This document shows positions 1-64,000 of a stretch of DNA of 64,000 nt, in pieces; positions within the stretch are counted from its first letter, which is position 1, and the number at the start of each line of letters is the position of its first letter. The stretch comes from Mobula hypostoma (lineage: Eukaryota). The position numbers and the translations under genes are program-made. The stretch spans positions 64,606,001-64,670,000 of the forward strand of contig NC_086108.1 in NCBI RefSeq assembly GCF_963921235.1, in the 5' to 3' direction. The notes under the pieces are model-generated. The model saw only the letters and a list, made by a program, of their open reading frames with translations, was not told the DNA's origin and did not search any database.

Positions 1-121
1 TACAGGGAGAAGGCAGGGGATTAGGGCTGAGGGGAAAAGTGGACCAGCCATGATGAAATGGCAGTGCAGACTATATGGGCCAAATGGCCTAATTTTGCTA
101 CTGTATCTTATGGTCTTACGG
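1..121 (+). mobile_element. 3' end of a CR1-clade LINE
   Basis: Similar to the 3' ends at ~24740-24852 and ~39612-39740 (gccatgatgaaatggc...gggccaaatggcctaatt...tcttatggtctt tail). Confidence 0.8.
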
Positions 122-124
122 AAT

Positions 125-240
125 GATCTTGGCCCAAATGTCAACTGTGCTCTTTCCTCCACGAAAGCTACCTGACCTGCTGAGTTCCTCCTGCATTTTC
201 TGGGTGTTGCTCAAGATTTCTAGCATCTGCAGAATCTTTT
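125..240 (+). mobile_element. Degenerate terminal-repeat fragment of the Penelope-like family
   Basis: ggcccaaatgtcaactg...gctgagttcctcc...gtgttgctc...cagcatctgcaga resembles 48857-48976. Confidence 0.7.
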
Positions 241-1168
241 GCATCAAGGAAGATGTAGCCTTTACCCACCATGTGACTAATAGCAAGCCAGTTACAAAAT
301 AGTCATTTTAGGAGAATATAACCAGAGTAAGCCATTATTAACCTTCTAGAGCATGTTTCAGGTGATTATTCTGGTTATTTTCTGATCTTAAATGTTTTTA
401 CAGAATGTCTGACCTGTCAATTGCAGAAGAAGTTTCCAAACTTCTATCACCCTTTGCACCTGGCAATGTTTATGGTGTTCCACATAATTGAATGTCCATG
501 CTGACTATTCAAAACTAACCCATCTTACCAGTAATTTCCTTCAGATCCCCTCAATCTCGTCCCTTACTCTAAACCTATGCCTCTAGTTTTAGACACCTTT
601 GCTGTAAGGGGTGTTTCCTACCTTTGATACCTCTCATAATTTTATAATGTGGTATATCTTAATCAGGACATAGCCCCCCCCCCCCACCTCCCCATTTCAA
701 CTAACAGTATTCCGGAAAGGCTCATTTAGTTTTTAATCAAGTCTTGCTTGCAACAGGCTGCAGACATTGTCTCCCTTCATCAGGCTTTTTCCTAGGCACA
801 CCTAAGGTTAGTGTAGATAAGAGATTTAGGTCCCATGAAGTAGTTGGAAGTGAATTTTTAAGGCAAGTTATAACGCTACTTCAGCACTATCAACCAAGGA
901 TGAACTTTTGGACATTATATTTCCTTTGTGTCAAGTGCTGAGGAGTGTGCTTGCATTTACTGATGCACTTCCTTGAGGAAAACTTAGAAATAAAGGAACT
1001 GTTTGAAGTTCTTTCAGCCTCATATTCTTTTCCCATTCTCGTCCCTTGGGAAAATCATGAAAACCTCATCATTTGGGCCACCAGTTAAAATAGTTATGGG
1101 AGTCTGTTGATCTTTTTAGCTTTAAACCACAGAACAATTGTGGTAACCTGCTGGCTTCAGATGAGCAT

Positions 1169-1332
1169 AGAGTACGTGAAGTGAGAAAGCCAATATAAAT
1201 GTCACCATTGGTAAAACTGTCAATGTGCTAAACCAGACAAATACTTTGATGGGCAGAGAGTACATAAAGTGAGAAGGCCAATATAAATGTCACTTTTGGA
1301 CTGTCAGTGTGTTAAACCAAACAAATTCTTTG
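1169..1332. repeat. Diverged tandem duplication, ~88-bp unit, ~2 copies
   Basis: agagtacgtgaagtgagaaagccaatataaatgtcac...aaaccagacaaatactttg (1169) recurs as agagtacataaagtgagaaggccaatataaatgtcac...aaaccaaacaaattctttg (1257). Confidence 0.9.
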
Positions 1333-1439
1333 CCACTGCCTGAATGTACTTTTAAGTGGTAGGAAATGGAATTTAATAGTGATAATAATGGACTGTAAAG
1401 GCATAATTCTTAAGTAACTGGACGTAGCAGTGAGAATTT

Positions 1440-1760
1440 TGTATTTTTGATCTAGAGGGGGCTTCAAATCCCACCAGGATAGCTGTTTAGTATAATTGAA
1501 GATACTTATGGAAATTTAGAATTTCAAGACAAAACCTAGTTCTAGTAACTTTAACCATGAATCTCCTGGATTGAATTGTAAATTAAAACTATCTGGTTCA
1601 TTGATGCCCTTTAGAGAAAGAAGTCTAATCAACCCAACTCAGTCCACCAGAATTAGGTTCAGAACCACCAATGTGGTTGACATAACTGTTTGCTCTTTCA
1701 GGATCAATAAGTGGTAGATATTACTTGCTGGCATTGCCCACATCTTGTGAATGAAAAACT
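1440..1760 (+). mobile_element. Old, heavily diverged SINE-like repeat
   Basis: B-box-like ggcttcaaatccc, then ctggttcattgatgccctttag and aatgtggttgac; appears related, in opposite orientation, to ~25640-25950. Confidence 0.45.
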
Positions 1761-3656
1761 TAAAATAATCTTGGAAAGCACATTGAATTTTAACTTTATG
1801 TTAATGTTTTCTAAAAAAATGAGTAGTAGAAGAAAAAGTGAGATTTTTCTGTCTGGTAATGTGTTATTCAGGAGTCCTTCTCAACCACTTTTGGAAAATG
1901 ACAGGAGCTGATAAGTACAGTGAACAGTTTGCGCATAGTTAGGTCCCATAAACAGTAAACATATTAAACTGTGTTTAGTGATGGATGATATGGAAGAAAG
2001 AAAAGTTCTTTAAAAATCAGATTTTTTATTAAAAGATGATCTTTTCTGTTCACTTTCAAAAAAAAAAATTAGTCTTAGTTTAACTTATAAGAGGTAATGG
2101 CCCCACTGCTGCACTGATTCCCTAACTATTGCTTCTTGGTCTCCAGTGTGATGCGATTATTATCTCATGATTCAAGTGACCATTCGACACGTGAAAGAAA
2201 AGGCTTATCGTATTTTGCTGATCATTGTGCATTCTATTTGATTATCATAATTTCAATGGGTAATTTTAGAGTTAATTTGTGAGTTTTTAAATCTTTGCTT
2301 TATATGACTAATTACAAAAACTATTGCAGTTTCTCAGTTTTAAAAATAACTATTTTACGATAAATACCTGGCATTAGAATAGGAAGCTTAAGGAAAGAAT
2401 TCTGTCCTTCAGACCTAAGGCACTTAAAACGTTAAGATCTGTGAACAAATTGGATTTGAGATTACCATACACTTGGCAGTTTCAATTACTTTTATTTAAA
2501 GTCAGCAGAACAAAAGGCTGTCTGCAAACACTTAAATCATGGTAGTCTATTCCCAGGAAAATTGACATGAGATTCAAGATTTGCAGGACATTAATGGTAA
2601 GCTACCAACAACGTTGGTTCACATATTTTTAAATATATATATTTGCAAAGAAGTAGGTTCCTTATACAAAATGAGGGGAAAGAAAATGTAAACATTAATT
2701 ATTCACTCCACTTTGATAATAGCCTTGGGTTATTGCCTGTAATTTTTGTTTTGTTTTTTAATGAAGGAAAGACATAATTATCTTTAATTTGTTGCTTTCT
2801 TTTCATTTGAAGTTGATGTTTGTATTTTAGTTGGAATAACTTTGATTTAGAAAAAGGCACAATTACTATCCAACCTCCACTCTCACTGTTTGTACATATA
2901 TGTTTGGACACATGCCAGCATTCTCTTGATTTCATTGCTAACAAATTTTTTGGTAAACTGGTTTTATTCTTTTCCACGCCAAAGAAAAAATATCCTGTTA
3001 ATATCTTTGATATTAGCTGGTCATTTTAACCTTAGCTATTCTGAGTTGGCCCATAACTCATCTAGTTTAACTTCATTGAAAGGATGCACATGCATTAATG
3101 GTGCAGTTGAGAAAGGATTGGGACAAAGCATTGCAACTAACAATAAGCTTTAAATGTTTTCCTAAGGTAATTTACTTAACATGGTAATATAATAATAATA
3201 TTTCCATCAAATGAAGTTACTAAATAATAAGATAGGAAATAGCCTTGCAGACATCTGGTTAAAATATTTGGCATAACCTGAATGCAAGTATCAATCCTCT
3301 ATTATTGTTTATAAATTGAAAGCAAAAAGATAAACAACTTCAAGGAGCTAATCTCTCATAAATATGGCAATAGTATTCTATGAAAATTGTGCTTAATCCA
3401 CTCATCTGTGGAAAATTGCAAATGTATTACATCCTTTCATGGTAGATGGGAATTACTTAATTTCTTAAGTCATACAGTTGAGTTTTAAATAGAAGATGGG
3501 CTGGTTTCACACAGTACATACCAATTCTGTGTGAATGCTGACTTTTGCTTTTCAATTTCTACATCATTACTTGCTGTATGTTGAAAAGCAAGGAGGTTTG
3601 TTCGTTACTTGATCTGTATTTTAGATATTCTCTTTTTCTTAATTTTTTTTCTGCAG

Positions 3657-3676
3657 TCAAGAGGACGAAAAAGATG
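3657..3676 (+). other. Candidate 20-nt exon of an unidentified host gene (TCAAGAGGACGAAAAAGATG; could encode S-Q-E-D-E-K-D)
   Basis: Strong polypyrimidine tract tctctttttcttaattttttttctgcag, purine-rich body, donor ATG|gtagga. Sequence signals only; no transcript evidence. Confidence 0.4.
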
Positions 3677-3778
3677 GTAGGAAATAGTTTCCTCTCTTAA
3701 TTTTAATTGGCGCCACCCTCTTCCCCTTCGTAAGTCAATGTGCCATGGTTTGGAGAAAAAGGATGAATAACTTCCAGC

Positions 3779-3913
3779 TCACAAACAAGAGAAAATCTGT
3801 AGATGCTGGAAATCCAAGTAACACACACAAAATGCTGGAGGAACTCAGGAGGCCAGGCAACATCAGTGGAAAAAAGTACAGTCGACATTTTAGGCCGAAA
3901 CCCTTTGGCAGGA
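3779..3913 (-). mobile_element. Single-arm Penelope-like terminal-repeat fragment
   Basis: cacaaacaagagaaaatctgtagatgctggaaatcc...gtacagtcgacattttaggccgaaaccctttggcagga is the reverse complement of the family terminus seen at 48857-48976. Confidence 0.85.
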
Positions 3914-4096
3914 ATTTGGCAGGTTTCATCTGTTTAGTTTATGTTCAGTGTATGAACTGAGATGCTAAGAAAATGGGTTCCCTCAAAATGTGCCTGAGGT
4001 TTTATTATGTATGTCCACAACAAGGAAAGAAATTGTAAAGCTATTGATGATAGCCTTTTATAAAAAACAGTGCTTTCAAATTGTGGCACTCTATTG

Positions 4097-6329
4097 GTTG
4101 AAGTTGACGTGGACCATGGACCATGGATGTTGCACCCTCCACTGTTGGTGCAGTGCCATCTGAGGCTGACAAGACCAATGGAAGACTGGCAGTCTCTGTA
4201 CAGAGGTCACATCTATAAGTGGTCTCACTCTGCTGGAGATGCAGCGTTCCATTCTATGGGCCCATTTTTCTTTTGCCGCTTTCAGGATTTCTTTTCCTCA
4301 CCTGACCTAAGGTGTTCTTTCAGGGTGCTTCTCCATCTGGTGCAGTTGGCTGCATTTTACTTGATGTTGATGTCCAGTGCCTTCATGTCCTGCTTGCAAA
4401 CATCATTGTAGCACAGTTGCAGGTGGCCAGCAGTTCTCTTGCCTAAAGGCAGCACATCATAGAGGATACCTTATCCTGTATGCGGCAGACATGGCCCAGC
4501 CAGCGCAGCCTGCGCTGCCTGAGCAGGGTGACCATACTGAGGAGGGTATCACGAGAGAGAAGCTCAGCATTAGGTGCTCTCTGTCCAGGAGGTGCCCAAG
4601 ATGTGACAAAGGCACCTTAAGTAGAAGGTGTTAAGCCTTCTCTCTTACTTAACATATGTTGTCCAGGTCTCGCTGCCGTACAGCAGTGTGTCCTGGTGAC
4701 ACAAACGTTGTACACTGCCATCTTTGTTTTGACTGTAAGTTTGGAATTCTCCCAGACTCCTTTGGTGAGGCAGGCAAGAGTTGTTGCAGGCTTCCCAATG
4801 TGCTTGTCCATTTCTGTACCCAAGGAGAAGTTGTCACCCCAGGTGATGGACCCCAGGTGTGTGAACTGATGGACAACATCTAGTTCATAGTTATCAATGG
4901 TAATGACTGGTGGGGCCTCCACATCTTGTCCCAAGATGTTTCTCTTTTTCAGGCTGGTAATCAGACCAAATTCTTTGCAGGCCTGGGAGAAGCGATCTAT
5001 CAATCTCTGGAGGTGCTGTGGAGTGAGGGTTGTGACTGCTGCATCATCAGAAAACAGCATGTCTTTGATCATAGCCTCATGCACTTTGGGTTTGGCTCTT
5101 AGGTGAGCGAAGTCAAGAAGCCTGATATCTGATCTAGTGTGGAGGTAGATCCCCCTCTGTTGCATTGCCAAATACGTGCATCAGGAAAAGGGCAAAGAAG
5201 ATCCTGAAGAGCTTTGGGGTGAGAACACAGCCTTGCTTAAGCTGCTTATATTGAAGAGTCCAAAGTGCTGCCCTTGTACTACATAGTCACCTTCGTGTTG
5301 TTGTGGAAAGATTTGATCATGATCTGTAGCCTTGGTAAGCAGCCTATCTTAGAGAGGATCTGAAAGAGCCCATCTCTGCTGTACTGACCAGGTCAAATGC
5401 CTTGGTGAGATTAATCAACACAACATAGAGGACTTCTTTTGTTCTCTGCTCTTCTCCTGAAGTTGTCAGAGAAGAGAAAGTCATGTCCACAGTTGACCTT
5501 CTAGCATGGAAGCCACTCTGTGACCCTGGATAGACAGAATCAGCCAACTTCTGTAGGTAGATCAAGAAGACGCGGGCAAAGACTTTGCCAACAGCACTCA
5601 AGAGGGAGATACCCTGTAGTTGTTGCAGTCACTCCTCTCACCATTGTTTTTGTAGAGAGCAATGATCTTTGTGTCCCTCATATCCTGTGGTATGGTTCCT
5701 TCCTGCCAGCACTGACAGAGAACCTCATGCAGCAGATGCTGTAGGGTAGTCATGCAGTGCTTGATCAGGTCTGGGGGTGGCGGTGGGATCCCATCATTGC
5801 CTGGTACTTTCCCTGAGACCAAGCTGCCAATGGCTTTGCTGAGCTCCTCTAGGGTCGGCTCTGCATCTAGTTCTTCATTTTTTGGCAGGAACTCAATGGC
5901 GTTCAGGACTGAGATGGTGACTGTTTTTTCTGGAGTAGAGGTCAAAGTAATGTTCTCCCTATCTCTCCATCTGTGTGCCCCTGTCAACGATTACTTCCCC
6001 ATTAAAGGATTTGAGGGGAGCCATCGTGCTCTGAGAGAGACGAGGGCTCTTTTGATACTATTGCACATACCCTTGATATCGCCTGTCAGTGCTGCGGCCC
6101 AGATGTCTTCACTGCTGCATATAGTACTTGCCAGCACAGCGCCTGGCAGTCTGCTGAACTTTACTTCGAGCCATCCTGAGGATCTGTAGGTTCCTCTCAG
6201 TTGGCGAACACTTATTCTCGCTGGGGCAGCATGTTTGGCTTCAAAGAAGGGGGTCATCTTTTTGGATTTGGCATTGAACCAGTCATTTGTTTTTGAGGTC
6301 TTCTTCCCAAAGATAGCCAAGGTCCGCAG
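4097..6329 (-). mobile_element. RTE-clade LINE, 5'-truncated and pseudogenised (RT fragments)
   Basis: Minus-strand ORFs 5598-5987 (PQDMRDTKIIALYKNNGERSDCNNYR), 5344-5601 (GKVFARV..SQSGF..RSTVDM..LTKAFDLVS) and 4617-5171 (MLFSDDAA..FGL..SLKK..FTHLGSI) carry typical RTE RT motifs; many frameshifts. Confidence 0.9.
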
Positions 6330-9300
6330 CAAGGAAAGGAATTGTAGAACTATTGATAATTGCCTTTTATAAAATATCAGCACTTTCATATAGCATACAC
6401 AAATCATTCCAAGGGGCAGTTAAGTACCATAAATCCGTTAGATCTAATTACGTACCCTTGACCTAAAATTAATTATGCTTTCCAGACACAATCTCATTAA
6501 TATTATGATGTCATGCCTTGGAGGCATTCTTAACTGTTAGATCAAGACACTTCTGGCAGTGAAATTTGGAGAAAAAGTACAGGTGAAACATCTAATGAAA
6601 TTATAATTCAATTTTGTCTAGCTCACATGAAAGAATCCTATTCTGACTGATCACAATGGTTTATGGAAGACTGAATAAAGGATTCAAAGGCTTTAGGTTC
6701 TGGCCTGAGAGGTGCTAAAGTTAGGTAAACTTCATAATGCAAGAGATCATGGCTGTAGTTCCTTTTTTGTACAAGGATAAATGAGCATTCATACGTAGGA
6801 TACAAAGAAGGTTTATAGATGCACATTTTTAATTTTAAAAAAACAATCTTATTTATGGTATATAAATCTGCAGACAATGTAGGCGTCACTTTGGAGTTGT
6901 TGAAGAGGAAACAAACATCTAATTGGGTGATGGCTAAATCACTATTAACCATGTCATGGCATATCTTCTACTGCACATGATAAGGCTTTTTAGTATCTGC
7001 TTTGTGTGCTTATATTATCACAGAGGAGCATCAGTTAAAGAAATATGTCAGCAATATTAAATAGTAGTGCTGATAATATATTGGTCGAATTACATTATTG
7101 TATTAAATAAGTTTCTTTATGTACAACATGGATTATATCAAGTATAATCTCAACTCATTTCGACCAATGGACTGTGGATATTTTCCTAAAATCAATGTTT
7201 TTAACAGCGGAATAAATTGCTATTATTTCCATAAATACAAAACTGCTCACTAATGAGATTTGGAAATAGCCAGACGGAGACTGGTTAAAATGTGTGACAT
7301 AATTTTGAATTTGAGAGCTCTCCTGTTCTTTCAAAATGAAGAAAGGGAAGGAAACTTAACTGTATTGTGATGATTTACTGAACGCTGCAGCAAAATTACA
7401 ACTTGGGAAAACAATGAATTTGTAATCTTCTCTAATAATTATTAATTCTGGATGCAAACTTTCGTGGTGCAGTTTAGGATCTCATTGGCTTAGAAGTTGG
7501 TTTCGATGACAATAAACCACAGATAATTTTCCTCTGATTTAGTCTCACAATTTCCAAGCTTTTTTCCCCTCTAAAACCAGTGCTGGCTATTAAAAATTCT
7601 TCTATTCAAAGATTTATTTTCCTTTTATTTTAAGGATGTCCTTCCATTTCCTGTAGTCTTCTAATGTTCTTTTAAATTGTGTTGGTAGAGATTTAGTAAA
7701 TTTAAGAGCAGCAGTCTGAATTTTAATGATTTTTACAACTTTGAATATTGAATTACCTGTTTTTGAGAACCATCAATTAAATTGAATAATTAAGGAATGA
7801 GTTGGATTTAGTATTTTAAATGGATCTAAGCAAAACTATTTTTGAATCTTGTATTAGCAGTTTTTCGGGTATTTATTTTCTCCAAAAAAAGGAAGTGCCA
7901 ATAATAGCATTTCTATCCATTCTCATTGAGAAGGATTTTGTGATTGATATTGTTGTAAACATCTGTGATTATGTCCAGTAAGTGTTAAAATATCTTGGAA
8001 GATCATCCTAATCTGTTTTGGATTCTAAAATTATATTCTTAAAATGTATCACTAAATGTTGATTACAGTGACTCAGAAATCAAGAGGGTTATTTTTACTG
8101 ATGATTGCAGAAGCCTTAATGAAAATGGTAGTGTTTCTTGCTGCATTTGTCTGTAATAACGATTTTAACACTTGTACAGTTGAGTCTTATAAATTTTCGA
8201 CAATGGGAGCAAATTCCAAATGTAGTAACTTATATTACCAGGTCCCTTCTACATTTTTGGATTATGATTTTTTAAAATAACAGCATTATAAAGGGGAAAA
8301 CATTTTTAATGTATCTGGTGCACACACTGTATGAGTGAGATTCTAATACAAAGTGAACATCTGAAAGGTTACCAATAATGGACTTCATTTGGTATGAAAA
8401 TAATGAGATATAAATTTTGATACAGTGCAAAATGAATAGTATATTTGAAAAATATTAGGTCAGATGTCGGAAAATGTCTACTACTTAGGTTCTCATGTAA
8501 ACATTAAAAAGAAAAAGTAATATATTTTTATGTTCCAACATTACCTCATCTTTGATTTAACCTTTACAAAAGGAAGTTCGACCAGTTTGCCTTTCCATAT
8601 CTTCTAGCCAGGAACATAACATTGTCCTGTACTATTTGCAGTCTAGCTTTTGATCCACACTAGCAGCAGGTGTAAATCTATTGAGTAAAGTACATGCAAA
8701 ATTGTAGAGTTTGTGTTGAGATGTAACGAAGTATGGCGAAGTCACTGTATATACTGGCTAAAAGTTAGCATTATCCAGTGGTAAAAATAAAAGCAGTGAG
8801 CCTTGTTCTCCCGTCTTTGTTTTGTTTGCCAAAATGCACAGTGCAGTACTGGGCACGCCATTAAATTTCAGTTTCAGCCTTATGAATGCTAGATAAAGGG
8901 AAGCAAGATCATAGTTTTAATTTTTTTTAAAAGAAGATACATAGTAACCTTTTATGAGGTTAGATTCCCTACAATGAGCAAAGTAATTTTAGTTTCTGCT
9001 CACTGTTCATGTAGACTTTTTGGCGTACTGACGGGTACTAACTTCATAAGAGAGGAAAAAAGTACTGTACTGCCGAGCTACTGTGTTCGTGCAAAGTAAT
9101 TTTGCTTTTTAAAGTTAATGATAATTTACCAGCTGCACATCTTCAAATTTGTTTCTTTTGTGTTTAATACAAAAATAAAAAAGTCCAAAGATTGACACAT
9201 GGGAGAATGCAATTTCAGCATTCTTTAACTTTTATTTCACACTTTATTATGTCTCAGTGACATATACAGCACAAAATTAATTGTAAACAGAACAAATCAA

Positions 9301-12300
9301 GATAGTACACATTGGTTTAGTTTTTAAGCACTAGGCACATTTTCAGTTTAGTAATTTTATGATATGTGCAGGTGTAGATTGATGTGTACATGGCGAGTGT
9401 TTGTAGTTAGGAGCATAAAGGAATCTGATCTGTGTCAAAATAGTATTTACTGAGATGCAGTTAAAAAACTAAATTGAAATGATTATTCCTGTGAATGTGG
9501 AAGAAAGAGAATTTATTCTTTGCAGGAAGCAAAATGAATTTAAGATCATTGTGGGAGCTTTGTAATTATGAAATTGAATGAATGGCGGAAACATTTTACA
9601 AGCAGGAAGATGAAATGAAAAACGTAAAGAAAACAACAAAAAAAAATCAAATACCAATGTGTTTCATATAACGTGGTCCTTATTCTTCCCTGTCATCTAA
9701 CCTTTTAATTTTATACATTAATGATCCTGAAGCCTGTGACCACTTTTCAAAATGTTGAAACTATTCATTTAAACCTTTACATTTGCTGTTTGTTTGTGGA
9801 GGAAAAGTTGATCTTACGTTTTATAAAACAAAGCTAATATTTAATTAGGAAAATAATGAACTACTTGAAATTTCTTCACAATGCATCCAGTAAGATGTAT
9901 TTAAGGAATGAATTCTGAAGCCGTGAAGAAAATATAAAATGTAGTACATTTATTTAAGCACGCTCATTTTGGTATAATATAATGTTTGGAAAATACCAGG
10001 TTAAGTACCTTTGTTGACTTTTGAAAGCTTCAGGTAAATTGTACTTAAAAAAAATAATATCTTTGGCTTTCAAAAATGTTTCTTTTTGTACTAAATTTCA
10101 ATAAAAAGGCCACAGAGGAGAAATGTGGTTTTAGGCAACAGGATCGTTTAAGTTTCTTGAGTGTCACAATATTGGACATAATCCATCTGATTTGAAATGG
10201 AGGTATTATTGACTGTCCGAACCTTTGAGTTTATGGGTCATTTCCACAGAATTCTCCATTATTTGTTAATTACAGGCTTACACATTAGTTGTTTTTCAAC
10301 CTTTTCTAGAGCACCCATATTGTCAAAATCAAAAAGAATTTGTATTTGTCATGAAGGGGAATTGATAGCTGAATTTTCACTGCAACTTATCATATTTCAA
10401 GTACCTGCTTGAGGTAGTTGCGAGTACAAAGTAATTTTATTGACCTGTTTAATTGAAGCAATGAATTGTCTTTTCCATTGAAATTATTGTTCACTTTCAG
10501 AAAAAGACTAATCTGATTTTGTCCCCTAACTAATCAGCAGGTACTATGTTCAAACATAACATAGATTTAATTTACTTTCTAGAATTTTTTGATGATGGTT
10601 TTAAAAGATAGGCTGAGGAAATGTAACTTGAATAGCAGAAGTAAAGACCTTTTATTTCAAATTTAAATTATGTTTAAAATTTAAGTTGCATTTAACTTAA
10701 TGAATACAATTACATTATGCAGTCATTCCCTATCACATATTTTATCAGCTAACTTCAGTATTGAATAGTTAATAATAAGCTATTGTGTTTAAGAAAACAT
10801 TAAATTTGACAATGGACGAGTGTGAAAAATATCTTTCGCATCAAGAGGCTTTTACTTTTGTAGCCTGTACTCATTTTAGAACAAAGAGCCAAATCAAATA
10901 ATTCTGCAGCACATTTAATAAAAAGCAGGTGCTTGAAGTGGCTCCAGAAGACAATTTAAACTGAATTTAATTATTAATTTTATAAGTAAATGTGACTTAA
11001 ATTTTGATTGTACTTTTTATAGAAATTATCTGCTGGTAAAAGCTAGTATGTGGATTATAATTCCCATTGATTTGAGTGTATGATATTAACTATTTTCAAG
11101 TTATTCAACCAACTGCATTTGATTTCTTATTTTTGCACAACTTTTTTTTGTTCACGAATGCATTTACACTATATTAAAATATTTAATAATTATGTGATTT
11201 TACTACATTACGTAGATTACAGAAACAATTTTTCACAGTGACTTATCTTGAATAGACTAATTGTACATCTGTATATTAATCTCCTTATCTAAATATTTCT
11301 TATTGTCAATTACTCTTTGTTGACTTGGAGTTAAGATAGGTTTGTGTAATTGCTTTCTTGCATTTATTTTAAAAACAGTGGTAAAACGGAATATGTTCTT
11401 TATTTTAATTAATGTGTGGAGTTTAATTGTTCACTCATTGCATCAAGCAGCTTCTAACTGCTTTGAATCATGAGGTTAACACTATATCCATAAATAAAAA
11501 CTTGGATAATTGCTGCGTGAGTTTATGAAGTTTTTAACTTTTTAATCTATAGAGTGCAGGGTATTATTTCATTGGAAAAATAATGAGGGATTTATTTGTG
11601 AAATTCTCAATTAAATAAAATGAACTAGTATAGCATTGCCTTATGTTTGATAATTTGTTAGCATTGTGTAAGTCTTCCTATTTTGGTTACGTTGCTTTGG
11701 TTTTCTTCTTACAATTTCCAGGACGCTTAATTTTCATTTTGATTTTAAGTCCTTTATTTAAAGTTAAATTTTTTTCCAAAGCGACTCTCTTGCATGGGCC
11801 ACACTATTGCTATTTGTCCCTTACAGCTTCCCTGCACTGTATTTGGTGGTTTAAGCAGAAGAAAGAGCAGAATTCAGACATAATCCAGCTGTGCGAGTAT
11901 AACCCTAGAATGGGTACATAATGCAGTACAGAAATATTTTTAATGATTTTTTAAAATGTAAGATTCATACATTGCATTTCTTCAAATTTTTGATTTTTAT
12001 CAGCTGTTATAAATTTTTATTGTTATTAGTGTATTTCTGCATCAAGGCATAATACAAATTTTGTAATAAGACTCTTTGCTATTGTGTGTCAGCCTTGTAT
12101 ATTAAATATGTGTATCTGGACTATGCTGTAACAAATAAATAGTAAAATGTGTTTTAAATGTAGTTAAATAGAAATTATTGCATATGTCACGGCTTTGACC
12201 AAAGTCCTTTTTATATGGCACATCTATAACTGAGTTCCTCTACTGGAGAAAGCAAAAAAAAAGATTTCAAAAAAGCTAATGTTTAGATCTTAACAGTGAG

Positions 12301-13246
12301 CTAATATCAGAAATCTTGCATAAACAATTGGTGTGTACAGTGCACACAGCCCTCTCGGGCAAAGTTTTTCCTTTGCCTTTTAGTCTGCAGTGGCCAATGT
12401 GAAAATGTTGCAGTAATTTATTTTATTGGGGGAAGAAGTGGTGAACTCTTTTAATTCAAGAATGTTTTAATTTCCTAAATAACTACCTCTCTGATTGTTT
12501 CCTGAATACCTTAAATTTAGCTAATCAGTGTTTACAAAATATTGGGGTGAGCACTGTGTATTACCCTAAGCTGCTCATTTTCTCTGCATAATGTCACCAT
12601 TCCAAGCTTATTTTCTTGTAATCCTTTCTCCTCCACAATAAGGTTAGAATTAAACCCTTAAAGCAATTGCCCACATTTCCAGTTCTCACAGTTAGCTTTG
12701 TTTACAACAGAACTCATATTGATTTTGACTCATAATATTCAACATTGTTTATCAAGGAAGAAAAGTATGCTGGACAAACATATTTGTTTTCTGATGTAAA
12801 ATCTTCAGAATGTCGTCATTATTAAAATAGCCAGAGATTTTTGAGCATTATATACGATGTCAGACCACAACTGAGGCTACTTGCTGTTAGGCCTATTTGC
12901 TATGTTAAGATTGGGGGATGGGGGAGGAAATGATAATGCAATAATAAAAACTATTACCATTTATATTGTTATTAGTGGATTATATAGTAAAGTTGACATT
13001 TCAATTCAGGTAAATATTCAAAATGCTATCATGTTGCTCTAAGATAGTTTTGACTTTTTTAGTTTTGCAAGCTTCTATCATAATAGTTTGGTTGAACTTT
13101 ATTAGAAATTGGGTTGGACTGAAGGCTCCAATCTAATAAGTTACACTGGGCCTCCATTCCTGATTCCTAGCTCCAATTTAAGCGCTTATTTTTCCAGTAA
13201 AATGGATTTCTAAAGCTGCAATTCAAAGTTGCATTTAATCTAAAAG

Positions 13247-13277
<31 letters not shown>

Positions 13278-13278
13278 G

Positions 13279-13324
<46 letters not shown>
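13247..13324. repeat. Compound microsatellite (TC)n(CA)n
   Basis: Visible directly; followed by a C-rich tract to ~13362. Confidence 0.97.
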
Positions 13325-13328
<4 letters not shown>

Positions 13329-16059
13329 AACCACCCCCCCCCCTCCCCACCAGCCACCCCCACATCACATCTGATACTTAATCCATCATCTTTGTTTTCC
13401 CCAAACATCGTGCAAGCTGTTCTTGATGATGTTGGCATGGGTTTGAAACTGATGGTCCATCTGGATAGCATGAATGTGGGCCAGGAAGAAAGAGAGATGA
13501 AGAGTGTGTGTGTGGAAGGACAGATAACGCTCAGCTGTCGGAAGACCCTGCGGTACTGTCACAGTCTGGCTGCCAACATGATATTTGATGTTGCAAACTT
13601 CTGCTTCATTAACAATTGGAGAATTATTTGACATCTTTAAATTTAAAATAAGCATTGTTCACCAGCATTTGGGAAATGCAGCTTTATTTCCTTTAATGAC
13701 AACACCAGTGTTTTAGGTAGTCAAATAAAGAGTCCTTCAGCACATTCGAATGCACATTTAAATCCTTAAATAGAACATTCTGTGTTGACATCCACAACTA
13801 ATGCTGGTTTATAGTTTTGAATATGAAATTTAAAACTTGCCTCAAAAATTGAAACAGAAATGTAGAGGGCAATGATGTTTCTGGATGTGGCTCTGTCACT
13901 AAAATGGGAAACAGCTTAAAGAACAAGTGTTTTGGAAAATAAATATTTTGAAGGTATTTTTGATATTTCTATATTCTAACATTTCACTGTTCTAACACAA
14001 TACAGTACATTTTAAAAGCATGTTGAGATTTTTTTTGTTCAGTTGTATGTTTGACAATAGTGCTAAAAATAGGCCAAATTTAGTGATTTTATTTAGCAGT
14101 AAAATAATAATTCCAAGTGAAAAAACAGTTGCAGAATAAAAAATCACAGAATAAAAATCAAAATCTGCCGTCAATGAAATACATAATTGAACTACTTTCA
14201 TCTGTTGTAGTATGCGATTAACTGTTACTGTTCTGTAAAGTTTTTGAGAACGTGTAATCAGTCTCTGATTGAAAATGTAAGCATAAGGTTCTGTAAGGCC
14301 TATTTAAAATGGAAGAGAACAGGTCCAGTTTTGCAAGTAGTTGTTATTCATAAACAAGCTGTGCCAAATAGTATGTTTATATTTCATTATCAAGACTGAT
14401 AAATTGTTTCTTAACCCTTTTCATCCTGTCTTGGCCAGCAAATATGCCAAAGCTCTCATCCCTTTCAGTAGATCTGGGAACCTAGCCAACCTCTGTTTGT
14501 CTTCAAAGAACCCATTGATATTTGCTAATGCATCTTCCAAGACATGTTAGTAGATTTATAAATGGAGGTGTGTGCATTGACATCATGGTGCCTGGTCCTT
14601 GAGATTTTTTGAAATTTAATTAAAAATTGTGGAAGGGAGATCTCATTGCAAAGCTTGGTGCTGCTGCTGAACTTGCGTGTAGCATGAACTAACCCTGACG
14701 ACTAACACCATTGTATTCAAGGGAGCTGTCCCTTTAGCCAGGAATGCATCAGAGTTTGCCGGAAATGTAACAGTGCCCCTCAACATGGGAAATTATCAGT
14801 TTAATAAGACTAGCAAGATGCACTGAGCTCATTGAAAGGAGAAAAAAAAATCAGTAGTGACTGAATACTATTTTTAAATTTGTTGTGGATGGTCAGTTTT
14901 GGGACTGGCATAATTTGTGATGTTCTTTTACTTGACTGGAAGCATTAGCTCTGCCCCTCTGTGGTGCCTCACCTATATGTCTTAACTCTGTTTCTATTTT
15001 CCATGTTAGTGAAGTTTGTGTCTTCATCCAGCTGATCTGCCTTTTATGCTCTATAAGTGCTGGGGTACTTCACTCATGAGGAAATGTATTGTAAATATTT
15101 ATTGGATGTAAAAGTCCTTGTATCTATCAGAGTGGATGATTTTTATTTTTGCAAACTGCAAAAGTGGCTACAGCTCAAAAACATAATCAATTAACTGTAA
15201 ATCATATTGAGAAGCCCTGAGGCCATAAAAAGCATAATAAAACATGGATCTATCCTTTCTTCTTTTTGGCCTATGTACATTGTATCTCAAATCCCTGAGG
15301 TGGAAGTTATATTTCTATATCATTACATTTACCCAATGCTATTGTGGAGTATTTTTATTGTAGCCTGTAGTTTCTGTTTGATTATTTTACTTACTTTTTT
15401 GAGTTCGATGTCATTCAGGGAAGATGTTCAATTATCGTGTGTTGGCTGGAAATTTTACCTTTCAAAAAAGTATTGTTTACTCCATCAGACTGTGGTGGAA
15501 TAAAGGAAGAGAACTGGTAAATCAGAAAGGAAATCCTTGCAGTCTTTTTTTGAATGCAAAGCTCATCAGACACTTCAGTAACAATCTATTTCATAAAGTT
15601 CCTGTCTGTGTTGATGTTAAAGAAGAGATTGAATGCTGTTTTCACTTTTCCTGTACTATAATTATTAAAGACCAGCAATATTTGCCCCAAGGGGGACATT
15701 CGTAGCTTAGAATGTTATGGCTCATAGGATTACTTTCGTTGCTTGACTGTGGCTTTTTGTTACTTTTAAAATTAATTCCATCTTGTGTAATGGAGAAGAT
15801 ATTCACATATTGTAATATTTGTGCCTGGTTTTTGAAAACTTTCCCAAATGCACGTAACAAGTATGGTTCATTCTCATTTTTGTTTGTGTGTCTTTTTAAA
15901 AATTCATTAATTTTTTAAAAATTTAATTTCAATTTATAGTAGGCTCTGCATTAATTCTCCATCTACCCTCTTTTACTTAATTTCTTAAGATCGTCTAATC
16001 CTGCACTAAACTTAAAACTGAAAAATACAACTGAAAGGACAACAGAATTACAGGCCACT

Positions 16060-16425
16060 ATTTTTCCTCCTCAACCCAAGGACATTGATATTTCTCATGA
16101 GTATATCTACTTGCTAATGTCTTGCCTAGGTGACCATTCCGTACGTCAGTCAAATATCCTCTCAATCAAGTCTCTCGAATGGGATGTTGACATGTTATCT
16201 GTAAATTATAGTCAAATCTGACCATCCACCCACATAACACATTTCCATTAGGAATGAAACGGTCTAATTTCTAATTATATCACCAGATATAATGTACAGA
16301 AACCAATTTTAGTGTCTCTGTGTCTATCCTGGCTGAGCTGGGCTAACTCAGGATTGAGCAGGTAATGAACCCAGGATCTTCTTGCTTGTACGATTCAACT
16401 GCTGAAGCCAGCTGAGCCATTAGAA
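16060..16425 (-). mobile_element. Possible ancient tRNA-derived SINE remnant
   Basis: Minus strand starts with A-box-like taatggctcagctgg followed by B-box-like gatcctgggttcattacc; highly diverged. Confidence 0.35.
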
Positions 16426-17420
16426 GAGAATAAATATTTAATGTAGTCCTTATACAGTTTGTAAAAGGTGGAGACCCAGAGGAATTTTCAATCTCATGAA
16501 CCTAAGTCACTGCTGGTCCTGTGATAAGTACAAATCGATGGCCTAGGGACTCCAACCTGTGGCCATCTGGATAAAAAGCTAGTTCTGAACTCTCAAAGCT
16601 ACTGGGCTGCCCAAAGGGTATGAACAGATTTCATCTTCTTTGCCAGAAGTGGAATCTAGCATGATTTAAAAATGATTAATAAATCTTTAATTACCACAAA
16701 GCATATCAATTATTAACAGATTAATTGCACATAATTATGACTTATTCAGCATTGTAGCTGCATAAACATGCTAACACAGTGCCAGGTCTGGGAAGTTTTC
16801 ATTCTAATGATGTATACAATTTTATACCACAATTCTAAGATATCTTAATGATTCTAAATAAATTAAATTAATTTGCTGAGGGATTATTGCTATTGTGTGA
16901 GCAGCTTCAGATGGGTAAACCAGGCTTGGAGGAGGTAAATTCAAATGACTTATCTTTTGTCTAAAGCTAATGTCCCTAGTTTAGCACATAATGGAAAAGA
17001 GTTTATTTCTTCCAGCTTTCAATAAGCATCATTTTATAAATGAGTAGCCTTTTGGAAAAAATGGAGATTAATATTGGGACAAGGATGAGTTGTGTAACAT
17101 CACTGTATGTTAATAAAGTATTGTTTTAGTGCAAATTTGGAAACTATTCTAAACAAAAATGCTTATAATTTTGCCTGAGATCCTCGTGGTCATTATGTCT
17201 CATAGCCATTATATGATAGTGACCAAAAAGAAATCCCCCATCCACCCGCTATTTTGATTATATGAGTGTCCTATTACAACAATTTTGCTTCTTTGCTCCT
17301 AATTAAACTGCCATGGCTGAGGAAGAACAACCACAATGCTTCTTGTTTTCTTTGTATGGCAAGTCAGTTTCTGGATGGAATATCTGGATAATTCTACATT
17401 TAATTGGGATGGTGATATTA

Positions 17421-18723
17421 CAGTATGGTTCATTCCGGTTAATTTGGACAGCCACTTATTTGGAACAACTCAAAAAGAACAAAAACTAATCAAGAAAGTA
17501 GCTGGGATTCCCTTTATTTATTTGGAACAATATGCTGCTTAACAGAGGCGGGAAACTGTTGAGCAGTTTCTAACTAGCCTCAGACATGTGCACTTGTTCA
17601 AAGTTCAAACGTAAAATATATTATCAGAATATATACAACTCTGTGATTCTTTTATTGTGGGCATACTTAGCAAATCTATGGAATAGTAACTGTAAACAGG
17701 ATCAATGGACAACAAACTGTGCAAATGCAGATATAAATAAATAGTAATAAATAACAAGCATGAAATAACAAGATAAAAGAGTCTTTGAAGTGAGACCATC
17801 GGTTGTGGGAACACAAGCAGTAGAATAAGTGTAGTTATCTCCTTTTGTTCAAGAGCCTGGTGGTTGAGGGATAGTAATTTTTCTTGAACTTGGTGGTGTG
17901 AGTCCTGAGGCACTTTCACTTTCTACCTGATGGCAGCAATGAGAAAAGAGCATGGCCTGTGTGGTGAGGATCTTTGATAACGGATGTTGCTTTTTTTTGG
18001 CAGTGTTTCATGAAGATGTGATCAGTGGTTGGGAGGGTTTTACTCATGATGTACTGGGCCAAATCCACTACCTTTTATGGGATTTTCTGCTCACATGGCA
18101 TTGGTGTTCTCATACCAGGCCGTTATGCAGCCAGTCAGCACGGTTTACACCTCACATCTATAGAAGTTTGCCAAAGTTTTTGATGACATACTGAATCCCT
18201 GCAGACTCCTGAGGAAGTAGAGGTGTTTTAGACATTACACCATGCTTAAGCAAAGAGTTTTAAAATAGCATTGGTTGCTGGCGCTTGTGTTTGAAAAGCA
18301 ATGATCTTTGTCACTGATGGTTGGTGAGAAATAAGTGGTAGGACAATTCAGAACTGTTTTTCTCACTGCAGTTTCAAGCATTCAGGATTGGAGATGCCAG
18401 AAATGGCCGGGAGTGAAAATGAAATGATTTTACTAGCTCAACAAGTAAGGACCCTTGAATAATTTGAAGGTATCAACAGTCATCTTGAATCTTACAATGA
18501 AAATGAAGATTTAGATGATACAATAGTCAATAGCATTGCATGAAGGAAGTCTATTATCTACATTAGGTGTCTGCATGAATTTTGTTCATTTACAGTCAAT
18601 TAAAAGAACGTGGCAGCATACAGGTACACTAGATGAATTCCTCCAATAACAATTAGGAACTAATGCTTGGTTTTATTGTACTGTACTAGTATTGATAGTC
18701 TTGTAATTATTCTGTTATCTCAT
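17421..18723. mobile_element. Non-autonomous Tc1/mariner (pogo/Tigger-like) element, interrupted by a Rex1 LINE and cut by a Gypsy LTR
   Basis: TA|CAGT terminus with cattccggttaatttggaca; similar terminus at 20205. The sequence appears to resume after the Rex1 insert at ~18226. Confidence 0.55.
17596..18225 (-). mobile_element. Rex1/Babar-clade LINE 3' fragment
   Basis: gttcaaagttcaaa tail; ttgttcaagagcctggtggttgaggg, ttctacctgatggcagc and gactcctgaggaagtagagg (YFLR motif on minus strand); related to 47545-48071. Confidence 0.8.
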
Positions 18724-19421
18724 TGTAAGGGGGTTTTGATTTTTATGTTACTGCGGAGGCCAATTAAAATGGCGTCTTTGTTATGTTAATCTGGGGAATG
18801 CGGCTTTGTTGTCTTAAACGCTGAGAAAGTTTGTGCTAGCAGCTTGTTGTGGTTTAGAGGGTGATAAGAAATACGTTATTAACCAATTGGGATAGTTGTT
18901 ATGGTTTTGGTGTATTTGAAGATCCTGTTTGTGAGGGGGTTTTGGGGGCAGAAGGCGGGAGAGCGAGACAGAGGATGGACAAGATGCTGTGAGTCCGCTA
19001 ACGGGGTCGGACCCCGAGCGGGATGTTCGGCACGGAGACGGAGACGGATTCGTGTGGAGTGTCTGGTCGACCACCGTTGTTGGTCCCAGGCGGCCGGTGG
19101 AGGTGGTCCGAGGGGGTTGCAGGGTGAAAAAGAAGGTCCTTAAGCTCCAGCGGGTTTTTGTGCACGAAGAGATTGAACTTTGATAAGTGTGGCGCCTTTT
19201 ATTTTACTTTTATATTTTAATCTCTTTTAATTATATAGTTCCAGTAATATCTATAAACTGTATATCATTTAATTGCATCTGGTGTATTGTCTGTTATTTG
19301 GGCGGGGTGGGGTACCTCACACAGCATCCACACAAACCAATTACCCAGTTTGGCGGGGCCGAGGCTGTTTCCCTAGACGATAGCGAGCCGAGCGACCCTG
19401 AGGGTGGCCAGGGGGGCTACA
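18724..19421 (+). mobile_element. 5' LTR (~698 bp) of a Ty3/Gypsy retrotransposon
   Basis: Starts TGTAAG, ends CTACA, CpG-rich relative to flanks, followed immediately by a PBS and gag. Confidence 0.85.
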
Positions 19422-19424
19422 TTG

Positions 19425-19443
19425 TGGGGGCTTTGTCCGGGAT
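19425..19443 (+). promoter_or_regulatory. Primer-binding site complementary to the tRNA-Pro 3' end
   Basis: tgggggctttgtccgggat versus canonical tRNA-Pro PBS TGGGGGCTCGTCCGGGAT, 3 nt downstream of the LTR end. Confidence 0.8.
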
Positions 19444-19501
19444 GCTTGAGTCTGTTGGTATGCTGTGTGGGTGCCCTGTTTAAATCTGTAATTGTGTCTC
19501 T

Positions 19502-20195
19502 GTGTGTTATTTGCTGGTTATTGCTGTATGCGTGGTGGGTGAGGTCTTTGTTCAAGTTCAGACTAGCATTGACGAGTTGGAGGTGGCACTAGGGGCTGTC
19601 CATGTGGTTGGGAGAGAGAGGAAAGAGTGGTCTGATTTGGAGGTAGAGTCTACGAATAAATGTTCTAGCTCTGGCAGGCTCCGCCTGGCACTTGGGATAG
19701 TGTCCACCCCAAGAGCGGCGGAGGCGTGTGAGACGTGGGCAGAGCGGATCTCTCAGTTGTTAGATGAGTGGCGGTGCTCTGTTGAGGGAGGGCAACAGGG
19801 ATTGGTTGAAAGTTTGAGTAGGCGGGCTGGTGACGGTGTTAGAGCTGTCAGGTTCACTTACACCATAGTGACAGCTGTCAGTTATTTGAAAGAGGGGGGG
19901 AAAGTTTTCAGTGTGTCTTCTCTGGCTAGGAGGGCAGCTAAATTGCTTGTAGTGCCAGGGGGATCATTTCAGGGGATCAGCCCCTCCCTCAGTTGTTCAG
20001 CTGATCAGAGAGGGATCGAGAAACTTAGTGGAGGCCCAGTGGGGGAAAGGCTTGGGGTCTCTGGGGAAGCACGTTCCCAGCAATGTACCACTGAACTTCT
20101 GCAAGGAACAAGGAAAAGACCCTATTCCTGAAGGCTTAGAGGGACCATGCCCCAGGGTGTCGTTATGAATAGAGGGAAGCGATGCTGAAGCTATT
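19502..20195 (+). pseudogene. Degenerate PNMA-like Gypsy gag plus the start of protease; element truncated
   Basis: ORF 19502-20131 contains [37 protein letters not shown] (PNMA-type capsid); then [17 protein letters not shown] (pre-protease) ending abruptly. Confidence 0.75.
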
Positions 20196-20204
20196 AGAGA
20201 AGTA

Positions 20205-20332
20205 CAGTGGATTCTGGTTATTTGGGACACATGGAGACCAGTACATTTTGGCCGTATTAAGTGGCTACCCAATTACCTTAAGTTTCATGGAAAAGTTTTA
20301 AAAAAGAGATAAAAGAAGACAAACTACTGTTT
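20205..20332 (+). mobile_element. Terminal fragment of a pogo/Tigger-like element
   Basis: TA|CAGTGGATTCTGGTTATTTGGGACAC terminus, similar to that at 17421. Confidence 0.6.
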
Positions 20333-21592
20333 GTCTTCTCTAATAGTTTTTTTTCTGGCCTATGTCTTTCACGGTGGGTCCAACTATGACCTGTTTATAA
20401 AACATGTTTTGGAAACTCCATGAGACCTAATCCAGTAACAACAGAGTGAAAATTGACCAATGTACAGTGGAAAATGGGGTACACTGTACTTGATTATGTT
20501 TAATACAGTATTAAATCAAATCTACTTGAATCTTGTATAGTGATACATTCATTCAGTAGCAACCCGTTAATATAGAGGATTTCTTTGCTTACCAAATATG
20601 AGCTCTCCCTATCACTGTGGTACTATGAGTATTATCTTTTAATAGACAGTCATACTCTGTTCTGAAAATATAGTGAATATTTTAAGTTCCTATACAGGGG
20701 GTGGGATAGTAAAAGCAACCTTGAAGCACATGTGTATTTTTGGCAACATAATGGAATGGAAAACTACATGCTAATGGAAAAACATTTTAAATAACAGTGA
20801 AGAAACAAAGCTGTTGTGCTACATCGGCATATTGATGTAAAAAAGATTAACATTGAAAATCGATACACCTTACTGTAATAGCAACTTATGTCATTGTTTT
20901 TCTTTTTATGTAATGAGCTGGATTGTCCTGTGTTTGACTCTGCCCAAACTTGCAGCCTGTGGTGCCTCTTAGCCCACACTAACCTGGTTTAGATACGGGG
21001 TTCAGACTGAGCTGAACCCCCGCACCTGGATTCCTCCAACAAAACATTGTGCGTCCCATCTCCAGGAAAGCACAGATGGCCTTTTGACACTTGCAGCTGC
21101 TTTTTGACACCTTTGAACCACATGTAAATGACACTGATAATAGAAAGTTTAAACAGAGGTCAGATAGTCTCAAATAATGGTAGAAGTGTAAGCTTAATTA
21201 AAACATTATAGAAATTAGTTGAAGACATTGAGATAAAGAGAAATAAATAATATGCAGAGTCAAGGTCAGTGCCTGCACTCAAACCATTGAGGTAATGCTT
21301 CTTTTGCCTGGCTTGGCTCTGTGATCTGCTACTGAACTCACCCCATTCATGCTGCAACCAAATTAAAAATCATCTGCGTAGATAGAAGCCTACACTTGTA
21401 AGTACATAGCAAAATGGATTGGCTGCTATCAAAAATAAGCCCGGACATTTGCAAATTTAATTAGAAAATATTCTGAACTGAATATAGTTAAGAGTACTGA
21501 CACAAACATGGTCAACAGTGTGTTGTTGAACTGGTATAACCTGCTGCAATTAAAGTATTTGAGATCTTGCAAAGAGCTATATTACCGTGGAT

Positions 21593-21753
21593 ATGAGGAA
21601 ATCTGCAGATGCTGGAATTTCAAGCAACACACATAAAGTTGCTGGTGAACGCAGCAGGCCAGGCAGCATCTATTGGAAGAGGTACAGTCGACGTTTCGGG
21701 CTGAGACCCTTTGTCAGGTCCTGATGAAGGGTCTCGAACTGAAATGTCGACTG
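21593..21753. mobile_element. Short fold-back Penelope-derived element with a 15-bp TSD
   Basis: TSD tatattaccgtggat at 21578-21592 and 21754-21768; inversion centre near 21719; two damaged hammerhead cores in opposite orientation. Confidence 0.9.
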
Positions 21754-23611
21754 TATATTACCGTGGATTATCATTTTACATTGGCTAGCCGGAATGAATA
21801 GTGGAATCGTTGTTTTGATTGGCTTCTAAGCAAACTAATAATACTTAAAAGATGAACTATTATAAAAAGTCATTCTAATAATTGCTGATTGGACTTTTAC
21901 ATGGCTAATTTTAAGGAAATTAAAGCTGCATTATTACCTTTGTTTGATTCTATAGTCCAGTTCCAAAACCATCAAAATATGTCATTTAAAGCCTCCTGTA
22001 AATGGCATTCTGTCACTATTTAATAAATGGAACTCTTATGTGACATTTATACTGCTGCTGGAATGAAGGCAATTTTGTTTCAATCTTAAACCTTTGTTGC
22101 TAAAACTTTCCAACCTTTTCATTTCCATGCTTTAATGAAACTGTCTTTCTGCTCTTCAAAAATTATTATCCATATTTCATAGAAACTGTATTTGAAAATT
22201 TTGACTGTAAGAATTACCATTTCGCATTTAAAGATTGGGTATGGGGGTTATGATCAAATGGATCTTGACGTTTCATGAGTTCACTGAAGAGATAAATAGT
22301 TTTCTTTTAAATAATAAATCTTAATGCTTTCCATTAGAATTTCCCCCTCTTCACCCAATAATCTTCATTTCCAATCATGAATGGCCTTAGGTTCAGCTTA
22401 ATCCAGCCAGATCTGGTTTCAGGCCTAAATTGTGCCGAAGATTGTCAGGAGGAGTCCGTAGTCTAGACTCAGTTAGTTTACAATTAGTGAGAGTTTCTAG
22501 TTTGTTGCTACTCAGGTCTGAAACTCTGTTAGTTTGTGAATGTAGTCCTACATGCCTTTATCTTGTTACTTTGATCTGTTTACAATGTGTCTTTCTTTCC
22601 TTATTCTGGAGTAGTACGCTTCAGAATTTTTACATCGCTGTGTGAAAAGGAAATATCTAGCCCTGTATGAGGTGTAACATGGGCATAATTATGAAACTAC
22701 AGCAAGCTTCCAGCTATTTAAACAATGACTACAATGAATTTACTGTTTGAAGTGGTATAAACTGTGAAGAACATGCTACAAATACACGTGAAAATAATTT
22801 AAAATATTTTATTGCTTTTTTCTATTAGACTCCTTTTTAAAAATAAACCTTCATCACCGTAAATAATTCTAGTTAGGTTTCCAATGTCAGTTTAATAGTT
22901 AAATTTATAGCTCTGTGAGCTGGTAAGCTATGCTAGGCTAGACACTTCTAGGAAGATTCTCAGTCTATGATAAATTAATCTAGCTCAACTGCCATGGCAT
23001 TAGGGACAAAATAGCTTGCACCAACACACACAGTGTTGCTCAGTTAAAATATAAATTATCCCATTATGTTCATTCTTGTTTTGCATTGTCAGAACTGGAC
23101 GCTTTTGGGCTGGATACCCCTTGCTGAATAGCTTGCAGCACCCTTTATTCTGATTCATTAGCAATAAACACCTGTGGGGAAACAATGAGCATGGGAGGCA
23201 TCGAAAATTCATGCCCATCTCATATTTCAGATGAAAAGGCAGAAGGAAGGTGCTGTTGAAGAACCTCATTGAATTGAGGTGGTGCCCCCTGTAAATGGTG
23301 TACTCTCAGCAATGCCACTCGTGGCAGAGGCCATGGATTTTAGGGTAGTAGACAGAGTGCCATTCAGATGGTCTGTTTTGTTTTGATGGTACACATTTCT
23401 AGTTCTTTCATTAGAGCTATATTCACTTTTCAAGGAAAATAATGTTTTGATATTACTGAAGTGCAACTCATTAATGGTGGAAAGGCATCAGGGAAACAGA
23501 AAGTGAACCATTCTTTAATGAATATTCAGCATCTGACGTGCTTATAATGACATTATTTATTTGGCTCCAGTAAAATTTTGATATGCAGTGGGGTCCATGA
23601 TATTAATGGGA

Positions 23612-24852
23612 GGAGATTCTTCAGCAATAAGCAGTAAGGAAGACAAATGCAATCATTTCAAGAGGACTAGAAAAGGAAGGATGTAAAGCTGCGGCTTATC
23701 TTATCTAAGAAAAGATGTGCTGGCATTAGAGAGTGTACAGAGGACGTTCACAAGAATGAACCTAGGACTGAAGAGGTTAACACATGAGTGTTTAATGGCC
23801 CTGAGCCTGTACTTACTGGAGTTTAGAATTGAAAGGCCTAGATAGAATGGAGGTGGAGAGGATGTTCCCTAAAATGCAGGAGTCTGAGACCAGAGGGCAC
23901 AGCCGTAGAATAGAAGGATATCCCTTTAGGACAAACTTGAGGAGGAATTTCTTTAGCCAAAGGTTGGTGAATCATTGTGACAGATAGCTGTAGGGGCAAA
24001 ATCATTAGATTAGATTAGATTAGATTAGATTCAACTTTATTGTCATTGTGCCAAGTACAAATACAAAGCCAATGAAATGCAGTTAGCATCTGACCAGAAA
24101 TGCAAAGAATAGTGTTATTTACAAGATAACTGCAAATAAAAAGTGCTACAGTGCACAAATATAAAAGTACTGAGACAGTACAATATAGGTGCAATACTGC
24201 TTAGCGCTGTGATGTGAGGTTCAGCAGGGTCACAGCCTCAGGGAAGAAGCTCTTCCTGTGCCTGCTGGTGCAGGAGCGGAGGCTCCTGTAGCACCTACCA
24301 GATGGGAGGAGAGTAAAAAGTCCATGGTTAGGGTGAGATGCATCCTTGATAATGCTTTTTGCCCTGCCCAGGCAGCATTTATGGTAGATGTTCTCAATGG
24401 TGGGCAATTGGGTGTCGATAATCCGCTGGGCAGTTTTCACCACGCGCTGGAGTGCTTTGCATCCAATACAGGACAATCGCCATACCACACTGAGATGCAG
24501 TTGGTGAGTATGCTCTCAATGGTACAGCGGTAAAAGTCCGTCAGTATCCTGGGACAGAGGTGAGCTTTCTTGATGCGCCGCAGGAAATAAAGGCACTGTT
24601 GCGCCTTTTTGATCAGGATGGAGGAGTTCAGGGACCAGGTGAGATCCTCGGAAATGTGGATGTATGTGAAGTCATTGGATGTACATAAAGCAGAGGTTGA
24701 TAGGTTCTTCATTAGTGAAAACATCAAAGATTATGCTGAAAAGGCAGGAGAATGGGATTCAGAAGGATAATAAATCAGCCATGATTGAATGGCAGAACAG
24801 ACTTGATGGGCTGAATAGCCTAATTCTGCTCATATGTCCTGTGGTCTTATGA
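23612..24852 (+). mobile_element. CR1 LINE 3' part, split by a Rex1 insertion
   Basis: CR1 C-terminal motifs (gagagtgtacagaggacgttcacaagaatga, gaccagagggcacagcc, gaggaggaatttctttagcc); resumes at ~24666 with the 3' UTR ending gtggtcttatg. Confidence 0.85.
24004..24665 (-). mobile_element. Rex1/Babar-clade LINE 3' fragment with (TCTAA)n tail
   Basis: ORFs 24437-24727 (HISEDLTWS..KKAQQCLYFLRRIKK..FYRCTIESILTNCISVWYG) and 24201-24488 (LQRVVKTAQRII..HPNHGLFTLLPSGR); (ATTAG)5 at 24004-24031. Confidence 0.9.
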
Positions 24853-25259
24853 TCTAATTCTGTTGAATTTTAAAGAGTGTTGACTGGGCTGTCATTTTAT
24901 GATCATCTTTATCGTGCACTTGTTTGTATCAGTGCTTTATCAGCTCACTTCTGATTACAACGGATCCAACCACTTTTTAATGAACAGCAAACTCCATACA
25001 TCCAAGTTCATAAACAGTTTAAGATTGTTTGGCATGCGACATTGCCCTTGAGGAACTCCTGTTTAAGCTAATCTCTCTTACTCAGCATGATAGTACTATA
25101 TCACCCAACGGAGTGTCTCTTCTGTTGATAGCAGGGCTTTGCCTCCATAGAGCAGTAATGCTAACAGAGGCAAATGACTGTGGAGGGTAGACTATGGGGA
25201 CCAGGTTAAGTAGGGGTTTCCCTTGTAATTATTTTTTTAACTTTGGCTTCCACAGTGGA

Positions 25260-25950
25260 CGTAGTATATGCTCTTCAGCACTTGGCCAACCTACTCTGTG
25301 ATGCTGTAGCGTTTGTATAGAGAAGGCATGAAGGAAGTTTGTAGTGCTTCTTCCACATCATGTTCAACATAGAGGAAAGCTGATCCATCACCTAAGGGAG
25401 AGTGTCCAGTAGGTGGGATGGTTCTGGAGGAGTCCGAAACATTGGCTGAATTGTGATACTCTGATTCAGTCTCAGTCAGTCTGTTGTTTGACTTGTTTAA
25501 GGAATAGCTCTCCCAGTTTAGCAAGGAGCTCCTAGATGTTAGTGGCAAGATTTGGCAGGGTTAATTTGTTTGGGTTTGCCTTTGTCACATTCAAATCCAG
25601 TCCCTAGGTTATTTTTTTCTTAATTGTGGTTTATCAAAATGTCATGGTATGAGTGGGTTGTTGAGCTATTTCACATGGCATTTAAGGGTCAGCCACAATG
25701 TTATTGGTCTGGAATTACATATACACCAGAGAAGATGAGGACAGCAGGTTTCCTTTGCCTGAGGGTAGTAGTGAACAGGAGGTGTTGTTCATGCCAGTTC
25801 AATAGGCATCATTACTGTTGCTATCCCTGTATTTATTAAATTAATTGAATTTACTTCATCAGCTGCTATGGTGAGATTTTAACTTATTCTCCAAATCATT
25901 ACTTGAGTATTAATAATCCAGTAAAGTATCCATTTATGCTATCATACTCA
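25260..25950 (-). mobile_element. Old LINE/SINE remnant (possible endonuclease-region fragment plus SINE-like part)
   Basis: ORF 25291-25548 loosely resembles a degenerate APE N-terminal region; 25640-25950 is similar to 1440-1760 in reverse. Confidence 0.4.
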
Positions 25951-27194
25951 TGCACTTCAGAAGATTCTTTAACAATTATGTGTCATAGGGATGACTGTAT
26001 ATTCTCATATTGTTAAACAGGTTCACATTATGAACTTATTTTCTTAATTGTTTTAAAATATATTTAGTTCAAAAGTTTTTTGTGTTTAAATCTTAAGATG
26101 GTAAAGTGTTTATATTATTAAATTTAGAGTTCTTGTAGTTGGAGTCTGCATGTGACATGGCGATGATGTGTGCTTGTAAACTTGGTGGGTCACATGACTA
26201 TAAGCCCCTTTTAAGAGTAAGGCGATTGATAGGTATGATGCAGTTCTGCTGAGCCGTTCCCTGATGCATAGAAAACTCTGTTTCATATATTGTAGCCTTG
26301 GAAAGCTCTGTACCAGTGAAGGAGCAACTCTGACTCTTTCTGAGTTGTTCCCAGGATCAGATGCAGGGTTCTGGAACCTTCCCAGCAAACTTGACATGGC
26401 TAATACTTCTGTGAGCTGACCTTTGTCCCCTCAGTTCACTCAGTTCTATTCAAATGACTGTAGTATTATTTATTTTCTGCTGTGGCAGGGAAACTGCAAT
26501 TGTTTTTAGTCCTTCTGAAAGACAAACCTGAAATTTTGGGAAGGTACTTTGAATTAACCCCCTTCCTTGGATTGCAGCATCTAATGTTTAGTAGACGGGA
26601 AGTATTATTACTTTAGTCAAATAGGTCAAGAGCTTGATGATAACCAATGAAGAAAGGAAGCTATCTCTCAGCTGAGTGATCATTATGAAGTGTATGAGAA
26701 TGGTTGACACAATTGTTTTCATTTTTACCTACTACTATTTAAATAAAGATACTTGACAATCTATTGACTGAAATCACTGAAAGAAAGACCGAGAAGTTCA
26801 GATGCCTGACATTGCTTGTTTCAGTGCTCTTCATAATATTATCTTTAATCCTTAAGGCACCTTCCACCCTTACCCTTCCACCCCTTATCCATGACACTCA
26901 TTTCACTCCTGACCTCACAAGACGCAGATAATAGATGAATCAAGACTTTAATGGTACAATGCTCTGAGGTTTCTTGGATATCCTGGTAATCCTGAGCTTT
27001 ACTTATGCATAAACCCAATCCTTCAGGGACACAACACCCTGAGGCTATGTTCTCTTTCCGCTATCAGTTCCTTACTAGCTCCAGTACCAACTCCTCTTCT
27101 CCATTATCCATCCTGCTGGGCCATGCCTCCAAATGTGCTACTTCTGTTTTGTCACCTGTCCCCACCTTAACTCATGGTCAGTTGCCCAGTGATA

Positions 27195-27845
27195 TTCTCA
27201 TTGAGGGGTTAGCAGTGGAAAGAATGAGCTGTTTTAAGTTGGTGGGTGTCAGCACCTCAGAAGATCTATCTGGGGCACAACATTTTGATGCAACATCTTG
27301 CTGACACACCAGTGATGATACTTCATTGGGAGTTTGGTGAGATTTGGTATGTCACTAAACGCTAGCAAATTTCTGCTAATGTACTGTGGAGAGCATTCTG
27401 ATGGGTTGCGTCACCATCTGGTGTGGAGATGTTAATGCACAGGATCGTAAGAGGCCTCTGAGGGTTGTAAACTCAACAAACTCCTCACGAGCACAAGCCT
27501 CCCCACCATTGAAGACATTTTAAAAAGGCAGTGCCTCAAGAAGGTAGCATCTATCATTAAAGATCCTCACCATCTGTGACGTGTCTGCTTCTCATTATTA
27601 CCATGAGAGAGGAGGTAGAAGAGCCTGAAGACCCATACACAAAATTTTAAGAGCAGCTTCTTACCCTCTGCCATCAGGTTTCTGAATGGTTCATGAGCAT
27701 TACCACACTATTCCTCATTTGCATCATCTATTTATCTATTTATTTATTATTGTAACATAGTAATTTGTTATACCTACATTGCACCGCAGCCACTAAACAC
27801 AAATTTCACAATTAATGTCCGTGGTAATAAATCTGATTTTGATTT
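27195..27845 (+). mobile_element. Rex1/Babar-clade LINE 3' fragment
   Basis: VERMSCFKLVGVSTSEDLS, gtggagagcattctg..ggttgc, catctatcattaaagatcctcacc; tail aataaatctgattttgatt. Confidence 0.85.
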
Positions 27846-28009
27846 AAGACAATCCTGATTTTTTTTTCTTATTGGCAGCCACTTGATTTCCTATCATTAA
27901 TACCTCCTGACAACTGCCTACCCCCCTCCCTCAGCCCGTCCTTTTGTCCAGCTCTGAGCCTGCCTGAACCCCTCCGTGTTCCTTTACATGCTCATTTTCT
28001 TTCCCAGTA

Positions 28010-28293
28010 CGCAAACACGAGGAAATCTGCAGATGCTGAAATTTCAAGCAACGCACATATAAGTTGCTGGTGAACGCAGCAGGCCAGGCAGCATCTCTGG
28101 GAAGAGGTATAGTTGACGTTTCGGGCCGAAACTCTTCGCCAGGACTAACTGAAAGAACAGCTAGTAACAGATCTTACTAGCTCTTCTTTCAGTTAGTCCT
28201 GACGAAGGGTCTTGGCCCGAAACGTCGACTGTATCTCTTCCTAGAGATGCTGCCTGGCCTGCTGCATTCACCAGCAACTTTTATGTGTGTTGC
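28010..28293. mobile_element. Fold-back Penelope-derived element (~285 bp) with a 13-bp TSD
   Basis: TSD ttctttcccagta (27997-28009) / ttctttcgcagta (28294-28306); inverted arms centred on agatct ~28169-28174. Confidence 0.92.
28195..28230 (+). ncRNA. Minimal type I hammerhead ribozyme motif (core intact)
   Basis: agtc-CTGACGA-a-ggg(tcttgg)ccc-GAAA-cg-TC^-gact: stem I agtc/gact, stem II ggg/ccc, palindromic ACGT stem III, GUC triplet; predicted cut after 28226. Confidence 0.75.
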
Positions 28294-29304
28294 TTCTTTC
28301 GCAGTAACCTGACCTCACTGCCTCTCCCTACAAATCTAATCTCAGTTTCACAAATATGTTTGTGAGTTTGGTTGGGACTGAGGCGCAACTGAAATTAGCA
28401 GTGAAGATGCATGAATAAATATTTTTAGGTCGAAAACTGTGCAATAAATCTATGATAATCTGCTATCCATTTGTCGGAACTCTTGATGGTTTGGCATCTG
28501 GATCACTCATTAGCCCAGAATGTAGTAGGGGATCCACAGTGTAAGTGGAATGTGGGGCAGAGCAGGCAGTTTGGAGTATAGTCAGGGCTGGGGTCCTGAT
28601 TTAAGTGTATTTGGGTATTAATATGATGAATTCCAACAGTTTCAAGAATCCTACTGTAGTATCCAAACAGGACCGCACAAACTGTTGTTGAGCAAATAGG
28701 AAGTATTCATTTCGTCACTTGACCCTGGATGCGCATTGGAAATAATTAGCTATTTGTAACAGATGCCACTTGTTAGCGTTCAGAATGAAAAGTGCATTTT
28801 GTTGCAAGTTCGATTATTTTGATAAGTTTGCCCAGTGAATATTCCCAAGGATTGCAAGATGCTTTAATTACAGATCTCCCAAAGTGAAGTATTAATTAGC
28901 AGAAATAACCTGCTGAATTTAGTTCTGAAGAAAAGGGAGGGTGAACTCCTTTCTTTAGTTTATCTATCTCAGACTGATAATTTTCGTTTTCTTGTCACCT
29001 GAGAACTCTCAAAGCAAATATTTCTGAATCGAGGTAGTTTTGTGGCAGCATGCAATTCATTAACATTATAGCTATAAAACTGTCAAGAACAGTGGATGTC
29101 CATCCCTCATAACGAGACTGGATTTATACTCAGACCTCGGGGGCAGAAGAACTAGTATCATAATTCAAGTCTTAAATCAATTCACTGGGTAGTCCTTTTG
29201 AATTTTTTTCCTGGCTTGCTGGTGTTGGGAAAAATATTCTAGCACCAAACAGTGCATTAGAATCTTTACTCCATCCACCACACTGAATGATTTGCTCCTT
29301 TCTC

Positions 29305-29382
29305 ATAATGCACTTTTTACTCATGAAAATTAATCTATTTGTTATAATGCACTTTTTACTCATGAAAATTAATCTATTTGTT
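29305..29382. repeat. Perfect 39-bp tandem duplication
   Basis: ataatgcactttttactcatgaaaattaatctatttgtt at 29305-29343 and 29344-29382. Confidence 0.97.
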
Positions 29383-29706
29383 ACCAGGTCATAGTGAAAA
29401 CAATTCTACAGCTTGAAATTAAATAAAACTGAAGATAGTATTTTTAATTACAAATGAGCAAATTTGGTTCCTCTTACCTTGGCTCAATGATTCTAAGAAA
29501 GCCTGAACCAGTGTTCAGGGTAAGGAGGCAAAGCAAAGACAGGACCAAAATAGAAAATGTGATGTCTAGTATTTTGAACAGTTCTGAACATAAAAATTGT
29601 GTAGTGTAGTTTAGTTTAAGTTTGTGTCTTGACTTGACAACAATTGGTTTATTAAATTTAGCTCACCTTGCCCCTCTCAGTGAAAACTCATATTGCAATA
29701 GAACCT

Positions 29707-29933
29707 CAAACAACAGGAATTCTGCAGATGCTGGAAATTCAAGCAACACACATCAAAGTTGCTGGTGAATGCAGCAGGCCAGGCAGCATCTCTAGGAAGA
29801 GGTACAGTCGACGTTAGTAACTCTTCCTTCAGTTAGTCCTGACGAAGGGTCTCGGCCTGAAACGTGGACTGTACCTCTTCCTAGAGATGCTGCCTGGCCT
29901 GCTGCGTTCACCAGCAACTTTGATGTGTGTTGC
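29707..29933. mobile_element. Fold-back Penelope-derived element with a 14-bp TSD
   Basis: TSD ttgcaatagaacct (29693-29706) / ttgcaataaaacct (29934-29947); the hammerhead core at 29835-29870 has GTG in place of GTC. Confidence 0.92.
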
Positions 29934-31469
29934 TTGCAATAAAACCTGGCTGTCTCTACCTGGAAATATGGCAAAGCTGAGAAACAATTGATTTTGGGGC
30001 TGAACTTTTTGTCTTAGGACAGTTGATGTGGGACCACAGTGGCTTAATTTATTTTAGGGCATATTTAAAAAAAGGAGGGGCCTCTTAGGCACTTTGTTTG
30101 CCACAGAGCATGAGAATCCATGGCATGCCATGACCTCAGAAGGGTCAGCAGTATTAAAGCGCAGGAGCAGGAAGGGCCGGAAGATTTTCCTTTTTTGAAG
30201 GTAAAAGGGAAGAATGTTGAACTCAATACTTTGTCATGAAGAGAGATAAGTTCCAAATTAATGGATGCCGGAAATTTAGAATTATTCATTGATGGTACTC
30301 ATGTTTATCATTTATCTCTTTTATCAGCTGTAAAATGTTGCCAAGAATTGGGGAAACAGTGTGTGCAGGTGATACAGGGTGTTGACTGGACTGAGGTATC
30401 ATTTTTCAATCTAGTTGGTGAGGAGGAGTACAATTGTGGGATAGGATGCAGTGGGGCGATTGGAGTACTGATATAAAGAGTTGAGGTGGAAGTATGCTTT
30501 ATGGTAAGGAAATGGTTATTAGTGGCTTAGGTAAGAGGAATTATGAGACGATTATGTGTTTGTCCGTCCTAATCTGCCTCTTGTGAGCAGGATTGGCAAA
30601 GTACTTACATTATATGTAACAGAATATTGTTAGTATTTATATTCATATGTTCTAAACAACAAAACATTTTAAAAATAAAATGAATGTTTACATATATTCA
30701 ATAAGCTAAAAATAAAGGTTTAACAGGACAGCACCTATAAGACAGAAAATCAATAGCTCTGAAATCAGCAGCTCTGTTTTTCTTTGAGCCTTAAACCGTG
30801 TCCAGTGCTAATGGAAGAAATCTGTGTTATGTTACTATGAAATTTAAAATGTTGTTGCATCTTTTACAGGCAAGAATATCCAGAGAAAATTTTAATATAG
30901 TAAATTTTAGGGAGAAGACGAAGGCTCCTTTTTGAACTTCTATGCACTCAGATCTGCGCAAGAGTACTCTGACAGAGGAAACTCAGTACTTACACAAACT
31001 TAAAAGGGCTTAAGTTTTGAGTTCATAAAGGATTGTTTTAAAGTTTCATGTAGATTATGCAAATTTCCTCACTTGAAGATAAAAAGTAATTACTTCTGGG
31101 GTCTCCTATTCTCAAACATTGTTATGCAATAAAGATCTTATTATCTGATCTTGAAACAGGCAAGCAACTTTGCATTATTTTCATTGAATATCTCACAGAT
31201 TTCAGATTCCTGCAAAGTCAGTTAGTTGTTGAATGCAGAACTGTTCATTCCTAAAAACTCCGAGCAGATAAGCGAGTGTATTTTCCAAATTGCTGGAGAG
31301 ATGTTGCAAGGTTGCCTTACAATATTAACACTGAAATAAGAATGCTTAGTCTTTGGTATATAGCTTTAACTAAATCAGTAATTTGGAATGTGGCTGCATA
31401 CATATTTTCATTGGAAGCTGAGTTATGCTGTCATTGCAATATACAAGTGAACATTACCCAAATTATTTG

Positions 31470-34258
31470 TGTACAGCACAGGAACAGACCCTTCAGCCCA
31501 CAGTGTTGTGCCAAATTAAGTAACTTAGTTATCAAGTGAATAACTAATTTCTTCAGCCTACACAATGTCCATATACTTCATTTTCCTCACATTCGTGTGT
31601 CTATCTGAACATCTCTTAATAGTCCCTAATGTTTCTGCCTCTACCACCACCCCACAAAGCACATTCCATGCACCTGCCGACACTCTTGTGCAAAAATACT
31701 TGTCCCTCACATCTCCTTTGAAATAATCCCCTCTCACCTTAAATACATGCCATCTGGTATTAGACATTTGAACCTTAGGAAAAAGATACGTTCTATCTAC
31801 TCTATTGAAGCCTCTCATAGTCTTATAAATCTCTATCAGATCTCCACTTGGCATTGTCTGCTCCAGAGAAAACAACCCAAGTTTGTCCAACCTCTCATCG
31901 TAGCATATTTCCTCTTATCCACGTAGCATTCTTCTGTACCCTGTCCAATACCTAAACATCCTTTCCATAATGGGGTGAACAGAACTTGTATGCAGTACTC
32001 TAGATGCAGCCTAGCTAGAGTTCTATAAAGCTGCAACAAAACTTTCTGATTGTTGAACTCAATGCCTGGATTAATAAAGGCAAGCGTACCATATGCCTTC
32101 TTAACCATCCTATCAACCAATACCGCCACTTTCAGGGAGTTATGAACTTGGATCTCAAGATCCCTCTGCTCATCAATGCTATTAAGGGTCTTGTCCTTAA
32201 CAGTGTACTGTATCTTTATGTTTGACTAATCAAGATGCAACACGTCATATTTGGCTGGGTTAAACTCCATCTGCCATTTCTTCACCCATATCTGCTACTG
32301 ATCAATATCCCGCTGTATTCTTGGTCAGTTTTCTATGGCTACCCACAATGCCACCAAACTTCATATCATCTGCAAACTTACTAAGCCATCCATCTACATT
32401 TTCATTTATATACATCACAAACAGCAGAGGTCCCTGTACAGATCCCTGCGGAACACTACTAATTAGAGACCTCCAGCTAGAATAAATCTCATTGGCCACT
32501 ATTCTCTGCCTTTTATGGGCAAGCCAGTTCTGAATCAAAATAGCCAATTCTCCATGGATCGCATGCATCTTAATCTCCCAGGTGAGTCTCCCATGTGGGG
32601 GCCTTGTTAAATGCCTTACTAAAATCCATGCATAACGTTCACAGCTCTACCTTCACCAAAAACCTTGTCATCTTGTTAAAAAATTCAGTCAAGTTAATAA
32701 CACACAACTTGCCCTGCACAAAACCATGCTGGCTCTCCCCAATTAGGTCATGGGTTTCTAAATGCTCATAAATCCTATCTCTAAGAATTCTCTTCAGAAA
32801 CTTCCTTACCACTGAAGTGAGACTAAGGGGTCTATAAATTTCCAGGATTATCCCTGGTTCCCTTCTTGCATTTTGGAACAACATTAGCTACTCACCAATC
32901 CTCCAGGACCTCTCTTGTGTCTGGAGAGAACCAAAGATAATGGTTAAGACTCCAGCAATCTCTTCTCTTGCCTATCTCAATAACCTGGGGACTTACCCAC
33001 AATAATTCTCTTTAAGAGACCCAACATTACCTCCTCCTTTACCTCGAAGTGCCCTAGCATATTAATATTCTCGGCACTGATCTCCCTATCCTCGTGTCCT
33101 TCTCCTTTGTAAATACTAGTGTAAAGTACTCAGTAAGGACCTGACCTCGTCCTCCACAACCAGCAAATGCCCCCCCACCCCCATCCTTGAGTGGTCTACC
33201 CTCTTGTAGTTATCCTCTTGCTCTTGATGTATGTATATAATGCCTTGGGATTCCCTTTAATTCTACTTGCCAAGGACTTTTCATGTCCTCTCCTGGCTTT
33301 CCAAATTATTTTTCTTGAGTTCTTTTCTGGCTTTTTAATAATCCTCAAGAGCTCCATTTGATTCTAGCTTCCTAAGCTTCACATAATTTTCCTTTCGCTT
33401 CTTGACTAAGTTCATCACCTCCATCGACGTTGTGTGCTTTTACCTTGCAATCCTTGCCGTTCCTCCTGACTGGAATATACCTGTCCTGTACTCTTTGCAG
33501 CTGGTCTTTAAACACCCTCCACATGTCACATGCCCAAAAACAACTGTCCCCAATTAACTCTCCCTAGTTCCTGCCTAACGCTTTCATAATTTTCTCTGCT
33601 CCGATTTAATGTTCTCTCGCAAGGCCCATACTTGTCCTTATCTATAGCTGTCTTAAAAGTTAAGGGATTGTGGCCACTGTTCCCTAACTGCTCAATCACT
33701 GATAGGTCAGTCGCCTGGCCTGGCTCATTACCCAACACTACATTCAGTATGCCCCCCCCCCCCAATTGGACTATCCACATATTGATTTAAGAAAATCTCT
33801 ATATAAATCTCTTGCACTCTGAAAGTCTCAGATAATATATTAAGGAAGTTGAAGTCACCATGATAAAACTCCTTTTTTTCCCAACTTTCCTCAATCTCCC
33901 TATATTTCTGTTCCTCAATGTCCCTGTGGCTATTGGGTGGTCAGCAGTATAATCCCATCAGAGTGATTGCACCCTTCCTGTTTAGACTCAGTGGACGAGC
34001 CCTCCATTATGTCTGTTTGAATACAGCTGTGATATTGTCCCTGAGTGGTACTGTAACTACACACCACCCAATTTTACATCCCTCTCTATCTTTTCTAAAG
34101 CATCAAAAACCTGGAATATTAAGCACCAATTTCTGTCCCTCTCTCAACCAAGTCTCTGTAATGGCTGCAGCATCATAGTACCATGTACTGACCAATGCTA
34201 TTAAGTTCATCACTTTTACTTATAATATTCCTAGCATTAAAATACACATACTTCAAAC
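31470..34258 (-). mobile_element. CR1-clade LINE, long degenerate copy (endonuclease to RT to 3' UTR)
   Basis: ORFs 32639-32884 (YRPLSLTSVVRK..SQHGF), 32302-32568 (SVPQGSVQGPLLF..SKFADD), 31836-32129 (LYRTLARLHLEYC), 31558-31890 and 33526-33780. Confidence 0.92.
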
Positions 34259-34988
34259 TAACTGTCTCATCGATCTTCGCTGTGGAAGACACTAGCAATA
34301 TTGTGGAAGTTCCAAATGTCAGGTGTCATGAAGTGAGTAAAGTTATCCTTTCTAGAGAGAAGGGTTTTGGGAAACTGAAAGGTCTGAAGGTAGATAAGTC
34401 ACCTGGACCAGATGGTGCACACTCCAGGGGTCTGAAAGAGATGGCCGAAGAGACTGTGGGGGCATTAGTAATGATCTTTCAGGAATCACTAGAATCTGGA
34501 ATGGTTCCAGAAGACTGGAAAATTGCAAAAGTCATTCCACTATTCAAGAAGGGAGATAGTCCATGAGCCAGTAGGGTTGGTAGGTACCATCTGAGGAGAA
34601 TAATGCTCATAGTGATTTTTGGCAAGGTGTACATCTCTAGACTTAGAAAATATGTGATAGCATTGCACCAGTGGTAGCCTTATTACTTCAGATAAGTAAT
34701 CACTTTTTGTATATATTCCATATTAACATCAATACAGCAGAAAATGTTATCCCTCCCCCCCAAAAGGTGAAAAACCTCATTTGGAGAGGTTTCTGGAGTT
34801 TTATCAATGTCATGATATTTTCCATATTGTTGTATCAAATCAAAACAATCTTAAGCTTTTGTCATAGCATATAGTATTACAGTACAATAATTCAAATGTG
34901 GGGTTCCACGTGGCCATAACCTAGGCCCCATTTGGTTGTAAAATGAATATATTTAATCAAAGACTAATTTCCATACTTTCATAACCTA

Positions 34989-36396
34989 TTAATAATCATA
35001 ATAATTTTCCACATCTTCCACATCTTCATCTGAACTTTCCACACTCTCAGATGTGGATGCCTGGTTCTCACAGTCTGCCAGTCTACGCATGTCAGTATAC
35101 CTGAGGCCATTTGCAACACACATACATCTTGGGAGTGAACATTTTTTTGGACAGTTACGGGCCAGTAGATCCAGGATGGCATCGGGTGCTGGCTGGCCTT
35201 CCATCCAGTGCACCACCAACTGTTCAGCTTCCTCTTCTCTCTCCATCTTCCATCCTCTGCCAACAGGGCTTGGCACTTGTGGGTCCTTCTCCAAACATCT
35301 TCTCCATATACCAGCATGGTAGTTGGCTCGCTGTACATGTTTTGTTAAGCAGTCCTTGCATAGTGTGAGTTGATGACTTTCGATTTCACCTTTTTTGGCA
35401 CAGAAAAGCTAATACCTGAGCTCATTGACCTTGGTGGTCGATGCTTTTGGGGCATGCGACAGACATGTAAATGCCTCCGGTTTGTCCATCAGTTCTGGGG
35501 AGAGGTCTCATTCCTGATTCAACTCTAAGAATGTGTCCTGAGTTTCCCTGTTGCTGGTCAGAAGTTTTAGGGCACTTGTCTTCCCTTTGCCTGCAAAAGC
35601 ACTTACAGTGTCACATCCTGTATATGTGTGCAACCCAATGAGAGCCCTACAAACCTCTATGACAACAGTGGCAGCAACCTTCCTGATGTCTACAAGCCTT
35701 GTATGGGTTCTGGTGCCACACTTCTGGAACAATGGGGCCTCAATCTTGTCACAAAATGCTAAAGACATGATAAAGACATCTGTGTCTTCTGAGCAGATCA
35801 CTTCAGTTTGGTATCCCTCTCTTGTGGCATGGGCAGCATGGAGAAGTAGGCAGGCATCCGCTTCTTGTTGACACTGAAGAGCTGACACCTCCTCACTGTC
35901 TTGAGATGTGATTCTATAACATTTGTCATTCACAGTTGCATACAGAATCTTCTCCTGTAGCTTTGCTCTGTACTCCGCCTTCCTCCATTCATGGACTATG
36001 AAGCCAATGAGACTATTTTTGTTACTGACTTTGGTCAGGAAGTTCCTCCACTGCCTCACCATCTGTGTGCCTATGATACCTTGCAACTCATGACCAGTCT
36101 CTTCACCCTGTAGAGATCGTTCACTATTCTTGATAGAGTTCTCCTTGTATGTGTCGATCACAACATCTATTCTGCTACTCTGACTGCCTTCCCTCAGAGC
36201 CATACCCAGAATTGTTGTGGCAACATCTCTGAAAGTAACTTGATCACCTTTCACTCTTTGGACCAAGTTCATACCATCAACCACTGTAGCAGAGTTTCCT
36301 GGGAGTTACTCTTCTACTGCTACATTTTTCTGCAAATTTGTGGCTAAAGTAGCTTTATTTGTCTTTCTCAGCAATCCTTCTTCTGTGGACAGGGCC
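34989..36396 (-). pseudogene. C-terminal part of the transposon protein: XPG/FEN1-like PIN nuclease domain plus degenerate Cys-rich tail
   Basis: LRKTNKA, VDGM, VVIDTY, QEADACLLLHA, SEDTDV, GCDTVSAFAGKGK (H3TH-like) in ORF 35508-36284; P...GW and CPKKC...CMC..NGL..TDM..C in ORF 34989-35294; stops and frameshifts present. Confidence 0.8.
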
Positions 36397-37375
36397 TGAT
36401 ATGTGATAAAGTCTGGTCTATGATCTTGTCGAAATTGGTTGCCTTGGCCCTCCAAACTTTGAGTTCCCTCTGTAGAGTTTGATTTTCCAAGACAACGTCC
36501 CTTAATGATACACTTTCAGGAACCATTAACAATTTTCCTTTGTCATCTGGAAATATGTCTACTGAATTGCTTAGCTCCGATTCCAGTTTCCTACGAATGT
36601 GCTTCTATGTAGAATCTTGCAGGAGTGTAACTCCACCAGATAGCATGAAAGATTCAAGTTTCGTGACCAAAGAAGTGACTTGTACAATCATCTTGTTGGG
36701 TATGATATCAGTTCTGATATACTCGAAAAGGTCTTTATAGGCTTCCCTTTCAATCCTTTTATACAGTTGGTCACCATCTGTTTCATCATCATTCTCTTTG
36801 TACTCAGGTTCCTTCTTCTTGATTCTGGTAGAATCCTTATAGCATGAAACATGATAGTGGGCCTCTGCAGCAGCTATGTCTCTGCTTGTTACGGCTAGAA
36901 TGTTTTCATCTTCCTTTTGGGTTGCATATTCCTGTAGTGTTTGGTCAGCTCTGAGTTGTACAGCTTGTGTAAGCTTTTCACGTGACTTGGAGCCCTTCAG
37001 AAATTTCACCTTATTACAAAAAATGCAGATTTGATCATACATCCTTGCTTCTGATGAAGATCTCCTACTTGGCTTTTTTGATGTACAGGTATTCTCACCA
37101 GTTTCATCAGTAATGCTTTCCTTGGCTTTCCTTTTCAGAGTCTGTAAGTCTCTCTTCATGGTGAAGTGGCTTCAGCATTTTTGGTGATAGCAGATTCTTG
37201 AGACTTTTTCTCTTAGTTCTTTAGCAACATCTGAAATAGGGGCATAGTTTCTCACTTTGGCTGCTTCAAGTAATGTTTTCCAGGATTCATAGTCTTGAGG
37301 ACTAACTAAATGGTCATCATCTTTTGATGTTTTCCGATGCTTCTTAATAGATTCTTTGTGCTTATGGCTCTCCAT
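36397..37375 (-). pseudogene. N-terminal part of the transposon protein (Cys/His motifs YHQKC, CIFC..HYHVSC)
   Basis: ORFs 37172-37375 and 36605-37159; reading continues to ..DQTLSHIR and then jumps to the C-terminal block. Confidence 0.7.
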
Positions 37376-38749
37376 TCTGAAGCAAAGTGATTCAGCTACT
37401 CCAGATCTAAATCTACTGTACTCTTCTCTCTCCTGTATTTTGCAGGCCTATCCCACCACCACAGTACCCGAAACAGAAAAAAAATCACATTAACCTTGCT
37501 GGTGAGAAAAGCACCTACTGCAAAGGTGATATAAATATATGTATAAATGGTGATATATAAGATATAAATGTGAAACAGAACATGAAAACATAAGTACATC
37601 TTATGATGTGTATAGTAAAAGTGTTGTCACTGCCAGTAGTAGATAACATTTGTCAAGATGCTAATTTTAACAGCTTTTCTGAAAAACATATAGTCTGAGC
37701 TATATTCCCACCAATTTTCAAAGATAAAACGTCAATAATAAGAGAGAGCCATCAGTTTGAAATAGAATGCTTTGTTTTCTACTATGTATAGTTTTGAAAA
37801 GTGTGTTTTGGCATGGGGTTATAAATCGAGTGATAACACACAGAAAGCTACCACCGCTGCAATGCTATCACATGTTCTCTAGCACTAGGGGTGTATACCT
37901 TGCCAAAAATCACTAAGAATTATTCCCCCCAGATGGTACCAGTGGCCCAAATTTGGAGTCCTGGCTCACGGGCTAAGAGAGGCAAAAGAAAGAAAACTAT
38001 AGGCCAGTGTTTGGGAAGATGGAGTCAATTATTAAGGATGAAGTCTCAGGGTACATGGAGCACATGATAAAATGGGCTGATTGGCAGGTGGCAAAGAGTG
38101 GGAATAAAGGGAGCCTTTTCTGGTTGGCTGCCAGTGATTAGTGGTGTTTCACAGTGGTCTGTGTTGTGTCCAATTCTTTTTGCGTTATATGTCGATGATT
38201 TGGATGATGGAATTGATGGCTTTGTTGAAAAGTTTGCAGATGATATGAAGATGGGTGGAGGGGCAGGTAGTTTTGAGGAAGTAGAGAGGCTCCAGAAGGA
38301 CTTAGATGTATTAAGGGAATGGGCAAATAAGTGGCAGAAGGAATAGTATTGGGAAGTGTATGGTCATGCACTTTTGTAGAAGAATATAAAGGGTTGAATA
38401 TTTTCTAAAAATGGAGAGAAAATATTAAAAACTGAGTGCTAAAACTGACCCTTGTCCAGGATTCTGTAAAGGTTAATCTGCAGATCGAGTCTGTGGTGTG
38501 GAAGGTAAATGTGATGTTAGCATTTGTTTTGGGAGGACTAGAATATAAAAGCAATGATGTAATACTGAGACTTTATAAAGCACTAGGTGAGGCCTCACTT
38601 GGAGTATTGTAAGCAATTTTGAGCCCTTTATTGTAGAGAGGATATGCTGAAGCTGGAGAGGTTTCAAAGGAGGTTCACAAAAATGATTCCAGGATTGAAT
38701 GGCTTGCCATATGAGGAGTATTTGATGGCTCTGGTCCTGTATTCACTAT

Positions 38750-39314
38750 TTTTTGTGTTCGTCCATTGTTGACGTCGATGAGGACCTCGACACCATTATT
38801 GATGGTGTTGAGACTAGCGCGTGATTTGGATTTAAGTGAGGGAGAGTTGTGCAGCGTCAGCCTCACTCTCTTTTCCCAATTCCCATCTGGATCCAGTGGC
38901 AAGACAGAGTCGAGACGGCTGGAGATGGGACTAGGCGCAGTGGATGACCAGGACGTCTTCTGTGTCTTGTCCTGCTCTACACGTTCCGCGACGCTTGCAG
39001 AGACCGCCTTCTTGACTGTTGGACCTTCCATTGGTCTTGTCCGCTCAATCCGCCAGAGTCTGTCTTCACATGCTGGGATAGACAACTCCCTATCTCACTG
39101 AGGGTTTGAGACCCGTCGGCTACCCTCACCTGGTTTAACCGGCTTGTCAAAGCTGTTGCCCGGGGTGTGGCCGCTGTCGCATGCAAACAGCAACGGGGAG
39201 TCACAAGTGAGAGCTGAGTGCCAGGTGGGAACCAAAGGTGGACTAACCGCCTTGAAAAGGACGCGACATGCTCCTCCACCAGAGGTGCTACCCCTCCCTG
39301 ACACCCCATACACC
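38750..39314 (-). mobile_element. Non-coding RTE-like SINE/retroposon with a 14-bp TSD
   Basis: TSD cctgtattcactat at 38736-38749 and 39315-39328; short A tail on the minus strand; CpG-rich (young); splits the CR1 cleanly. Confidence 0.85.
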
Positions 39315-41523
39315 CCTGTATTCACTATAGCATTCAGAAGAATGAGGAGTGACCCCATTGAAACCCATCGAATGGTAAAAGGCCTTGACAGGGTGGACAT
39401 GAAGAGCATGTTTCCTATGATGGAAGAGTCCAAGACTAGAGGACACAGCCTCAGAATAGAGTGGCGTCCTTTTAGATCAGAGATGAGGGGGAAAATCTTG
39501 AGGCAGAGTGGTGAACTTGTGGAATTCTTTGCCAATGGCATCTGTGGAGGCTAAGTCTTTAAGTATAGTTAAGGCAGAGTTTGATAAATTCTTGGTCAGG
39601 GCATGAAGGGATACAGGGAGAATGCAGGAGACTGGGGCTGAGAGGAAAATTGGATCCACCATGATGAAATGGCGGAGCAGACATGATGGGCCAAATGTCC
39701 TAATTCTGCTCCTATATCTTATGGTCTTGTGGTCTTATGGAGTGATAGCGCGCAGATGAATGGAGGGCAGATCTTTCTGACGTACCTCATCATTGATGGG
39801 GGGGGGTGCAGAAGCTTTGAAAGTTTAGTATTATAAATTATTTTAAATGGTGCTACATTTATCAGAGTGTTTTCAGGTTTACATTACAATTAGAAAAAGT
39901 TAGAAAAATGAGAAATAGTTTTGTTGAAACTTTCTAAATATTGAGAGAAACTGATAGGTTGGACTGAGAAAACTAATTTGCTGGATGGTGAGTTTAGGAC
40001 TAGTGAATATTAGAGCCAGACCTTTCAGGAAAATTAGGGAACACTTGAGAATGGAAAATATTAAACTCCCACAACGAACAGTTGGGTAAACCCCTTATTG
40101 GCATTATTAATTTAAAGTTAGTTTTAAGGGGAGACATTTAAGTCATCTAAAGCAGGCGTGGCTTTACAGTTTCTGATGAACCTGAAAACTTTAATGGGTT
40201 GTTTGCTTTTCATCAATAAAAATCCAGCCATAATATTAAGAATAAGCTTTTCAGTGTCCATTAGTTTCAAAGGATAGGGGTACAGCTGGAGATGACTGCT
40301 TTTAGATGCAATAAATAGTGATTCTCTATAAAGTAATCTGATATTATTTATGACTGTTTAACTAGGAGATTCTGCAGGAGGGTTCTAATGATAGATTTTA
40401 CTGAAGGTCAATTGTACATGGTTTGGGTACGTGTACTTTTTCTTGATTAACTTTAATCAAAGTGCATGCATTCCATGACCCCAATAAAGCAATTTTTCCT
40501 GACAAATGAAAACTGTCTTAACAAGGCTGGCCCATCTTAACTAAACCAAAGCTGAGGTAAAGTGATGTTTGAAGCCTCATTAAAGGCCGCAGCATGAAGT
40601 CCAAGGAGGGGGGATGATGAAACAGTGCTTTATAAAAATAGCCCTTCTTTAAATTTAATTGGACAAATTATACGCAACCCAGTAGCTACCCTGGGAATGG
40701 CTTAAACTCAGTAGATGAAAGGGGTTCAAAAAGACCTAAAAGAACAGTCAGATGGAGGGGGAGGGGAATGTGAAAGAAGAGACCGCTCTAATTTACATGA
40801 ACGGCCTGTTGCCTGCAAAGACTATATCATGCATATATTGAAAAGTATTAGATAATGCTGAATCACAAGGATTATGCTGACATTAAAATAATGTCACTCT
40901 GGTTGATTTATCAAGATTATTCAAGCATATTTTTCAACTCTGAGTAAAGTATTATGATAATGTTGTGTTTCTTTTATGTGTCCAATCCTATTTGTTTTAA
41001 GTTTAATATGAATGGATCACTGAAATTAACTTATAGACAAATAAATGACAATTTCCTCCAGCTGATCCATTTGGGCAAGTTTTTGTTGATATTGATGTTT
41101 GATCCTCCAGATAACCCAGTGGGTAGGGTATTTCTGACTGCCATCCACTGTAAACCAGGGCATCATCACTTGATTACTCTTCTTGTTGACTAATCTGTCA
41201 GTATACTGAGTGAAATCTTTGGGAAGGTTACAGCTGGGCACATTTGCTCTGTTCAAAATTGGAATGGAGAAAATGGATAAGGATAGAAATGGAAAATGGA
41301 TAATCTAAGGATTACAGGTGAGATTGTGGAATCTGCCAATATGTAAACCTCTTCTTGTTCCTGAGCTTTTCTGACAACATGTTAAAGTCATTCCCTCTCC
41401 AGCTTTCTAGTTATAGTTTGGCATCCGCTCCTTTTGTGAATGTAGCTATTTGGTTTCCAGTCAAGCACAGGGTCCAATGATGGGTGACCAGTTTCCTGAA
41501 CCTGAGGTTCTGTAAGTGTAGAA

Positions 41524-41585
41524 CAGTGGTTCTCAACCTGGTTAATGATAGGGGTCCATGGCATAAAAAAGATTGGGAAGCCCTG
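41524..41585. mobile_element. 62-bp miniature hAT (Charlie-like) element
   Basis: TIRs cagtggttctcaacct / agattgggaagccctg; 8-bp degenerate TSD gtgtagaa / atgtcgaa. Confidence 0.65.
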
Positions 41586-43821
41586 ATGTCGAACTTTATT
41601 CATTTTTGCTATAAAGCCTAAGAACCGCTCATTGGAGCATATTATGTAAGTCATTAGTGAATGCTGAAAATTTTTGGAAGGCAGAAACTTTATTGTTGCT
41701 TTCTTCTTTTTGAAGGCTGTGGAAAAGACAATTGGATGAGCTTTATTCAGGTATTTTATATCTCTTCCAAGAATGTAGACTCACTATTCAGAGTAATGAA
41801 TTAATCGAGTACTAAGGGACGCAGTTTTAAAAATTTGTCATAGCTTTCAAGAAGATATTACATTAATTTTAGTTTGTTTAGAACATCATGATCTGGGATA
41901 AAATGTGAGTGAGTGGAATCAATCAGTGCCTTCGAAGAGGAGTTGTGCAGGCACATGAGAGAGTAGAATACGCTGGGTCTATCATGAACTTGCATAGAAT
42001 TGAATAGCCAAGTAGAATTCTGTGTCATAACAAATCTTTGAAAGACTATTTGAACTTTTTAGTCATTACAATGTAGCTTTTCCATTTTTAATGTCTGTAA
42101 ATGAACCTCACCAGGTTCCTAGTTGAAAAAGAGAGCCTTTATCTTATTACTGTCAAAGCTCAGGTTTGGTTTTGGATCACGCATCAGCAGAATTCAGTGA
42201 CAACAGAAGAAATAAAGATCATTATAGACCATCGTTCAGCAGGTTTCATGAAATTTGTCTGGTCTAGCCATAGTGATGATGAAGTTAAATTTAGAAAGAA
42301 AAAAGGTGGAAAAGAGACAAATGAACAGGTAAAGGAATATCCTATTTCCTTTAAATATTTTATGTTTCCTTTAACTTGTCACTGCATCATAGCATCTATG
42401 TTTCATGGCCAAAAAGTTCACATGTTCCTTCAAAGATTTTTTATGGCATCGGAGAAAGCCATTCATCCACAAGTCTATGCCAGCTAATGGCTTTACTCTG
42501 TCGAGAACCGGTCCAATTCCCTTTTGAAGGCACAGATTGATTCTGCACTTTCAAACAGTTAATGTGAGAAGCCTCTCTGCATCCCGTTCTCTCACACTAC
42601 ACAGATAATAATGCTACTTCTTCCACATTTAGAGACTGTGGAGAAAGACTGATTCAGCCTTGTCTGTGAATGATGTCACTGGCTTGGCAAATTGCTCTGG
42701 AATCAGCTGCCTGCAGATCAAGTGTGGTCAAAGCCACCCAGAGTGGAAAATGTCCGTCACAATTTATGAATATTGTGTCTGTTACTTGGCATATCAACTA
42801 AAAAGCCAAAAAGCATAATCTGTGGTTTTACTGTTTCTTTTGGATGGAACCACAGCAAACAGGCCTGTAATCTAATTCATCTCATTTTGTGTTTTGCTTG
42901 AAGACGTGTTGCTTTTGTCAGCCGTGGGATGTGCCACAGGGCCTGCATTTTCTCTCCAAGGACATTTTGTGGGATGGCTCTGGCAGACTTAGTTACATTG
43001 TAAATTTAGGGTTATTTAACACAAATAGAAGATTTGTTAAGTTTTATTGCAGATGGCCATCTGATCAACAACTATAACGCTCAAAATAATGAGACAAATT
43101 GCTGTGAAGATTTGTACCCAAGTCCTAACAAAATCGAAAACAAACACAGGTTACTGATGTATCATTTATAACTTAGCATTTTTCATTAATATCAATGTTA
43201 CAATTTTAATCAATATACTTTCAAAATGTTTTTCCTTTTGATGATACCAATTTGGTAAAATTAACTGAAAATTATGTAAATATTTTTACAAGGAGTATAA
43301 GTATACTCAACTTCTTATCATGACATAGATTATTTGTGCATTACTTCTTGATCGAGCTAGAAAGTTTTATTTTCTTGCTATTAAACGGAAACGCTGTCAG
43401 TTTTAACTCACTCTGTAGACCTTGGTCTCTGAAGGGATGCCCTTATATAGAGTTTATGTGGATATCAATAAATTAGACTATGATGGAAGAAAATGTGAAG
43501 CTAATAAGTTGCAACTTTAATATATAATAAAACACCTGGAGAATAATGGGTAATAATTATCACAGCATTAATAGTAGAATTATTAGATGCAGTCTGTAAC
43601 CAACTAAAATAAATTAAGAAAGGCAGGGTCAATTTAATTGTATCACATTTTGATTTATTAAAAATAGATAGTGTCCTTGTGTATGACTCAGACTGCTTGT
43701 ATGAGAACACATTCATTCAAGAAAAGGATTAGGAATGAAAAATGGACTTTTTGAATGAAGGAGACTAAAAATTAAATCTAACATTTAATTGATGTGCTGT
43801 TATAACAATCTAAAATTAATT

Positions 43822-44600
43822 CAATAACACAATCACTAACCTCATCAATTCTGGAGTTCTTCCATCCACTGCCACCATCCTCACAGTTTCCATGGCCCAC
43901 ACTGCTCATTCCTACATCCTACCCAAGATCCACAAACCTGACTGTGTGGGTAGACCTATTGGTTGTGCCTGCTGCTGCCCAACTGAACTCATGCTCATTC
44001 ACGTCAACTCTATTTTGACTCCCTTGGTTCAGTCCCTTCCCACCTACATATCCATGACACGTCACATGACCTCAATCTCTTCAATCACTTTAAGTTCCTT
44101 GGTCCTGGTTGCCTCATCTTCACTACGGATGTCTAGTCCCTATTCACAATTATCTCACATCAGGAAAACCTTGCTCTCTGCTTCTTTCTGGACAACAGAC
44201 CTAACCAGTTCCCCTCTACCACCAATCTCCTCCTTCTGGCAGAAATGGTCCTCAACCTCAACAATTTCTCTTTCAACTCCTCTCAGTTTCTCCAAACCCA
44301 AGTGGTAGCCATGGGCGCCTGCATGGGCCCCAGCTATGTCTGCCATTTTCTCAGCTATGTAGATCAGTCCATGTTCCAAACCTTCAGCGGTAACTCTCCA
44401 CAACACTTTTTATACTACATCGAAGATTGCATTGGTGCTGCTTCCTGAACCCATGCTGAGGTCTTACAATTTTATCAACTATGCCTCTAACTTACACTGC
44501 ACCCTCAGATTTATTTGCTTAATCTCTGACTCATTTCTCCCATTTCTTGAACTCTCTGATTCCATCTCTGGAAATAATCTGTCTACTGGTATCTTTTATC
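43822..44600 (+). mobile_element. Older Penelope-like RT fragment
   Basis: ILPKIHKPDCVGRPI, LNLNNFSFNSSQFLQTQVVAMGACMGPSY, YYIEDCIG; homologous to 49752-50140. Confidence 0.88.
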
Positions 44601-46250
44601 CTCATAACTTTAAAACTTACTTCAACCAACACAATCTTATAAAGCATTATCAAGGCCAAGCTATTCCACAAGTCTTCAATATGAGTTTTGTCATTTTCAA
44701 ATTTTAACATAAAGCCAAATTTACCCCTGTGTTAAAGTTTCTTTGCTTCACTGTCCCAAGTACTACTCCAATTTCACTAACAGAGACAAAAGAATTTTGG
44801 AGAGTTACTCTCGTTCTTACTAAGTATGCTGCCTTAAAAACTAGGTTGTGATAAATGACATAAGATGGAAAGTAACTGCGTATTTGTCTCAGTAGCACAA
44901 TTCACCACTCAGAATAAGAGGGTGTACCTTCACATATTTGACTATAGAGGCTTTCCTGCTTCCAATTTTACCCTTTAATCAAGTGTAATTGAATTTATAA
45001 TTTATAGTTTGGGTGAGTAGTTGGAAAATCTCTTTCCTGTATTGAAGTGTGAAAGCTGCAACTGGGGAATCCATTTCCATTACTCTCCTCGGCACCAACC
45101 AATCAAAAAATCCTACATCTTGATTAGTGCAAATTTACTTTGTTCTTTTCAATGCCATGTCAACTTTATAATCAAACATAAAACTGAGTTTGCCCAGCTG
45201 CCCTTGTATTAGTCAAAGTAATTATGAATCTCAGCTGATGGTCAAAATGACTATCTTCTTTGGCCAGTCCATCCTGCTCTCTTTCTGAAGGAATGGCGGG
45301 AGAGTTGGCAACTTAGAGACTGTAATAATTTGAGCAAAATCAAACAAAAACATGTATATTGTAAAGAAATCTGACAATGCTGTGAAATGTCTAGTTATTC
45401 CAAACATTACTCGCAAGAAAACTTCTTGGACCAATGTTGGTTATCCTTATCTGCACACATTAAGGCAGACTTAGAAATACATCAAGATTTGTAGTCCTCA
45501 AGTATTTTTTTTAAAACGAGCCCAAAACATTTATGATAACCAGCCTTTAAAACTTTTAGCAATATTTATTGTTAATTATTCCTAAATGTGTTTAGCTTTT
45601 GCTCAGTTTCTGAAGGTAAATTTATTTGGAGTGCTTTTAATCTCAGTCCTTTTACAACGTGAACTGAGAGCTTTAGGATGAGCATATGTGCCAGATGTTA
45701 ATGTCAAGGATTTGAACTTACAAAGTGATTTGTTGTGTAACTAGATGTAGTCACTGTACATTTTAGTCAAACTAGCCAAGTAATAAGCCTGAAACGAGCA
45801 CACTTTTCTACCGCCTGCATAAACTGATTAATTAACAGTTTTAAGATAATTCTGCCAGCTAGTCTGTTTTCTCAGTCAAAAGGCAAAGTTTGCCTTTTAT
45901 GTATTCTCCAATAATGCCATCAAAACGATACCTGCAGACCAGACCATTGCTCAGTGGCCCGTGTGTGTATTAAAACTAATCATGGTGAAGTTGGTAACCC
46001 TAAATCTTTAACTTCCAGATCAAGACAATTATATTTGTTAAAGATGTAATTTACTGGTGAAGAACTTCATTATAAAATTGGAAAATTGTTTTAGGATTTT
46101 AAATATTGTGCCATTCTGGATCAGAGATTGCCCAGGCCATGTTATCTTTAGTGAATTTCTATCATCATAATATACATCTAATAGAAAGTGTTAAATATTC
46201 AAATCAGAATCTTATTAGTGGAGCTTCTGCTGAGAATGTTGCACTTATGA

Positions 46251-46536
46251 TAAAGATTTATTTGTCACTTGTACGTCAAAACATTGAAACACACGTTGTT
46301 CATGTCTACGACCAACACAATCCAAAGACTCTAGTGCCAGTGTAGCATGCCCACAACTTACTAACCCTAGCCTGTAGGTCCTTTTGAAATGTGGGAGGAA
46401 ACCACAGCACCTGGAGAAAACCCATGCAGCCACGTGGAGATGTAAAAGCTCTTTAAAGGCAGCAGTGGAAATTGAACCTTGATCTATGATCGGTGTTGTA
46501 ACATGCTGTGCTCACTGCTACACTACCGTCGCACCC
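46251..46536 (-). mobile_element. tRNA-derived V-domain SINE
   Basis: gtgggaggaaaccacagcacctggagaaaacccatgc is the reverse complement of the V-SINE core; tRNA-like head near 46536. Confidence 0.8.
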
Positions 46537-47544
46537 TCAATTGCAAGAGGCTGACCAATGGACCATCAGAAGAAATTGAAAAACATTAATGCTGGAAACT
46601 GTCAGCAGATCGGGTAATACAGAAAGAAACAGAGATGTCAGGGAAAACTTGTTGCAGATCTTAAAAATAGAAAGATAAACCTGAACATTTGGGGCCAAAC
46701 AGTGTTTCTAAAGACAGTTAGATTCAGGACTATAAAACCTATAAAATTGTGTTAGGCTTTAAAATAAACAAGACCAAACAGAAAGGCTCTTCATTAATCA
46801 AAACAAACTCAAATTCTGTAATCCAATTTTGGGTTGGCCTAAAGTACTTCTGAAAAAATGAATCTTGAGCCTGAAATATTTGCTCAACCAAAAATTATTG
46901 AATCAGATGGTCACCTAGAATCTGATGGAATGGAGGAACAATCTCTTAAGATCTTTATAAGGCAAGGGTTTATTAGTAAAGTAGGGAAACAACTAGATGC
47001 AGGTTTAGAGACCATGCATCTTTCTTCAGAGATTGGGACTGAAATTGTAATTTGTATGATTCCATGAATGACACTGAACAATCTATACAAGAGGAAAACG
47101 CAGTCCACCCATTTTCTAATGATCTTCTTTTGTCCTGAAGACGGGCAAAAATAGAGCCAGTCAACTCTCATTCAAGACAAGTCAGTTGTTAAACCCTACA
47201 GAGCTTTCTTATACTTAGACCTTCTCCTCACAGAAAGAGAACTGTATCTAATAAATAGCCTAATAGGCACTGGACTGATTATTAATTAGCTGCTAGAATG
47301 ATGTTGCTGATTAATCACATGCAATACAAGGGGATGGAAACTAGTAGGCATATAGGTTCCTAATATAATAGCATACTCATTGTTTCAATTTTATTTTACC
47401 TTTTGTCACTGTTTGCATTAAATGCATTGTTTCCAGTGTTTTAGGTGCCATTCTGTTAAAGTGAGAAAAACAAATAAGCTGTAAAACACACAACTGTTGA
47501 AATTTAAAACATTTCAGCAGCATCTAGTTCATGTGTGTGCTATT

Positions 47545-48071
47545 AAGTTCAAAGTAAACATCATCAAAGTACATATATGTCTCTATATCCAACCCCAAGA
47601 TTCATTTTCTTGCGGGCATACTCAGTAAATCCAATAGCCAGAAGAGAACCAATGAAAGACTGCACCCAACAGGGCAGACGACCAGTGTGCAAATGACAAC
47701 AAACTCTGCAAATTCAAAAAGAAAGGGAAAATAAGAAATGATAATAATAAATAAATTGAACAAAGAAGTAAATAAAGCAATAAGTATCAAGAACATGCGA
47801 TGAAGAGTCCTTGAAGGTGAGTCCATAATTTGTGGGAACAGTGCAGTGATGGGGCAAGAGAAGTTGAATTAAGTAATCCCCTTTGTTTCAAGAGCCTGAT
47901 GGTTCAGGTGTAATAAAGAGTTCCTGAACCAGGCTCCTGTACCATCTCCCTGATGGCAACAGTGAGAAGAGAGCATGACCTTCGTGGTGGGATCCCTGAT
48001 GATGGATGCTGCTTTCCTGCGACAGTGTCAATATTCTCAGTGGTGGGGAGGGCTTTTACCTGTGATGGACT
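47545..48071 (-). mobile_element. Rex1/Babar-clade LINE 3' fragment
   Basis: aagttcaaagt tail; tgttcaagagcctgatgg and cctgatggcaacagtgagaagagagcatg; related to 17596-18225. Confidence 0.8.
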
Positions 48072-48760
48072 AACTTTCCAGAATAAAAGTGTTCAGGAGA
48101 AGCACTGAAATCCTTAGGCTACGATTATATTACCATCACGAAAGGCACTTGCATTATACTTACATTAATCACAATAGAGAGTTTGGAAGGGAAGAATCTT
48201 AGGTTGATATAAGTTTAATCTCTGATTTGATTCAGTTTCATGATATTTCCCTTTAAAAATGCAATTCTAATGGTCTTCATTGGCAACATAAATGCAAAAT
48301 GTTCCTACCTAGTCTCAAGACATGAATAATACTGTATGGTTGTTATGTTCTGACAGCAGTCATTTAACTGACAAACTGCGGCTGCATTAGGGTAACACTT
48401 CTTTCCTTATTGTTCTCCAATATTATCTTGGGAATACTGTAATACTTTTAAGACTTATTTTCTTTCATGATTGGAAAGGTATGCTTTATTCAACAATGCT
48501 GCTTTTTAGCCAATCTTCTTCTACAAAGGGGAGTTGGAATTATAAAAATTCTCCTTAGTATTGAAGGAGCTTGCTGAATACACTTAATTTCTTAAGGATG
48601 TTTATTTCTCAGCTAAAGAAGACAGAAACAGATTTGCATATACCAGTGTAGATTTTCCTCCTAAAATACAATAAGCCTCTATTTGTCTTTGAATCATTTT
48701 GTCCTATCACCTTAATTGTAAATGTTATAGATTTCCTGGCACCCACAATAGGATGCATTT

Positions 48761-48976
48761 ACACACACAAAATGCTGGAGGAGCTCAGCAAGCCAGGCAG
48801 CATCTATGGAAAAAAGTACAACCGATGTTTCAGGCCAAAGCCCTTCAGCAGGATGTTTTGGCCCGAAACGTGGACTGTACTTCTTTCCATAGATGCTGCC
48901 TGCTCTCTTGAGTTCCTCCAGTATTTTATGTGTGTTGCTCGGATTTCCAGCATCTGCAGATTTTCTCTTGTTTGTG
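48761..48976. mobile_element. Fold-back Penelope-derived element (second subfamily) with a 13-bp TSD
   Basis: TSD ataggatgcattt (48748-48760) / ataggatgcagtt (48977-48989); inverted arms around ~48853. Confidence 0.88.
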
Positions 48977-49138
48977 ATAGGATGCAGTTGTAGCTTTATT
49001 TGAAGATTGCCTGTTTTAAGATTGCTATTGAAATTAATGCAAACACGAGGAATTCTGCAGATGCTGGAAATTCAATCAACACACATCAAAGTTGCTGGTG
49101 AACGCAGCAGGCCAGGCAGCACCTCTAGGAAGAGGTAC

Positions 49139-49174
49139 AGTCGACGTTTCGGGCCGAGACCCTTCGTCAGGACT
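49139..49174 (-). ncRNA. Minimal type I hammerhead ribozyme motif (core intact)
   Basis: Reverse complement reads agtc-CTGACGA-a-ggg(tctcgg)ccc-GAAA-cg-TC^-gact. The partner copy at 51337-51372 (+) has AAAA in place of GAAA. Confidence 0.75.
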
Positions 49175-49751
49175 AACTGAAGGAAGAGCTAGTAAGAGAT
49201 TTGAAAGTGGGAAGGGGAGGGGGAGATCCAAAATGTTGGGAGAAGACAGGAGGGGGAAGAATGGAGCCAAGAGCTGGACAGGTGATTGGCAAAAGGGATA
49301 TGAGAGGATCATGGGACAGGAGGCCCAGGGAGAAGGAAAAGGGGGAGGGGGGAAAACCCAGAGGATTGGCAAGGGGTATAGTCAGAGGGACAGAGGGAGA
49401 AAGAGAGAAAGAATGTGTGTATATAAATAAATAACAGATGGGGTACGAGGGGGAGGTGGGGCATTAGCAGAAGATTGAGAAGTCAATGTTCATGCCATCA
49501 GGTTGGAGGCTACCCAGACGGAATGTAAGGTGTTGTTCCTCCAACCTGAGTGTGGCTTCATCTTTACAGTAGAGGAGGCCGTGGGTAGACATATCAGAAT
49601 GGGAATGGGATGTGGAGTTAAAATGTGTGGCCACTGGGAGATCCTGCTTTCTCTGGCGGACAGAGTATAGGTGTTCAGCAAAATGATCTCCCAGTCTGCG
49701 TCGGGTCTCGCCAATATATAGAAGGCCACATTGGGAGCACCGGACGCAGTA

Positions 49752-51028
49752 ATCAGTTCCCCTCTACCACCACTCTGCCCCGTCTAGTGGAATTAGTCCT
49801 TACTCTTAATAATTTCTCCTTTGGCTCCTCCCACTTCCTCCAAACTAAAGGTGTAGTTATGGGCACCCATATGGGTCCTAGCTGTACCTGCCTTTTTGTT
49901 GGCTTTGTGGAACAATCTATGTTCCAAACCTTTTCTGGTATCTGCCCCCCACTTTTCCTTCGCTACATCGACGACTGCATTGGCGCTGCTTCCTGCACAC
50001 ATGCTGAGCTCGTTGACTCCATTAACTTTGTCTCCAACTTTCACCCTGCCCTCAAGTTTACCTAGTCCATTTCCGACACCTCCCTCCCCTTTCTAGATCT
50101 TTCTGTCTCTATCTCTGGAGACAGCTTATCTACTGATGTCTACTATAAGCCTACTGACTCTCACAGCTATCTGGACTATTCCTCTTCTCACTCTGTCTCT
50201 TGCAAAAATGCCATCCCCTTCTTGCACTTCCTCCGTCTCCGCCGCATCTGCTCTCAGGATGAGGCTTTTCATTCCAGGACGAGGGAGATGTCCTTTTTTA
50301 AAGAAAGGGGCTTCCCTTCCTCCACCATCAACTCTGCTCTCAAACGCATCTCCCCCATTTCACGTACATCTGCTCTCACTCCATCCTCATGCCGCCCCAC
50401 TAGGAATAGGGTTCCCCTTGTCCTCACTTACCACCCCACCAGCCTCTGGGTCCAACATATTATTCTCCGTGACTTCCGCCACCTCCAATGGGATCCCACC
50501 ACTAAGCACATCTTTCCACCCACCCCCCCCCCCCGCTTTCTGCAGGGATAGCTCTCTACACGACTCCCTTGTCCATTCGACCCTCCCATCCCACCCCACT
50601 GATCTCCCTCCTGGCACCTATCCTTGTAAGCAGAACAAGTGCTACACATGCCCTCACACTTCCTCCCTTACCACCATTCAGGGCCCCAGACAGTCCTTCC
50701 AGGTGAGGCGACTCTTCACCTGTGAGTTGGCTGGGGTGATATACTGCGTCTGGTGCTCCCGATGTGGTCTTCTATATATTGGCGAGACTCGACGCAGACT
50801 GGGAGATCGTTTTGCTGAACACCTACGCTCTGTCCGCAGAGAAAGCAGGATCTCCCAGTGGCCACACATTTTAATTCTACATCCTATTCCCATTTTGATA
50901 TGTCAATCCACGGCCTCCTCTACTGTAAAGATGAAGCCACACTCTGGTTGGAGGAACAACACCTTGTATTCCATCTGGGTAGCCTCCAACCTGATGGCAT
51001 GAACATTGACTTCTCAAACTTCCGCTAA
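49752..51028 (+). pseudogene. Penelope-like RT (C-terminal half) plus GIY-YIG endonuclease, frameshifted
   Basis: LTLNNFSF..QTKGVVMGTHMGPS..LRYIDDCIG; FLRLRRICS..F..RGFP; CKQNKCYTC; GVIYCVWCSRCGLLYIGETRRRLGDRFAEH. Confidence 0.93.
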
Positions 51029-51527
51029 TGCCCCACCTCCCCCTCGTACCCCATCCGTTATTTATTTATATACACACATTTTTTCTCTCTCTCTCTCTCT
51101 TTTTCTCCCTCTGTCCCTCTCACTATACCCCTTGCCCATCCTCTGGGTTTCCCCCCCCTCCCCCTTTTCCTTCTCCCTGGGCCTCCTGTCCCATGATCCT
51201 CTCATATCCCTTTTGCCAATCACCTGTCCAGCTCTTGGCTCCATCCGTCCCCCTTCTGTCTTCTCCTATCATTTCGGATCTCCCCCTCTCCCTCCCCCTC
51301 CCACTTTTAAATCTCTTACTAGCTCTTCCTTCAGTTAGTCCTGACGAAGGGTCTCGGCCCAAAACGTCGACTGTACCTCTTCCTAGAGATGCTGCCTGGC
51401 CTGCTGCGTTCACCAGCAACTTTGATGTGCGTTTATTGAAATTAATGGCCTGCTTTAGAATCCTTTAACCTTGGCTTTTAAGGGAAGGATGTCATAGGAG
51501 TGATCCTGAGCTTCCCGTGTCTGCTGC

Positions 51528-52045
51528 TTTAATTCACTGTCCCATGCCCACTCTGATATTTCTGTCTATGGCTTTTTACATCATAACAACAACGCTCAAT
51601 GGTTGATGAACAACACCCAATCTTCTGTCTGAGCATGTTGCAGCCTTCTGGACTCAAGATTAAATTTTCAAACTTTAGGTTACTTGTTCTTTTTTTCCCT
51701 ATATTAGAACAGGCCACTTCTGCCTATCATCATTTTGGCTAATTTTTTATTTTTGTTTTAGTTTGGTTTGGACTGCTGGGGTTTCCCACAGCCTCACTGT
51801 TATACATTGTACAGGCAGATTAACTTCTAACTGCTACTTTTACTTTCTCCATTAAATGACTTGATCTCACTCTATTCACCGTAATTCTCTTCATTCTATT
51901 CATTCCTCTCTCCTCTCCTTTTCTACAGAAATTAACTTATTGTTCTTCTTTCCTATGCTGATGGAGGGTCCTGGCACCAAAGCGTCATCTGTTTCTCTTT
52001 ACACAGATGCTGCCTCACTCCCTAGGTATTTCCAGCACATATTAC
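51528..52045 (+). mobile_element. Old Penelope-like 3' remnant
   Basis: tttaattcactgtcccatgcccactctga..gaacaacacccaatcttc..gcagccttctggactcaa resembles the end of the GIY-YIG region; degenerate terminal repeat at ~51955-52040. Confidence 0.6.
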
Positions 52046-52304
52046 CTGTTAGGATAATCCAGCTAAGGTCAACGGAATTGTTGTTAATAAAATTCTTCAT
52101 TAATCAGTATATATGTAAAGCAAACGTACATTTTAAAGTGGCGAGGGTGCAACTATTCAGTTAAAAGAAAAAAATCACTGAGGTGTTTCTTTAAGGCAGG
52201 TTTAACACTTAAATTACCAAGTAGTTGGAATGAGCACTAAACTGAAAAAAAAGATGAGATTTCATGCTTTAGAAGCAAGTAGCACAATGTTATAGGGAAA
52301 GCAC

Positions 52305-52708
52305 CGAATTATAAGGAAAGGCTGAATAGGTTAGGACTTTATTTCCTGGAACGTAGGAGAATGAGGGGAGATTTGATAGGGCGTATAAGATTATGAATGC
52401 TATAGACAGAGTAAATGTAAGCAGGCTTTTTCCATTGAGGTAGGGTGAGACTAAACTAGTGGCCATGGGTTAAGGGTGAAAGGAGAAATGTTTAAGGGGA
52501 GCATGAGAGAGAGCTTCTTCAGTTAGAGGTTGATGAGAGTGTGAATGAGCAATTTCAACATTTAAGAGAAGTTTGGATAGGTAAGAGTATGGGAGGAAAA
52601 TGGAGGGCTATGGTCCAGGTAAGGTCAATAAGGCTAGGGAGGATAATAGTTCAACATGGACTATATGGGCCAAAGGACCTGTTTCTGTGTTGTAGTGCTC
52701 TATGCTTT
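52305..52708 (+). mobile_element. CR1-type LINE 3' fragment
   Basis: gctgaataggttaggactttatttcctgga..agaatgaggggagatttgatag..gggccaaaggacctgtttctgtgttgta. Confidence 0.85.
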
Positions 52709-54327
52709 AAATATTGGGTTTATTTGGGCAAATGAATTCAATAGAAATTTTACTGTTATTTTGAAACTTTACAGTGAAATAAATACTAAACTTGGAATAC
52801 ACAGCACTTTTTTTTTGAGTTGGAGCGAACCTGAGATCTGATCTTCCTGATTGGATTGCAATTTTCCAATATTTTAGTATTTATTTAGTTTTTAAAATTA
52901 TTATTTATTGTTCAGTATTTAGTTCATTTTTTACCTATGTTTCATAATTCACTTCTGATCTGTGACGCCCATTTGTTCCTTAGTTATAATCAAATTCAAC
53001 TAGTCATCTATATGTCAGGATCCAAGGATCGAATAGATAAAATTCACAATCTGCGATCAGTGAGAACACTGGAGTAAAATCTTGTCTGGGTAAAGAAAAT
53101 ATTTTTATCAGACTTTTACTTTCTGTTGGGATGCAGTTTAATTCCTGTTGCTGCTTGTAAGATGTATCAGTTTCCTTAATAATTTGGTGAGCCTGTTGTT
53201 TTCTTACCATATCTCAAGTTCTAAGTCTAGGGTTCAATTCCTTCACAGAGAAGCCCTTCATTTTTAATAGAATAAATATTTTTTCATTCAGTTGAGTGCT
53301 AAGAAATATTAATGCTTAATGTTAATTTGGTTAAAATGGAGATTTGATCATTTGCATCTGGACACCTGTTGGTACTCTTAAACACAAAGCTTAAAACAAA
53401 ATGTTGTTGATTTGGAAAAAAAATTGAATTTGGAATTGCTCATTTTCAATTGATATTTATACATAGGCAATACATTCCTTTAAAATTTTAAGATTATCAG
53501 AAAAACAAAATAATGATTTTTTTTCGACCTTATGCTGACTTTAAACTTTTAAACAAGTATATGGTCAGCTTTCCATAATTAATAACAAAATAAGGTCAAA
53601 TAATTATACTAGATTGTTACATTATTTTCACTGGAAAATGGTCGCAAGTTTGATCGAAAAACTTTGTTTAGTCTTAGTTTATAAAATTGCAGAAATAACT
53701 GTCTTAAAGAAATGCTAATAATGGGAATAATTGAATGTGAGACAATGTGTGATTAACAAATAATGGACTGAAGCTGAAAACTGTGATGGCTTTGATGCCA
53801 ATGTATGTATGAATAGTAAATCTATATTTTGTTTGACTATGGTCTGGTCTGTCTTCTTGCCATATGAGTCTACCTTCAGCTTTTGACACATAGAGGTGAA
53901 GACTATTGTTTATTCCCCCTAATTTATTTGACTTTGTTGGCTTTTTTTGTGCTTGTGTTAAACTGGCATTCTTGACTGAGTTGTCAATGCACTTCATATT
54001 TTTGTCAGGCTCTTATCTCTGTTATCTTTCTTGAATAAAAGTACCACAGTTGCTTTCATCTGGTATTCACCTATGTCCTTTTAAATGAACAGGCAGGAAT
54101 TTGCTTAAAGAGCTGATCTGAAAGGGATCTGTTCATCAGTCCAGTGCCATTGCATTTATACTCTAACGTGTCAATCAGATCATGGAACAGCAGCCTAACT
54201 CACTGAGAGAGCAGAATTTACTAATGGGCAAAGTGATGCCTGTTTGCTTCCCATTCAACATTAGTAGAAAGAAAAACTTGTGTTAAGTTGCTAAAGAAAA
54301 TTATTACTGAAACTCAATAGTTTGAGG

Positions 54328-54602
54328 AACATAAGAATACATGGAAACGTAAGAAAATAAGACCAGGAGTGTGCCACCAGATTTCTTAAACCTGTTGCAT
54401 CATTCAGTATGATCATGGTGGATCTGTTTTATCTTTAACTCTTCTGTGCCAGTTCCCCATTACCCTCATTTCCTTAATATTTCAAATATTTATTTTTCTC
54501 CTTCTTAAATATGCAATGACCTGGCCTTTACCAACCTCGAGGGCAGAAAATTCCAGAGATTTAATACCCTCTCAGAGAAGGAGAAATTGCTAAACACAGT
54601 TC
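54328..54602 (-). mobile_element. CR1-type LINE 3' end
   Basis: aacataagaa..ggagtgtgcca..cattcagtatgatcatgg..gggcagaaaattccagagattt. Confidence 0.7.
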
Positions 54603-54754
54603 AATATCCTCTGAGATAAGCAAGTTCTGTGTTATTATCTTTTTCTTTGATATGGCTTTTCTCAATGATTGTAATTTGATTTGAAATGGCACTTGTATAA
54701 AATATGTAAAGCATTTACACTTGTGATAATCCATGTTGTTTAATTTGGAGACCA

Positions 54755-55164
54755 TACCTACTGCCCATTACGCCGCTGGCATTAAGGGCAACAATGAAGA
54801 TCCTCCATCGCTGGCGGTGTTCTGGGCTTCCTTCGTCATGTCAGTAGCTTCCTTGCAGTTTTCATGCAAGTTCTGGATGGACACTCAGGAATACCATCAC
54901 AATCAGATGTAGAAAGATTCTTTATTGCTGTGCACGTGATCATTTTGTTTTACCAGTCTGAGTTGTTAGCCCTGAGCTGAATCCCCAAACCTGAAGGACC
55001 AGTGGGCCACTCTTAGTCTGGCCTGTACAGTGTGACCTGTTTTGCATGGGTGACCCTACCAGGAGTCAAAGTATAAAGCCCTGACTCCAGCCAACATAGC
55101 TCTCTAGGTCATTGAGGCACGCAAGCCTCCGAATCCAATGAGAAGGTCATGGTCCTCTTGGAAG
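54755..55164 (-). mobile_element. RTE-like SINE with a 10-bp TSD
   Basis: TSD ttggagacca at 54745-54754 and 55165-55174; motifs ggtgaccctaccagg and gtcattgaggcacgcaagcc recalled as typical of RTE 5' UTR derivatives. Confidence 0.75.
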
Positions 55165-55399
55165 TTGGAGACCACAAAGCTGGAGTTTTTGGAGTCAACA
55201 GGCTGATTCCAGTAGTCAGCGTAGCCAGTTCCTGGGAATATGGATGTTTGCATACGACCTCTCACTTCAATCTGTTTTGAAGTTAGTTCCATGTCCATGC
55301 TCATGGTCATAGTGGCCACATAACTGCAGTTGTAATTATTCCCCCTTTACAACTTTTCTACTATCAGAAGACACTTCTGCCTTATATGCACTATATATG

Positions 55400-55627
55400 C
55401 CTTGTGCAGTGTATGACTGTTGGTACAGTGCTTTACACCTTGGACCTGGAGGAACGCTGTTTCGTTTGGCTGTATTTGTGACTATCAGCTGAGTTGGATA
55501 GAATCCTGAATGGTTTTTCAACTACCAGTCATGCATCACAATGTTTAATCTATTGCACTGTAACACTGCCACAAAACAACAAATTTCACAACCCATGGCA
55601 GTGATACCAAACCTGATTCCAATTCTG
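55400..55627 (+). mobile_element. Rex1-like 3' UTR remnant
   Basis: ttgcactgtaacactgccacaaaacaacaaatttcaca..aaacctgattccaattctg resembles 27779-27845. Confidence 0.6.
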
Positions 55628-56199
55628 CAATCAACGCAACCATTTTATGATAAGAAATGGAGACTCTCCGGTACATTAGCTAGAAGAATAGTAAGGAGGT
55701 GTGGGGGTGGGGGGGTTGCAGTCAGGGCCCTACGTTTCAGTTATATCTGGAGCCTTCCCTGGCAGCCTCGTTTTCTCTGCCAGTCGTAGAGGAGGAAGGA
55801 ATATAGAGACCAGCTATTAAAAGATAATGAGTAAATCTTAAATCAATAAGTAGCTGTTGCTGGTGTTAATGGTTAAGTGCTCAAATTAAACAAATAAAGC
55901 CTTCTGTCAAAGTAAAAGAAAAGGTGAGGTTTGTTCAACATTTCTGAGAAGAGCTGGTTGGATAATGTCCAGAGTAATTCCATGATAATTGGCATTTATT
56001 TGCAGACAATGGAATGAAAGCTTCAAGTGAAAATCTAAAAAAAACAGCATTTTAAAATAGTGTACAAATTAATGAAAAATATTTTTTCTTTAATTTGAAA
56101 TTTGTGTGTGTTATGATACCCTACAGGTCAATGCATTATTTTTATTTTTTATTGGAAGCTTGAAATACTACATTGTAATAGTGGGAAATGTATCGCCAT

Positions 56200-57503
56200 G
56201 AATAGAGGGAAACTGGAAGATTGGGGACACTTTAAAGCACAACAGAGAACCACTAACTGAACAATAAAGAAAGATGCTGCAGATTATGAAAGCAAATTAA
56301 CACAAAATATTAAAGCTGATACTAAGTTATAGTAGAGACATTTCTGACAGTTTGCCAAAATTGTCTGGACTCTGGGCATGTCCTGACAGATTGGAAGACA
56401 GCGAATCTCACGCCACTGTCTGAGAAAAGGATGTATACAAAATGCAGGTAACTATAGACCAGTCAGTTTAACTTCTGTAGTTGGGAAAATGCTTCAGGCT
56501 ATCACTAATGAAGAAATAGCTAGACATTTGGAAAGAAAGAGTTCCATTAGACAGATGGAACACAGATTAAACAAATAAAGGTAGGACAAATTTACTGGAG
56601 TTCTTTGAGGATATAATGAGCACACAAGATAGAGGGGAACAGGTGTATATTTTATACTTGGATTTCCAGAAGGCATCTGATAAATGCTGCATAAAAGACT
56701 TATCCATAAAATAAGGATGTGTGGATTTTGGATAATCTATTGGCATCCGGTTAATGAACAGCAGGCAGAGCTGGCTGTTGGCATTTTTTTGGTTAGCGAT
56801 CAGTGGTGAGTCGAGTGCCATAGGGATGTGTGCTGGGCCTGCAGCTATACACAATAAACATTGTGGTATAATCAGGTGCAACTTTTACCAAGATGGCAAA
56901 AGGAATGTTGGCCTTCATTGCTAGAGAGATTGAATTTTAGAGCAGGGGGAGTTATCCTGCAATGGTATAAGTTACTGGTGAGGCTGCACCTGGAGTACTG
57001 CATGTAGTTCTGGTCTCATTTGAGGAAGGACATACTGGCTTTAAAGGTGGTTCAGAGGAGGTTCACTGGGTTGATTCCACATATGAGAGAGATTGAGTCA
57101 CCTGGGACTATACTTCCTGTAATTCAGAAGAATAAAATTATGAAAGGGATAGATAGGATAGAGGCAGAAAAGTTGTTTACATTGGTAAGTGAGACTAGAA
57201 CTAGAGGACGTAACCTCAAAATTCGTGGGAATAGATTTAGGATGGAGACAACGAAGAACAGTTTTTCCCAGAGAGTAGTAAATCTATGAAATTCTCTGCC
57301 CAGGGCAGCCGTGTAGACCACTTTATTAAGGATATTTAATGCACAATTAGATAGATTTTTGCATAGTATGGGAATTGAGGGTTATGAGAAAAGGAAGGTA
57401 GGTGGAGCCGAGTCCACAGCCAGAGAAGCCATGATCTTAATGAATGGTGGAGCAGGCTTGAAGGCCACTTGGCCTACACCTGCTCCTATTTCTCATGTTT
57501 CTT
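56200..57503 (+). mobile_element. CR1 LINE, degenerate with internal deletions
   Basis: ggtaactatagaccagtcagtttaacttctgtagttgggaaa; ORF 57020-57289 (KDILALKVVQRRFT..TRTRGRNLKIRG..FSQRVVNL); CR1 3' UTR. Confidence 0.88.
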
Positions 57504-58887
57504 ATTTTCAATAAGATTAGAATGATCACTGCATATAGAAGAGTAAACTAGACATTGGAGTCCTGGTCTTTCAAGATGACCCTCGTCTTTTACAGAATGT
57601 AATTTCATGGTGTGCTAGGAGTCAGTGAAGAATATGAAAATGGTAGCTTTAATCCAAACATTGTTAAAAATGTCTTCACAGAAATTGTTTGCGCTAATTG
57701 GATAAATGGAAAGGGATGGCAAAATAAGCTCAATAGAAGAGCAAAAGCCGAATTTTTTGTTATTGCCCAGATTTGCACTATTTTCTTGTGTAGCCAGTAT
57801 AGGATTGATTGGTTCTGTGGTTGTGGTTTCTTGCAGATTTTTTTGATGATTCTTGTCAAATTATTTAATACTTATCTGTATGTTCTTCATTAAAACAGGA
57901 CTGCCAATCATGGTTTGATATCTTCAGTGGCAGCAAATGCAATAAGTTATAATTCATTGCATAGTAATCCACCGATACAAGCAGATAATTTATCATTGTT
58001 TCATAAGTTTTTGTTATTATGAGACAAGACCAGCAAGTAACTGAACCTAAACCAGCTCAATGGGAGTCAGCTTTCTTTTTAAAATAACAGTTCTACAAAC
58101 TCGTATCTATAACTGATAGTTGGTTGATGTCTCTTAACTACTGCGACAGTTTTAATTACTTGAGGATATTTCCCTCATATGCACATTTTAGGTTATCTTT
58201 TATGTAATTGATGTGTTCTTTATTCACTGTGCTCCTCATATTTAATGTATTTCTCAAACTTGTTTTATATTTTGACTCTGGATTGGCAATAGTGATGTTT
58301 TAATGGAAATTGTACAACTCAATGCCATATTGGCATTAGTTTACTCCATACAACTATTTATAAGACAGAAGAACCTATAACATATGTGGAGATTTTAAAA
58401 ACATTTTCAACGTATGTTAGGCTTAATAAGTATATGAGAAGCAGACTGCATCTGTCCCCCACAGTTATTTTCAATTCTATCTCAGTATAGAGCTTAGCAC
58501 CATTTCCTGGTAAGTTGATTCATCCAAGATGACTCTTCCTACTGGAGACTGGCAGTTTCCTTGGCCTTGAAAGCTGCAATATGTTCCGTAAGTTCTTTAG
58601 ACTAGCAATATTCTTTTTAGAAAATTAAGGATGATACCAGGAATATATTTTGATGGCCTTAGTGCAGAAAGCCTGGACAGAACTTGGAAATCTGCTTATA
58701 TAGATTAGATACTATAAAATATGCTCTTACTGTGGTAGCAAGTTCAAATCAATTACCACAAAGAAGTAGTGCTAGCTGAAGTGAATACTAAGGTAAGTGC
58801 CTTTGTTCAAGTAAGTTGAATGGGGTATTTCCAAGATCCTTGCTTCAGTCATGCCTGAACCTCAGGTGCCATTGCAGTTATCATTCA

Positions 58888-59310
58888 ATTTGTGGTCTGC
58901 ATAGTGTCTGACGATGATGGGAAACATTTGCAAGAGAGTTTTAAAGTGGAAAAGTCTTTGCACGGAGGGGCAGTTCCACTCTCTCGACCTCCAAAGTCCA
59001 GGTCCAGTGGTGTGAATAAGCATCACAGACTGGGGACTTTCTTGGTTGCAGTGGATGACCATGATGTCTTCTATGCCTTGTCATGCCCTTTACTCTCCAC
59101 AGAGTGTTGCAGTACCACTTTCCTGGCTGTTGGATGGCAATGTAGATCTCATCCACCCATTTCACCAGAGCTGACTTTGCGTGCCTGGACAGGCATATGC
59201 CAGTCTCACCGGGGTATGAGTCCACTGGCTACCCTCACCTGGTTTAGCCCGCCTGTCAAAGTAGTGTGGCTTCTTGGAGCTGCAGGTGAGAGCTGAGTGT
59301 CCAGTGAGTG
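58888..59310 (-). mobile_element. Older relative of the 38750-39314 RTE-like SINE
   Basis: Shared blocks gcagtggatgacca..gtcttct, ggctaccctcacctggttta and gtgagagctgagtg. Confidence 0.75.
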
Positions 59311-59764
59311 AGCTGCCCTGTAGATACAGAACTGAACTAAAGATGATAATTACTCATACAGTTGCTTAAACAGGAGCACTTATAGCTCTAATAATCAAAT
59401 CTCCAGGGCAGTAAGGCCGAAATAACAACATAGCACTGTAGAATTTGATTAGAGAGTTTTAAAAACATGATATTGCTTTTAGTTATTAATAATTCTGCTG
59501 CAAATATCCTTATTAGTTCAAGTAAGCTGAACACGGTATTGCACAGTTCCCTTAAGGGCATTGTGATACTGCCTTTCCCATCCGAATTATATACTCAAGG
59601 ATGTCAGATTAAAATGGCTATTTTAGTAGATGCTTGCTCAGCCTGCCATCAGGTTGTATAATTTCAATATTCTATCTACTGATGCTTATAGATTGTTGCT
59701 GTCACAGTATTGTGGTGACACCTAAAAAATTGACTTTTATAATACACCTTAGTTTATTAACTAT

Positions 59765-60540
59765 AAACAAAAGAGATTCTGCAGATGTTGGGAATCCTGA
59801 GCAACACACACAAAATGCTGGATCAACTCAGCATCAATTGAGGAGAATAAAGAGCTGATATTTTGGGATGAAGCCTTTCACCAGGATTAAAAAGGAAGGG
59901 GGAAGAAGCCAGAATTTAAAAAAAAGTAGGGGGGAGGGGAAGGAATACAAGCTGCCAGGTTATAGGTGAAACTAGGTAAGGGGGAAGGTGGGTGGGTGGG
60001 AGGTGATAGGTGGAAGAAGTAAAGGACCAAGAAAGAGGGAATCTGATAGGAGAGGACGGTAGGCAATGGAAGAAAGGGAAGGAGGATGGGCAGCAGATGG
60101 AGATAATGAGCAGGTGAGGAGAAGGAGTGAGAGGGTAACCAGAATGAGGAATGGAAAACGAGAGAATGGTGAGGGAGAGTAATTACTGGAAGCTTAAGAA
60201 ATCCAACATCAGGTAGGAGTCTAGCCATGGGAGGTGTTGCTCCTCGAACTTGAGTGTGGCATCATCATGGCAGTAGAGGAGGCCATGGACTTGCATGTCA
60301 GAATGAGAATGGGAAGGTCAATTGAAATAGGTGGCCACCAGCAAATTCTGTCTTTTGTGGCAGATGGAGCAAAGATGCTTAAAGCAATCCCCCAATCTAT
60401 GCCAGGTCTCACTATTGTAGAGGAGGCTGCACCATGAGCACTGGATACTGTAGATCACCCCAAGAGTCATGCAGATGAAGCTTTACCTCACCTGGAAGGA
60501 GCATTTGGGGTTCTGAATAGTGGTGAAGGAGGAGGTACCT
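59765..60540 (-). mobile_element. Penelope-like 3' fragment (terminal repeat, purine tract, end of GIY-YIG)
   Basis: Colinear with 49040-49751 (gagattctgcagatg.., gagtgtggcatcatcatggcagtagaggaggccatggac); diverged. Confidence 0.85.
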
Positions 60541-60696
60541 GCAGGAAAATGATTCTCAGGTTTATATGGTGATATACTGTAGGCACTTAATAACTTTACT
60601 TTGAACTTTCATTTTAACCCAAAATATCTGTTGTGAAACAGATATTTTGCAGAAATTCAGAATGAGTTTCTCAGTAAAACACACTTTTATATATTG

Positions 60697-60697
<1 letters not shown>

Positions 60698-60752
<55 letters not shown>
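60698..60752. repeat. (CA)n microsatellite
   Basis: Visible directly. Confidence 0.97.
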
Positions 60753-60754
<2 letters not shown>

Positions 60755-61637
60755 AGCTGTTAATCATTATCTACCTCAACAAAGACAGAAATTTGATTCT
60801 TTTTTCTTCTGCCCCCTCTGAGTATGACACCAGTACAGTATATTCTTCACTTATTGGACAAGCTGTTAAAAATTCTTCAGTGTAGAAACTACCCAAATCA
60901 GGTATATTTCCATAATGTTATTAAAAATATGTACTCCTGCTGATTTCCTTTCTGAAGTTTTTATCAGAGGTTTTATGCTGTCTACTTGTCATTATAAATT
61001 CCTCTGCTCACAGTTGTAATGGAAAATGCTCATGTAAACATATGCTGCCTTTTCAATCTTCCGCCACTTTAGTGCTCTAGGCTTTTTCTTTGACATCTAC
61101 TAACATAGAGGTATTCAGTATTTTTGCCTGGACCCACTTCATTAACATTGTCTCACCTCCCCCACTAATTATAAATGTTTAACAATTTGTTTATGTAACT
61201 ACATGCCAGATCTGACTTTACCACATTACTACTGGGGGAAATAGATGAAGGGAGATCAGGGGTTTGTAGGGTCGTGGGGAGGTACCTTTCCCCAAGTTTG
61301 TAAACCAAGCTTTTAACTCTACTGATGTAGATATCTTTGGTTGTTCAATTTCAAGAAATTCTCAGATGACATAAGGATTCTGTTCCTGAGAACTGACAAT
61401 AAGGCAATTTTCCATGTCACGATTATCTGTTTTCTGTTGCAACTCATGTGGCATTGCTGTGCATACACCTGTAGTTGGGTCAGATTATGCCTCAAATACT
61501 ATTTTTTCGGTTATTTAACTGCTAATAATAAAACTCAGTGAGAAGGATGTATAAAAAATTAGAGCACAATGATGTCACAACATCATTTGGTCTGGACATT
61601 ATGTATGGAATTGCACTAAACATTCCCTTTCACTTAG

Positions 61638-62783
61638 ATGCAATCTCGCTGGCTCTCTATGTAGCCATGGACCACCTAGAAAACAGCAGTACCCTGTCAG
61701 GCTGCTGTTTATTGATTACACCTCAGTGTGCAACACCGTCATGTACTCAGTACTAATCAACAAGCTTCAAAACCTGGGCCTCTGTACCTCCCTCTGCAAC
61801 TGGATCCCTGACCTCATCAGCAAACCACAGTCAGCACAGATTGGAAATAGCAACTCTTTCTCACTGACATTCAATACCGGCATGCCTCAAGCAGGTGTGC
61901 TTAGCCCACTCTTCTGCTGTCTCTATATCCTTGACTCTGTGGCTAGCCACAGCTCACACGGCAACTATAAATTTGCTGATGATACAACTTCTGTTGGCAT
62001 AATCTCAGATGGTGATGACGAGGCATGCAGGAGTGGGATAGATCAGCTGGTGGAGCGATGTTGCAACAACAACGTGGTTGGGCACCATGCTGCATAGCAG
62101 TTAGCATGACACTATTACAGCTCCAGAGTTCGGAGTTTAATTCTTGCTTTGTTCCATAAGGAGTCTTTGTATGTCCTCCCTGTAGATGCGCGCGATTTCC
62201 CCAGGTGTTTCAGTTTCCTCCCACAGTCCAAAGATGAACCGGTTTGGTTATCTGGTCATTGTAAGTTGTCCTATGATTAGAGTAGGGTTACTCGGGTTTG
62301 TGGGGTTGCTGGGGTGGCATGGCTCGAGAGGGTAGAAGGACCTCCTGTATGCCGTATTACTAAATATATAAAACATCCTTGCACTCAATGACAGTAAGAC
62401 CAAGGAATTGACCATGGACTTCAGGAAGGGGAAGTTGAGGGAACACGCTCCAGTCCTCATCGAGGGAAAGGGTGAGCAGTTTCAAGTTCCTGAAGACACA
62501 ATATCTCTGAAGGTCTACCCTGGGCCCAATGAATTGATGCAATTACAAAGAAAGCACTTAAGCACTATATTTCATTAAGAGTTTGAAGAGATTTGGTATG
62601 TCATCAAAGATTCTACCAAATTACTACAGATATATGATGGAGAGCATTCTAACTGGTTGCATCACCATCTGGCACGGAGGGGCGACTGCACAGGATTGGA
62701 AAAAGCTGCAGCAAGTTGCAAACTCAGCCAATTCCATCATGGGCACTAGCCTCCCCAGCATTAAGGATAACCACAAATGGTAA
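61638..62783 (+). mobile_element. Rex1/Babar-clade LINE RT fragment interrupted by a V-SINE
   Basis: LQNLGLCTSLCNWI..TGMPQAGVLSPLF..KFADDT (61726-62097); MESILTGCITIWHG..KLQQVANSA (62583-62783). Confidence 0.88.
62074..62371 (+). mobile_element. tRNA-derived V-domain SINE
   Basis: tRNA-like head (tagcagttagcatgacactattacagc..ggagtttaattc) and V core tttccccaggtgtttcagtttcctcccacagtccaaaga. Confidence 0.82.
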
Positions 62784-64000
62784 TTTCAAAGTAACGTTTG
62801 CATGGGCAGTTTTGTAAAGTTGTGTCGCCAATCTAACTTGTTTGAAAATATAGGGAATTTAAAAGTTTGTAAAATATATTAGAAGAAACCTAAGGAATAA
62901 TTTGCAAAAAACCTTAAATATATGTGTATGATCTCTTAATTATTTAACACTCTGCGTATGTTTAAAATATTTTAACTTTTTTTGCTTGTACTATCTCTAA
63001 GAATTCTTTAAAATGATTTACTGCATAATCAGGTGACATCAGAACTGAGAGTAAAGGTAGTCGTCAGAACTGTTGCTGGCAATAATGTGCATCAATTGAT
63101 GGGAAGTTTTCACCTTGGAAATTGCTGGATTTTTGTGAGGAGATTTATCTGCAATCCTTTGTGAACAGGGTTGCTTTGCTGTCAATAGGATATTCTTGGC
63201 CAAAGTCTCAGTCATGGAAACAAAGTACAGTATAGGTGGAAGCACCGAGCTCTGACAGTACTCTGTTTTCCTTCCTCATAGACATGGTGCTATTCTTTTT
63301 TTTTAAAAAGAACAGAAAAGTACCAGAAATGTTGTTACAAGTAGAGTGTTTGGGTTGGGGATGGGGAAATTGGGTGGGTGTGGGTGGTCTGGTACTTGAG
63401 GCAATTTGTACTAATCACTGATGCAGAGTCCCAGTTGGAACTAGCATGTTTATACAACACAGAAGTACTGAAGAGTAAATGAGACCCACCTGGGAGAGGA
63501 GCTGATTCCCAGGTGTACAGTTGAAGCTTCAGGAGTCCTTACACAAAAGGAGCTGTGATCTAATTCTCCTCTCGGAACAAGGTACCTGATACTTAAACAG
63601 TAGTCACTGTCAACTGGTGAAAGCATTTGGGAACCAGAACAAGCAGCAAGAGCATCCTCAGCCTTGTCTATTTTTTTTTTTGATTTTCAGTATCAGCGGG
63701 GTTTTCTTTCGCTTTTCAAAAGCAATGGGTTGCCTGAATGAACGGCTAAATTTATTCTGGAAACTAAATTTAGAAGAGGGACTTTTTGGAATTGCAGAGC
63801 ACAACACTGTGCTTTAGTAACTCAGGAGCCTCCTTGTTTTTCATGAATTGCAGGGCACAGCTGCTAGAAAACATCATAAACCTTTAAATAGCTTACAAAT
63901 TGATGCACATGCCCAAGTTAATGAAAATTAATATTGAAACATGACTAGTCAATATTGTTGTATTTCTTGGGATCTCCTTTCATTGCAAGTATTTTAAAAA

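Follow-up and report, generated by a model that had tools for sequence, protein, structure and literature searches.

Five insertions of one layout lie in the window, the 64-kb stretch of Mobula hypostoma DNA that was analyzed (table 1). Four of them, starting at 21593, 28010, 29707, and 48761, had been described in the initial annotation as made only of a folded-back Penelope terminal repeat, and all four were recovered with their boundaries: each has inverted arms, a junction of its own, a target duplication of 13–15 nt, and one arm with a tail of about 36 nt. The fifth, 2.4 kb long and absent from the first reading, has the identical layout with coding sequence inside and is referred to here as the long copy. 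The arms were recovered as inverted repeats by a search that made no prior assumption about them. The duplications, 13, 13, 14, 14, and 15 nt long across the five insertions and either exact or with a single mismatch, are well above the chance level, as drawing 5,000 random boundary pairs within the window gave only 4 that reached 13 nt with one mismatch under the same rule. The predicted fold of 28010–28293 reached −218 kcal/mol, compared with −82 for shuffled sequences (z −24). The statement that one arm extends about 35 nt further than the other was borne out as the tail of about 36 nt, except in 21593–21753, where the outer end of the tail-less arm falls about 93 nt short and the arm contains the hammerhead and little else. 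An assembly artefact was rejected, as the arms differ at 3–20% of positions and duplications bound them.

Table 1. Features of the five insertions in the window; d gives the distance in nt inward from the element's tail end
Feature	Position	Strand	Details
161-nt insertion	21593-21753		Tail-bearing arm 21593-21718 (d6-132), tail-less arm 21718-21753 (d134-99)
Its target duplication	21578-21592 / 21754-21768		15 nt, exact
284-nt insertion	28010-28293		
Its tail-bearing arm	28010-28172	-	Element 3' end, d1-161
Its tail-less arm	28172-28293	+	d158-37; 1 nt common to both arms at the junction
Its target duplication	27997-28009 / 28294-28306		13 nt, 1 mismatch
Minimal type I hammerhead, core intact	28195-28230	+	4-5-bp stem I, 4-bp stem II, loopless palindromic stem III; definition of PMC4209133
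Hammerhead copy in the tail-bearing arm	28111-28146	-	Broken at A6
227-nt insertion	29707-29933		Tail-bearing arm 29707-29815 (d1-109), tail-less arm 29814-29933 (d156-37)
Its target duplication	29693-29706 / 29934-29947		14 nt, 1 mismatch
216-nt insertion	48761-48976		Older subfamily, opposite orientation; tail-less arm 48761-48853 (d40-133), tail-bearing arm 48855-48976 (d about 120-1)
Its target duplication	48748-48760 / 48977-48989		13 nt, 1 mismatch
Long copy	49040-51433		
Its inverted tail-bearing arm	49040-49751	-	d1-712: endonuclease frame end, 3' untranslated region, intact hammerhead, tail
Second fully intact hammerhead	49139-49174	-	All core and stem features present
Its 5'-truncated sense body without tail	49752-51433	+	1.68 kb, d39 to about 1,720
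Reverse-transcriptase C-terminal half and thumb	about 49754-50548	+	Within the sense body
CX4CX2C linker and GIY-YIG endonuclease	about 50538-51028	+	Within the sense body
Hammerhead of the sense body	51337-51372	+	Broken at G12
Its target duplication	49026-49039 / 51434-51447		14 nt, exact

The long copy, which adjoins the fourth short element at sixty bases, was used to characterize the parent element. Its coding frames are broken by a stop and by frameshifts, and its Pfam matches (RVT_1, E 0.0029; GIY-YIG, E 0.0006) both fell below the curated cut-offs; however, it is collinear with two relatives (P0007 and P0016) that each carry both domains, and a whale-shark protein aligns along its body (tblastn E 5e-150). 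The endonuclease piece was matched by 18 of 66 candidate proteins, the best from Hypanus sabinus (88%) and Mobula hypostoma (84%), followed by sharks. The order of domains is that of canonical endonuclease-bearing Penelope-like elements, a reverse transcriptase followed by a C-terminal GIY-YIG domain, and the GIY and YIG boxes flank two cysteines (C73 and C76) that are identical in 6/6 aligned rows; the CCHH histidines fall around a frameshift. The hallmarks of Penelope insertion, namely an inverted 5'-truncated copy, a one-sided tail, and a target duplication, were present in 5/5 insertions. A CX4CX2C linker was found in the window copy and in 4/5 relatives. In the available text of PMC8557442, a CX2-5CxxC linker marks Neptune and Nematis and is missing from Penelope and Poseidon, and the accessible part of a vertebrate survey names Neptune and Poseidon as the only Penelope-like clades found. 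Because the linker is restricted to Neptune and Nematis and vertebrates yielded only Neptune and Poseidon, the parent is likely a Neptune-type Penelope-like element, judging from the sequence.

We then related the short elements to the long copy. Compared with its arms, the young short arms differ at 1–15 of 97–143 non-CpG columns, and one short arm at 2 of 26; given this small number of differences, 2–15 of such 97–143 columns against the tail-bearing arm alone, the three young short elements were assigned to the subfamily of the long copy. The element at 48761–48976, about 75–80% alike, belongs to an older subfamily together with a single tail-bearing arm at 3782–3913. Since a long coding copy has the identical layout, the short elements can be regarded as the short end of one series. 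Private changes common to both arms of one element and absent from the other young arms numbered one in the 28010 element and zero in three others, too few to show a common template.

Several other elements were observed in the window. The single arm at 3782–3913 ends at the hammerhead 5' edge, and its final bases recur just after it as a 9-nt direct repeat; neither a partner arm nor a target duplication was found for it, and for four single arms no target duplications were found within 6 kb. Older, decayed related Penelope-like pieces, 61–73% alike, lie at 121–235, 51528–52015, 59765–60536, and 43820–44626, comprising two terminal arms with endonuclease ends, one short arm, and one reverse-transcriptase fragment; Penelope-like insertions total about ten in the 64 kb. 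A 215-codon open frame at 19484–20131 (+), whose PNMA (gag-like) match is weak and falls below the cut-off (E 0.00018), is probably the remnant of an LTR retroelement. A cluster of long open frames at 34979–37171 (−; 139, 265, and 188 codons), one of them with cysteine clusters, matched no Pfam family above cut-off and looks like a decayed transposon of unnamed kind. Fragments of other reverse-transcriptase elements lie at 4617–6419 (−; RVT_1, E 0.006) and 61573–62097 (+; RVT_1, E 5.8e-06).

The geometry of the arms is informative about how the insertions arose, with counts that rest on the five insertions readable whole in this one 64-kb window. As the initial annotation had noted, the inversion point changes from one insertion to the next: 5/5 window junctions are distinct, with 1–2 nt common to both arms at four of them. 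In every insertion a tail-bearing arm is paired with a tail-less one (a 1-in-32 outcome under random choice by the strands), and the outer ends adjoin the target duplication, in 4/5 on two preferred ends described below. The tail-less arm extends inward as far as the other or further in 4/5 insertions, as well as in the joint 49085/49173 from public assemblies. Two of the junctions are near-symmetric (21593, d132/134; 28010, d161/158), with inner ends 2–3 nt apart. Six bases within 29814–29821, where the arms of the 227-nt element meet, are the reverse complement of those expected, which may reflect a micro-inversion, templated filler, or two point changes.

Element ends and joints were further examined in public sequencing data. 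Part of the long copy was present in 20/24 sequencing runs, and the runs presumed to be RNA shared 14–45% of its words, a figure of word content that is not evidence of expression. Contigs fitted to the tail-bearing arm of the long copy numbered 201,225 in assembly X1 and 203,445 in assembly X5, either of which may come from the organism of the window itself. Loose ends with A/T-rich flanks were found before 49041 in 300 contigs (X5) and before 49077 in 420 (X1) and 359 (X5), which places two preferred 3' ends 36 nt apart; the inner one is uncertain by 1–2 nt because the reference carries a private change at 49076. Further loose-end clusters lie before 49137 and behind 49174, the two hammerhead edges, and the letters beyond 49137 are element-like. 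Summed depth in X1, which is not copy number, was 9–11 million over 49088–49183 versus 1.4–6.4 million over 49208–49735, a drop that fits many arms ending near d135–170. Inner ends also gather at the hammerhead 5' edge, both in the window arms ending at 21718, 48853, and 3913 (d133–135) and in three listed joints at 49173–49174. This clustering at 49172–49174 could mark an RNA 5' end or a reverse-transcriptase stop, with subfamily divergence at the same place as a confounding factor. Matches to a 19-nt pattern in one viral and 114 metagenome loci were set aside as chance, none of them matching the element over more than 32 nt.

The joint data consist of the 15 joints listed out of 317, and all their counts are minimum values. 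Among these 15, four are opposite-strand joints, of which the three inner ones were seen in at least 1–2 contigs per assembly. Two inner joints (49085/49173 and 49121/49159) were shared by X1 and X5, where their depth was several-fold that of single pieces, so some junctions may have been copied; the former occurs in at least 2 contigs of each assembly at depths of 73 and 317, versus about 8–11 and 23–64 for single pieces. The best-supported joint listed, 49041/49077, connects the tail end directly to the opposite-strand tail-less end, without intervening target DNA (at least 18 contigs in X1 and at least 8 in X5, each at about single-piece depth), and may represent a chain of fold-back units, a template jump, a circle junction, or an insertion into a tail. 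Identical junctions recurring at different loci had been suggested as the mark of independent mobilization; among the 15 of 317 joints listed from the two assemblies there was no high-copy fixed junction (maximum 18 contigs) and none of the window junctions.

The intact hammerhead announced for the plus strand of the 28010 element was upheld: its core boxes are intact, an extra A precedes stem II, and C17 is at 28226, with the cut predicted after 28226. The accompanying claim that the motif is mutated or truncated elsewhere fell with the second intact hammerhead, on the minus strand of the long copy, and with the copy at 21721 (+), which keeps all core letters with a weakened stem II. Both 28199 (+) and 49170 (−) show the core boxes, the A before stem II, G10.1–C11.1, a palindromic stem III, and a short stem I. 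Core letters are complete in 3/9 hammerhead copies of the five insertions (21721, 28199, and 49170), and the other six are altered in the core, in many cases at a CpG, or interrupted by the junction; in the tail-less arm of 29707–29933, C17 is changed to G. These changes look like neutral decay after insertion. A function of the hammerhead in parent elements is indirectly supported, because other subfamilies seem to keep the motif while differing around it. In the predicted monomer fold, stems I and II form and the core is mispaired. Scoring with hammerhead models, which had been proposed as a check, gave no support: Rfam returned no hammerhead match at gathering score in the 64-kb window, and the hammerhead family was absent from the 11 weak matches in 28000–30000. 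This result may be expected for a minimal form without a looped stem III. Rfam microRNA matches were rejected as generic hairpin hits below gathering score.

Taken together, we proposed, with a probability of about 0.8, that an abundant Neptune-type Penelope-like retrotransposon gave rise to the short hairpins, as dead-on-arrival insertions with heavy 5' truncation that the protein of the parent generated separately each time. De novo formation by an inversion-generating integration, which the initial annotation had favored, is supported by the five differing junctions and by the 2.4-kb coding copy of identical layout. For the inversion itself, within this reading, we lean somewhat toward priming on both target strands. 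The GIY-YIG endonuclease would nick the two strands 13–15 nt apart, and each target 3' end would prime reverse transcription, one at the end of the RNA tail and the other at a site 36 nt inside. Both cDNAs would copy one 3' region and stop early, often at the hammerhead 5' edge or about 25 nt beyond, and would then be joined head to head via 1–2 shared nucleotides. Because both starts are fixed and close, the cDNAs would overlap and a palindrome would result. The outer cDNA might follow and displace the inner one on a single RNA, which would fit the inward reach of the tail-less arm, seen in small numbers. The start sites lie in GU-rich sense RNA; a conserved RNA structure around the two sites was not supported (z −1.73; two-sided change in 2/11 pairs). 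The hammerhead would be a passenger from the terminal repeat of the parent that decays after insertion, and a transcript across a whole insertion would leave it paired with its own antisense copy and inactive. The inverted layout as such is unsurprising, since it has already been published for Penelope-like elements. Twin priming, reportedly first proposed for L1 in 2001, was not found as an explanation of the Penelope inversion in a literature search by titles and abstract starts in which subscription journals were thinly covered.

A route in which one cDNA loops back to serve as its own template, the tail being gained or lost on one side through second priming or endonuclease cutting, would lead to the same element identity and differs from two-strand priming only in the chemistry of the inversion. 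Self-priming has been proposed from palindromes at inverted junctions (PMC3846280), and in the accessible text of PMC8557442 the tail is ascribed to endonuclease resolution of an intermediate. The two near-symmetric junctions are in line with it, as is the inner end of the tail-bearing arm, which lies at or inside that of the other arm in 4/5 insertions, like a fold-back copy. However, a self-copied cDNA requires one arm to nest in the other unless the tail is trimmed or added later, and it therefore fails in three of five insertions: the arms are not nested in 29707, 48761, or the long copy, where the 36-nt tail of the shorter arm is missing from the longer one. The description "folded back on itself" thus stands for the shape of the insertions and not, in these three, for their synthesis. 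A loop of about 1 kb would also be needed in the long copy, and both outer ends coincide with the two preferred ends beside the target duplication. We consider self-priming unlikely on this evidence, while keeping it as the first alternative.

Long inverted repeats are unstable, and the short forms could have arisen by later central deletion of longer inverted-repeat insertions like the 2.4-kb copy, a hairpin-driven process that the short microhomologies and near-symmetric centers would fit. Against such a collapse, the inner ends cluster at the hammerhead 5' edge and the depth steps down there, a pattern that suggests a property of the RNA itself; the long copy retains its 700-nt arms despite differences at 34 of about 670 positions; and other Penelope-like elements make very short insertions directly, with a median of 128 bp in the available part of PMC9977147. 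We regard this origin as improbable.

It is similarly doubtful that, with two-strand priming as the normal route of the element, some fold-back units are re-mobilized through a circular or concatemeric intermediate as a low-copy, protein-free form. This reading was raised by the joint of tail end to tail-less end, which resembles a circle junction or a head-to-tail chain, and by the few inner junctions that recur in both organisms; if true, such mobility would be a missing step between Penelope-like elements and retrozymes.

The alternative offered in the initial annotation, an independent non-autonomous hairpin retroelement, fared poorly and is very unlikely. Under this reading, transcripts of a fold-back unit would be cleaved by their own hammerhead and the protein of the parent would insert them again as a whole. 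It was judged here at high copy, low-copy recurrence being compatible with the joint data. In its favor are the joints found repeatedly in X1 and X5 (49085/49173, 49121/49159, and the fusion of the tail end with the tail-less end); a terminal repeat suffices for mobilization in trans in a rotifer (PMC3846280), and non-autonomous derivatives are described in the accessible texts of PMC8557442 and 10.64898/2026.07.22.740005. Yet the window insertions have no junction in common, nor does any appear among the 15 of 317 joints listed; these reach at most 18 contigs out of about 200,000 per assembly, the inner ones 1–2 contigs each. The full core is kept in 3/8 arms or fewer, copying of an entire unit would imply a single start site and renewed truncation, and the hammerhead would be sequestered in the predicted −218 kcal/mol hairpin. 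Nor was a fixed-junction consensus unit, as in a SINE or MITE, found in the window or at high copy among those 15 joints. A MITE or DNA transposon was rejected on the asymmetric ends (one arm overhangs by 36 nt or more), the variable duplication of 13–15 nt, and the reverse-transcriptase-bearing parent, and a non-LTR retrozyme on the arrangement of the window copies, all of them single arms or head-to-head pairs.

We concluded that the short fold-back insertions are the known Penelope layout at its smallest size and no new kind of mobile element; minimal hammerheads and an inverted pseudo-LTR with a tail, named in the initial annotation as Penelope features, are indeed published, as are such hammerheads on opposite strands. 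Their use would be as test material for the origin of the inverted copy and its one-sided tail, a question that is still open in the available texts of PMC8557442 and PMC11167929, and the ray genome offers very many such junctions, of a length that can be read from end to end. Should the elements be located in transcribed DNA, they would also supply near-perfect double-stranded RNA in large amounts.

Penelope-like insertions typically have an inverted truncated copy beside the 5' end and a 30–40-bp tail at one end (PMC8557442, PMC3846280, and PMC8969392, as far as their accessible texts describe). The insertions analyzed here share with these canonical elements the 5' truncation, head-to-head copy, one-sided tail, target duplication, terminal-repeat hammerhead, and order of reverse transcriptase and GIY-YIG domain. 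They differ in that 4/5 consist of two terminal arms only, 161–284 nt in total, and in duplications of 13–15 nt rather than the 8–10 nt described for rotifer Penelope-like copies; neither a full-length nor a direct-tandem copy was found in the 64-kb window. A 2014 study described pairs of minimal hammerheads in Schistosoma, located on opposite strands at spacings of 100–700 bp, and published minimal hammerheads are described as having low activity and only as multimers or dimers (PMC4209133). The motifs of the window agree with these in the core boxes, the extra A, G10.1–C11.1, the 4–5-bp stem I, and the loopless palindromic stem III, but have a stem II of 4 rather than 7–8 bp, lie as two copies 30–110 nt apart, and are known here from sequence. 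Non-LTR retrozymes are likewise short, non-coding, derived from Penelope terminal repeats, and equipped with a type I hammerhead (10.64898/2026.07.22.740005, available part); in contrast, they form head-to-tail tandems with hammerheads of one polarity, whereas the window elements are single head-to-head pairs with variable junctions.

The closest parallels to the proposed mechanism come from two systems. The Poseidon protein of Anolis carolinensis cuts and extends both target strands in vitro, and two reverse-transcription start sites bound the tail; a dimer is predicted, and in the accessible text hammerhead cleavage is not needed; the hammerhead of this relative cleaves weakly with the protein of the element (PMC11167929). 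The window elements are similar in the two start sites bounding the tail and in A/T-rich targets, but belong to another clade, and their start region is GU-rich in the sense RNA rather than AC-rich; the available part of PMC11167929 does not invoke two-strand priming for the inverted copy. In L1 twin priming, as in the mechanism proposed here, two nicks prime cDNAs that are joined head to head by microhomology between target duplications (10.1101/2024.08.27.596794). Unlike L1, the elements in the window have no poly(A), and their starts are fixed 36 nt apart, so that the two cDNAs overlap almost wholly and give a palindrome, whereas in L1 the two cDNAs are reported to overlap in a minority (17%). 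Moreover, the inverted outcome, a side reaction in L1, appears to be the usual one here, as it was found in all five bounded insertions.
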